The translations under genes and the position numbers were made by a program. From Nemertoderma westbladi (taxonomy: Eukaryota > Animalia > Xenacoelomorpha): a DNA stretch of 63,717 bases. Under the pieces are notes generated by a model, which did no database searches, was not told the DNA's origin, and saw only the letters and a list, made by a program, of their open reading frames with translations. The stretch covers positions 1-63,717 of the forward strand of contig JAUCBJ010001439.1 of NCBI GenBank assembly GCA_032718475.1. Reading direction: 5' to 3'. This document shows, piece by piece, positions 1 through 63,717 of the stretch. How positions within the stretch are numbered: position 1 is the stretch's first letter; every line of letters starts with the position of its first letter.

Positions 1-25
1 ATTTCATCTGATTGTTAACGAAAAA

Positions 26-3000
26 ATGAAGAAATGTTACGATACGGAGGGATATTTACTGGTTAGAAACCTTATTGAACCAAAGGAAATTGAAAGAATC
101 AAAATAGCTTTGGAAATTTCTAAGGATATTGTTAATAACAGGATTAATATTATCGATGTAAGTATATATTTTGGTTCGTTCTGTTTATTTTTAATGGAAT
201 GTGGCGAACAGATCTTTATTCAGTATAATTTCATGTAATCCACTTATAAAAAAGGTTTTCCTAAAAAGTGAGTTAAATCTTGAGTTTGCGCTTAAATTGT
301 TAAAGTTATTCCATCTTCTTTTAACGCTGAAGAAATTTTCTAACTATGATCTTTGATTCAAAGGTCTGCTGATGACCTCCGAATACAACAGGGGTGCAGC
401 GCAGGGTTTTTATGGAATAAGATATACTTCTCATTAACTGACGATTCATTCTACAATATCGGTAATAATGTCTTATTTCCAAAGCCCACCAACACCGCAC
501 CTCCCCGGAATCTCGCCAGCCACTACCATTGTACACACTGTACAGTAGAACTGATGAGCTGGGATGATCTTATTCTATTGTCCAGGAGGTGGGTGGTAAC
601 GTGTTCAACATTCTTGAAACATGTGTCAATAGACACCGGGATTGATAATTCAGTTAAATTTGGATTTACAAGTGTCAAGTCTGAAGTGATCAGGTGTTGC
701 ATTGCTATGGGGCCGACAATAACGTATTATAATGTTGCTATAATGCCCATATGTTTATGAATGCATATAATATTAATATTACAACAAATTACTGTAATAC
801 TCAATGCCTTGAAGGAACTTGGGAATGAGTTTTGGGTCTTGCACATTATTTAATGCAGGGTGGTGGTGAATCAGCCAAGTCTAGCCAAATGACTTTGTGG
901 ACGAAAGTATCCGATGATGTTATTGGAGCAACCATAGCCAGTGAAAAAGTAGCTGGAACCATGGATACTTTATTAGGTGGTGAAGTCTACCATTACACAA
1001 CCAAGTTGATGCAGAAAGACCCAGAAAATAAAGGCGCTTTTTGCTGGCATCAAGATTACGGGTACGTATACCAAAAGTAATATATACAATAAATTTATTA
1101 GTGGAAATATATTGTGCCTTCTTACTCACACACAGACACACACCCCAACGGGCTTTTAGAGGGTGGCCCTACGGTATGATTTCATGGTATGTCTTACAGT
1201 TCTGCTACACCAAGGCCCAAGACTTCTATTTACTACTTAAAGAAGCTTCAAAACTCAAATAAAGATGGAATTATATTTGTATAGTTTTAAATAGAATTGG
1301 CTTCCAAGGGTCCCAAATGTTACACCACACAGCTCATGTTGAGAGGAAGTTTTAGTTGTCCTAATTTCAGGGCCAGGTCCAGTGGTGAATTAATAATGTT
1401 AATTATAAATTAATGTAAAGGGGCAGCTAACAGTGACATTATATTCTAACCAAAACAATAAATGAAAGTCAATAGAATAGGCTGCAGTTTTATTTTTGAG
1501 AGTTTTCAGCTGCTATTTACTTTGATTTTCCATTGATGAGGAATTAATTTTGATGCAAAAAGGTCCCCCCCCCCCTATCTGATAGAACAATGCGTACTTT
1601 ATAAAATTTACTCCCCACTAGATAGTTGATCCCCAATCAACCCCAAGTTTATTATTAATAATATTATTTCTTCTACTGTAATATTTCTACTATTTCTACT
1701 AAATCAATTTCAATGTCATCAGTTAAATAGTAAATAAACCCAAATGTTGTAGGTATTTCTACACGGATGGTAATCTGTACCCGGATATGATGGGAACCGC
1801 GTACATTGCGGTAGACAATTGTGTGCGAGAGAACGGATGTTTACAGGTGATACCGGGGTCCCATAAAATGGGGCGTCTAGACCACGTTGCTGAGGGAACA
1901 CAACGAGCTATCAACAACAAACGACTTGCAGATATAAGAGACAGATTTCATACAATCTGTGTAGAGATGCAGCCAGGTAATTATTACAGAACGTAAACTC
2001 TACGTTATACACCATGTCCCGTAACATAGTGTCATTTTCTGATGACACGCCCCCCCCCCCCCCCCCCCCCAGAATTTTGATACGGAGGCTGCGATTTTGC
2101 AAAAGACACTTTTTTAAAACGCTTATAAAAAAAATTAAAGGCAAAATCTAAAATTCCGTCTTCACGGACGGGGTCATCGACGGTGAGTCGAACTCGTGGT
2201 GTTTCAAATTTCAATCAATATGATAAAGATTTGTAGAAAAATCTAGGGGGGGGGGGGGGGTTGTGTCATCAGAAAATGACACTATATTACGGGACATGGT
2301 GTATATAAGAACTAATACGCCAATTAGTTCGGCAAATACTTACTGTAGGTGTTAAATGTTAGTGATAAAATAGAATTAAAACAAGTTAAGAAAACTATTA
2401 TAAATATGCCAGTTAATTGATGCTATATTGTTATAATGAATCCCAGTGGAGTCACCCAGTTGTAAGGGGTGGTACCATAGAGGTTGCATTGGTAATATTT
2501 ATTTAAATTCCACGTTTAATTAGCTATCACTTGTACTCTTGTGAAATATATGTGTTTGTCTAAACTATACTATGTAAGACTATATGAATTTTAAATTATA
2601 ATTAAAATCATTATGCATTAAGGTTGTCATGACAATCAAACCTTGAATTTATTGTGATATAACTATTTAAAAGTCATTATTATGTAAATTCTTTTTTTCA
2701 GGCGACTGTTTGTTCTTCCATTCAAATTTGATTCATTCGGCTGGTAGGAATGAATCTTCACTAAGGCGATGGTGTTTATTGATTGCGTATAACAGAAAGG
2801 ATAACGACCCCATATATAAACACCCATTCCCTAATTACACTCCATTGGTAATACGGTAAGTAAGTATACGTAATATACAAACATTCCGTTCCTAATTTTA
2901 CACTGCACTGGTAATACGTAAGGGCTCCCCATACACAAACAGTCATCTCCTCATTACTAACACTCATTACTAACACTCATTACTAACACTCATTACTAAC

Positions 3001-6000
3001 ACTCATTACAACACTCATTACCAACACTCATTACTAACACTCATTACTAACACTCATTACTAACACTCATTAATAACACTCATTACTAACACTCATTACT
3101 AACACTCATTACTAACTCTAATTACTAACACTCATTACTAACACTCATTACTAACACTCATTACTAACACTCATTACTAACACTCATTACTAACACTAAT
3201 TACTAACACTCATTACTAACACTCATTACTAACACTCATTACTAACACTCATTACTAACACTAATTACTAACACTCATTACTAACACTCATTAATAACAC
3301 TCATTACTAACACTAATTACTAACACTCATTACTAACACTCATTACTAACACTCATTACTAACACTCATTATTAACACTCATTACTAACACTCATTACCA
3401 ACACTCATTACTAGCACTCATTACTAACACTCATTACTAACACTCATTACTAACACTAATTACTAACACTCATTACTAACACTCATTACTAACACTCATT
3501 ACTAACACTAATTACTAACACTCATTACTAACACTCATTACTAACACTCATTACTAACACTCATTACTAACACTCATTACTAACACTCATTACTAATACT
3601 CATTACTAACACTAATTACTAACACTAATTACTAACACTCCTTACTAACACTCATTATTAAAACTCATTACAAACACTCATTACTAACACTAATTACTAA
3701 CACTCATTACTAACACTCATTACTAACACTCATTACCAACACTCATTACTAACACTCATTACTAACACTCATTACTAACACTCATTACCAACACTAATTA
3801 CTAACACTCATTACTAACACTCATTACCAACACTGATTACTAACACTCATTACCAACACTCATTACTAACATACACTCATTACTAACACTCATTACCAAC
3901 ACTCATTACTAACACTCATTACTACCACTAATTACTAAAACTCATTACTAACACTCATTACTAACACTCATTACTAACACTCATTACTAACACTAATTAC
4001 TAACACTCATTACTAACACTCATTACTAACACTCATTACTAACACTCATTACAAACACTCATTACTAACACTCATTACTAACACTCATTACTAACACTAA
4101 TTACTAACACTCATTACTAACACTCATTACCAACACCCATTACTAACACTAATTACTAACACTCATTACTAACACTCATTAATAACACTAATTACTAACA
4201 CTCATTACTAACACTCATTACTAACACTCATTACCAACACCCATTACTAACACTAATTACTAAAACTCATTACTAACACTAATTACTAACACTCATTACT
4301 AACACTCATTAATAACACTAATTACTAACACTCATTACTAACACTCATTACTAACACTCATTACTAACACTCATTACCAACACCCATTACTAACACTAAT
4401 TACTAAAACTCATTACTAACACTCATTACCAACACTCATTACTAACACTCATTACCAACACTCATTACTAACACTAATTACTAACACTAATTACTAACAC
4501 TCATTACTAACACTCATTACTAACACTCATTACTAACACTCATTACTAACACTCATTACTAACACTAATTACTAACACTAATTACTAACACTCATTACTA
4601 ACACTCATTACTAACACTCATTACCAACACTCATTACTAACACTCATTACTAACACTCATTACTAACACTCATTACTAACACTCATTACTAACACTAATT
4701 ACCAACACTCATTACTAACACTCATTACTAACACTCATTACAAACACTCATTACTAACACTAATTACTAACACTCATTACCAACACCCATTACTAACACT
4801 AATTACTAACACTCATTACTAACACTCATTACCAACACCCATTACTAACACTAATTACTAAAACTCATTACTAACACTCATTACCAACACTCATTACCAA
4901 CACTTATTACTAACACCAATTACTAACACTAATTACTAACACTAATTACTAACACTCATTACTAACACTCATTACTAACACTCATTACTAACACTAATTA
5001 CCAACACTCATTACTAACACTCATTACTAACACTCATTACAAACACCAATTACTAACACTAATTACTAACACTAATTACTAACACTCATTACTAACACTC
5101 ATTACTAACACTCATTACTAACACTCATTACTAACACTCATTACTACCACTAATTACTAACACTCATTACTAACACTCATTACTAACACTCATTACTAGC
5201 ACTCATTATCAACACCCATTACTAACACTAATTACTAAAACTCATTACTAACACTCATTACCAACACTCAGTACCAACACTCATTACTAACACTCATTAC
5301 CAACACTCATTACTAACACTCATTACTAACACTCATTACTAACACTCATTACCAACACTCATTACTAACACTCATTACTACCACTAATTACTAACACTCA
5401 TTACTAACACTCATTACTAAACACTCATTACTAACACTCATTACCAACACTCATTACTAACACTCATTACCAACACTCATTACTAACACTCATTACTAAC
5501 ACTCATTACTAACACTCATTACTAAACACTCATTACTAACACTCATTACTAACACTCATTACAACACTCATTACCAACACTCATTACTAACACTCATTAC
5601 TAACACTCATTACTAATGTGTAGTACACACCCTTAACCCTATTACCACTGGGGTGTTTTGACCATTAGCACCACTGGGGGGGGGCCGATTCGACCCACCC
5701 ACTATATTTTTGTAGTCGTCCAATGAAATCCTACAAAATTTGGGCTGTTGGTGAAACAACTATAGATGAACACTACCAAACCTTAAAAAGTTAAAATTTC
5801 ATAAGCAGGGACTCATAATTTTGATGAAAAATAAAAGTAGTCCCAGGACAAAATTGCAAAATTTTTCGTTTTCTAAAAACTAATAGTGTGGCAGTGTTGG
5901 CAGGATTAAGTAGGTTTTTCAAGACGCTGAATCGAATGTGATTATATTCCATTTCCAAAAATTGAAGTGGATGCTATTTTTCGTGCACCTAAGAAGTGGG

Positions 6001-9000
6001 CGTGGCACTTCAAATTTTGAAAAATTAGATATTCAGAAAATGCCCCTAATTTTTTTATTTCAACGCATCTTTATGGGTTTTCTGGGCCGCTGAATCGATT
6101 GAAAGTAATATAGAAGCCTGAAGACTGAGTGGTTCGCCATTTTTGGTGCACCAAAATTAGGGCGTGGCACTTCAAATTTTGAAAAATACGAGATTCGGAA
6201 AATAAACCAAAATTGAAATTTTAACGAATTTATATAGGTTTTCCAGACCGCTGAATCGATTGAAAGTAATATAGAAGCCTGAAGACTTAGAAGTTAGCCA
6301 TTTTTTGAAATCAAAACTTTAGTGTTTTTTCCGAATAAAGTAATTTTGAAAATTTGAAGTGCCACGCCCTAATTTTGGTGCACCGAAAATTACGTACACA
6401 AAGGATTTGAGGCTTCTATATTACTTTCAATCGATTCAGCGCTCCAGAAAACCTATAAAATTAATTTGAAATCAAAACTTTAGTGAATTTTCCGAATCTC
6501 GTATTTTTCAAAATTTGAAGTGCCACGCCCTAATTTTGGTGCACCAAAAATGGCGAACCACTAAGTCTTCAGGCTTCTATATTACTTTCAATCGATTCAG
6601 CGCTCCAGAAAACCTATAATAATGCTTTGCAAATCAAAACTTTAGAGTATTTTCCGAATATCGTATTTTAAAAAATTTGAAGTGCCACACCCTAATTTTG
6701 GTGCACCAAAAATGGCGAACCACTACACTTACATACTGGTATAGAGTATTAGAGTGATCCAAACCAATAAAAATAAATAAAAATAGCCCAAACATAAATA
6801 ATTACTAAATCACGAATGACTTTGTAAAATTCGAAAATTTCAAAAAATTTGGTGCTGGAGACCAAATTTTGAGGTGGCACCCACATCGAAAAGTAGAAAT
6901 TCAATTGCAACGGCGTTTTTTGCAAAAGATGCTGCATTAAATTTGGCTAATTCTCACAAAAAATTGGGCCGGTACGTAATGTGGTTGCATAGTTACAGCA
7001 ACTAAAAACTAGGAAGGGGCCGATTCGGCCCCCCCCCCCAGTGGTAATAGGGTTAACTTGTAGTTATGTCTGCATGTTATATATTATCTGGTTATGTTGA
7101 CAGATGCAATATACTATTCAGTATTCACTATCTGCTATCAGACATGGTGCAGTGTGTAGGCCTAGCAACCTACGCCAAACCACAGAACCAGCTATCAGCC
7201 CACCCAGCCGGCATTTAAACAATAACATTTAATGATTACGGTAGCTGAAATTTAAACTGACCTCACTTATATTATCTACTAACTACTACGACGTCCAACG
7301 TCAATGGATCCAAAGGACCCGCGCAACCCCCACGCCTTTATATTACGGGCAACCCCGCCCCGATTCGATATCGAAACGGAACGCCACTCTTGGCCCATCT
7401 GGAAGGAGGAATGGTCTGCCTTCCTTATATCATCCGGACTCGCTAACCTCTACATCGAGGATCCCGGTGAAAACCCCAATGCGGCCACCTCGGCCGCCCT
7501 TCTACGCCAACGCAACTGCCACGTTCGGGCTGCCCTTACAGCGGCGTTCTCCCGACCAACTAATGGTATCGTGCGCGGCCTGGCCCTCCCTGCCGTGATA
7601 AACGACGACGCCACCGCCGTCGTGGCCCGCCTTGACGCACACATCCAGGGCGGTACCAACATCCGCGTACACCGCCACGAGCTGCTCCGCTGCCGACGTG
7701 AACCCGAAGAAACCCCAGAGACATACCTCGTACGCCTACGAGATATCGCAATAAAATGTGGATTTCGCGAGTTCAACACAGCCGAAGCACACACGGACGA
7801 CAGGCTCCTAGATCAGTTTATTGCGGGGTTTGGGGACAAAGATGTAACGGAGAACCTCCTACGTCTCCCCGCTGGTCAAACCCTGGCCGCCGCACTCCAA
7901 TGCCCCCAGTTGGTGTGGACCGCACGGAAAGATGCAGCATCCCTCGCACTAGCCCCCCCAACCGGTACAGCGATACATACGGAACCCACCGCTAACGCTG
8001 CGTCTGCCGGGCGCCCAGGGCGTGGCCACAACCGATACTCGGGCCACCCCACTGCCGCTCGCGGAATGAGTGACAATGGCACCGGTAAGTGCCAACAATG
8101 TGGCTACCCGCCACACGCCCAGGGCAAGCCGTGCCCTGGCCTTAAAGCCACATGCCGCCATTGTGGCCGTACGGGCCACTACGATCGAATGTGCCGGTCC
8201 AAACCCAACGCCAACACACAACCAACCCGCGCCCCCCGCCAACCACCAGCACAGGCCCACAACATTGGTGACAGCGAACTGACAGTTTATGATGGTTCCC
8301 CAGACAATGCCATAGTCCACTCAGCCTGGGGTGAACCCACTGCCTATACCTCTTCCATGATCCAGTTTGCACCACTAGCAACGGTTGCTGTTGGAATACA
8401 CCTCCCCGGCAAACGTTCCACCAGCCAGCGACACAAGTTGCAATTCCTCCCAGACACCGGGGCTAACATAACTGCCATCCCTTTATGTATCTATACATCA
8501 GTAGGCGGCAATGTCCAGCGTCTGGATAACTCGGCCCCACCTCCGCAACCACCCAGGATGGCGAATGGATCCCGCTCCGGGTGGACTTTCCGGGGCTCCT
8601 TCCCCGCCACCATTGAATTCCACCCGGCAAACCAAGCCTGCCGAACCGATGTCTGGGTCCTTGATGGGCTCCGGCAGTCCATCCTCTCTCGCGCAGACTG
8701 TTTCACGCTGGGAATAATGTCGAGCCCATACCTCAACCCAGGCCCCACCGCCACATTGCAGCCCCAGGTCAGCTCAGCCACTGAGTCACACCCCAACCCA
8801 GCTGCAACACCGTCTCCCACCACCAAACCCGACACCACTGTGATCACTCCCGCCTTCCGCGACGCCGAGTGGGCCAAACTCCTGCGACAGTTCCCCACCC
8901 CCCTCGCTGGGATCTGCCGTGTTATGGATGGGGGGCCTATCTCCATTAAACTACATCCCGGGTCGCGACCCGTGACCGCCTACCACCACCGGCCCATACC

Positions 9001-12000
9001 AGTCAACCTTCGTGCTGCCTTCGACCGCGAGGTAGACGAACAACTCGCGATGGGTATTATCGAACCGGCGGGTGATGAAAACGACCCGGGCACCTGGCTC
9101 AATCCAATGGTAGTGACACGTAAGAAAGACCCGAACTGTGCAAGGATTACTGTAGATCTACGAGAACTGAATAAAGCTACAGTGCGACCGACCTACTTCA
9201 GTCCGAGTCCCTTCCATGTTGTGTCTGCGATACCCACATCTGCGGGCATTTTCACAGTTCTCGATGGCCTCAAAGGCTTTCACCAGGTTGAACTCGATGC
9301 CCAAAGCCGACGCCTCACCACCTTCGTCGCTGCCCATCGCGGCCGAATGCGCTATCGCCGCATGCCGATGGGCTGGCATGGCAGCTCAGACGCCTTTAAC
9401 GCACGCATGGACACTGCAATTCGTAACTTGCCTAATACAGGCCGCATCGTCGAGGATATTATCGTCTACTCGAACACCATTGAGGAACACATCCAACACG
9501 TCGCGGTGGCCCTGGACGCCTGCACCCGCGCCAACATTTCCCTCAACCCACGTAAAACCCAGTTCTGCCGCACCGAGGTCAAGTTCGGTGGTTACCTCAT
9601 CTCCAAGGGCCGCTTCCGCATCGACCCAGACCTCACTCAGGACCTGCGGAACTTCCCCCCACCCAGCAACCGCCGTGAGTTGCGCTCATTTCTGGGTCTC
9701 GCCCAACAGCTGGGAAATTCAACTGCCGATATAACTCGCTTAGTGGAACCACTCCGCAGCCTGAACACCGACCGCCACCCCTGGGAGTGGCTCCCGCCCC
9801 ACCAGACTGCATTCCTTGACACCCGGTCCGCCCTGTCTAGCCCACTCTACTTGTCAGGGTTCCACCCCGAGCGACGTACAGAACTCCTCACGGATGCCTC
9901 ACGCCTCTATGGACTCGGCTTTCTACTTCGCCAATGGGACCCCGATAACGCTAAGTGGCTCACCATCCAATGTGGCTCCCGTACCTTAGCCCCACACGAG
10001 TCAAACTGGTCTGGAATGGCGGAGTTGGAGGGGCTCGCCGCCGCCTGGGCAACCAAGAAATGCAGCTACTTCTTGGATGGGCTGAAACACTTTGATTTAA
10101 TCACAGACTGCAGCCCCCTTATCCCAATCCTAAATGACCGCCGCCTTGACCAGGTCTCCAATGATCGGCTCTTGAAACTAAAGACAGCGCTGTCACGTTA
10201 CAACCTAACAGCGCGTCACCAAAAGGGGGCCAAGCATCTCATTGCAGATGCATTCTCCCGCACCCCACAACACCACCCCGTACCCGACGACTTCTTGCTC
10301 ACCCCAGATGACGAGGCGGACCGCTCCTACATCATTTCTGTTGCAGCGACTGCGGCCCTGCAGACAGCGGCCGCTTCCGCCACACCCACTGGGCCCACGC
10401 CATTGGCTGCTCAGGACGCCCGCCTCCGTCAGATACGAGAGGCCGGTCAGAGCGACCCAGTCTACTCATCACTGATCTCGCGCATCCACCACGGCTGGCC
10501 AGATTCGAAACTGGAACTTGTAGACCCCGATCTACAGCCGTACTTCAACCACCGAGCGGATCTACAAGTTATCGACGGCCTCGTTCTCCGTGGCCACCGA
10601 CTGCTGATACCCGCGGCACTGCGACCGGAGACCCTGCGCGTCCTCCATGCCGCCCACCAGGGTTTAACTAAAACTCGTCAACGGGCCAACGACTCAGTCT
10701 GGTGGCCTAACATACACAATGACGTCACACAGACGGTTGAACATTGCCAACCATGTCAAACCCTCCTCCCATCCCACGCGCCGCAACCGCTCCAGTACAA
10801 TGCCGACGCCACCCGCCCCTTCGAACGGGTCCATTCTGATTTATTCGTCGTGAACAACCAACACTACCTTGTGGTCACTGGCGAAGCCACCGGTTGGCCC
10901 CACCTCGTCGTCCTGGGAACCAACACTACATCCAACGCCCTGGCTAACGCCTTCCGGAGCGTGTTTCTGTCCACAGCAGTGCCCCTGATTCTACGGCCAG
11001 ATAATGGGCCACAATTTGTGTCAGCAGAGATCAAACGATTTTACGCCACTTGGGGGGTTCACCTCGACTCGTCCTCCCCCCACCTGCCATGCACAAACGG
11101 CCGCGCCGAAGCCGCCGTTAAGACCTTAAAGAAACTAATAATTGGCGCTTCCAACCCCACTCTAAACCTCGACCAGTTGGCCCAAGGCCTCATGGCCTAT
11201 CGCAACACCCCCAGATATGGGGGCCGATCCCCGGCCCAACTCTTATATGGCCATAACCTGAGGGAAGCCTTGCCGGTACACTATCGCTCCCTAGACCCCC
11301 GATGGCACAAAACCTTCTCGGAGTTGGATTCCATAGCTGAAACCCAACGGTCTAAACTACTGGCCCATTACGATAGTGGAACCCGCCCCCTCCAACCAAT
11401 GTCGGTGGGAGACCCAGTCCTGATCCAGGACCCGGTGAGCCATCGGTGGACGGGCCATGGCACCGTGGTCGAGGTGGCCCCCAAACACGAGTACCTTATA
11501 CGCCAGACAAGCGGCCGGGTGATTCGCCGAAACCGGGTATTCCTCCGCACCCGACACCTCATACCCGCATCCACCCCCGTGTCCCCCCGGCCAGAGACCC
11601 AACCGGTTCAACTTCAACCGAAAGGGACCATCGAGGACCCCCCACAGGAGACCCCAACCACGGCTGCCGAACAGCCCACGCCCCACGAGATTCTGCCACC
11701 AGCCCCCCCCCAAGCCCACCTGGTCCTCCGTTGTGGCTCGACCAGCACCACCGCGCATAACCGCCCAGGGGCCACAACCTATCGCAATCAGTGCCCCTCC
11801 ATCCGTTTCCACCCGATCGGGGCGTATATCCCGCCCCCCACAACGCTATGCAAATAGTGACTACTCACTAGTCACTACCATTACCAACTAACTAACTTCC
11901 CCAATAGATATAGAGACTATCGTATTTCAAATTTGTTTATTTGTTTGTTGATGTTAGATTGGTCACCCCTAACTACCGGAGGGGGGGTATGTGTAGTACA

Positions 12001-12289
12001 CACCCTTAACTTGTAGTTATGTCTGCATGTTATATATTATCTGGTTATGTTGACAGATGCAATATACTATTCAGTATTCACTATCTGCTATCAGACATTT
12101 ATGGCGTTAGATGTTGGTTAGTTGTAAATTTGTATTAATATATTCTTAATATTACTTAGTGTACCGTGAGTTTATTTTGTTTTCAGTCCAAATTCTGATA
12201 TAATAAAAGCGTCGACGTCCTTGAAGATTGACCAATCAGCGTTCTTCGGACAGGATGAAAACACAGCCAACAATGCTTCTATTGGATAG
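26..12289 (+). CDS. PhyH-family 2OG/Fe(II) dioxygenase (phytanoyl-CoA dioxygenase/ectoine- or proline-hydroxylase-like); exons 26-157, 859-1061, 1753-1976, 2702-2855, 12187-12289 (~271 aa; true start may lie upstream of the window)
   Basis: GT-AG exons join in phase (0,2,1,2). Motifs: GY-LVRNL, HxD in WHQDYG, ENGCLQVIPGSHK, distal His in MQPGDCLFFHSNLIHSAG, RR. The frame is open back to base 2. Confidence 0.9.
2010..2301. mobile_element. Tc1/mariner-type MITE in PhyH intron 3
   Basis: ~60-bp terminal inverted repeats (CACCATGTCCCGTAA..GTGTCATTTTCTGATGACAC + C/G run), TA on both flanks, no ORF. Confidence 0.85.
2950..5616 (+). repeat. 13-bp tandem satellite (CTCATTACTAACA)n, ~200 copies
   Basis: Directly visible; variants CTAATT, ACCAAC, CACCCA. 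Confidence 0.98.
5637..7052. mobile_element. piggyBac-like non-autonomous element inserted in the Gypsy 5' LTR
   Basis: TIR CCCTATTACCACTGGGG / CCCCAGTGGTAATAGGG; TTAA duplicated at 5633-5636 and 7053-7056, single TTAA in the 3' LTR; internal ~160-bp subrepeats in both orientations. Confidence 0.93.
7304..11857 (+). CDS. Gypsy Gag-Pol polyprotein (1517 aa)
   Basis: Zn knuckles CQQCGYPPHAQGKPC and CRHCGRTGHYDRMC; protease DTGA; RT LDGLKGFHQ, MPMG, IVEDII; RNase H TDAS..ELE; integrase LHAAHQG..CQPC, DNGPQF, NGRAEAAV. Order PR-RT-RH-IN. Confidence 0.95.
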   Translation: MDPKDPRNPHAFILRATPPRFDIETERHSWPIWKEEWSAFLISSGLANLYIEDPGENPNAATSAALLRQRNCHVRAALTAAFSRPTNGIVRGLALPAVINDDATAVVARLDAHIQGGTNIRVHRHELLRCRREPEETPETYLVRLRDIAIKCGFREFNTAEAHTDDRLLDQFIAGFGDKDVTENLLRLPAGQTLAAALQCPQLVWTARKDAASLALAPPTGTAIHTEPTANAASAGRPGRGHNRYSGHPTAARGMSDNGTGKCQQCGYPPHAQGKPCPGLKATCRHCGRTGHYDRMCRSKPNANTQPTRAPRQPPAQAHNIGDSELTVYDGSPDNAIVHSAWGEPTAYTSSMIQFAPLATVAVGIHLPGKRSTSQRHKLQFLPDTGANITAIPLCIYTSVGGNVQRLDNSAPPPQPPRMANGSRSGWTFRGSFPATIEFHPANQACRTDVWVLDGLRQSILSRADCFTLGIMSSPYLNPGPTATLQPQVSSATESHPNPAATPSPTTKPDTTVITPAFRDAEWAKLLRQFPTPLAGICRVMDGGPISIKLHPGSRPVTAYHHRPIPVNLRAAFDREVDEQLAMGIIEPAGDENDPGTWLNPMVVTRKKDPNCARITVDLRELNKATVRPTYFSPSPFHVVSAIPTSAGIFTVLDGLKGFHQVELDAQSRRLTTFVAAHRGRMRYRRMPMGWHGSSDAFNARMDTAIRNLPNTGRIVEDIIVYSNTIEEHIQHVAVALDACTRANISLNPRKTQFCRTEVKFGGYLISKGRFRIDPDLTQDLRNFPPPSNRRELRSFLGLAQQLGNSTADITRLVEPLRSLNTDRHPWEWLPPHQTAFLDTRSALSSPLYLSGFHPERRTELLTDASRLYGLGFLLRQWDPDNAKWLTIQCGSRTLAPHESNWSGMAELEGLAAAWATKKCSYFLDGLKHFDLITDCSPLIPILNDRRLDQVSNDRLLKLKTALSRYNLTARHQKGAKHLIADAFSRTPQHHPVPDDFLLTPDDEADRSYIISVAATAALQTAAASATPTGPTPLAAQDARLRQIREAGQSDPVYSSLISRIHHGWPDSKLELVDPDLQPYFNHRADLQVIDGLVLRGHRLLIPAALRPETLRVLHAAHQGLTKTRQRANDSVWWPNIHNDVTQTVEHCQPCQTLLPSHAPQPLQYNADATRPFERVHSDLFVVNNQHYLVVTGEATGWPHLVVLGTNTTSNALANAFRSVFLSTAVPLILRPDNGPQFVSAEIKRFYATWGVHLDSSSPHLPCTNGRAEAAVKTLKKLIIGASNPTLNLDQLAQGLMAYRNTPRYGGRSPAQLLYGHNLREALPVHYRSLDPRWHKTFSELDSIAETQRSKLLAHYDSGTRPLQPMSVGDPVLIQDPVSHRWTGHGTVVEVAPKHEYLIRQTSGRVIRRNRVFLRTRHLIPASTPVSPRPETQPVQLQPKGTIEDPPQETPTTAAEQPTPHEILPPAPPQAHLVLRCGSTSTTAHNRPGATTYRNQCPSIRFHPIGAYIPPPTTLCK

Positions 12290-12496
12290 TTAACGTCGCT
12301 ATACGGCGTCACCATTATCATTAATATTTATATACTGATGTACTGTTAGCTAAAATAATTAAAAATCCTTCATTGCGACATTATTTCTCAGCCCTACTCC
12401 ATACATTTACTATCACCACGTCATTTTAGATATAATAACACATGACGTTATTCGAATACTATAACTATTTCACAATTCTAAAACTTTCAAAGTATA

Positions 12497-12566
12497 ATTA
12501 GTTCAGAATCGAACCAGCGGCCTTTACATTCATAACCCGACGCGATATCCACTACGCTAATTTGGC
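12497..12566 (-). pseudogene. Degenerate tRNA-like sequence or tRNA-SINE head
   Basis: Minus strand has TAGCGTAGTGG (A box) and GGTTCGATTC (B box) at tRNA spacing; acceptor stem does not pair. Confidence 0.5.
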
Positions 12567-12682
12567 ACTAGATTAATGTGTGTATAATTAACATATCATG
12601 CTTTCCTGCTACAAGATTGTTCTAGAAAGTTTTAGTGCACAATTACAAATAATTCACCTCAAATAAATAAAATTAGATTCGC

Positions 12683-12804
12683 CATTGTTCATAAATAGCA
12701 CTTTAAAGCTTTTACGGACTTCGTTTTGTTATTTCTCTCGCTGTCGCTAGGGAAACAAAATCACTCGAGTAGTAACGCTATATAGTGCTACTTTATGAAC
12801 AATG
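12683..12804. repeat. Small inverted repeat or MITE-like remnant
   Basis: CATTGTTCATAAA-TAGCACT ... AGTGCTACTTTATGAACAATG. Confidence 0.5.
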
Positions 12805-13007
12805 ACGTATATATTATTATGTTTATATTATGTAACTGAATGGGAAGACATAAGTAGATTGTAGTCCACCGTTAAATAGCATTGTTATTAATAAATTTAA
12901 GTTGTTTACATATTTACAAATATTTACAAATAAGATAACAAATATATAATTAATTATCTAATAAATAATACAAAACAATGATTAAGTTCCAAACATATTC
13001 AATCAAT

Positions 13008-16000
13008 TTATTCTCTCTTTGCTGGTTCGGGTTCTTTAACTAAAGCCATTAATTTCTCTATTTTAGCTATTTCCTGCTCCTCTTTGCTTGGTTGCTTTGT
13101 TGCTTGCATCGCTGCCAACCCTTTCTTCTCTTTCGGCATCTTCCTGAGATTCGGCGACAGCTTCAATGACGTCACGTAACCCCTATCGTCGCCGACGATA
13201 ACAATAGGTTGAGTCGGATTGAACGCAATGTGAGTGAGTCGCGTCTTCTTCTTACTCACGACCATCTGATCGCAGATCGACGAGTATTTATTAACGTTCA
13301 GATCGAATACGTGAACGCGACCGTCAGCCGTTACGGCGGCGAACACCGTGGAGGAGTAGGGCGACCAGGCGACGTCTCCCACCGAACTACCGAGATCGAA
13401 GACGAACAACGGCTCCTGTTTGTGGTACGAATGATCCCAAATCTTTACCGTCCAATCCGCAGAGCACGATATGTAGACTTTAGGGTGGAAGACGTTCCAA
13501 TGGATACGGTAGACAGCCATCTGATGCGCGACGCTGGTGTCTAAGAATTGGCTTTTATACGCTTTCGAACACTTATGGATTTTTCCTTCTTCTGTCCCAA
13601 CGAGGAACAGGTAGTCAAGGCTTCTATGGAAGTCGAAGGATGTCCCGCAGCCTAGATGGATGAGTTGGCTGGTGTCGGTGGTTGGCTCTTGGAGGCCCTC
13701 GTCTAGACGGAGGTGGATGATGTCCGTGCAGTTGAGTTCGTTCTTGACGAGGGTCCAACAACAGACTCGTCCGTCGGAACTGGTGCTGTAGAAGTTGAGG
13801 TTGTTGTCGATATCGTCGCGTTGCCAACGCACTTGCCACACTGGATCGCTGTGTAGGATATAAGGAAACACAACTGGGTGATTTTTATAAAATAAATAAT
13901 GGTATAATATTTTTTATAAATGGTAAACCCGAAAGACGTAACCCCTCAACCCCGGGGGCAACCTGAATACACCACTGTCTTGGCAATAAATACACATGGC
14001 ACGATCATAAAAACTAGTCTATATCACTCATACCATACGTAATGAACCCAATTCTCTTGACATTTACATTTTGCGCTTTTGATTCAAATAAAAGTAGCTG
14101 AGAACACAAAAATCAGCTTAACAATAAAAATTACTACAACTTATATTTGGCTATGGCCAATGGCATATCCATCATAACATAAAGTATAGAATGTAAGTCT
14201 CGGAACTTGTTACATCGGAAGGTGTTTTAATCTCGGAAGTTCAAATTGAGTTGAGGCTTGAAAATTCAAAATATAAGAATAATTGACTTTCAAGATTCAA
14301 CAAAATTACATACCGACGTAATTATTTGGACGTAAATTTATCCTTAAAATAAAATAAGCGACATTTATCTTCAATAAAAGCTGCCAGAATCTGTAGAGAA
14401 TTTTAGGAGACCCAGTTGTGCTACTTTAGCCATTTACATATATTTTTAATAATAATTGTTTCTTTATAAATAATTATGTAACTTACGTGTGTTTCCCTCC
14501 CTTTGCGGTGCACATGTACTGGGCGGATCCGGGACGGAGCACGTTGAACACCCCGACAGCCCCATCGTAGAACCCCGCGCACAGTAGATACGGGTAGTCG
14601 GGGTGGAAGTCCAGACACATAACCCCACTCTCAGTATCAAACTCAAACTCGGGGTAACTCGGATTCTTCAGTGAGTAGCAGAGAACTAAACCTAAACGGT
14701 ATAAAAAATATGGGTTGGTAAACGAGCAGAGAACTAAACCTAAACGGTACAAATATGGACGCGGGTTGGTAAACGAGCTGAGAACCAAACCATAGTCACT
14801 GACTCACAACTGGTATCATTAGATTAAAGTAACATTACAATGACTAACCCTTAGTCGGTTTGAGATAATCGTATGACCCGTGCCCGGTGGCGAACAGATC
14901 GTAGTACTGGGTGTTCCAGCTGAGCGAGGTAACCGCTAGACGTTTCGCCGGTTCATGCGAGAACCGCCAGAGGGGAAGTAGACTGCCCTCCTGGTCGCGG
15001 AACTCGTCCGAGGTGTCGTCCCAGAACTTGTAGTCCTGGCTGATTTCGTCGAAAGTGTTCTGATTAACCATGCGTTCTAGAATCTTAGAGGAATGTTCTA
15101 CGCGCGATATATCGTCCGAGGTTGATTCAATCTGTAGTGAAAATAAAAATAATAAATAAAAATATGATATAATTATCAATTTCTCAGTAAGAAATACTTA
15201 GACTGAGTCTAGATTTTGAAATATATTATTTTTTACCTATTTTTTTTTTACCTATGCTTGAAAAGGGATGTGCACCAAAAGGATAAATAAGTACTTTAAT
15301 AGGAAAAAGTGGCACCAAGAGAATGAGTATATATGAAAATATAAATATGCGCGAGAACCCCTGCCCCCCCCCCCCCCCCGTTCCATTTGTTTCATAATGT
15401 GTTACGTGTTTGTTGCCTAATGTGTGACGTGTTTGTTGTATGTATGTACTGTATGTTTCTACCAGCCGCTGTCGTATTCGGTGGGGTGTTGAATATTTAT
15501 TGCTGGGGAATTCTCACCAATTTTCCTGTCGCGTCGGGCCAATCTCTACATCGACGTAGTACGTTAACAGTAAATGGTGGTTGAGCGGTTGGTGTCCACG
15601 GTCCGTGTATCGATAGTCTGTGAGCTGCTACTGAGCTACTACGATTTTTGTTCCCGTTGCGTACCGCATTAATATGTGCCATAGTGCGTGTTCTGATTGA
15701 TTTATATGTTTATCCTACGTAACTTTCATTGCATGTGTTGCATGTGGTTTGGTATAATACGTTTTTTTGTGTACAATGTCTCCATTTCGTTGTTGTGTCC
15801 ATTTGTCGTGAGTTGATAAAGGACTGTCGCCCGAAATATACTCATATCGTAACATCTTTTTCTTTTGATTCCATTTGGTCACTTATACATAGGTCCAGCC
15901 AACAAAACAAACTCTTTATCTAATCTTGACGAATAAGCGGTATATAAGGGTTTTCGAGGTCGTTGATCACGATAAAACTTGTTAAAAATATTTTCTGAGA

Positions 16001-19000
16001 ATGTGTAAGGGAATATTTTTATGAAAAAACAACCGAAAATTCCGGCAAACATATCATTCCGACCGGAACCGGAATCTGTCAAAAACTGCTGGAATTCCGA
16101 CCGGAACGGAATTCAGGTACATCACTAAATGAATATATATAAAATATTGAATACTGTTTATCTGTCTTGATGACAGGTATATATATATAACAAATCGAAA
16201 CATTATTTAATCTCATTTGGTAGTTAAATAATCTATTTTATATCTCACCTGTAAAGTTTTACGTTTCTTTTCGTCCTCCCTCTTTGAGGTTGTTTTCTTT
16301 TCTTTCGCTTTCTCCTGCTGCGCCAAGTCCTCCATATAGGCATCGTAGATCTCCCATTGGTTGGCGTTAGCGGCGTAGTCTGCGCGCGGTGGCGGTTCCG
16401 TCTGGATGCCGCGCTCCCGGTATGGGTTGTTAAACGTCTGAGAGGCGCGTTCGCTGAAGTTAAACTGAAAAAAATATGTGACAAAACATGGATGGGATGG
16501 TCTCTGTCGGGTTTATGGTATAATATACCAGTTCCAGTATACCAGTTACTTTGGTTATTGTAACTACCTGTTTGGCTGGTTTCGTCTCTGACTTTGGTTA
16601 TTGTAACTACCTGATTGGCTGGTTTCGTCTCGGACTTTGGTTATTGTAACTACCTGATTGGCTGGTTTCGTCTCGGACTTTGGTTACTATAACTACCTGA
16701 TTGGTTGGTTTCTTCTCGGACTTTGGTTATTGTAACTACCTGATTGGCTGGTTTCGTCTCGGACTTTGGTTATTGTAACTACCTGATTGGCTGGTTTCGT
16801 CTCGGACTTTGGTTATTGTAACTACCTGATTGGCTGGGTTCGTCTCGGACTTTCGTTATTGTAACTACCTGATTGGCTGGTTTCGTCTCGGACTTTGGTT
16901 ATTGTAACTACCTGATTGGCTGGTTTCGTCTCGGACTTTGGTTATTGTAACTACCTGATTGGCTGGTTTCGTCTCGGACTTTGGCTATTGTAACTATCTG
17001 ATTGGCTGGGTTCGTCTCGGACTTTCGTTATTGTAACTACCTGATTGGCTGGTTTCGTCTCGGACTCTGGTTATTGTAACTACCTGATTGGCTGGTTTCG
17101 TCTCGGACTTTGGTTATTGTAACTACCTGATTGGATGGTTTCGTCTCGGACTTTCGTTATTGTAACTACCTGATTGGCTGGTTTCGTCTCGGACTTTGGT
17201 TATTGTAACTACCTGATTGGCTGGATTCGTCTCGGACTTTGGTTATTGTAACTACCTGATTGGCTGGTTTCATCTCGGACTTTCGTTATTGTAACTACCT
17301 GATTGGCTGGTTTCGTCTCGGACTTTGGTTATTATAACTACCTGATTGGCTGGGTTCGTCTCGGACTTTGGTTATTGTAACTACCTGATTGGCTGGTTTC
17401 GTCTCGGACTTTGGTTATTGTAACTACCTGATTGGCTGGTTTCGTCTCGGACTTTGGTTATTGTAACTACCTGATTGGCTGGTTTCGTCTCGGACTTTCG
17501 TTATTGTAACTACCTGATTGGCTGGGTTCGTCTCGGACTTTCGTTATTGTAACTACCTGATTGGCTGGTTTCGTCTCGGACTTTGGTTATTGTAACTACC
17601 TGATTGGCTGGATTCGTCTCGGACTTTGGTTATTGTAACTACCTGATTGGCTGGTTTCGTCTCGGACTTTCGTTATTGTAACTACCTGATTGGCTGGTTT
17701 CGTCTCGGACTTTGGTTATTGTAACTACCTGATTGGCTGGGTTCGTCTCGGACTTTGGTTATTGTAACTACCTGATTGGTTGGTTTCGTCTCGGACTTTG
17801 GTTATTGTAACTACCTGATTGGCTGGTTTCGTCTCGGTCTTTGGTTATTGTAACTACCTGATTGGCTGGTTTCGTCTCGGACTTTGGTTATTGTAACTAC
17901 CTGATTGGCTGGTTTCGTCTCGGACTTTGGTTATTGTAACTACCTGATTGGCTGGTTTCGTCACGAACTTTGGTTATTGTAACTACCTGATTGGCTGGTT
18001 TCGTCTCGGTCTTTGGTTATTGTAACTACCTGATTGGCTGGTTTCGTCTCGGTCTTTGGTTATTGTAACTACCTGATTGGCTGGTTTCGTCTCGGACTTT
18101 GGTTATTGTAACTACCTGATTGGCTGGTTTCGTCACGAACTTTGGTTATTGTAACTACCTGATTGGCTGGTTTCGTCTCGGTCTTTGGTTATTGTAACTA
18201 CCTGATTGGCTGGTTTCGTCTCGGACTTTGGTTATTGTAACTACCTGATTGGCTGGGTTCGTCTCGGACTTTGGTTATTGTAACTACCTGATTGGCTGGG
18301 TTCGTCTCGGACTTTGGTTATTGTAACTACCTGATTGGTTGGTTTCGTCTCGGACTTTGGTTATTGTAACTACCTGATTGGCTGGTTTCGTCTCGGACTT
18401 TCGTTATTGTAACTACCTGATTGGCTGGTTTCGTCTCGGACTTTGGTTATTGTAACTACCTGATTGGTTGGTTGCGTCTCGGACTTTGGTTATTGTAACT
18501 ACCTGATTGGCTGGTTTCGTCTCGGACTTTGGTTATTGTAACTACCTGATTGGCTGGATTCGTCTCGGACTTTGGTTATTGTAACTACCTGATTGGCTGG
18601 TTTTATCTCGGACTTTCGTTATTGTAACTACCTGATTGGCTGGTTTCGTCTCGGACTTTGGTTATTATAACTACCTGATTGGCTGGGTTCGTCTCGGACT
18701 TTGGTTATTGTAACTACCTGATTGGCTGGTTTCGTCTCGGACTTTCGTTATTGTAACTACCTGATTGGCTGGTTTCGTCTCGGACTCTGGTTATTGTAAC
18801 TACCTGATTGGCTGGTTTCGTCTCGGACTTTCGTTATTGTAACTACCTGATTGGCTGGTTTCGTCTCGGACTTTGGTTATTGTAACTACCTGATTGGCTG
18901 GATTCGTCTCGGACTTTGGTTATTGTAACTACCTGATTGGCTGGTTTCATCTCGGACTTTCGTTATTGTAACTACCTGATTGGCTGGTTTCGTCTCGGAC

Positions 19001-22000
19001 TCTGGTTATTGTAACTACCTGAATGGCTGGTTTCGTCTCGGACTTTCGTTATTGTAACTACCTGATTGGCTGGTTTCATCTCGGACTTTCGTTATTGTAA
19101 CTACCTGATTGGCTGGTTTCGTCTCGGACTTTGGTTATTATAACTACCTGATTGGCTGGTTTCGTCTCGGACTTTCGTTATTGTAACTACCTGATTGGCT
19201 GGTTTCGTCTCGGACTCTGGTTATTGTAACTACCTGATTGGCTGGTTTCGTCTCGGTCTTTGGTTATTGAAACTACCTGATTGGCTGGTTTCGTCTCGGT
19301 CTTTGGTTATTGTAACTACCTGATTGGCTGGTTTCGTCTCGGACTTTGGTTATTGTAACTACCTGATTGGCTGGTTTCGTCACGAACTTTGGTTATTGTA
19401 ACTACCTGATTGGCTGGTTTCGTCTCGGACTTTGGTTATTGTAACTACCTGATTGGCTGGTTTCGTCTCGGTCTTTGGTTATTGTAACTACCTGATTGGC
19501 TGGTTTCGTCTCGGACTTTGGTTATTGTAACTACCTGATTGGCTGGGTTCGTCTCGGACTTTGGTTATTGTAACTACCTGATTGGCTGGTTTCGTCTCGA
19601 ACTTTGGTTATTGTAACTACCTGATTGGTTGGTTTCGTCTCGGACTTTGGTTATTGTAACTACCTGATTGGCTGGTTTCGTCTCGGACTTTCGTTATTGT
19701 AACTACCTGATTGGCTGGTTTCGTCTCGGACTTTGGTTATTGTAACTACCTGATTGGTTGGTTTCGTCTCGGACTTTGGTTATTGTAACTACCTGATTGG
19801 CTGGTTTCGTCTCGGACTTTGGTTATTGTAACTACCTGTATAGAATTATATTCCCTAAATGCCGTGGATTTTCAAAATTTATTTTTATTCGAATTAACTT
19901 TGTAAAGATTGCTTTGAGTTCTCATTCGTATTGGTTCTATCATTTGTGTACTTATCGGTCAAGTGGTTCAGTAGCTCAGTCGGTAGAGCGTTGGAAATTA
20001 TATGTGTAGTAGGTATTGAGTTCGAATCCTAGTAAGTGCGAATTATTTTTTGTACAGAATTTCAACTCATTTAAATTAACCGCTACAAATTAATTGCATT
20101 TGTCTGTACCAATGAGACTGTAGTTATTTGATTGTAACCAATGTCGTGCAAGTTATATATTAGCTGGACCAATAGCTATCTTTAAAACCCCGTTAGAACC
20201 CATAGAACAATCGAGAATTTTCTCGATTGATTGCGGCACAAATTTGCTATATAAAGGTGCGATTTGTTCATTCGTGCAAGTTATATATTAGCTGGACCAA
20301 TAGCTATCTTTAAAACCCCGTTAGAACCCATAGAACAATCGAGAATTTTCTCGATTGATTGCGGCACAAATTTGCTATATAAAGGTGCGATTTGTTCATT
20401 AGTTATCAATCTTATATCTCAATACTATTACACTTACAATCTACTTCTCAGATTATCTTATCAATATTCTGTCGCGCTTAGTTTATTTCAGATTACATTG
20501 TATTATAATTATATCTTCTGTAATAAAGTCAGAATATTCTCTCAGCTTTTCTATCTGTTTTACTATGAATTCACTACGGTGAACAAACTCAGGGACAGGA
20601 TGGCCGGCTAGAGATCGGGCCGCAGCAATGAACGGGAACATCACGGGAATGTAGACGAGAGACAACCCGCAATACCATCTTGAGTAATTCGCCCATCGCC
20701 TGAAAGGTTAGACAGCGTTCGACGCCTTGCTACCTAAGTATAAGACCAAAAGATCAAAAGGTAGACGTAGTGACACGCTGTAAGCCTAAAATTACATCAT
20801 AGGGACTGTACTGTCTTGATTCAGGAAAACCACAGTAGACCTTCACATTCCTACGGGGGGAGGGAGAGAGAGCAGGCAGATACTAGTACGCAGATAGGAC
20901 GTAGGCACACCGGTACGAAGCATACAAATTGGTAGGGTGCAGCAAACTGTACGCCTAACTCTTGCTAAGTGCAGGTGTGTGTGCGACTATTTGTAGTACG
21001 ACAGTGTCCATTGCATTAGAACTTGTAGGCTAGAGGGGTTGCTGTGTTTTCACCTGAATTGAGATTGTACCGTTCAGGCGGTAGGGCAGTTTACACTAGG
21101 CGCAAATAAATTGAGGCTATTAGGGATACTAACATCTACCGTGTCCCCGCCAACGCCCTAATAGGAAGTTACCCGGACTACCTGGGTGACTAAAATTCTA
21201 GATAGGAGCCAGGATAGCTATTAGTAACTGTACGCCTACAGTAGTAAACTAACACATCTCTTCTTAGTATCAGGGACCTGGTACCTAAAATTGCCGAATT
21301 CTGGGCGTAGCATTAACCCTATGCCTGAATTTGAGTCCTGGAAATACGCAAGAGGGGAAGGAACCTTATCATTCGTGAGTATTGGACCTACAAGTTACAA
21401 AATTAGAATATTCGTAAAATGCACACCGTACCCAGTAATTATATATGTGAAGGAGCAAAACTGTTTTGACCGTTCAGAATTAACACACGCGCGTTAGAAA
21501 TTATTTACACCTCAAAATATATAAAATTAACTTTGTCCGTACTGTGCTTTGCCCGCTAGTTAGACATCTCCAAATCTCTGCCTGTACCTAGCTAGCGTCT
21601 CTTTGCCCAACCATATAAATCACACCGCGGCAAAGTATATGAGCCTCTTAGTCCGTCAGTGAGTCAGCCTGATTTTAGGATTCGCTGCGCGGGATTTTGT
21701 TTTATCGAAGTTTGTCTGCTCGTTGACTGTTTTCTGCCTCACCGGTTATAAGAGATCGATACTGCAATATATTCGCTTACTTAGAGTTTACTGTTTTGGT
21801 GAGAAGGTCGGATTTATGATTTGATTCACAAACTTTACAGTAGGATATTGCAGGTATTGTTGCTGTCTCTTCCAATAGTAGGAATGTGTTTTACTGAACT
21901 ACGGTTCGGTAGGACTAAAGTTATTTGAAAATTTTGTATTTTGAGGTAAAAATTTATATTTGATTAGCTAAGTGCTAATTTTTTGAAATAAAATTTGATT

Positions 22001-25000
22001 TGAACCGCGTGTAAAATATTTTGGAATTGAATACCGGTGTTTAAAGGGGTTTAAATACCATATTGTACCGGTACAAAATTTTTCGTAAAAGTAAAACCTA
22101 ACTCTTTTGTTTTTTCAGGATTCAGAACTCATTTCTAGACTGTAACGGGAGCAAGACCGTGTTTAGCAAGTTTGGGAGATAGATAACTCAACAACTTTGG
22201 TTGGGAAAATCGCGTTTCGTCCGCAACGTTAAAAACGGAAAGGTTCACGTCCGGTTTGTATCTGGGAATCTGTTTTTCTGGAGAATTATTGGAGTGGGTG
22301 AGTTCGAAAAGTTGCATAAATAAGTTAGGCATTACAGTATTAGTTAAAATTATTGTGGGTTCCACTGTCTCAAGTATTTATGCATTCCGTATGATTTCTT
22401 TGTTCATTGCTGAATTAGTCCGTATTATTGTATTTAATTTACCTTTTGATAACGCATATCGTTATCCGATTTATTTGTTATAAAATTGGCCGCTAGGCTA
22501 ATTTTATTATATACTTATTCCGTGACATTTATTTGCTGTAAAATTGGCCGTTTAGGCTAATTTTATCCATCTGCTATAAAATCGGCCGGAAGGCTAATTT
22601 TATAAGACTGTAATTAGTACCGTTTAGATAAATACGGTAAACTCGATACTTTGACACTCACTTTACTTGACTTACAACTACCGAAATGAGTGACAAACAA
22701 GACTATACGAAGAACACACCTACCGACTATGACTCGTGCAACGGAGATAAGTCAGCAGCGGAAGAACAACAGGGGAAGACTTGCGAGCCTACCGAACCTA
22801 CACCGTGTGCGTCACCAGTACATCCAACGGGAGTACCGGATGCCGTAGTACGAGGCGACGGCAGGACCGAGGACTTTCTAACTGTTCCGCAACCTAGATA
22901 TAGGGAAACGGAGATGGTAAGTTCAGCAGGAAGTACAGAAAGTGTGGTTAGAAGCGTCGGTGGTTACATGGCGCATATTACCAGAAGTATTGGAGAAGGC
23001 CAACGCATATTAGACGGGTTGACCGCTCCGATGTCTCGATTCGAGTTCTACACCCTCCAGGTTAGAGTACAGAGTAAAGTATATAAGTCCGTAGATAATC
23101 TAGTTGGCCTACAAGATCTAGCCAGACAGAGACAGGACATGGATACTCAACTTAGAATCCTCGAGAAACTAATGATCGCTAGAGAGAAACTGATTCAGTT
23201 TAAGTCGACGATTAGGCAGATACAACAGGAACAAGCGGACCAGTTGTTAGGTGAGTCAGTTTCGGACGAATTATTACAGCCCGAGGAAGAACAGGAACTG
23301 TACCGACTGGATGAACAATTGAAACACCTGACGGATCACTTACGCATGTGCGGCAAAGACGTCGGAGATTGGAAAACCGTGCCGGAGGCTACGAGGGAAA
23401 CTTCATTCGCACAAATTGAATCGGCACCGGGAATATTGGATCAATCGTTGGTGAGTATTCGTAGCGAAATTGGCGAGGGAAGTATGGTTACGTCAGAAGT
23501 TGCTCGACAACAGCAAGAATTCTACCGACAACGACGAGAAATGGAGGAACAAGCTCAACTTCTAGTGATGCAGGCAGCAGTAGAGGAAGAGAAGCTACGC
23601 GTTGCGAATATAGCGAGAATCTCTCATCTACAGGAACAAGCTGAATTAGAAGCAGCTGAAGTAGAAAGGTTAGAGGTAGACATTGCCCGACAAGCGGCAG
23701 CGGCAGCGGCCGAGTCAGAGCGACAAGCGGCAGCGGCAGCGGCCGAGTCAGAGCGACAAGCGGCAGCGGCAGCGGCGGAATTAGAACGAAACAGGTTAGT
23801 TTCGGAAGCACGGGCCGAAATGAAAACACGGCAAATAAAAGCTCAATCCGCTATACGACAAGCAGAGTTTGAGGCGCAACAACGACAAACGGAACAACGA
23901 GAGAAGACAGCTAAACTTCATTTCGAACTCGAGAAGAAGGCGAGAGAATTAGCGAACGCTGAGGAAGATCTGGATCAAAAGGCCCGCGATTGATCAATGA
24001 GATCTCGAGACGGACATGACTTGGACCAGATAGAGGTAAGACATCGCCAAATTCAGGAACGAAAGAAGGAAGGAAGCGTAGGAGCACCCGGACGGGAACG
24101 ACAATTAGTAAAAGACTTGTGTCAACGATTCCCACAGGTAACTCATATGTTTGCACCGGTTACGACTAAGGAACCTGTTTCGATTGCAGGTAGTAGTAAC
24201 ATTTCTCCTATCCATGGTGCGACGGAACACAGGTTTGTTATTCCGGACGAGTTTACACCGCCAAGAGCAACGTCGTCGCCTATTCCGAAAGTTAAGGTAA
24301 GTAACCCACCGATTACAGATCGTAGTAGTTTATTGACCGGACCTGCACTACTGACGACAAAACAGGTGAGTCCACCTCCGACGCCAAAACCTGTTACACA
24401 CTACGCTTACCCAATGACGTTTAGGCCAACAAGGCCTTTGGATTCAAACGCTGTCATTCGCCCACCGGTTCAGTTTACATCGCAATCTACGACTTCGAGG
24501 AAGACTTGTGAGCCTACCGAACAACGGAGAACAGTGGATACGCGACCGTTCAACCAATTTACATCGCAATCTACGACTTCGAGGAAGACTTGTGAGCCTA
24601 CCGAACAACGGAGAACAGTGGATACGCGACCGTTCAACCAATTTACATCGCAATCTACGACTTCGAGGAAGACTTGTGAGCCTACCGAACAACGGAGATC
24701 AGTGGACGATGTTCCGAAACGAAACGTGAGAATTCGTACGACGCAACGAACGCGAGCACGTCGACCACCATATCCGGATGATAGTAGTACTTCGAGCAAA
24801 TCGGATTACCCGAAACGCGAGGTATTTAGAACAGGGGCGGCCGATGAATATAAACGCGAGCGTTCAGACAACTCCTTTGCAGACAATCCTCCACAGAATA
24901 CACCAACACAGAAGGCGTTACAACCAACGGACGCAATTAGTACACAACAGTTCGCCGACATCCTGCGACCAGTTGTTAATAAGTTGGCTCAGATCGAGGA

Positions 25001-28000
25001 ACGTCTGGAGGAAGGTTACACCGATAGTTCGAGGAACACTGAATTCGAACACAATAGACACCCGAAGGAACCACAAAGACCGGTACCTTCAAACCCCACA
25101 TCGTATCAGGGAAAAGCGCCAAGAAGGGAGAATATCAACCTGGTTACCAACCAAGGACGCGAAACTCTGAACGTTGCCGAGGAGATAGCGAAATTCGCAG
25201 CCAGACAAGGATTGCCGGTACAACAACCACCGAAGTTTTCCGGTAGCTCAAAACACTGGCATACTTTCGTAGACTATATCGAATCCCAGATCGCCGTGTG
25301 CGCCTTTACATTACGGGAGAAGTTCAATTACCTGCTTCAAACGTTGTCAGGAGAACCTAAACGTTTGGCGGAGACCTTCGTCGGTGTACCGGACGCCTTT
25401 GAACTAGCGTACGATCGTTTAACTTCGATATACGGAGGTACAGTTAGTATGGCCAGGTCAGTAATAGAGGAACTCTGTAAGGGAGGGGCTATCACTAAAC
25501 CCGTCGACTTATTAAAACTAGCTGACGAGATCAAGAACGCTATCACTACCTTAAGATCCATTGGACAACTTGATTACGGGAATACCCCTACAGTCCTATT
25601 AAAGATCATAGGACGACTCCACCATCGACTTCGTCGGGAGTGGAGAAAGGTCGAATACCAGCAAGAAGAGCGGGGAGGATTCTTAAAATTAGAAGATGTG
25701 TACCTTTTAATATCCAGGGAGGCAGTAGTAGAAACTCGATCCAACTACACCGACCAGCACATCGTGGCAGAAGGGATCACATTGCCATCCTCCAACCGAC
25801 AAAAACCCCAGACAACATCCACTAAGAGGGCCACTTACACCACACCGACGGAATCACGACAATTCTCGGACGGTAGTAGGGTATCTGCGCCCATTGGGAC
25901 AAAACAGACGAGACAACAACTTGGTACCGACTTCAGTGGCTGCCAATACTGCGAGCATTTAGGCAAGCGGTATATCGGTCACAAGTTACGAGGTTGTCGA
26001 CAATTTCGCGAGTTGAACTCGGAAGAACGACGGCTGCAAATACGGCCATTGGACTCTTGTTGGCGGTGTACGCGACACGTCCGTAAAGATTGCCCAAATA
26101 CTGACACTTGTCCATCCTGTGGACGCAACCACGACGGTCTGCTCCACACAGACAGCCACACGCCGACGAAACGCTTCGCCAGGGAACACCCGGAAGCAGC
26201 AGCGAGATGTGATGCGGCCTACCAAAAACGAGAATCGAAAACGACTCCAACCTTCGTGACCCATATTGAGGATTGCTTCTCAGAACAATCCGGATCGTCG
26301 GACGAAGAGTTAGAAGACGACGACGAATATTCCAATGGAGACGAACAACTGTGGATCGCGCTTCTGACTACTGACCAATTGAAGGGATTCAGTGTAATTC
26401 CGATTAAGGTTACTGGCACCAAGGGGAGCAAAAGAATCTACGCGATTCTAGATTCAGCCTCATCTCATAGCTACGTGGACGAAAAGATAGCTGACGTAGT
26501 GACGGATCTTAAACAAGGTAAGCGCGTCAGTTATACCGTAAGTAGTATGCACGGACAGCGTGCAATACCAGTGACACGAGTTAAGTTGGACTTAGACTCT
26601 CTTCTTCCGAAATCGCAACACAGTGAGAGGGAGAGGTCTTTGTTACCCTTTAAAGATCTAACCTTTGCGGCCACGAAGGACTTTAGTAACCTACTAGGTC
26701 CAGTGCCGGAACAATCTCTAGAGGACCGTAAGTATTTCAGACACCTTGGTGTACCCGAATGTCCTGTCAATTATAGATCGGTAGCAATGCTGATCGGGAC
26801 GGACCAATTCAACCTACATCAGGTGTGGGAAACCAGACCATCGGCAGTCGTAGCGGGAAACGCATACGCCTGCAGAACGCCGATAGGGTGGTATACTCGA
26901 GCGCCTGTGCGCACACTAGACGTAAGTGACGAGGAAGACGATGTACAGAGTACATGTAGTTTATTAACTACAAATTCAATTCATTCCTTTTCACACGACG
27001 TGAACCATACTACACTACAGTCGACAAAACATGACAGACGTGTAACTAGTATGATAAGTCACAAGGAGCGGCTAACCCACCAGCGGAGTTTAGAACTTGG
27101 GGAGAAGACGAGTCAGCTAGAGATTCCATCGACGACAGATGATAGGCTTGCGAGTCTACCTACCCCAATAACCTCAACAATACCCGTCGATATCGATGAT
27201 GACGCGTTGAGAAATCATCAAATGGAACAAGCCGCACTGGACAAAGAATTAACGGAGAAGACTATCAGGTGGTTAGAACAAGATACAGCTGAACCTGGTA
27301 GCTACGAACCTTGTATGTTGGAACAGGAGAAACAATCTCTGAAGATCATGGAAGATACTATCCACCAGACGAAAGACGGACATTATGAGGTGGGGATGTT
27401 ATGGCGTAGCCAAAGTCCTAAACTTATAAACAACTACCCACTGGCTTTAAGACGTCTACACTCAATACGGCAACGTCTATTAAAGGACGAGAAAGCCCAT
27501 CTGCAGTATAACACTCAGATGGAGACGTATTTGACTAAGGGATACGCTATCCGAATGACTAACCCGGAGATAGTGACTGACCAAACCTATTACTTGCCAC
27601 ATCACTATGTGAGACATCCCGACAAACCAGATAAAGTACGCGTAGTCAATGATTGTGCGGCTCTATTTGAGGGAATGTCCCTCAATAGTGAGTTAATGGA
27701 TGGACCAAACATGAATAATTATCTTATGGGGGTGATTATGCGCTTCCGTCAGCGTCAAGTAGCTTTTACTTGCGACGTTGAAGCAATGTTTCACCAAGTG
27801 AGAGTGTTAGAGCGAGACAGAGACAGTTTGCGGTTCCTCTGGTACCCGGAAGGAGACTTAAGTCTACCACCGGCGACTTACCAAATGCAAGTTCGCGTTT
27901 TCGGTGCCAGAGACAGCCCAAATTGCACGATGTACGCCCTAAAGCAGGCCGCTAGGGATCAGAAACACCTGTATGACCCAGAGATAATTAAAATCGTAGA

Positions 28001-31000
28001 ACATGACTTTTATGTAGACGACGGTTTACAGAGTTGCGATACAGTAGAACGTGCTACAACAGTAGCACATCAATTACGGGACTGCTTAGCGGGCGGAGGT
28101 TTTAACCTCACCAAATTCGCCTCAAACAGTGCCGAATTAGTAGACTCATTCGGGACGACTGAGCGTGGAGGTGGTGACATAGACCTAGAGTTCGAACCAC
28201 TACCGACGACTAAAGTGTTGGGGCTCTTTTGGGACCCAAACACAGACAACTTTCGAGTGAAAGTGAGACTGGACAGTCAAGAGAACACACTGACAAAGAG
28301 ATCATGCTTGTCAAAGTTGAGCCGATTGTTCGATCCGTTAGGATTCATCAGTCCAGTGATACTGCAAGCCCGCATTTATATGCGCAGTATATGGAAGGAT
28401 GGACTAACATGGGACGAGCCGATCTCATCAGACCAAGTGGACTTATGGAAGACCTGGGAGGCGGAATTATCTTCGCTAGAGGATTATTCCATACCCAGGG
28501 TTTACTTTCCATTACAAAGTACATTTCCTGACAACTTGGAACTACACTGTTTTTCTGACGCCAGTGACAATGGTTTTGGTGTGGCAGCGTACTTGCGCAG
28601 ACAAGTAGACTCAGACGAGTTCGATGTTTCGCTCATTACTTCTAAGGCTAAGACCATGCCTACTAAGTATATGACGACACCACGAGCTGAGCTACAAGCC
28701 GCAACCCTGTCAACCACCATCGTGAACCTCATACAGACAGAACTACAGTCGAGTTTACAGATATTTTATTGGACTGACGCGACGTTGGTTTTATTTTACA
28801 TAAACAACGACACACTCGAATTCAAGACATTCGTAGCTAACCGTCGCGCGGAAATTCTAGACCGTTCAATAAAAGAGGATTGGCGACATTGTCCCGGACC
28901 ACAAAACCCAGCTGATATTGCGTCGCGAGGAATGATGCCTGAGGAATTCTGTAAACCGGAGAACAAAGAATTTTGGCAACACGGACCCCAATTCTTGCAG
29001 AAATCGACACAAGATTGGCCTCCGTTATACGACAACAAATCTAACACTATCCCTAAGGACGCCGAAATCAAGAAACCAAAAAAGGGGAAGGCAAAGAAAA
29101 AGACAACGGCGGCAAAACTCAAGAAAAAACCGAAGGCGAAATGGAAAGATATAACTTCAAAGGTCAAGAGAGGAAGACTTGTGAGCCTTTCTACACCAGA
29201 CATATCGCCAGACGGTCAACCAGACACATTACTAGACAGTCGACTAGACATTTTGTCAGAAACATCACAAAATGTTCTACCGGACATTAGTAATGTATCG
29301 ACTAACAGTAAAGCCGCAGTTTCCCTATTGGAGCGGCCTTCTATTGACATACAACCAGATACGTTACCAGACGTATCACCAGACACATTACTAGACAGTC
29401 GACTAGACATTTTGTCAGAAACATCACAAAATGTTCTACCGGACATTAGTAATGTATCGACTAACAATAAAGCCGCAGTTTCCCTATTGGAGCGGCCTTG
29501 TATTGACAAACTACCAATTTTGACACACTTGAGCAACCATAAGCACGGTGAAACTTCATGTATTACAGATGTGGGTAGTACCTACGCTAATGTAAATACA
29601 GGTGTTACTTTGCGCTCAAGAGACATACCGAACTTGCAACCTATGGTGAAACCTGGGATTAATATCGGCAGAAAAATAAGTTTACCGAAACCCACTGATC
29701 CCATAGAGTTCAAACCACCATTAACGATCGACTTACAAAGTACCGACAATCAAGGTAAGAAGACGAAGAAGGACAAATTACTTGTAGACCCGGACGGATC
29801 AACAGTCAACAAGGGAATACTTACCGGCGGACCCGTGGGCCCTTCTAGTAAATCAAAACCTTCCAAAATTTCCATTGACTTACCTGATGACGTCACAAAT
29901 ACTTACGTCGACCGTATTGTAAACTTAACAGACTCTTGGACAAACGCTTGCCGAAAATTAGCGTGGATTGTACGTTTTGTACAATACGTTAAAGGCAAAC
30001 GAGACTTTACACGTCGACTTACATTGGCTGAGATTGACAGGTGTGAGATTAAATTAATTCGCCATTATCAACTGCGATATTTCGCGCGCGAATTCACATC
30101 CATAAATCAAGGTCAATCAATCAAGTCGTCACCAATACTGAGTTGGAGTCCGATTATTTATAATGGCTTAATTTGTCATAAATCTCGGCTTCAAAACATT
30201 GACTTTAACACAAACTTTAGGTACCCAATAATAATACCGCAACATCACGAACTACAACGTGCAATGATACTGGACGCACATTTACATCTGAAACACGCTG
30301 GAAGACACCACTGTCTTTCCTACTTACGTACAAGATTTGTATTAATTAGACCCAGTAAAGCATTAAGTTCAGTGACACGTACGTGTATTATTTGTAAAAA
30401 GGTACATTCTAGAATAGGTACCCAAGAAATGAGTGAACTACCACAAGCACGACTTCAAGCATTCAAACCACCTTTTACAGAGACTGGAATTGATTGCTTT
30501 GGTCCCATACATACGAAACGTGGACGTATACTAGTAAAACGCTGGGGACTGATTTTCACATGTATGTCCAGTAGGGCAGTTCACATTGAACGTGTGATGG
30601 ATCTTTCCACCAACGCGTTTATACTAGCACTGCGGCGATTTATCGCTAGACGCGGACTAGTGAAATGCTTGTACTCAGACCAAGGGACAAACTTTGTTGG
30701 TGCTCGGAATGAGATTGCTAGAGCCTTTAAGAAATTAGATCACGATCAAATCTCGAACGAACTGCAACCTCACAAGATTGTTTGGAAGTTCAATCCTCCA
30801 GATAGTCCTTGGAGAGGCGGAGTCTGGGAGAGATTGATTAGATCTATAAAGACGGCAATGGCAAAGGTCATTCCAGTAAACCACATACTGACAGACGACC
30901 AACTGACAACATTGTTTGTTGAAATCGAGGCAATACTAAATACTAGACCAATAGTATTAGTACCCGATGACAAACAATCTCAGTTCGCTTTGACACCGGC

Positions 31001-34000
31001 ACACCTGCTTATGCAGGCACCGACTACTTTGACGCCGATTTCTATTCCAACAGAAAGCGACAGCTACGGTAGAAAAGCGTGGAAAATCACGCAACTACTG
31101 GCTAACAAATTCTGGGAAATATGGCAAAACCATTATTTGCCCTCTATTTCTGCCAGAACAACTTGGTACAATAACACCCGCGCATTAAAGCCGGGAGATC
31201 ACGTGCTGTTGGCGGAAGTGAATCTAAAAAGACGCTTCTGGATAACAGGTGTAATTTTAGCCACACATCCATCTATGGATAGAGTGACAAGAACTGTGAC
31301 GGTACGGACAATTGACGGTCGTACAGTAGACAGACCGACTCAACGTCTCGTACTTCTTGAAGAGACTCGTAACGAGTCTGGAGACTACAAATTTCCACCT
31401 AATACTAGTAAATAATTAGGAGTTTACAAATAGATTTCCACATACCTGTACACCGTAGTAAGGACAGCGGTAGAATTCCATTGTCTTTATATGTGAACAT
31501 TGAGGGTGGTACCCTTATGTGTCACATAGGAGCGGGATTTGTAGGTATAAGAAATGGAATTCTACTTGGAACTCACAATATTGAGACATTTTCGAAATTT
31601 TAGACAATCCATTTGGATTTGAAAAATTTTTAAAATTTTCTCCAGTGAATAGATTTCAGGGTACAGTCGGGTGGAACTTAAAATTAGAGAAACAAGAGAG
31701 GAAGACTTGCGAGCCTTTCTTAAAATTTTAATTAAATTTTACACGGTCTTGTTTCAATAAGTTACGTCAATAAATAGACTCCCCTATATTTATTACTAAT
31801 TCTTGATTGCTTATTTTCTGATAATAGTTTGGGATCAAAAAGTGAGTATTTTAGACTCACGGCCAGTTTAGCCCAAATTCGTTTTTTACTTCGGCAAAAA
31901 AAATTTTAGATAAGAAGCAGCGTGTCATTAAAGAAACCCTAGATCTTAGGCTATGGGTAGGAGGTTAGAGCGTTGTCGAGCCCAAAGGGCAGACGAAACT
32001 CTCACGTCTCCTCACAACTAACTACAAACTCTGTTGTATTCCCTCTAGTAGTAATGATTATGTAACTACACCCCTAATTATGGAGAAAGGGATACAAGGA
32101 GAGCCGAGATGGGGATATGATATCCAAGAGGAGGCAGCAGCGCCATTCGAAAGATTTGGAGCCAAGGACTATACTATATTTGGTATAAAGGAATTATCGG
32201 AAAGTACAGCGAAACTCGCGAGAACTAAATATGACTCGAACGTATTAAAGAGAAGGCAAAACGCATTAAACGAAAGAATCGAAAGTTTGCGCCAAACCTT
32301 CAACGAACTTTACCCGTACGACGCTTTGTGTGATACGGGAGACATTAGCGAAGACCCCGATACTGAAATTAGTCGTTTGTATCATACCATGCAATACCTA
32401 AAGGCGCACGAACCTATGCCCGCGGTACGCGATGAATTCGATGGAATGCATCTTTACAGACGAACTCGAGGGGACGATAGAGAAACCAAGGAAGCATTTT
32501 CAGTTTATAAACTTTATTATCAATGCGGTTCTTGTATGCGCGAACAACGAAATGCGATTCCGATGCGTTTGAATAAGGAAAATCCCGAACCGATATTGGC
32601 GAGGTGTTCGAACCATCAACAACTACGCTACCAGGAAGGAGGGTATCCTTTATCGAATCCATATCATTCATTTGCTATGACCGGACCAAAGGCGGGAGAA
32701 ACTGTCATTTACCCACCTAAGGTTGTTGAACCCGATGTATTTGAACTTACGCTGGACGAGGCGAATCAGTCAACCCACGAAAAGAAAGAAGCTCTTAGCC
32801 TATACAGAGCCTACAAGGCTTTCGAGAAAGGTGAGATGGAAGAATGGGGTGGAAGACTCGCGAGCCTACCTTGCCATTGGACGTCACACGATCAAACTTC
32901 AGCTAAGGAGATGACACCGGAAGTTTTCGAGAGCATAAACTTTGCTCAAAACGTTATTCAGAGACTACAGATTGCATCCCCGGAGAGGCCAAGAGAAATG
33001 CAACCGTATAGTACTTCAACTACGAAACCATTGAGTACGACACTCAATTTCCCTATTAGTATACCAGTCCGACAGGATACGATGTACGAAATACCCATCG
33101 TGGATCATCCAGAAATCATTTCAAACTTGGAGTTTCTTCCTGCAGTTGTTTTCAGCGATATGAGTAAGATATATGATTTACGTAGACATATTACTCAAAA
33201 GGTCGTGTACAACGTTCCACCTCATATTCAAGATTTCAAGGAACTGGATAGAGCTGGTGCCGATATAGCTCCGAGTAATCTGAAAGGATATCTAACCAAG
33301 ACGATTCGTTTATGGATTGGAACCGGAACCTTCGAGTCGGATACAGATATTGCCGCGGATTGGCGAGGTAAGGTTATTCGTTTCGAAGATGATAAGGATA
33401 TAGAGAAGATTTGGCAACCTTCGGAAGAATTGTTGGATGAATGGAATAGAACGTTTAGATCGTTTCAGGAAAACGGTTACATGTTTTACGATAACGAGGG
33501 CGGCAGTCATCAGCAGAGTTTGACTTCTAAGACTATACAGATTAGAGCGGCGGACGGAGTCCTGCACGTTTTCAGTAGACAGAGGAGCGACAAACGAATG
33601 CCGATACCTCCAGCGAATACAAAGCGACACCATCTTATCACCGATATAGTAAAGAAGATGGACCAAGCTTGTAATATCGACGCTAGAATGCTACCGAAGA
33701 TGGTAAGAAACATGATTTTAGATAAAACTGTTGTAAAGATTGGATCAGGAGTAAGGGAGGATTTAATTAGCGACTTCGCCGGCATGACGGACAGCGATGA
33801 CCGACTACCGACACCTTACGTCGACACTCGACCTCTTATTTTGTGGTCTATAGAACAGGGATATTTTCGTGAGTACAATACTCAGAAGACCGGAACTGGA
33901 TACATTTCCTACCTGTTATTCAATTGGGATTATAAGGAAGGTAAGAGAAACAAGTATATTGAAACTTATGGAGAAGGTGATACTCCAGATATGAGTGAGT

Positions 34001-37000
34001 TTGAATCACAGCTTAAATGGAGAGGATGCGTGTATTGGGCTATTACGTCACCTCCAAGAGCGGTCTTACAATATTATTTAGCAATAGAGTCGTCAGTGAA
34101 TGTTTGCCTAATCGCCGACATTGTGTCTCGGACTCTCAAAAGACATCCACTTTGTCTCGGAGAAGATCATACGTTCTACATGGAAGGGAGAATTCGTACC
34201 GACGTGTTTAGACGATTCCTTGAACCCTTCTACAACTCCTGTCGCGAATGCAATGACAAGGATCTAAGTTCGTTTTACCCCTTACAGCAGCCTACTAACT
34301 GACTAACTAATATACTACCGTACCGGTACCGGGATCTAAGTACGAGTACAATACAGTGTGCCAGTACACAGTGCAGAATTGATGATATTGATAAATATAT
34401 ATATTATAATAATTCTAGCGATAAATGATACTTCTGTACTTTATTCTATTCCACTTATATTCGCTACATGGTAGCAGAGCGTTATGACTGTCAGTCGAAT
34501 GGGCTACAGACTGCTGTATTAACTTATTAATGGGCGCCTATTCAGCTATTGCTGTGTTGTCAACCTACAGACCTACATAACATACGGCCGATGTCTGTAT
34601 GTCTGTATACTGAAATTTACTCAACTGGAAACTATCATATATTTATGTATTACTTTAACTACGGTAACTACCGGCTGCTGGATGCCGCGCCACGCTGGTA
34701 GGCTATAAGTAAATTTAGATAAACAGAATTGCCAAATTATACCTCGTACTGGATGCTATTTATTACTACCGGCACCGGATACCGGTCCGGACATACACCA
34801 GTCATGCCAGTGCACAGATGTAATACGGTACGAAGATGGTTGAAAACTGCAAACTGTAAGTGCAATACAGCAATAAGAAGAAAACGCTGAAACGTAAAAC
34901 AAAAGCAAGGTTTGTAGAACATAATTAATTTGCAATTCAGCAATTAATAAATACTGAAATAAATTATTAGGCTTCATGGTGAAAAACATGATATCTGGAT
35001 ATTCACGAATTTATTTCAGCAAGTACTGAAATAAGGCCTAAACGCCTAATGAAATATTCCTTTGGTTGTTAACTAAGCTATCAACAACATTTTGTGAATG
35101 AATTGCAGAATTATACACCGGCACTTCAATAAACCGCCGGTACTGGCCTAATAGCCCACATTGTGACAAATCATTTGATTACTCTTAAGTATTAACCTAT
35201 AGGCCTATTCATATATGGGTCGGTTGTTAACAGAGCTATTAACATCCATTTTCTACTCCATATCGTTTATACAATAACTAAAATAAAATATATAATATGG
35301 AGGAGACAAAAAGATTAAGAAAATATAAACAGCAAAGAAATGCTGTCCGGACAAATATAAAGAAAGAGTTTACTGAAGCAGGTATTTTGTTAGATGCTGG
35401 CTCTCAGGTAAATATAGAAGATTTAAGAATTATATACGGTAAAATAAATAGATACTACACAAATTTAAAGGAATATGATGAAAAAATATTTGACCTTATT
35501 GAAGAAGTAGACGAGGATGAGGAAGTTTCGATTGTATCTACATTTGATAGCAATGTAAATGATTATTTAACTAAGCTTGATACTAGAGTAATGATGCTCA
35601 CTGAAAATATGAATACAACACTGGAACCTTCATATGTAGGCCGAAATCCCCCTGGTACATCTTTTAACACTTTCGTATCAGGTACCAGTGATATTAATTC
35701 TCATGTCAAACTCCCCAAACTAGAGTTTGAAGGTTATGATGGTGGTTTTTTAAAATGGAGAGAATTTTGGGATTCTTTTGATGCTGCGATTAATAGAAAC
35801 ACTAAATTGCAACCTGTAGAAAAACTGCAATATTTAAAGTCCAAATTACAGGGTGATGCAAAACAAGCTATTTTAGGCATTGAACTAACTAACGAAAATT
35901 ATGATGTCGCAGTAAAAATTTTAGAAGAAAGATTTGGTAACAAACAGTTTACTATTGATGCTCATTACTCTGAGTTAATGTCAGTTCCACCATCCTCGAA
36001 CAATACAGCAATGCTTAGAACAACATATGATATTTTAGAAAGACATTTTAGAAGTTTGATTGCTCTAGGGGAAGAAATAAACCAGGCTGTCTTTATTTCA
36101 TTAATTAATTCAAAATTCCCCACTCAGATAAAGGTTCAGTTGGAACTCCAAAAAGACCCTGAAGAGGATTGGACTGTTGATTCCTTGAGAAAACATATAA
36201 AGAAATTTATAACTGCCCGAGAGGCTGGAGAAAGATGTAGTGGACAATCTGAAAATAAAGAAAGGGATAAAAAACAGATGTCTATAGATCCGAAGTCTAC
36301 TAGTCCACACGCCTACAAGTCAACATATCCACAACAGAAGCCTATCTACAAATCAACAACAGAAGCACTAACTGTAAGTTCTAACCATGAGTTCACTAAA
36401 GTTTGTTTGTACTGTAAGGGTGAACATTGGAGTGACGAATGTAAAAAATATGATGATGCTGATTCAAGACGAATGCAAATTAAGGGTCATTGCTACATTT
36501 GTGCAAAGAAAGGACATAGTTCAAACCAGTGTAGAATTGATAAACCATGTGTCTACTGTAAAAAACGCCGTAGTCACCATAGAAGTTTATGCTTTAAACA
36601 ATTTCCATCTAAGAAACCAACAAGTGGCAACAGCAGAGGTTTTTCTGCAAATTTTGCATCAGTAGAAAGTTCAGTGCCTGCAACAATTGACATCAACTGT
36701 AATGATTTATCAGCAACTGACACAAACAACAGTAAAATTGAAAACTGTACATTAGCTTCTGATAATGTTGTAGTAATGCAAACAGCCTTAGTAAAACTAA
36801 AGAACCCTGTTGCATCGATGGATTATACTGTAAGAACTTTGTTCGACACTGGATGTAAACGAACTACTATTACTGAGAAACTGGCTAGAAAACTTGGATT
36901 GAAACTGTTTGACAAGAAAATTGATACAGTAAATACATTTGGTCGTAAAGAACCAACCGAAATTAGAAGTGCTGAAACAGAAGTTGTTGTTTTATGTAAA

Positions 37001-40000
37001 GATGGAACTTCCCAAATTGTTAATTGCAAAGTTGTTAACATAATAACTGGCGAATTACAACGCCAAACTATCAATATTAATAACTCAAACTTCTTATTAA
37101 GTAGTTTACCACTTGCAGACCCACAACCAATTAAAAACGAAGTGGTAACCATTGATTTCTTAATCGGAAATGACTATTATTGTGATTTTGTCACTGGTGA
37201 AAGAATTACTATCGATAAAGGAACATATTTGTTAGGTTCTAAGTTTGGATGGATGTTATCAGGTCGTTTTGAATGTGAACAGCCCAATGAACAAGCAAAT
37301 GAAAATTGCCTATTAACTATTGATAGCCCAAAAATACCTGGAACTCATGAAATCCATTCTTTAGAAAACTTTTGGAAATTAGAAACTATTGGTATTAAAG
37401 ATACAACAGTGAATGAAATTGATGACGATGTAGCTATGGAGTTATTTAATAAAAGTATTGCATATGATATCAAAGAAAATAGATATTTTGTTTCTTGGCC
37501 ATGGAAACATGCAGAAACTATTGATTTAGTAGACAACAAAGAATTAGCACTGGGTAGATTTAAAACCTTATTGCGACGATTTCAAAATGATGAAACTTTA
37601 TTCAAATCATATGCTACAATAATAGATAACCAAATAAAAAAGGGAATTATTGAAATGGTCGACGAAAATGAGTGTGAGAGTCACAAACTCCATTATATTC
37701 CACATCATCCTGTTGTTGATTACAAAAGATTATCAACCAAGGTCAGAATTGTATATGATGCATCTTCAAAGTCAAAGTCAAAAAATAAAAGTTTAAATGA
37801 ATGCTTATATAGAGGACCTTGCAAGTTACAGGACTTATGCAGCCTGTTATTACGATTAAGAATGTGGAATATTGTTATCTTAGCAGATGTTGAGAAAGCA
37901 TTTCTCCAAGTTGGCCTAAACCGAACCGAGCGGGATGTAACTAGATTTTTCTGGCTAAAAGATACATCCCTTCCATCAACAAAGGACAATATTGCAGTTT
38001 ACAGATTTTGTAGAATCTTGTTTGGAATAATCTCCAGTACATTTATATTAGCTGCAACCATTGATCACCATTTATCCCTTCCTAATGTAGACTCTCCAAA
38101 TGCAAAACAGTTACTCAATGATATTTATGTTGATAACATAATTAGTGGTAAAAATACACTACCAGAAGCAATTGAATTTTATAATGAATCAAAGAAAATA
38201 TTTAATGCTGCTTCAATGAACATTAGACAATATATGTCTAATTCTAATGAGTTTATTGAGAGTCTACCTGAAGATGATAACGTTGACAAAGATAGTTTAA
38301 AGGTGCTTGGTGTAACATGGAATAGAATATCAGATACATTATCTGTTAAAGGACCAACACAAACTGAATCTATGAATGATATCTATACAAAAAGATCTGT
38401 TTTTAGCATACATGCAAAAACCTTTGACCCTATGGGTTTCTTTAATCCTGTAACATTAGCCTCTAAAATATTCATTCAATCCTTGTGGATAGAAAACAAT
38501 AATATGAAGTGGGATGATAGACTAAATGAATATCAAATAGCACAATGGAAAGATATTGTAATTGAACTACAACAAATATCAACTCACCAAATACCACGCC
38601 GCTTTTGCTATGTTGATGATAGTAAAATAATATATGATATTGTGGGATTTTCTGATGCATCAAAATATGCATATGCTGCTGCAGTCTATTTACGAATCAC
38701 TAATCATGAAGCAATAAAAACTTGTCTAGTTTTCTCTAAAAATAGATTAACACCAGCAAAAACAATTGCTAAAAATGATATCAGTATTCCCAAATCTGAA
38801 TTACTAGGTTTTGTTATAACATTACGTGCAATGGTATTTGTTGCTCAATCATTAAATGTGACAATTACAAACAAAACATTGTTTACTGATTCACAATGTT
38901 GCTTAGATTGGTTAAAATCTCCAAGATCTATAAGCAAATTTATTGACAAACAAATAATGGAAATAAAATCACAAATAGATGTATGTTTTAGATATGTCAT
39001 TAGCTCTGACAACCCTGCTGATTTAGCTACACGTAAACAATCTGCAGTTGATATTAAAGAATCTCATTTATGGTGGGAAGGCCCAGAATGGTTGAAAGAA
39101 CCAGAAACTTCATGGCCAATATGGAACAGAATTCCAATTACTAACGAAATGATAGAAAATATATCAAGTAACAGACCACAAACCTTATATGAAGTTGGAT
39201 TACTTGCTTCTACTGTAATAAAGAACAGTCCCTTTGAGTTAGATATAAATAATTTCTCTACCTTGAAAAGATTAATTCGAGTCACTTCATGGATTCAACG
39301 ATTTATTAATAACTGTCGAAAGAAGACAAACATAAAAGACAAGTTCCTTCTACCTTCCGAGTTAGAAAAATCCAAACTAATGTGGGAACTTCATATCCAA
39401 AAACAATATTATGGTAAAATTATTATAGATATAAAACACAAGAAGAAGAACAATTTACAGTGTCAGCTCGGATTACAAATACATGAAAATGGACTTATTC
39501 ATTGCCATGGACGTTATGATTATGTGGACTTAATGGAAAGTGCTAAATTTCCAAAATTATTACCAAAAGCATCCAAATACACAGAATTAACAGTCCTAAA
39601 GTTCCATGTTGATGTTTTACATTCAGGAATATCTCATACGCTATCTCAAATACGCCAAGAATACTGGATACCACATGGTCGAACAGTAGTACGATCTATA
39701 ATCAGAAATTGCAAAATATGCAAAAGGAAGGATGGAGGACCTTACAAATCCCCCCTGATGCCATCATGGCCATCTATACGTGTTTCAAGTTCTAGTGCCT
39801 TTACCAATGTTGGTCTTGATTATCTTGGTCCGTTGTATATCAAGGATAACAATAATACAACTGTGAAGGTCTGGGGATGTTTATTCACATGTTTGACAGT
39901 TTGTTAGAGCTGTCCATTTGGAAGTTGTACTTGATATGACTACTGATGAATTCATATTATGTTTGAGGAGATTCTTTGCTCGCTATAGCAAACCTAAACT

Positions 40001-43000
40001 GATAATTGCAGATAATGCTCCACATTTTAAACTAGCCAAAACTGTTATTGAAAAAATGTGGGAGAAGACAATCACAAACAAAGATGTCCAAAGTTATGTT
40101 TCAACTGGTAATACTAAATTTAAATTTATTACAGCTTATGCCCCATGGATGGGAGGTGTATATGAAAGATTAGTTGGATTAGTGAAACGTGTAATGAAGA
40201 AAGTTATTGGTAAAGTTTGTTTATCACTAATTCAATTGCAAACTTTATTTACTGAAGTGATGGCTGTAATAAATTCCCGACCATTGGTGTATGTATCATC
40301 CGCAATCGACGACGGATTGACATTAACTCCTGCGCACTTTCTCTCTATCAACACAACAATTGGCACACCTACATCAGAAGATGATGACAATGCTAAGGAT
40401 TTAGATTATTATTTGATGAAACCAGAAAACTCTGCAAATAAGCTCATAAAACAATGGAAAGAAGGGAATAATCTTCTAGATAGCTTCTGGAATGTATTCT
40501 ATAAAGAATATTTGATGTCTCTTCGTGAACGATATCAATCTGATCTGCCCCAACCACGTGTAAAAGATTCTCACATCCCAAAGGTGGGAGATGTTGTTAT
40601 CATTAAAGACAAAGAGAAAATTGTAAAACCTCCAAGAGGTTCATGGAAACTCGGTCGTATTCATAAATTATTACCTAGTTCTGATGGTCAAGTTCGTTCC
40701 GTAAAAGTAAAGCTTCCATCAAAGAAAATAATAGAAAGACATATAACTCTTTTATTCCCAATAGAATGTGACACACATACAGATAGCTCAATAGATAAAC
40801 AATTAGACAGACCGAAACTAGCTATCAAGTCGAAACTGAAAGTAAATGAAGTCACATCCAGACCAAAACGAAAGGCAGCAATTAATGCGGAGAAGAATAT
40901 TAAGAACTGTTATGAAGAAATTGAATAAATTTTTTATTTATTTTTTAGTAATTTTTTGGTGTTGGGAATGTCACGAATACAATAATTGGTAAAAAAGTAT
41001 ATAAATTGTATTTATTTTTGGTGTCGGGAGTGTCGCGAATGCAATGACAAGGATCTAAGTTCGTTTTACCCCTTACAGCAGCCTACTAACTGACTAACTA
41101 ATATACTACTGTACCGGTACCGGGATCTAAGTACGAGTACAATACAGTGTGCCAGTACACGGTGCAGAATTGATGATATTGATAAATATATATATTATAA
41201 TAATTCTAGCGATAAATGATACTTCTGTACTTTATTCTATTCCACTTATATTCGCTACAACTCCGACGCTCAGTGTAATGCCTTTACTCGAGCAGGATTT
41301 AGTATATTTCGAGACGTGTATCTTCGCTGTGCGGGATCTCTTATCGAAAGACCATCTATGTTTACATTGTTACCCTATGAAGGAGAACGTATCGTGGAAA
41401 TTACGGATGAATCACGGCAGACGCGCGCGCCTATCGGTCACCTTGGTGATGAATTCGAAGTAACTACTACGATCGCCGACGATCCTTTAGAGGAACTTCT
41501 TGAGATAGAAAGGAACCTCCCGAAGAAATCTCAGACGGAGATTCGACAACTTGAAGCAACAGATGCTATAGTTTGTATACAACCTTCAGAAACCTACCAA
41601 CCCATAGACCCAGATGATTACGATTATAGTATGGGAGGAAGCGCTCGACCGATTGGAGACCTTATATACGAACGAGTGTGGTACCCTGCTAATACGATGT
41701 GTAGTAAATGTGGCGTCGCTGGACATCATATGGCAAAGTGCAGTGGAAAGCACATTACTACGACTCAGCTAATCTGTGGATGGTGTGGGGATCAAGGGTC
41801 TCATACCTTTTATACTTGCTGGAGATTTATGGCTCAATGTACTTACTGCAATATAAAGGGACATCGAGCATCTGAATGCCAACTAAGAGACATACCTTAT
41901 GAACACGAATCTGTAAAACTCGTGAGGAAATTATTTGATGAGTGGGAAGATTTAGCCGACGAACATGTATCAGCACAAAGAAGACGGTTTCCGATGAGAG
42001 CGCATCTCGGATTTTGGGCGGTAAATCCTCAAACGATGATGTCGGAAGGATATATCTCCGCTATGCCCCAATATGCCGAACTTATCGAGGTTGTCGATAT
42101 TTTGCCCCACGACAGCGGATTCCGAGTGGTGCGCGAGTATCTACTACAGATTCACCCGGATAACAAAAACACGTGGAATTTTCAGAAAGTCGTTAATCGG
42201 ATTACGTATGGTGAATTCGATCGTTTCCGAACTGAAAAGCGGAACAAAGGAGCTTGGTTAACCGTCGCATGGGCGTACCGAGCCGCGTTTTACCACAAAC
42301 GTATACGAGCGAGCGTATTCGAGGAAGAGGAGGTCCTAGAGGCGACAAATATACCAGCCACTCCGGTTGCGCCGTCTGCACGTCACCCTCGGGAGGACGG
42401 GCAGGGTAGGATCATACGGGTCCAAAAGGTGGGCCAACAATTAAAGAAAATTATTAATGTAGAAGAACGCAAGGGAGTTGAGCCGACTATTCGAGTTACT
42501 CGGGATACGGTATCACTTCCAAGAGAACCAGTAGGAGGATCGGGACATACACCAGCTGATCAACAGGGGGCGCAAGCTACTCTTGGGTCTGCGTCGTCCG
42601 CCTTTCGCGCGTTCCCAGACGTTCTACCAACTGTAGTGACGACTGATCGGTCACGAGGAATCGGTCGAGGTTTTGGGATGCCAAATAGACGAATTTGCGA
42701 GGAAATAGTCGCACCGTCTCTCAACGTCCCAAGTAAACCAGTGACTCGCCCCATTAGTCCCATATCGCGAGCAAAGTCACCTGTGCGCAGTTTTCGAGGA
42801 CGCGGCAGGGCTCGATCCACTAAGCGATAAAAGGGAGGGCAAGGGTGGACGGAAGACTCGTGAGCCTTTCTTGTGAATTTGTGATTTATTTGAATTTATA
42901 TTTATATTTGTGCTTATTCCGAACTTATGCAATTTGTATTGTTCCGAATTTATGAAATTTAGAAATAAGAACTTATATTTAGTAAAACTTATATTTAGTA

Positions 43001-46000
43001 AGACTTATATTTGTAAGAATTTATATTTTATATTTACGTGATTATTTCGAACTTATGCAATTTATATTATTCCGAACTTATGCAATTTATATTGTTCCGA
43101 ATATTATGCAATTTATATCTTATAAGCAGTATTTGTATTTACAGTGAAATAGAAAGTAAGAGTAGATGGAAGACTCGTGGGCCTTTCTTATAGTTTCATT
43201 TGTAAAGTGTTATATTTTGTATTTAGAAAGTTTTATAGTCAGAAAGTTTTGTGCTTAGAAAGACTCATATTTGTAATTATTCCAAACTTATGCAATCTAC
43301 ATTTAGGTACGAAAGTATTTGTAATTACTTGAATTTATGCAATATTTGAGATGCAATAGATTTATATTGGTGAATTTAATTTAGATTTATATTGTACTTA
43401 CTTAGTAAAGCCTTAAATACGTAAAGTTTGAATTTGTAATTATTTTTGTATCGAATCATTACGTAGAAAGGAAGTATTGTTTGAAATTTAATTGTAAATA
43501 TGTAAGTACGCCCTAAGTATTCTATAGTTTAATTGATTATTGGTGAAAACCGTATATTTTATGCACGATAATATCCTGTTTTCATGGAGCGGTATAGAAT
43601 TATATTCCCTAAATGCCGTGGATTTTCAAAATTTATTTTTATTCGAATTAACTTTGTAAAGATTGCTTTGAGTTCTCATTCGTATTGGTTCTATCATTTG
43701 TGTACTTATCGGTCAAGTGGTTCAGTAGCTCAGTCGGTAGAGCGTTGGAAATTATATGTGTAGTAGGTATTGAGTTCGAATCCTAGTAAGTGCGAATTAT
43801 TTTTTGTACAGAATTTCAACTCATTTAAATTAACCGCTACAAATTAATTGCATTTGTCTGTACCAATGAGACTGTAGTTATTTGATTGTAACCAATGTCG
43901 TGCAAGTTATATATTAGCTGGACCAATAGCTATCTTTAAAACCCCGTTAGAACCCATAGAACAATCGAGAATTTTCTCGATTGATTGCGGCACAAATTTG
44001 CTATATAAAGGTGCGATTTGTTCATTAGTTATCAATCTTATATCTCAATACTATTACACTTACAATCTACTTCTCAGATTATCTTATCAATATTCTGTCG
44101 CGCTTAGTTTATTTCAGATTACATTGTATTATAATTATATCTTCTGTAATAAAGTCAGAATATTCTCTCAGCTTTTCTATCTGTTTTACTATGAATTCAC
44201 TACGGTGAACAAACTCAGGGACAGGATGGCCGGCTAGAGATCGGGCCGCAGCAATGAACGGGAACATCACGGGAATGTAGACGAGAGACAACCCGCAATA
44301 CCATCTTGAGTAATTCGCCCATCGCCTGAAAGGTTAGACAGCGTTCGACGCCTTGCTACCTAGGTATAAGACCAAAAGATCAAAAGGTAGACGTAGTGAC
44401 ACGCTGTAAGCCTAAAATTACATCATAGGGACTGTACTGTCTTGATTCAGGAAAACCACAGTAGACCTTCACATTCCTACGGGGGGAGGGAGAGAGAGCA
44501 GGCAGATACTAGTACGCAGATAGGACGTAGGCACACCGGTACGAAGCATACAAATTGGTAGGGTGCAGCAAACTGTACGCCTAACTCTTGCTAAGTGCAG
44601 GTGTGTGTGCGACTATTTGTAGTACGACAGTGTCCATTGCATTAGAACTTGTAGGCTAGGGGGGTTGCTGTGTTTTCACCTGAATTGGGATTGTACCGTT
44701 CAGGCGGTAGGGCAGTTTACACTAGGCGCAAATAAATTGAGGCTATTAGGGATACTAACATCTACCGTGTCCCCGCCAACGCCCTAATAGGAAGTTACCC
44801 GGACTACCTGGGTGACTAAAATTCTAGATAGGAGCCAGGATAGCTATTAGTAACTGTACGCCTACAGTAGTAAACTAACACATCTCTTCTTAGTATCAGG
44901 GACCTGGTACCTAAAATTGCCGAATTCTGGGCGTAGCATTAACCCTATGCCTGAATTTGAGTCCTGGAAATACGCAAGAGGGGAAGGAACCTTATCATTC
45001 GTGAGTATTGGACCTACAAGTTACAAAATTAGAATATTCGTAAAATGCACACCGTACCCAGTAATTATATATGTGAAGGAGCAAAACTGTTTTGACCGTT
45101 CAGAATTAACACACGCGCGTTAGAAATTATTTACACCTCAAAATATATAAAATTAACTTTGTCCGTACTGTGCTTTGCCCGCTAGTTAGACATCTCCAAA
45201 TCTCTGCCTGTACCTAGCTAGCGTCTCTTTGCCCAACCATATAAATCACACCGCGGCAAAGTATATGAGCCTCTTAGTCCGTCAGTGAGTCAGCCTGATT
45301 TTAGGATTCGCTGCGCGGGATTTTGTTTTATCGAAGTTTGTCTGCTCGTAGACTGTTTTCTGCCTCACCGGTTATAAGAGATCGATACTGCAATATATTC
45401 GCTTACTTAGAGTTTACTGTTTTGGTGAGAAGGTCGGATTTATGATTTGATTCACAAACTTTACAGTAGGATATTGCAGGTATTGTTGCTGTCTCTTCCA
45501 ATAACCTGATTGGCTGGATTCGTCTCGGACTTTGGTTATTGTAACTACCTGATTGGCTGGTTTCATCTCGGACTTTCGTTATTGTAACTACCTGATTGGC
45601 TGGTTTCGTCTCGGACTTTGGTTATTATAACTACCTGATTGGCTGGGTTCGTCTCGGACTTTGGTTATTGTAACTACCTGATTGGCTGGTTTCGTCTCGG
45701 ACTTTCGTTATTGTAACTACCTGATTGGCTGGTTTCGTCTCGGACTCTGGTTATTGTAACTACCTGATTGGCTGGTTTCGTCTCGGACTTTCGTTATTGT
45801 AACTACCTGATTGGCTGGTTTCGTCTCGGACTTTGGTTATTGTAACTACCTGATTGGCTGGATTCGTCTCGGACTTTGGTTATTGTAACTACCTGATTGG
45901 CTGGTTTCATCTCGGACTTTCGTTATTGTAACTACCTGATTGGCTGGTTTCGTCTCGGACTCTGGTTATTGTAACTACCTGAATGGCTGGTTTCGTCTCG

Positions 46001-49000
46001 GACTTTCGTTATTGTAACTACCTGATTGGCTGGTTTCATCTCGGACTTTCGTTATTGTAACTACCTGATTGGCTGGTTTCGTCTCGGACTTTGGTTATTA
46101 TAACTACCTGATTGGCTGGGTTCGTCTCGGACTTTGGTAATTGTAACTACCTGATTGGCTGGTTTCGTCTCGGACTTTCGTTATTGTAACTACCTGATTG
46201 GCTGGTTTCGTCTCGGACTCTGGTTATTGTAACTACCTGATTGGCTGGTTTGTCTCGGACTTTCGTTATTGTAACTACCTGATTGGCTGGTTTCGTCTCG
46301 GACTTTGGTTATTGTAACTACCTGATTGGCTGGATTCGTCTCGGACTTTGGTTATTGTAACTACCTGATTGGCTGGTTTCATCTCGGACTTTGGTTATTG
46401 TAACTATCTGATTGGCTGGTTTCGTCTCGGACTTTGGTTATTGTAACTACCTGATTGGCTGGTTTCGTCTCGGACTTTGGTTATTGTAACTACCTGATTG
46501 GCTGGTTTCGTCTCGGACTTTGGTTATTGTAACTACCTGATTGGCTGGATTCGTCTCGGACTTTGGTTATTGTAACTACCTGATTGGCTGGTTTCGTCTC
46601 GAACTTTGGTTATTGTAACTACCTGATTGGCTGGTTTCGTCTCGGACTTTGGTTATTGTAACTACCTGATTTGCTGGTTTCGTCTCGGACTTTGGTTATT
46701 GTAACTACCTGATTGGCTGGTTTCGTCTCGGACTTTCGTTATTGTAACTACCTGATTGGCTGGTTTCGTCTCGGACTTTGGTTATTGTAACTACCTGATT
46801 GGCTGGGTTCGTCTCGGACTTTGGTTATTGTAACTACCTGATTGGCTGGTTTCGTCTCGGACTTTGGTTATTATAACTACCTGATTGGCTGGGTTCGTCT
46901 CGGACTTTCGTTATTGTAACTACCTGATTGGTTGGTTTCGTCTCGGACTTTGGTTATTGTAACTACCTGATTGGCTGGTTTCGTCTCGGTCTTTGGTTAT
47001 TGTAACTACCTGATTGGCTGGTTTCGTCTCAGACTTTGGTTATTGTAACTACCTGATTGGCTGGTTTCGTCTCGGACTTTGGTTATTGTAACTACCTGAT
47101 TGGCTGGTTTCGTCTCGGACTTTGTTTATTGTAACTACCTGATTGGCTGGTTTCGTCTCGGACTTTGGTTATTGTAACTACCTGATTGGCTGGTTTCGTC
47201 TCGGACTTTGGTTATTGTAACTACCTGATTGGCTGGTTTCGTCTCGGACTTTGGTTATTGTAACTACCTGATTGGCTGGTTTCGTCTCGGACTTTCGTTA
47301 TTGTAACTACCTGATTGGCTGGTTTCGTCTCGGACTTTGGTTATTGTAACTACCTGATTGGCTGGTTTCGTCTCGGACTTTGGTTGTTGTAACTACCTGA
47401 TTGGCTGGGTTCGTCTCGGACTTTGGTTATTGTAACTACCTGATTGGCTGGTTTCGTCTCGGACTTTCGTTATTGTAACTACCTGATTGGCTGGTTTCGT
47501 CTCGGACTTTGGTTTCACCACGATGGATTGTTTCCTCCCTTCCGGCTCTGGGACCGGTTCCTCGCTCTCACCGGAACCCGCTTCCCTCGCCTCCGCTATG
47601 GCGCTACTAAGCTGACTCAGCGCCGTGTCAGACAACGCCGCCATGGACTCGGTGGCGAGCTGCCGTCTGGCTTCGTCGCTGTCACGATGGAGAAGGTTGG
47701 AATCGATCTGGAAATGGACTGCGATTTGATCGACGTGAGGAATCTGTTTGAAACAGCCATCCTTAAAGCTGGAAATAATAATAATATTATTTCTGAATGG
47801 GTTTATGAACGTATTTATTACCGGTAATAAATAAATATATCATTTTTTATTTTATTTTTATTTTCATCATTAAACAACTGTATACTACATTATTAGAGAT
47901 TGGATGGAGTTCCGGCTCCGGACTCTCGGCCTTTTTCTTAGCTCCTGGCTCCGGATTTTCTACTGTCAAAGCCGCAGCCAACCCGGAGTTAATTCATTTT
48001 CTTAAGTGATTCCTAAATGTTGTACCGGTACCGGTACCTCAAAGTATAAACTGATTAGTTGAAATCCCGTAAAGTATATTTAATTGAAAAAATCTACTTT
48101 TTTTCTAAAAACTAGAGATATTTTTATGTTTTCATTACATTTTTTACCTGTAGAGTGTAGGACCTATACTAAAATAAAGCATAGAATAAGCCTATGAGTG
48201 AGTACCGGTATACAATTACAAGGGATAGAATGAAATTATAATTAACAGTCAAATATTCAAGATAAAATTCACACATATTTTATTATTTTAATATTTTTTA
48301 TTTACTGACTTGTTTTGATTTAGTATTTTGGTTAGGTTTAGTCAGTTACTTGGTCATAATCTAAGAAATTTAAAATTAAAACGCAAATAAAACGTATATT
48401 AAAATTTAACTGCTAAAAACAACTATATTGTGAATAACTGTGAAAGCGCAAGTTGAGACCGACGTAGGACATAGGTTGTGTTGACAAACCAAAAACAGAC
48501 AGAAAACTGAAATAAAGCTTTGGTATCAACAATATACACACGTTCGTAGGGCCTTCGCGCAGCTCGGTGCGTCAATATACATTTAGAAGAATGCGCGATT
48601 TCAAGTAAAATAATAATGAAAAAAACTGTCTAAATAGGTACCGTATATACAATTAAATTAATAAGAATACGATGATTCTAAAATTGATTAATCTAAAATA
48701 AAGTATTGAAGAGTAGCGGCAAAATACATATATTACTCATTATCTGTCCACCATGACAGAATTAAGGATATATACAATGTACTATAATAAAGATTCAAGT
48801 AAAAACTCCAGCTCCGGCCGGAGCAACTGCTGCTGAACTCCGGCTCCGGGTAATCCTATAATTTTAGCTCTGTCCCATCCTTATACATTATGACCTTATA
48901 TATATAAAACATAATTATTATATAATTAATAATTATTAACATAAAATTATTTCTTCTAAATATGGAGCTTGTCAAAAATTACTTTGATTGTTTCGGTAAA

Positions 49001-49364
49001 AACTTGTGATGAGATCAAATGAGATTTGCGATTTAAACAAAAATTTAAGTATCGTTAATACAACACATAACACCATATCATGTTGCAACTACTGCAATAC
49101 AATTACAAAGTGCATTTGTACATGTAACGCAACGGACCTGTAACGCACGATGTTCTCGGGAGCATGCGGGTTATTGGCGGTGAGTACCCTGGTGAACTCT
49201 TCTTTGAGTTGGGCCTCTGTGAGGTCGAGTTGGTCGTCGGGTTTCAACAAGGCCTTAGGAGTCATCCAGTCCTCGACGCCCTCGTTGTCTCGAGACGAGG
49301 CTAGATCGTCGTCTCGGCGGGGCGGTAGGATAGACTTACGGGCCGATGCTTTAGGTGGAGGCAT
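13008..49364 (-). CDS. DNAI1: Axonemal dynein intermediate chain 1 (WD40); exons 49364-49138, 47768-47483, 16464-16249, 15131-14849, 14691-14487, 13848-13008 (685 aa)
   Basis: Recognisable motifs: [16 protein letters not shown]|[75 protein letters not shown]. All GT-AG junctions are in phase; total 2058 nt. Confidence 0.93.
14678..14792 (-). repeat. ~48-54-bp tandem repeat (about 2.5 copies) of the DNAI1 intron-4/exon-5 acceptor junction
   Basis: GCAGAGAACTAAACCTAAACGGTA repeated 48 bp apart; third degenerate copy near 14780. Confidence 0.85.
16030..16127. mobile_element. One end of a hAT-like MITE (fragment)
   Basis: CCGGAA-rich subterminal repeats ending ..GGTACATCACTA; matching other end not found. 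Confidence 0.35.
16547..19838 (-). repeat. 43-bp satellite, distal block (~76 units), derived from the DNAI1 exon-2 end plus donor
   Basis: Unit (plus strand) GTAACTACCTGATTGGCTGGTTTCGTCTCGGACTTTGGTTATT. Confidence 0.98.
19839..21877 (+). repeat. BEL-A 5' LTR (2039 bp, including a 128-bp tandem duplication at 20144-20399)
   Basis: Matches 43593-45503 with about four substitutions seen by eye; TATATAAA near 20248 and 20376. Confidence 0.95.
19965..20037 (+). pseudogene. tRNA-like segment (Pol III A/B boxes) inside the LTR; second copy at 43719-43791
   Basis: GTAGCTCAGTCGGTAGAGCG ... GAGTTCGAATCC followed by a T-run at ~20046; acceptor and anticodon stems degenerate. Confidence 0.7.
22686..31415 (+). 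CDS. BEL-A Gag-Pol: ORFs 22686-23993 and 23997-31415, same frame, separated by a single TGA
   Basis: Coiled-coil N-terminus; PPKFSG gag core; Cys/His knuckles; protease LDSAS; RT YLPHH, KVRVVND, FYVDD; RNase [20 protein letters not shown]; integrase GIDCFGP, SDQGTNF, GGVWERL. Confidence 0.95.
24472..24710 (+). repeat. 84-bp coding tandem repeat x3 ([28 protein letters not shown])
   Basis: Visible in DNA and protein. Confidence 0.95.
29220..29509 (+). repeat. 159-bp-period in-frame duplication in the RNase H-integrase linker
   Basis: [29 protein letters not shown] occurs twice. Confidence 0.9.
32080..42830 (+). CDS. BEL-A accessory ORF3, 1241 aa when rejoined (32080-34239 + 41265-42830): DEDDy 3'-5' exonuclease-like domain plus three CCHC knuckles; disrupted by BEL-B
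   Basis: Removing BEL-B and one TSD gives in-frame PFYNS|DAQCNAF. Exonuclease motifs [44 protein letters not shown]. Knuckles at 41699-41880. Confidence 0.8.
34240..41259 (+). mobile_element. Nested BEL/Pao element BEL-B with 229-bp LTRs (34240-34468, 41031-41259)
   Basis: TG..CA ends; TSD ACTCC; PBS TGGTAGCAGAG (initiator tRNA-Met type); 2 LTR differences. Confidence 0.96.
35297..40928 (+). pseudogene. BEL-B Gag-Pol, frameshifted in the integrase (35297-39907 and 39918-40928)
   Basis: KLPKLEF, FDTG, YIPHH, IYVDN, FSDAS, GLDYLGP, GGVYERL; 4-bp insertion (ACAGTT-TGTT-AGAGCT) breaks the expected TVRAVHLE. Confidence 0.93.
43593..45503 (+). repeat. BEL-A 3' LTR (1911 bp)
   Basis: Direct repeat of the 5' LTR without the 128-bp duplication. 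Confidence 0.95.
45504..47512 (-). repeat. 43-bp satellite, proximal block (~46 units); the first unit overlaps DNAI1 exon 2
   Basis: Same unit; merges into coding sequence [10 protein letters not shown] at 47483-47512. Confidence 0.98.
47894..48883. mobile_element. Old hAT-like MITE in DNAI1 intron 1
   Basis: 8-bp direct repeat TACATTAT at 47886-93 and 48884-91; degenerate TIRs (TAGAGATTGG / CCCATCCTTA); CTCCGG subterminal repeats. Confidence 0.65.
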
Positions 49365-52076
49365 TCTCTATGGCTTACTTTATATGGGTAAGTAGAAAAT
49401 ACAGTGCAGCAGTGAACAAAGCTAACTGAACTCCTATTTTAACTTGTCTAAAAATTGATTCAACAAAATGTTTGTTTTACTGGCTATGTATGAAGTTCCC
49501 TTTTTTGTGTTTTTGTTACATATAGGGCAATAGGCAATAGGCAGATACCGGTACTGTAAATCTACTAAAGTACTAAAGTTAAGTATCATGATGCTCAGTT
49601 CAATTCAATAACAAATGACACTTCTGCACTTACTACATGTATTTTAACCTTCAACCAAACCGTACAAAGTACTGGTACAAATATAGTCATCCATAGTGTC
49701 ATTTATTATCTGTCCAAAAAATATTTGTACCGGTAAATTGGATACAAATAAATACAAGACTACCAGGCGGCGCAGCCAGATTACAGCACTACCAACAACA
49801 GCAACAGGCAACATGCGACCCACTAAAAAGTAATAATAGGCCTAGACAATTCATCAATTAAGCGTAAACCCAAATAGGCCTGACCAGCGTAGTATGTACG
49901 ATGTATTTCAGCATTACGCTACTTAGCGCGCGACTGCTGAAGCCTCCGAGCACAGGTAGGGAGTATATTGATAGATAGGCATTGATTAATAATAACAGTA
50001 CCGGTACCGACAGTGCTGTATTACAGTAAGGAATAAAAAATTTTGTAATTGTATGTTTATATGTCTCCAAGCAACGCCAACTAGCCACAATATATTAATT
50101 TGGGATTAAAATAATTTAATATTTTTGTTTCCCCTGTGTAACTGAAAACTTTTTATAGCTTGTTGTTACACGAACGAATAATTGATAATTGATATTTATT
50201 TCCTTTCTGCTGGTTACATATACAAATTTTAACCAATATTAACAACATTAACCAATAAATTTTAACCAATTTTTAAAAAATTTACAGTGTAAGACGACCA
50301 CCACAGAATACTAATGGCCAGGCTAAAGTGGCGTCTTGCTGTATGTACCGCACCGCACCAACAGGGGGTGGTGCGGTGCGTGGTCCTTTTGAAATTTCGA
50401 TGTCGTTCGATGCCATTTGAGTTATAGACTTTAAAATTTCTCACTAGGATCATTTTTTACCGTAGAATAACGTGAACCAATTATTTTCTTTATATAATGT
50501 ACGCATAAACACCGAATTGTGATTTTAATGTTTGTGACACTAATTATTTGGCTATTTTTTTTTAAATAGGTCAATTTTTAAAAAAAATAAGCTAAATATA
50601 TGAAACAAAAATTGAAATTCGAAAAAAAATTGGTTCTCCAGAAAGCCCATTAAATTCTGGTTGGAATGCAAGAACAGTTGGCCTATAAAGTAATCTGATG
50701 CGTTCTAAAATGGCACCGAGGCTTAATTGTATTTATATGGGAAAAATGCCTGTACTGATCCCCTTAATATTATCACCTTTATTTTTTATGATTGAATATT
50801 ACAATTAACGGTAAATGTTATAGCTCTGAAAATAAGTTATTTTTTAAGTTGGACGTAAAATACGATTTTGATTTTATATTCCGAATCTCTAGTGGCACAG
50901 AGTTCCAGATCGAGAGTCCACGAAAACTCACTGATCTCTGTGAAGAAGTTAGGAGAAATAGTGGTATTGAGAAGTTGCCATGGGAAGCGCTGCGGGTAGG
51001 GTAGTGGTGGACTCACTGAAGAACGTTTTTGGAATAGTTTACCGAGGGTGAAATTTGGGCTTATGGTTTTCGAATTAGAAAGCCAGCAAATTCTGGCTTT
51101 AAACGAACCTGCCCCTCAAACCAGTACCCTGAGTGAGCGAAAATGTAAACACGAAAATTGCCATCAACTCAACGATAGAAACACCAGCTGCTGGTACTCA
51201 TGTGGGCCTAGTAAGCTACTACTATTTATTGAATGGATAGGCCCAAACTGCAGAGAAGTATATTACTTGCCAAATTTATTACTTCCTCACTCTATCCCAG
51301 ACAGTACCGGTAATCAAACATCAACTGTTAGTTTTGTATAATGTACACTGTATTACCCCGCCAGCTGAATAGCCCTTCCCAGTGAATCCTATGGAAATAT
51401 CATTGTAAGCACTGGGCCGTTTAAATGGTTTATAGGTTGATGATAATGAATGATGAGGGACCCAACTAACACTACGTTTGTCTATATCGACGGTCTCCTT
51501 ACAGCCAGCTGGCTGGCTTTTCTAGTTGAATCATATTATTCTGCAACCAAATAATTTACTCTTTTAGACGAATTTGTGCGTTTTTTTGCCGGACTAACTT
51601 TTGGCGATGTTCTGTGCGAGATTGGCTATATTTGAAAAGATTCTGAGTCTCAAATATGTTGCTCAAACGACTGAATAGCCCAAAAAAAAGTTGGTGCATA
51701 CTCGACGAGATTAAATCGGTGAATTTCGACTTTAAATTTTCAAAACCGCTATTTTTCAGTGAGCCCGTGATCGAAACGCCACAAAAAATATACTGTCTTG
51801 TGCGCAACCAAAATTTATGTAGAGTTTGTTATTAAAATTTTTGCGTACCTGCTTGAGTTTTTGAGATATTGGATGGTTATACATATATACACACACACAC
51901 ACACAACCACATCGTGTTTTTCAACGGCTCAACTTTTGACAAGAACTACTCTGGCCTATTTGTAGGCAGGTTCGTTATAAATAACTTACATGAAAGTGCA
52001 AACTGATAGTTCATAGAGTTTGTTAAGAGGTAAAATATTTAATTGTTTGTAAATGGAAAATTATGACGATCTGTAG

Positions 52077-55000
52077 TGTTCGCGCTTTCAGACCTTTGGC
52101 AGTTTAACCCACCAAATTAAGATGTCTTCTAGATATTAAATCGGTTTTTAGTCTATGACAAGTATTTGATTCACTACACTAGTCGAAACCAATCTGTGCG
52201 CGATCATTCACCCGCTGGATATTCCCGGGAGATTGGGTTCGACGGTTTAATTTTATTGCTATGTAAGCCTAATGTATTATTCGACTGACAGTACTATATA
52301 ATCTCTGACAATATTATTCACCTTCGGTAATATTAACAGTTCCTTTAGGACGTGGCGCTTTATCTATATAAACAGAGTTATGACTTAAACTACTCACAAC
52401 GATATGGCTTAATTATAATTCACATATATGGCGCATTCTTTAGGAATTGCTTCTTTAACAGACTCACTCATACACAATGCTGCACAATACTGCACACTAA
52501 TCTGCCAATCTTCACTGATTTTAGTCACATATAAAAGGAACACAGACTGACTCATGTAGGGTCTATCAAATAACATTAGATTCACTTCAAACCACTTTAA
52601 CATAAGTCACAATCGTTTATCTGTAACCCTTCTCTCTTACCTTCGGTATATCAAGAATATTGGGTTTCGGGGTTATTTATCGTTATTCCAAATATATTTA
52701 TTCATCAACCATATTATGAAGAACTGACGGTAAATAGCAGTATAAAATGAATGTAAACACTGATTGTTATGAGTTTGCAATGTTTCAGCAGTCAGCATGT
52801 ATGATCAGTCAGCAGTGATTCCATGAGTTAAAGGATATATGCCCTTTATAATTAAACCTACTAGTGTAAGACTAAAAACTGAAAACACGGAGGTGCCAAA
52901 GCCGGTTCTTAGGCTCTGGGCAAAAACATAACACTGAACTACTGAGTTTCTGTATATACCTCCAACACAAAGACAACAAACGCTCTGATTGGTCAACCTG
53001 AACAACGAGAGAACAGAGAAACAAAGAAACGTCGACGTGGCAATATCAGCTGCTAGCTGTCGTCAAGGTAGCGACACTGTTTTCAAGAGTATCGAGCTTT
53101 TACGTCACGGAATTACGGATTATGTCCTCTAAAGTACAAATACAGAAGAAATAGCTTTTATGTCCGCTAAAACACCAGTACAGCAAGGACACGGCCTTTT
53201 TATGCCTGGTAAACCAACTACAGAGTATTTTACGGGAAAAATAAGGAAAAATAACCGGACAATTCAGCAAAAGCTTTTACACCGCTCCCAGAAAATGGGA
53301 TTTTCAGTCTATAAAATATAAAAATCACAGTTTCTAAAACATAAAGATACTCTAAACAGTTAGTCTTTCTTACGCAGACGGCGTTTACGCAGTTTTTTGA
53401 GGCTAGCAAGAGTCTTTTTCTCTTTGGGGGGAGCCACTTTACTAGGAGGGCCATAACTCCTGGGTGAAGGGTGCAATATGATTGCATCAGAAGGTGTAGG
53501 ATTGTGGTCGGGGTATCCGCCGTTTCGATATGCTTCTCCTCGAGCTGATTTTCCTCCGCTCGTAGCTGGATACGTTCATCCAAAAACTCTCGCAGAGAAT
53601 GGGTTGTCTAAGTGCGATATCTTCTTAGAGATTCTGGATTTCACAATCGAACTGAGATAAAGACAATTCGTTTATCGCTTGGACTTGCTGTTATAACTTA
53701 CGTTTATCTGAACAAACGTAGGTTTCCTTTCTGATCTTTGTAGAATAGCGTTTAACTCGTTTGGTACAACGTTCTCCGCCACTCTGGTGACAGGTTATAT
53801 CGTGTCAAGCCGGGACGATGGTAAGGGTTAAACGGCGATATTAAATGTCCGCGTCACAATCCGGCTAGGTAAGATGGGCGGCTAGCTAGAAATCACTGTC
53901 GGAGTGTTACCGATTAATTGTTAGGGTAGCACTAGATCTTTGAACAGTGAATACAGTCCGCGAGGATCCGCAACACCACCAGGATCGCAGGTCTGAGGTC
54001 CAACTAAGGAATGAGGAGGTTTGACCGAGTATTCCGGGACTCTGATCGTAGGTTTACTCCAGGATCGTTCGAGCCGAGTGAGCATAGGTGATACGTCAAC
54101 AAGTTTCGGTTTACGTGGATGTTTATGTCTTTCCGTTTATTAGTTGGGTCTAGGGCATTTATCGTAATAATACCAAAGACGCACGTCTGGTAGGGTAAAC
54201 GCGGGTGATATTTATTTGTTGTTACAATGCTTCTATCAAGAATTCCAAATATATGTTGGAGTTACCGCGTCCATTTGTTTCTTTAGTGTCTTTTCTTTCG
54301 AGTCGATTTCGAATAGAATTTTCGCATTCGAATTTCAGTTTATGGTTCCGACTCCGCTGGGCAGGATATATAGTCGACATAGCCTGTATTGTGTAAATCG
54401 ATAGGATGACCAGTAGTTAAGAAGACCATATACGTACCATTACGCTGCGTATATCGAGCAGCGAATTTTCTATAGTCCAACTCGCGCGAGCTGCTCTTGG
54501 GACATTGGCGGTTCGATATAACGACCGTCGTCCTCCGCAGCAGTTGGACTAACGTCGCCGCGTATTAAGCTATCAACAAACGCTTGTAAAAGTAGAGTAT
54601 ATCGCTCCCCGATACTAAGACCATCTTCTATCAACTCCGTCATATCTGCTATATATGAGTTTATCCATATTATAATGAGTTTATATTTAGGCGAGCGGGC
54701 GTCGCTGCCTACCCCAATCAACCCCCGGACAGTATGAGATCCTCAGCGCTGATGTGTCGTCGCCGCTGTACTTTCGCCAACGACGTAGCCGCACAACGAC
54801 AACGACAACCGGCACAAGTCACTCAACTGTCCGTCCCAAAGGCTTAGATGTACTTCAGGTTTTCCTTGGAGAGTTAGGTTACTTTTACGATTGCGACTAG
54901 CTACTGTAAACACACTTTAGCAGTAACATTCACCTATAAACTCACAAATACCACACACACAACTTGTCACAAATTACACACATTCGGGCCATTTGTCCAT

Positions 55001-58000
55001 TAGTCAATGCCTTCCAGAATGTCACTGTATTATTATGTATCCTTGGATACTAGTAGTGCGCTATTTATTCCCTATGCTATTCAATGGGACAAGCTTTCTA
55101 TTGTTCTTTTGACTCAATTCTAATTCTAGCGTGGTTGTTGCTATGGTGACATTATGCAAAGCTAGCGGTAGAATTAGGGTGATTCCAATGCATACAGATC
55201 TGGGATGTTATTTAATAGTATTCTTTAATAGTCAATGTCCTGTTTATACATGACTTTAAGAATTTTATCGGCTATTAACTATGTTTGGGAGACTTTCGTA
55301 CACGCATACGCATAATAATATAAATCTCCGCTCCCTTGATCTATTAATTTATGGAATTTTGGGAATGTTATAAATCGCGTAAAATGGCAATTTATTAAAT
55401 TCATTAAAAGACATGAATTTAAATTTATTCCCTGAAATTTTATTATTTGATAATTAAATGGGCATATTTTGATTCTAGAACATGTCTAGGGACACAAGAT
55501 CCTTAATTCTATGACAATTGTCTCTTTAAGAATATCGGTAAATGCTACGATATCTTAATTGACTAGAATTGTTGAAGGAGCTGAATTTTACAGATTTTGA
55601 CTTATTTGATTTGTAAATATTAACTAATTAATATTTGAGATGGGCACCGATTTATTCCAGAACTTGTCTGGGGACGTTAACCACTGATTCTAGAATTTGT
55701 CTTTCAAGTATATCGGTGGGTGCCGCGATATCTTAATCGACTAGAATTACAGATGGTCAAAAGGTTTAACAGATTTATGTGCGTTTTACGCTACTGTTAG
55801 AGGGACATCACGCTACTATATGTATTATTTAATATACGGTATGAGAGCAATATCGCACGAAGCAATGTCAGTGTGAAGAGGCAAGTCGTTTCCAAGGTCT
55901 ACCCAGAGCTTGGTTTAGCCGAGACACGAGGATCTGAACTTTGCATTCCTAATACTCTGCCTACCAATAATACTTAAATATAGTAGTGGCTTTATTGTAC
56001 TTTAATAAGTACGGACATTTCATCTTACTGTAGTCACGTATTTATAATATGATACGGACAGTAAAGAAAGAGGAAAAGAATTATTTCTTGCCGTCGCATT
56101 AAATATAATATATACGTAATTAAGTAATAAACGCGAATATATATTGCACTAATCTACTAAATAATCGCTAAAATAACATTCTACTGAATAAAATTAAAGA
56201 AAACGATTATAATAGAATTACATAGTAATACATACATAAATATAAAAATAATAAAATAATATAAAATAATAGAGTCACACACCCACTCCATATGTTGTTA
56301 CGTTATGGAATCCCTAGATGTTTGAAGGATTAGGGAGGTGGTCGTGGGAAGAGAATCTTGCCTTCCACAGTTTCCGGAGAGTCCTCCATTCCCTTCCGAT
56401 AAACACAAACGACCGACTGGGTGATTGAGTCGCTGCATCCTGAATACAATTCCAGGTTTCCTCTTCGTCCTGGAATAGTGACGATAGAAACATCGCTCAA
56501 AGTATATGACGGCGTCACAAAGCCGATTCCAGGAGCTATAGTGGTCCGTCGCTCTCTGCAGGAGAGGTGGGAGTCCCTGAGAGACGTCTGATGTTCCAGA
56601 GCTCCAATCGCTCTCTCTGATCTTCATGAAGGATCCACTCGCGGTGGGGAGGCCCAGATCCACAGCGTCGTCCCTGGCAACATGTAATACCGACAGATCT
56701 ATCCCGGGTTCAAATAACTCCGATCCACCCGTCCGGGTTTCAGGTTCGACTTTCTCCGCTCCCTTGGCTGGTCTAATCTCAGTCGGAGTAAGATGGGGAG
56801 GCCATTCATTCTCCTTACTCAGGAAGTCGGGTTCACCTAACCGGTCTGTAGTATCTGTCAGTTCTTGAGGAGTTGCTCCTCTGGAAGCGATGTCAGTTGG
56901 GTTAAACTTCTTGGGGCAATATCTCCATTGATCTACATTGGAGCTAAGATTGTCATTATCTGAGGAGTGTGGTGTTCCCTCAGTTGGGTCGTCTCCCTCA
57001 CTAGTATCATCTTCCCATTCACTCACCTGGCAGACGCGATCTTGAAGCAGTCTTTCTCTGAGCGTTCTACGGGAAGGTCCAGTAAGGTACCAACCTACTC
57101 TAGTTCTTACCGCATAGGTCTGTAGTGGCTGCGGTTGAGCAGGTCGTTTCTCTAATGTCTCCAGCGCCTCATGCGCGTTTTGGCCGATGAGTATTTGCAC
57201 TCCAGGATAATCAGTCTGGAATCGAGGTATGTTAAGATGTTGGATGCTCTCATCCTCGTCCCAATTATAAAGGTCTGCTTGAGTAGTAGCGAAGTTCTTT
57301 ATAGCCACCATTTTCACTGACCTTATACTGTATTCTCCTAGTTTATCCTGTGGGGTGGACAACTCACCTATATAATAGTCGGCAGCTACAGTAGAATTCC
57401 AAACCTGCATGATCCCTGACATGTTTAGCTTGGTTCGGAACTTGGGTTGTCCAGCAAAGATGACTTCGGCTAGTTCTTTATCGATGAATGTTCCTGTGCT
57501 ACCGGAGTCCAGGAGGGCGTTCACTATATAGCTCTTCTGAGGTCCGTGGACCCGTAACTGGACTACAGGAAATTCTCGGATTCCTATATTGGAAGTTGGC
57601 GCTTTCCAAGATGGTTGTTGATCGGAAGTAGTTAAGGTAAGGTCGCTGTCTGTGTCTTTCTCATACTTGAGTGCTCGATACACTGCGGTGGTGTTTATTA
57701 GGTAACAGGATTCGTTTTGGTCGGAGAACTCGTCCGTATAGAATCCTTCCATCTCAGATTGATCAGTGTCGTTCACATCACTGAATTGGACATGTAGTTC
57801 GGACTCACTTACCTGACTCGGGCTGTTTCGTTCGAATTCCGTGTGCAACAAGATATGATGTTTTGCGCCGCACTTCGCACACCTTGCGTCGGAGTTACAG
57901 GTTCGCCGTTGGTGTCCTCGTCTGAGACAATTATAACACAACCGCTTATCCCACATGACTTCACGTCTATCCTTTAGTGATTTCCTCAGGAATTTATCAC

Positions 58001-58493
58001 ACGCATTTAAACGGTGGGGCCCGTCGCACAGCACACATTTGGGCTTGATGTTACTTACTTTAACATGTGCTGTGTGGTGCACACTTGTTCTTTCCTCGGG
58101 CTTTCTCACCTGAATTCTTTTAGGAGACGTAGGAGGGGTTTTTTGTACCGGTTCCCTTCTGTCATTGGGTCGAGACTTGGATTTACTTACCTGATCTTTA
58201 GGCATTTTATTGACATAAGATCTGTCAGTGTCTTTCCCGCTGTCCTCTCCTTGAGAAGTTTGGCTTTCACCGTCGTCGGTATAACATACTGGTGTTACCC
58301 TTCTCCTAGAAACGGGTTTCTCACTTACCTTACTTTCCGCTGTCTTCTCTCTGGACTGCTTTATGAGCTGTAATTTCACCTCGCTATCCAGGAATGACAT
58401 GAGATCAGCCATGGTAGGGTCTCGTTGTTGTTGTTCCATCATATATAACACCTTCTTGTCCCAGCGTGTACCTACTCCACCCTTGGGCAAAGT
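52077..58493 (-). mobile_element. Defective long-LTR BEL element BEL-C: 3' LTR 52077-53281, internally deleted, cut at 58493 by BEL-D
   Basis: LTR TGTAAAAG..GCGAACA on the minus strand, preceded by TTTTCTGGGAGCGG (same PPT type as BEL-A); gag-protease ORF on the same strand. Confidence 0.8.
56298..58490 (-). pseudogene. BEL gag knuckles plus protease fused to the RNase H C-terminus (RT deleted)
   Basis: CVLCDGPH..C, CYNCLRRGH..C, CAKCGAKHH; ALLDSGS; TRVGWYLTG; then WRYCPKKFNPTDIASRG with no YxDD region. Confidence 0.88.
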
Positions 58494-59892
58494 TGTAAAA
58501 GCCTTTGCTGAATTGCCCCGTTATTTTTATTATCTTTTACATTAAAATACTCTGTAGTCGATTTAATAAGTGTAAGAGACCGTATTATTGCTGTATCGGT
58601 GTTTTTAGAGGATCTAAGACCTATTTCCTCCGTATGTGTACTGTGAAAGGCATATTTTATGATTCTATGGCAATTCGTGACGCAAAGGGGTGATAGCTAC
58701 TCTTGAACAGTAGTTACTATGACTACGGTTAACAGCTGACATTCATACGTGTTGATTTCCTTTGTTCTACGGCGTCTCTCAGTTCAGTCAGCCAATTAGA
58801 GCGTTTTTGTGGCTCCTTGTACAGAAAATTTCCGAGAAATGACGCAATGCCTATGTGCAGTGTTTACATTCAGTCCTGAGCCAAAGAAAGAACGGCTTAG
58901 AAGTATTTTGTGCTTTACTGTTTTAGCCGTACACTAGTAGGCTTAATCATAAGGACATATATCCGTTATCTAACTTGACTAACCTAACTCAATGCAATCA
59001 ATGCATACTGCAGTACTGCATACACTGCATACTGTGTAACACTGTGCATACTTTATATTGTTATACTGCTATTTGCTGTCTGTACTTCATAACCCCGAAA
59101 ACCCAATATTCTTGATATACTGAAGGTAAGAGAGAAAGGTTATACATAACGATTGTGACTTATGTTAAAGTGGTTTGAAGTGAATCTAATGTTATTTGAT
59201 AGCCCCTACATGAGTCAGTCCGTCTTCCTTTTATATGTGACTAAAATCAGTGAAGATCGGCAGATCAGTGTGCAGTATTGTGCAGCATTGTGTATGAGTG
59301 AGACTGATAACGAAGCATTTCCTAAAGAATGTGCCATATATGTGAATTATAATTAAGCCATATCGTTGTGAGTAGTTTAAGTCATAACTCTGTTTATATA
59401 AATAAAGCGCCACGTCCTAAAGGAACTGTTAATATTCCCGAAGGTGAATAATATTGTCAGAGATTATATAATACTGTCAGTCGAATAATACATTAAGCTT
59501 ACATAGCAATAAAATTAAGCCGTCGAACCCAATCTCCCGGGAATTATCCAGCGGGTGAATGATCGCGCACAGATTGGTTTCGACTAGTGTAGTGAATCAA
59601 ATATTTGTCATCGGCTAAAGTGATTTATTATCTAACAGACATCCTAATTTGGCGGGTTAAACTGCCAAAGGTCTGAAAGCGCGAACAATAACGGATATAG
59701 CTTCTTTATTGCAGTAAGCAATAAAGTCGAAAGTACCGGTCGACCGGTAACCAGTAGGCCTGACTGCCTGATCATCCGGACCGGTACCTACAGCAGTATT
59801 ATTCGATTTTGATTGTTATATACCAGTAGGCCTTAATAATTAATCAGGGACTGCAGCCCTGGTTTTTTATTGAGATTTTTACTTATTTCTGT

Positions 59893-60520
59893 CAAGTTTT
59901 ATTTGTTTGTAGGCCAGTATTGAACAGAAGGCGTGTAAGCCTGATCATATTGTACAGACAAGTTGTAGGCTGAGCTGTTGTCTGATTGCTGTTAAGTCTG
60001 AACGGATTGCAGTGTGTGTAGGTCACCTGTCCGATAAAGAACGGTTGGGAAGTTGGGGTAGCCATTGCTGTAAAGTAAACCCCCAATTAAAGAATAAGTC
60101 GTACTACTGGGTTAGAACGCATACTACCTAACTATTTCGGAGTCTGCATGTCCTGTAGTTTATTTAGGCTTGAGAGTAGTCTGCCATCGTTTGGTCTGTA
60201 CTTTGTTTGTGTAGTCTGTACAGGTAGCGTATAATATCATTTAGATAATTTGTAGGCTGGATAGTTGTCTGTCTGTTATTAGGTCTGAACGGATTGCAGT
60301 GTGTGTAGAGCCCTTGTCCGATAAAGAACGGTTGGGAAGTTGGGGTAGCCATTGCTGTAAAGTAAACCCCCAATTAAAGAATAAGTCGTACTACTGGGTT
60401 AGAACGCATACTACCTAACTATTTCGGAGTCTGCATGTCCTGTAGTTTATTTAGGCTTGATAGTAGTCTGTCAGTATTTAGTCTGCATTTTTGTTTGAGT
60501 GGTTTGTACGCGTAGCGTAA
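59893..60520 (+). repeat. 287-bp tandem duplication (2 copies plus partial third) in the BEL-D leader
   Basis: TGTCCGATAAAGAACGG..TTTAGGCTTGA repeated at 287-bp spacing. Confidence 0.9.
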
Positions 60521-61846
60521 TATTTATTATTCAGAGTTTATGCGATTATTCGCAACATTCAAGTCCCCAAGTTTGTTCCTACAGTAATTGTGTTTGTTAT
60601 ACATACCGCTATAGTTAAATTAACCTCGGTACTACACGGGCTGCTTGGCGTAGGTAAAGACTGGTGATTTTGTGCATCGGTCACTCCAGCAGATGCCGTG
60701 GTTCTTTTAGCTGTTCAAGTATATTTAATTACTGATTATCTGTTGTACAAGTACTCGTACCTAATTTAGGGTTTAGTGTACAGTGCTTTCCGAAAATAAT
60801 TAGTGTAGGCATTATATTTGTGTTGTAAAGTGGTTGATAGGCACATTCGATTAGCTCTATTAACTTCTAGGTAGGAACACTCGGTGATACATAACGTAGA
60901 ACCTATAGCGATACGGCTATAGGTCGTCAGGCGGTGGTATTTTTCTATCTGGACAACGCAGTGTATTTACTACTACGTATTATTTTCAAATACCGCAGTA
61001 CCCTGTCCGTTGTAATAACCAGTTTTCTAACCCTTTGTTAGGCTGGTTTGTAGACTTCTTGTAAAATTACCCTAAAAATTCGTATTTTGTGTTTTTTGTA
61101 AATTTTTGCATTTATTTAGAGATTGTAATCTCACCCGAATTGTACGTAATTTGTAGTATTAAGTAACTTAGGTAAATTAGTAATATTTGTTTTAGTGTCT
61201 ATAAGTAACACTTCACTGAAAGCGCACCGCTTTGTGTAGTGATTACTCCCCAGAAATAATAACATTTATTTCAAACATTGACAAAACCCATTAAAACGGG
61301 TATATATATATTATAAATCAAATCTAACGATTTATAAATAGTAGGCCTACCATACAACCATTAGGTCTCAATATCAGTTGGATTACTGCTTAAATAACGG
61401 TAATAAAGTAAGTTAAAGTAACCAAGTAACCCTAAAGTTCAGAAATTCAATTATTCCAAAATAATTGATATACCGGTATTTACGATAGGCCTATTATTTA
61501 TTTCTATAAATCTAGGCTGAAATTATACCGGTACTTGTAATTAATTCTATTCCAGAATTATATATACTACAAATTGTAAGCTGTATACCGGTATTCCGAT
61601 AGGCCTATTATATATTTATATATATTTGTGCTAAAATTATACCGGTATTCTGTGATAAACCTAGTCTGTAATAATATTTATATACTTATATATACTATAA
61701 GCATACCGGTATTTAATATATTATATATATCACGCTACACTGAGTAGCAGTACCGGTAATTAATTACTAGGCTAGCAGTTAATACTGAGTTACTAGACTT
61801 ACTCAGACTGTAATACAGCAGTAGACATTCAGCGGTATACATAGTC

Positions 61847-63717
61847 ATGTCTGATACTAAGCAGAACCTGTCAGACAGTATATTAGATGTAACTATCTGC
61901 GACTCAGATAGAGACGTACAACCGTCTGGTCGTAAATCCAGTTCACCTCCCACTGTGAGGAAGGTCATCCCTCCAGTAGTAATAACAGAACCTAGGCTAG
62001 TCCAACATCGTAGGTCTATCATAGGCACCCGAGCTCAGGTCAAGCGGGACCAACAAGCCGCGGAACAGCAACAACCCGCTAGTCAAGAATCTATTCCTCA
62101 GCGGCCCAGCAGCTCCAGTAGTGAGGATACTGTAGAGCTGACGCTCGAGCGCGGAACAGAGATGACGGATGCGGTTTATACGGATCCCCTTCTCATCCTT
62201 CCTGCAGCCGTGCTCACTGGGTTATTGATCGCGGTGGAAGAACACCAGATCGATTGGGCGAGAAGTCAACGGTCAACTAGAGATAGTTACGCGGGATACA
62301 CGAGTGAAGAACTGAAGTCTATTGTCGAGTCGCAATGGAACTTCCCCGGACCCGGACTCCCGTTTGATTTATCAGAAGCTGCCTGGGAAGACATACACCG
62401 GATGGGAGTAGCCAAGGAAACCATCGATCCAGCTGTGTGGAAGAGGTCCGCAGCCGGATACGCACAGGGATTCTTCAGCTCTATGGAGCGAGTAGAAAAG
62501 CAACTTTTTCAACAACCTCAAGGACCTCAAGAGCAGGGATCGCTGCTTTATCAAGTTAGAGAAAGAGTTTTGCGGATTAGGCTAATCTTATCCGCCTTTG
62601 AGGAGGCTTCTAAAAGAAAACAAGACACGTCGTTGCAAGTTGCCGTAAAAACTTGGTTTCAACGGGTGAGTCGCCAGGTTCAAGGAGCAGCTCGGTGGAA
62701 AGCTCAGTTGGAGGAGCGCTCAACCCATGGAGAATCGACGGACGCTACTTTTTCCCAAGTGGAAAGTGAAGTGACGGCAGAGAAACCGCATAAGAAGGAC
62801 GCCATTGATATCTATCTGTCAGACTATCAGCGTTTTTTGGGAGATGAAGAGTTGAGGAGAAGGCTAGAGGGACTTAGCCCTAATAGCGAAGGAGCCAAAC
62901 TCGTGTTAGATGCGATTGATGTGGATAGGTTAGCGGCGAACCAAGCTAAATTCGATGAACAACTCCGCATCGCTAGAGAACAAGAAGAACAAGTAAAGAA
63001 AAAACGTATAGAAGATAGAAAGACAACGGCAGTGGCAGCAGCAGTGGCAGCGGCAGAAGCCGAAAGAAAAGCGGCACTGGCAATAGCAGAGGCAGTGGTA
63101 GAAGCAGAACGGAGGGCATCTGAAGAGGCAACCCAACTAGAGTTGGAAATTCTTCAAGAGAAGCAGGACAACTTCAATAAACAGTTAACAGCGAGCAATA
63201 TGCGGATGATGAGTCGATCTACTCCCAAGAGACAGGGGTATACATCATCTGAGGAAGGCGATACCACCGACACTGAAGGCGGAAGAAATCGATCTCGCCT
63301 AAGCAGACGTAAAAGAACATTCCACCGTCAGAAATTGCCTGATTTGCCTCCAGCTGTTAGAAGGCAACTAAATAACACCAACTTAGGTAGTACAGAGCCC
63401 ACAGACCAAATAATTACAATAGAAAGACTCCCTACTATAGTAGATGAGCCTGAAATAATTAGGCCTGTTCTTGAAATCACCCCTTCGGTGATAGACACAC
63501 CTGTGCTCCCTGAAGCTACTTCTAAATTCCCTCTACATAGCACTAAGCTACCTGTGCCCAGTAGAACTGCCCAGGCGACAGTTCAGGTCCTGGACCCCGA
63601 GCGAAATATTACTGATTTGTCGCCCGTTGTCCCTCGTCTGCCCGCTACGACGTTGGCGGATCCCGTTTCGGCGGTTGATTGGGTGGACGAGAGACGGCGG
63701 GGGATGGACATTCTCCT
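61847..63717 (+). CDS. Probable BEL-D Gag N-terminus (partial; absent from the ORF track, apparently because no stop occurs before the window end)
   Basis: ATG at 61847 (MSDTKQNLSD..); long open frame with Ala/Glu coiled coil (AVAAAVAAAEAERKAA) resembling BEL-A ORF1. Confidence 0.7.
   Translation, partial: MSDTKQNLSDSILDVTICDSDRDVQPSGRKSSSPPTVRKVIPPVVITEPRLVQHRRSIIGTRAQVKRDQQAAEQQQPASQESIPQRPSSSSSEDTVELTLERGTEMTDAVYTDPLLILPAAVLTGLLIAVEEHQIDWARSQRSTRDSYAGYTSEELKSIVESQWNFPGPGLPFDLSEAAWEDIHRMGVAKETIDPAVWKRSAAGYAQGFFSSMERVEKQLFQQPQGPQEQGSLLYQVRERVLRIRLILSAFEEASKRKQDTSLQVAVKTWFQRVSRQVQGAARWKAQLEERSTHGESTDATFSQVESEVTAEKPHKKDAIDIYLSDYQRFLGDEELRRRLEGLSPNSEGAKLVLDAIDVDRLAANQAKFDEQLRIAREQEEQVKKKRIEDRKTTAVAAAVAAAEAERKAALAIAEAVVEAERRASEEATQLELEILQEKQDNFNKQLTASNMRMMSRSTPKRQGYTSSEEGDTTDTEGGRNRSRLSRRKRTFHRQKLPDLPPAVRRQLNNTNLGSTEPTDQIITIERLPTIVDEPEIIRPVLEITPSVIDTPVLPEATSKFPLHSTKLPVPSRTAQATVQVLDPERNITDLSPVVPRLPATTLADPVSAVDWVDERRRGMDIL

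Follow-up and report, generated by a model that had tools for sequence, protein, structure and literature searches.

The window, that is, the whole stretch of 63,717 nucleotides of Nemertoderma westbladi DNA that was analysed (contig JAUCBJ010001439.1), contains BEL-A, a young BEL/Pao element of 18.6 kb without the element BEL-B that is nested in it. Features of BEL-A are on the forward strand (+). The 5-bp target-site duplication is found at 19834–19838 (5′ copy) and is identical to 45504–45508; the 5′ LTR, delimited by alignment to the 3′ LTR, occupies 19839–21877 (2039 bp) and has the termini TAT...ATA, not TG...CA; the 3′ LTR, found by self-comparison, occupies 43593–45503 (1911 bp). The insertion site is an array of a 43-bp satellite (16548–19838 and 45504–47514), and the same two LTR ends are seen at the junctions of other BEL-A copies (public contigs, loose ends). 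The LTR termini thus read TA...TA at 19839 and 21877, and those of the relatives L016 and L035 likewise end in TA. In self-comparison, the LTR pair is 4 substitutions and one 128-bp duplication apart (99.8% identical), and copies of the family are very numerous in organism A (3833 contigs matched in run X1, 1539 in run X3); from the near-identity of the LTRs and the abundance of the family it follows that BEL-A replicated recently with its present primer site. The 128-bp tandem duplication, at 20144–20400, carries TATA-like boxes at 20248 and 20376 and is a candidate promoter; a short purine-rich tract is present at 43584–43592, directly before the 3′ LTR, in the position of a polypurine tract.

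The coding part begins with an ORF of 440 aa in the gag region (22671–23993), coiled-coil-like and lacking any Pfam match; its stop codon (23991–23993) is in frame with the next ORF, stands between the two and may be either a read-through signal or a lesion. The BEL/Pao gag-pol ORF that follows (23994–31415; 2473 aa) matches DUF1759, Peptidase_A17, Integrase_H2C2 and DUF5641 and contains the motifs of protease, reverse transcriptase (RT; YVDD), RNase H (DAS) and integrase. BEL-A belongs to BEL/Pao by its LTRs flanking gag and pol, by the order PR-RT-RH-IN and by its BEL/Pao-type domains; its RT/RNase H is most similar to BEL/Pao, the best homologues all having Peptidase_A17 at no more than 44% identity, and no closer relative than this 44% was found in the protein database. 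Membership of the Tf1/sushi chromoviruses is contradicted by the BEL/Pao domains and by the absence of a chromodomain match.

BEL-B (34240–41259, +) is a nested BEL/Pao element of the tRNA type with a 5-bp target duplication of its own; it has a TGG-type site after its 5′ LTR, as had been described before, which we take to be a site for tRNA-iMet. Its RT is 26% identical to that of BEL-A. It interrupts an extra coding region of BEL-A, the 5′ part of which (31969–34239, +) likely encodes a WRN-like DEDDy 3′–5′ exonuclease domain, a call made by one tool (atlas score 0.93; PF01612 on 11–38% of cluster members); Pfam, PDB and homologue searches with this ORF gave no match, and a single-sequence fold reached a pLDDT of only 32.5. 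The part 3′ of BEL-B (41265–42830, +) has a weak zinc-knuckle match. DEDDy ORFs occur in LTR elements of rotifers, with no link to priming reported in the portion of the source available [PMC5408684]; no report of a DEDDy ORF in BEL/Pao was found in the literature.

Further features of the window are a 13-bp satellite of about 205 copies (2950–5616); a palindromic element of about 770 bp with 161-bp internal repeats (5960–6730); a Ty3/gypsy element with identical 93-bp LTRs and a TGG-type primer-binding site (PBS; 7053–12098); a host ORF with WD40 matches (13008–13913, −), presumably resembling the C-terminal part of a dynein intermediate chain; and a region at 52074–59690 with a decayed BEL/Pao-like ORF (56298–58520, −) and a 1.2-kb inverted copy, 78% identical (52074–53281 and 58494–59690).

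The end of the 5′ LTR of BEL-A at 21877, confirmed by alignment to the end of the 3′ LTR at 45503, is directly followed by a non-tRNA PBS with the sequence GTAGGAATGTG (21878–21888, +), which occurs once in the window. No TGG is present, so that an 18-nt site for a host tRNA, as judged by TGG after the LTR, is absent. The preliminary description had pointed to an exact 11-nt reverse complement of the PBS inside the LTR and to a pairing that halts at the LTR boundary, and both observations were borne out: the candidate self-primer lies at 20844–20854 (+), 1023 nt from the LTR end, with a second copy in the 3′ LTR at 44470–44480. BEL-A thereby shows the pattern from which self-priming is predicted, a PBS 0–5 nt from the LTR end with at least 10 nt complementary to the own LTR. 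Within the family, no variant in either arm is found among the variant rows listed for the contigs; one X4 loose end has a primer with two changes, both leaving G-U pairs. The chance of such a match had been put at about 5e-4. Dinucleotide shuffles of the LTR agree with this figure (9 of 20,000 at offset 0; 32 of 20,000 at offsets 0–3), but the leader itself shows a higher background: among its 812 11-mers, with the PBS counted, 4 find an exact complement in the BEL-A LTR, about 0.4% per position, and 1 of 60 leader windows of BEL-A also reaches 11 nt. Because the leader background exceeds the shuffle estimate, the 11-nt match of BEL-A by itself is suggestive only.

The strong evidence comes from relatives, which were drawn from a metagenome scan covering 25 of 64 parts, in which the best 80 of 563 relatives, chosen by likeness to BEL-A, were taken; 24 of these 80 loci entered the assessment of complements. 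In 14 loci both LTRs reveal where the LTR ends, and removal of the duplicate L032 leaves 13; two of these LTR ends were shifted by 1–2 nt by hand to finish on CA. Each LTR was searched unspliced and with one GT-AG intron removed. An exact cognate complement of 10–15 nt in the own LTR, at an offset of 0–4 from the LTR end, is present in 12 of the 13 relatives; when LTRs and PBSs are mismatched, 6 of 182 pairs reach 10 nt (4 of the 6 among L012, L022 and L080, which share one primer). TGG is present in the first bases after the LTR in none of the 13. As the cognate complements are of different letters, this comparison favours the earlier proposal of a self-priming BEL lineage, which we regard as supported. 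The complement is contiguous in 4 of the 12 relatives and in 8 is formed only across a GT-AG junction with strong donor and acceptor; L080, a miss in the automated search at 7 nt, shows 12 nt across a junction, one pair being G-U, when aligned by hand. The cognate match exceeds all 60 own leader windows in 11 of the 13; L062 has 1 of 60 windows equal, L080 24 of 60. Complements to their own LTRs are only 5 nt long in the window's two TGG-type elements, a weak control since these LTRs are short.

A second set comprised 10 more loci in which only the LTR start is visible and the LTR end is not independently known; two of the 10 belong to families already represented in the first set. On first pass 3 of them were without match and 2 had distant matches only; with splice rules relaxed after these misses, a complement of at least 10 nt is obtained in 9 of the 10 loci (12 of 90 mismatched pairs) and one of at least 11 nt in 8 (2 of 90 mismatched pairs). 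The tenth locus, L009, has an 11-nt match at offset 5, found by eye. Altogether about eleven distinct PBS sequences match their own LTRs, mostly across a splice junction, 0–5 nt from the LTR end. BEL-A and 10 of the 13 relatives have a primer with AC as its last two bases. The distance from primer to LTR end is 62–203 nt in the 12 relatives with an exact complement. In the relatives the primer lies 100–285 nt into the LTR (deeper in L080) and needs an upstream exon; only 4–9 nt of primer precede the donor in the intron-bearing relatives. Most relatives are compact (contigs or elements of 6–7.5 kb), and none were found among viral contigs. The RT/RNase H of BEL-A is 38–42% identical to those of the 13 relatives. 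In a quick tree of 78 rows, from which 5 of the 80 loci with short matches were left out, BEL-A is placed on a long branch among the relatives, apart from BEL-B (SH-aLRT 97); its placement among them is unsure, and the grouping is partly circular because the relatives were fetched by likeness to BEL-A.

Pairing in BEL-A is predicted by co-folding to extend beyond the 11 nt on both sides, to 38 bp at −48.7 kcal/mol, which the preliminary description had missed; 7 pairs are added on one side of the PBS duplex and 20 on the other. The arms of the predicted flanking helices (all +) are 20833–20839, 5′ of the primer, pairing over 7 bp with 21890–21896; and the purine-rich segment 20862–20884, pairing over 20 bp with the U5 arm at 21853–21873, at the end of U5. 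Scored without the PBS, the 20-pair flank is the best of 1925 LTR windows and is reached by 5 of 2000 and 18 of 2000 shuffles. Conservation of a helix between primer flank and U5 across the relatives was tested and is not supported (combined p 0.13 without BEL-A); as the relatives do not share it, the helix may be an addition of BEL-A for its long loop. Whole-RNA folding gives the PBS duplex a probability of 0.95–0.99 for RNA starts at 20780–20844, 0.03 for a start at 20700 and 0 for starts at 20591 or 20410; forcing the duplex costs 3.8 and 10.9 kcal/mol, and folds of such length are unreliable in either direction.

Transcript evidence comes from run X4, which is labelled DNA by a guess and is probably RNA: it holds a splice joint, described below, and places of A>G change number 106 in X4 versus 18 and 17 in X1 and X3. 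All runs consist of assembled contigs, which show neither starts, ends nor levels. One X4 contig reveals a GT-AG intron at 20707–22118 (+) that removes primer arm and PBS together; its joint (20706 to 22119) has a depth of 249.8 in X4, with 23 nt on the short side, and a depth of 0 in X1 and X3. Another contig extends from about 20591 up to that donor at 20706 and onward into sequence outside the window. Since the spliced X4 contig reaches upstream, an RNA made from the 5′ LTR has its start 160 nt or more before the primer; the TATA-like box at 20376 would put the start about 440 nt upstream. The stretch of LTR between the primer and the LTR end is likewise covered by X4 contigs, as strand transfer would need. 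The idea that the primer sits inside the transcript, possibly several hundred nucleotides from its start, thus has indirect support from spliced RNA, which is not the genomic RNA, and meets a counter-indication in the folding, which favours a start near the primer.

The LTRs hold some further signals. A segment of U3 with tRNA-type A-box and B-box, resembling a Pol III promoter (19972–20028, +; 3′ LTR copy at 43726–43782), is, together with that copy, the sole A- plus B-box match in the window; a variant copy keeps B-box-compatible sequence. ARAGORN found 0 genes and Rfam 0 matches for a folded tRNA in it. The segment may derive from a captured tRNA or a SINE head and act as a Pol III promoter or insulator; as a source of the primer it was rejected, its predicted 3′ end mismatching the PBS and the segment not being a tRNA. 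A 3′ end made at 20854 by splicing was likewise rejected, GT being absent after the primer. One X4 contig (21036–21734) differs at 102 places, mostly by A>G in the sense direction, and looks like ADAR hyper-editing of LTR RNA. At 43560–44030, contig depth in X4 falls roughly tenfold beyond the initial 450 nt of U3, which weakly hints at frequent RNA ends near the AATAAA at 20522/44148. Loose ends of X1, X3 and X4 at 21866–21885 indicate copies in which a spacer of 7 other bases lies between one LTR end, with the first 8 bases of the PBS attached, and a repeat of the LTR end; this tandem unit may parallel the PBS-directed insertion of Tf1 cDNA [excerpts of PMC11042837].

Taken together, the BEL-A lineage has no tRNA primer site, and it is very probable that it primes reverse transcription with its own RNA in some form. 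The form that we consider moderately probable is one in which the LTR-internal segment pairs with the PBS and a cut 3′ of the primer frees the priming end. Here 20844–20854 would pair with the 11 bases after the LTR, in an unspliced RNA starting some 160–440 nt upstream of the primer and folding back over about 1 kb, presumably aided by the two flanking helices; the cut would fall just 3′ of the primer segment and would probably be made by the RNase H of the element, as in Tf1. Minus-strand DNA would then copy U5 back to about 20855 and jump to the 3′ LTR, from which the primer and all upstream sequence would be regained. Regain of the upstream part, introns included, would explain both the persistence of introns in the LTRs and the existence of intron-free forms, and plus-strand copying of the primer would rewrite the PBS and so keep primer and PBS matched. 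Spliced RNA, having neither primer nor PBS, would have no role but that of mRNA. Host splicing would complete the primer in the many relatives where an intron splits it; that of BEL-A is ready-made. We lean, a shade less firmly, towards a wider picture: a large and widespread tRNA-free branch of BEL/Pao with an internal primer that is cut out and in most families splice-assembled, of which BEL-A would be a giant intron-free member, with extra helices bridging 1 kb and one splice switching between a primer-bearing genome and a primer-less mRNA.

In another reading, genomic RNA could, as in Tf1, start at or just before 20844, its first 10–11 bases being the primer, with the upstream promoter making spliced mRNA only. 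The strongly favoured duplex for starts at 20780–20844, an initiator-like YYANWYY at 20843 (21 such sites in 2039 nt) and the control of Tf2 primer content by alternative starts [in the portion seen of PMC5341516] speak for this; we nevertheless think it rather unlikely, as there is no TATA-like box near −30 of 20844, the sole transcript evidence begins upstream, and the 4–9 nt before the donor in intron-bearing relatives would make a very short first exon. Improbable in our judgement is a primer in trans, that is, the 3′ end of a separate element RNA (a short RNA, one from the 3′ LTR or a second packaged copy) trimmed to the duplex, possibly by an exonuclease-like protein of the element itself. 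The resemblance of the extra ORF to WRN-like DEDDy 3′–5′ exonucleases, the second primer copy in the 3′ LTR and the escape of pairing in trans from folding competition would fit; yet the compact relatives have no room for the extra ORF and show the same signature, the DEDDy ORFs of other LTR elements have no link to priming in what was available of PMC5408684, and the domain call comes from that one tool.

A further reading takes the complementarity as a conserved RNA fold that hides the PBS, for switching or packaging, with a host RNA or tRNA fragment as the true primer. Half-tRNA primers without TGG do exist in Copia [according to parts of PMC6317226], but about eleven PBS sequences that match their own LTRs would each need a different host RNA, and we hold this to be improbable as well. 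Chance, finally, would mean that the match of BEL-A is fortuitous and its primer site lost or changed. The empirical background of about 0.4% per position and the long branch of BEL-A leave some room for it; against it stand the offset of 0, the AC end as in the relatives, an independent flanking helix at the same site, and the recent replication with the present site to which LTR identity and abundance testify, so that it appears very improbable.

For Cer7 of C. elegans, a BEL-type element, it has been proposed that the primer comes from the element itself, as a tRNA-like sequence carried inside it and used with a tRNA-type PBS, unlike the LTR segment of BEL-A. This proposal was not found in our literature search. 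Self-priming is known for Tf1/sushi, Tcn1 and the TAR lineage of Copia [passages of PMC6317226 and PMC4600332]. Tf1 RNA pairs its first 11 nt with the PBS and is cleaved by RNase H between nt 11 and 12 [according to the part seen of PMC7175516]; about half of the cDNA retains a copy of the primer at its end [excerpts of PMC11042837]. BEL-A shares with Tf1/Tf2/Tj1, Tf1/sushi and Tcn1 (Ty3/gypsy) a PBS that adjoins the LTR and complements about 11 nt of the own LTR, and the lack of a tRNA site [parts of PMC7175516, PMC4600332 and PMC6317226]; it differs from the Tf1 group in being BEL/Pao, in a primer that is probably internal instead of the first 11 nt and is 1023 nt from the LTR end, and in having relatives whose primer is often intron-split. 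The TAR lineage of Ty1/copia (Houba, Osr-1) is similarly predicted to self-prime, with a PBS–LTR complement of at least 10 nt located 0–5 nt after the LTR; unlike the relatives of BEL-A, these are plant Copia elements, and a splice-built primer is not mentioned in the sections available [PMC6317226].

The ICTV description of Belpaoviridae gives an 18-nt PBS for host tRNA-Arg or -Gly, LTRs of 0.2–1.2 kb and a genome of 4.2–10 kb [PMC8742986]. BEL-A agrees with Belpaoviridae in the order Gag-PR-RT-RH-IN, the BEL/Pao-specific Pfam domains and the 5-bp target duplication, and departs from that profile in lacking a tRNA site, in LTRs of 1.9–2.0 kb, in its TA...TA ends and in its 18.6 kb. A search of titles and abstract openings, with most subscription papers, Repbase notes and supplements outside its scope, found no report of self-priming or splice-built primers in BEL/Pao; "tRNA" and primer binding are absent from the available portions of two BEL/Pao papers [PMC3118150, PMC554778], and nothing is added on BEL/Pao priming by those of PMC3601003, PMC8220671, PMC5443660 and PMC5445492. 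Self-priming of BEL-A is likely a variant of the Tf1-type mechanism in a superfamily where none has been described.

The reference account of Belpaoviridae has a host tRNA as the primer of replication [PMC8742986]. If the reading given here is true, self-priming arose or persisted in a third LTR superfamily, broadly in animals, and in a form unlike that of Tf1, with an internal primer that is often intron-split, so that the spliceosome would license replication. It would also explain the failure of PBS finders on such elements, and it predicts that these elements escape control by tRNA fragments.

Follow-up and report, generated by a model that had tools for sequence, protein, structure and literature searches.

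Complementarity between a putative primer-binding site and its own LTR in the retrotransposon BEL-D and in BEL/Pao relatives

We found that the putative primer-binding site (PBS) of the retrotransposon BEL-D, which lies flush against the 5' LTR and has no TGG, is complementary to a segment of the element's own LTR; that a variant of this PBS carries two changes matching the corresponding site of a related LTR, that of BEL-C; and that the same signature is present in BEL-A and in relatives outside the window. The self-complementary site is confirmed as a real feature. As judged from the sequence, BEL-D probably works via Tf1-like self-primed reverse transcription, in which RNA of the element replaces a host tRNA as primer, and self-priming of some kind, the cis and trans variants taken together, is very likely. 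Self-priming has been demonstrated in Tf1, and a few lineages of Gypsy and Copia elements are predicted to use it; if true here, BEL/Pao would be the third LTR superfamily concerned, and BEL/Pao elements lacking a tRNA site would be explained. Added here are a prediction made beforehand, which came true at two positions, and a cross-species set of elements with interleaved spliced and contiguous primers.

Elements of the window and the BEL-D site

The window, i.e. the whole stretch of 63,717 nt that was analysed, is repeat-rich, animal-type DNA according to self-comparison, open reading frames and Pfam; its elements are given in Table 1. A BEL/Pao-type Gag-Pol is present for BEL-A and BEL-C. 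BEL-A has the domains Pao peptidase, DUF1759 and DUF5641 and the order Gag-protease-RT-RNase H-integrase, and the homologs of the BEL-C frame are all (13/13) Pao-peptidase (BEL/Pao) polyproteins. LTR terminal inverted repeats, purine tract and target duplication were found as a full set in BEL-A, and BEL-C is represented by its 3' LTR and the tract. The RT, purine tract and 3' end of BEL-D lie beyond the window. The BEL-D open frame has no Pfam match, no counterpart in 90 related loci and no likeness to the first ORF of BEL-A, and no longer homolog was found among 7988 candidates. Because its own ORF has no detected relative, BEL-D is taken to be BEL/Pao through LTR kinship with BEL-C only. 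The 3 kb between the BEL-C frame and its 3' LTR (53282-56300) gave no tblastx match in the 90 loci, BEL-A or BEL-B.

Table 1. Features of the window
Feature	Position	Strand	Remarks
Gypsy element	7053-12098		TGG-type site; left LTR without first bases that right LTR has
BEL-A 5' LTR	19839-21877	+	TAT...ATA; target duplication ACCTG
BEL-A tRNA-like stretch	19964-20035		in U3
BEL-A candidate self-primer	20844-20854	+	11 nt; purine run behind it, able to pair with U5 end
BEL-A putative PBS	21878-21888	+	no TGG; 12-bp hairpin next
BEL-A in-frame TGA	23991-23993		between first frame (440 codons) and gag-pol frame (2473 codons)
BEL-A extra 3' frame	31969-34299 + 41220-42827		no Pfam match; split by nested BEL-B
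BEL-A 3' LTR	43593-45503		
BEL-B	34240-41259		nested within BEL-A
BEL-B PBS	34469-34480	+	ordinary TGG type; control
BEL-C 3' LTR	52077-53281	-	1205 bp; preceded by purine tract 53289-53282
BEL-C homologue of primer site	52839-52828	-	10/12 identical to BEL-D site
BEL-C frame	56298-58493	-	Gag zinc knuckles, protease, then jump to RNase H end; RT absent
BEL-D 5' LTR	58494-59687	+	1194 bp, TGT...ACA; head-on insertion in BEL-C gag-protease frame
BEL-D candidate self-primer	58958-58969	+	12 nt; exact complement of 59688-59699
AATAAA	59508-59513	+	likely poly(A) signal
BEL-D putative PBS	59688-59699	+	flush against LTR; no TGG
BEL-D predicted hairpin	59704-59726	+	9 bp; just behind PBS
BEL-D open frame, start	61814-63715	+	continues past window end

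Both edges of the BEL-D LTR were fixed without recourse to pairing. On the right, the BEL-C 3' LTR aligns up to the ACA ending at 59687 and diverges from the next base, and four contigs of the sequencing run X5 depart from the sequence behind 59687. On the left, the LTR aligns with the start of the BEL-C LTR behind its purine tract, and uninterrupted BEL-C copies depart at 58493 in 10 contigs of X3 and 3 of X4. The sequencing runs consist of contigs, none of them recorded as RNA; four of the seven runs were analysed (X1, X3, X4 and X5), and X1 may be the source of the window itself. An alternative BEL-D boundary with a TGG site was ruled out by the LTR alignment, the X5 contigs and the position of the nearest TGG behind the LTR, which is at 59860, 172 nt on.

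The PBS and its complement in the LTR, spaced by 718 nt, are exact reverse complements and each is single-copy in the window. A 12-nt match at offset 0 was obtained in 3 of 20000 dinucleotide shuffles of the BEL-D LTR, and in 13 of 20000 when offsets 0-5 were allowed. Among 2085 leader positions, 59688 is the sole start reaching 12 nt; one other match, of 11 nt, lies at 59796. The initial annotation had stated that the PBS is complementary to its own LTR over 12 nt and that the pairing ends at the LTR edge, and both statements were borne out, the register being flush with an edge that had been fixed independently. The hairpin predicted behind the PBS has an energy of -9.4 kcal/mol, and 1 of 500 shuffles was as low.

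BEL-A has the same arrangement with a primer-PBS spacing of 1023 nt and the nearest TGG 144 nt behind the LTR. Its 11-nt pair at offset 0 was equalled in 8 of 20000 shuffles (51 of 20000 for offsets 0-5), and 3 other positions of 752 in the leader likewise reach 11 nt; none of 500 shuffles was as low as its hairpin behind the PBS. In the control, BEL-B, the TGG stands 0 nt behind the LTR and the self-complement is at most 5 nt. Splicing is not needed in BEL-D or BEL-A, where a spliced primer scores 7 and 8 nt only, with 42 of 100 shuffles doing so in each case. The letters of the BEL-A and BEL-D pairs are unrelated while the pairing persists at offset 0, as had been noted from the start. BEL-D had on these grounds been called an independent replicate, which holds for the letters but probably not for the origin, the signature being spread over related BEL/Pao elements.

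Variant PBS and recombination between BEL-C and BEL-D

From the primer-site homologue in the BEL-C LTR, a different PBS had been predicted for BEL-C, and the predicted variant was found in three of the four runs (X1, X3 and X4). Over 59640-59740 just two substitutions are listed, 59688 A>T and 59692 C>A, and these are precisely what the PBS needs to pair with the site in the BEL-C LTR; the substitution table leaves out changes near contig ends, and 'only two' is valid for the middle of the stretch. The contig counts for 59688 A>T and 59692 C>A were 51 and 47 in X1 and 18 and 18 in X3, the former change being counted too high through 3'-LTR flanks. In X4 both changes are on one 83-nt contig without any other difference, which starts at 59645 and is D-like there; X5 has neither change and no contig over 59692-59699. 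Two random changes among 12 positions would match the predicted ones about once in 594 cases (66 pairs of positions, each with 9 pairs of letters). The BEL-C-type LTR site would be 718 nt away, beyond contig reach; we infer that the variant PBS is linked to it and that pairing is kept via these compensatory changes.

Identity between the C and D LTRs is 66% over 58494-58920, 86% over 58921-58957, 58% over 58970-59092 and 95% over 59093-59687. Joints of D-type U3 to C-type sequence were observed in all four runs, at 58921 and 52878, just upstream of the primer site, so that the LTRs are mosaic. The initial annotation had treated BEL-C and BEL-D as separate families, which does not hold in the full sense. 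Because of the shared LTR part with 95% identity, the D-like leader into which the variant PBS leads and the joints in 4/4 runs, we concluded that BEL-C and BEL-D are recombining subfamilies and not independent families. The LTR variants diverge directly behind 58969, with joints from 58970 and 58975, and the leader variants, seen as loose ends, begin at 59698-59699; therefore some 11-12 nt are kept on either side. The PBS is thus altered at 2 of 12 places within otherwise shared C/D sequence, a pattern consistent with selective maintenance of pairing, or with a primer that is itself copied to form the next PBS. Such copying takes place in Tf1.

The loose ends at 59676-59704 also reveal a third variant of the LTR end, again with another PBS, in X1, X3 and probably X4. 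The PBS of this third variant has no complement in the window.

Related BEL/Pao loci

The RT-RNase H of BEL-A showed 39-44% identity to the nearest listed proteins, of which the named ones are from marine invertebrates. An alignment of 45 sequences yielded the best 80 of at least 527 metagenome loci confirmed in 16 of 64 parts, to which 10 further loci were added; two scans of viral contigs gave 0 loci, and the exact LTR-end pattern had 0 matches in metagenome contigs. A repeat flanks the coding region in 39 of the 90 loci. For 18 of them the LTR end was fixed by eye from the repeat, and these were scored for contiguous and spliced complements; 10 loci with the start only were submitted to a blind search, and 11 were unused.

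The self-complement signature was found in 13 of the 18 loci, with the pairing ending within 0-4 nt of the LTR end. Three loci (L034, L039 and L085) have contiguous 11-nt matches. The other ten (L008, L015, L019, L021, L025, L029, L033, L081, L082 and L088, including two sister pairs) have matches of 10-15 nt that would form when a GT-AG intron is removed from the LTR, each equalled in 0-2 of 100 shuffles. L050 and L080 have TGG-type sites, and L072, L086 and L090 were assigned to neither class. When each LTR was compared with its own PBS, 15 of 21 elements (the 18 loci and three window elements) reached 10 nt or more, against 7 of 416 swapped pairs; 2 of the 416 reached 11 or more and one scored 12. 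If splicing was permitted, the BEL-D LTR reached 11 against the PBS of another element. The sisters L081 and L082 are weak evidence of covariation, because their swapped PBSs still score 10-11 when any donor is allowed. In the blind search for LTR ends, 7 of the 10 loci had a spliced match of 10-11 nt among the top two, with 26-63 ends tried per locus and no shuffle control; these loci, some of them close kin of counted ones, were not counted as evidence.

Trees were built with FastTree for 92 rows and, as a quick analysis, with IQ-TREE for 26 of the 92 rows, without named BEL/Pao clade references; BEL-C, whose frame has no RT, and BEL-D, whose RT is beyond the window, were left out. Of the 13 self-complementary loci, 12 fall into a 78-row group of the 92-row tree that has support 96 and contains no TGG-labelled row; L033 and the long-branched BEL-A stand outside this group and share an open fork with L050 and L080. 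These two TGG-type loci nest among self-complementary rows in the free 26-row tree, where holding the 14 self-complementary rows together was not rejected (p-AU 0.563), a single origin of the trait being neither rejected nor demonstrated. Spliced and contiguous labels are interleaved in the 92-row tree without clustering, since 339 and 500 of 500 shuffles were at least as low.

A wider reading, which we put forward tentatively and hold to be somewhat doubtful, is that a large BEL/Pao lineage of aquatic invertebrates has abandoned tRNA priming for an internal primer. This primer would in most members be put together by the host's splicing of the LTR intron, would be contiguous after intron loss, and would drift together with the PBS, because the primer itself is copied into the next PBS, as a private key separating subfamilies with a common U5 and leader. 

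The upstream copy in L039 (1-330) has a splice-acceptor-like edge and the downstream copy (6694-7103) has a contiguous primer. Intron-bearing and intron-free LTR forms thus stand in one contig, and short-read assembly could have mixed two subfamilies. The BEL/Pao elements of L081-L090 come from contigs whose titles name bacterial genomes; they are most likely stretches of animal host DNA within those assemblies.

Priming and comparison with known systems

Under cis self-priming, 59688-59699 would serve as the PBS and anneal to the segment 58958-58969 within RNA of the element itself. The RNA would be cut behind base 58969 by the element's own RNase H, and minus-strand DNA synthesis would start from the resulting 3'-OH, as in fission-yeast Tf1. 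On this reading, the contiguous site of BEL-A, BEL-C and BEL-D would represent the intron-free state in a lineage many of whose members assemble their primer across a splice junction. The primer site would have to be transcribed, upstream of the PBS, and R would have to reach beyond the cleavage point, as far as the AATAAA near 59508, for strand transfer to work. This AATAAA is kept in BEL-C and BEL-D, downstream of the primer site, and is likely to be the signal. A poly(A) hexamer is located at or behind the primer 3' end in 13 of 17 LTRs and none was found in the other 4; BEL-D and BEL-A have an additional upstream one. The predicted pairing probability of the central primer:PBS pair is 0.55-1.0 in BEL-D over six assumed RNA starts and 0.71 in BEL-A. 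TATA-like motifs lie upstream of the primer site by 11 nt in BEL-C (TATAAA, absent from BEL-D), 31 nt in L033, 124-135 nt in L019, L021 and L039, and 468-596 nt in BEL-A, and from these positions the primer is possibly internal. The TATAAA of BEL-C, if used, would place the site upstream of the RNA start and would count against cis self-priming.

Self-priming may instead proceed in trans, with a primer from the 3'-LTR end of the RNA, from a co-packaged second RNA or from a short LTR-only transcript. We consider this unlikely, although several observations suit it: the site occurs in both LTRs (at 20844 and 44470 in BEL-A), the motif distances in BEL-C, BEL-A, L019, L021 and L039 contrast with about 30 nt, and the D/C joints just upstream of the site in 4/4 runs, together with a PBS that differs within shared sequence, fit exchange between co-packaged RNAs. 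Against it, ten relatives have their primer only after splicing while the LTR keeps the intron, which fits a spliced 5' end and an unspliced 3' end, and the predicted cis fold is favourable.

Alternatively, the duplex might be a regulatory or packaging structure (a translation switch, a dimer contact or masking of poly(A)), with another primer such as an internal tRNA piece. Half-tRNA primers without TGG are known in Copia lineages, as described in part of PMC6317226, and an alternative pairing of the BEL-D leader would cover the AATAAA at 59508 (-19.1 kcal/mol), but the latter pairing is not clearly above shuffles (4/60). Moreover, the primer-PBS pairing is flush with the LTR end in BEL-D and BEL-A and close to it in the 13 relatives, and the PBS letters vary freely among A, C, D and relatives and track the LTR, a freedom that a fixed host RNA as primer would not leave. 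A structural role without priming seems to us quite improbable. That the inverted repeat arose by chance, or through a single copying error confined to this insertion, is strongly disfavoured: long LTRs do occasionally give 11-nt matches, as at the other leader positions of BEL-A and BEL-D and in two swapped pairs, but the rarity of the match at the exact edge, the predicted variant and the 13 of 18 relatives leave very little room for it.

Cis self-priming has its model in Tf1. In Tf1, Tf2, Tj1 and the Tf1/sushi group (Ty3/gypsy chromoviruses), the PBS stands directly behind the 5' LTR, is complementary to about 11 nt of the own LTR and involves no tRNA, according to the accessible parts of PMC7175516, PMC4600332 and bioRxiv 10.1101/2022.12.06.519325; the last of these describes a three-duplex 'pretzel' around the PBS. 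In Tf1 the primer consists of the first 11 nt of the RNA. BEL-D resembles Tf1 in the flush PBS with its complement in the own LTR, in the primer 3' base that faces the first base behind the LTR, and in the kept piece of 11-12 nt, equal to the Tf1 primer length given in the accessible part of PMC7175516. Unlike Tf1, the elements belong to BEL/Pao, BEL-D by LTR kinship only, and the BEL-A polyprotein, with its Pao peptidase, DUF1759 and DUF5641, is not of the Tf1/sushi group; the primer-PBS loop is 718 nt in BEL-D and 1023 nt in BEL-A; the motif positions suggest that the BEL primer may be internal and not the RNA 5' end; and in many BEL/Pao relatives the primer arises only through splicing. In BEL-D neither of the Tf1-type flanking duplexes stands out from shuffles (7 and 4 of 60 as low), and a local hairpin follows the PBS instead; in BEL-A one of the two duplexes does (0 and 20 of 60).

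For Tcn1 (Ty3/gypsy) and for TAR, Houba and Osr-1 (plant Ty1/copia), self-priming has been predicted by a rule that asks for at least 10 nt beginning 0-5 nt behind the LTR, and the available text of PMC6317226 does not mention a splice-junction form of primer. The same rule picks out BEL-D (12 nt) and BEL-A (11 nt), both at offset 0, in another superfamily and kingdom. The ICTV profile of Belpaoviridae specifies a PBS of 18 nt that matches a host tRNA, puts the LTR at 0.2-1.2 kb and calls replication poorly understood (PMC8742986). The elements conform to it in their LTRs, purine tract and 5-bp target duplication and in the domains and domain order of BEL-A. They differ from it in that BEL-A, BEL-C and BEL-D have no tRNA-type 18-nt PBS, whereas BEL-B, L050 and L080 do have the TGG type, and in the 2-kb LTR of BEL-A. 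A literature survey, mostly of titles and abstract openings and with subscription papers, GyDB and Repbase entries outside its scope, returned no report of self-priming in BEL/Pao, and term look-ups in the available parts of PMC6238403, PMC3118150 and PMC8556966 gave no mention of PBS or priming. Silencing by tRNA fragments is described for mammalian ERVs in part of PMC7472051; by extension, elements without a tRNA site would lack its target.

Rfam gave nothing for the BEL-A LTR and leader and two weak bacterial matches for those of BEL-D (E 0.79 and 0.89), which we regarded as chance. The tRNA-like stretch in the U3 of BEL-A, with a predicted pairing (-25.3 kcal/mol) to the hairpin that follows the PBS in the leader, contains what we take by eye to be A-box and B-box look-alikes; ARAGORN and Rfam found no match in it. 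The long extra 3' frame of BEL-A is split by the nested BEL-B (Table 1). The in-frame TGA may be a read-through signal or a mutation. The LTR of BEL-A ends in TAT...ATA rather than TG...CA, and the insertion is inside a 43-bp satellite with a perfect 5-bp target duplication. Between the two LTRs there are 4 base differences and a single tandem duplication of 128 bp, and the insertion is therefore young.
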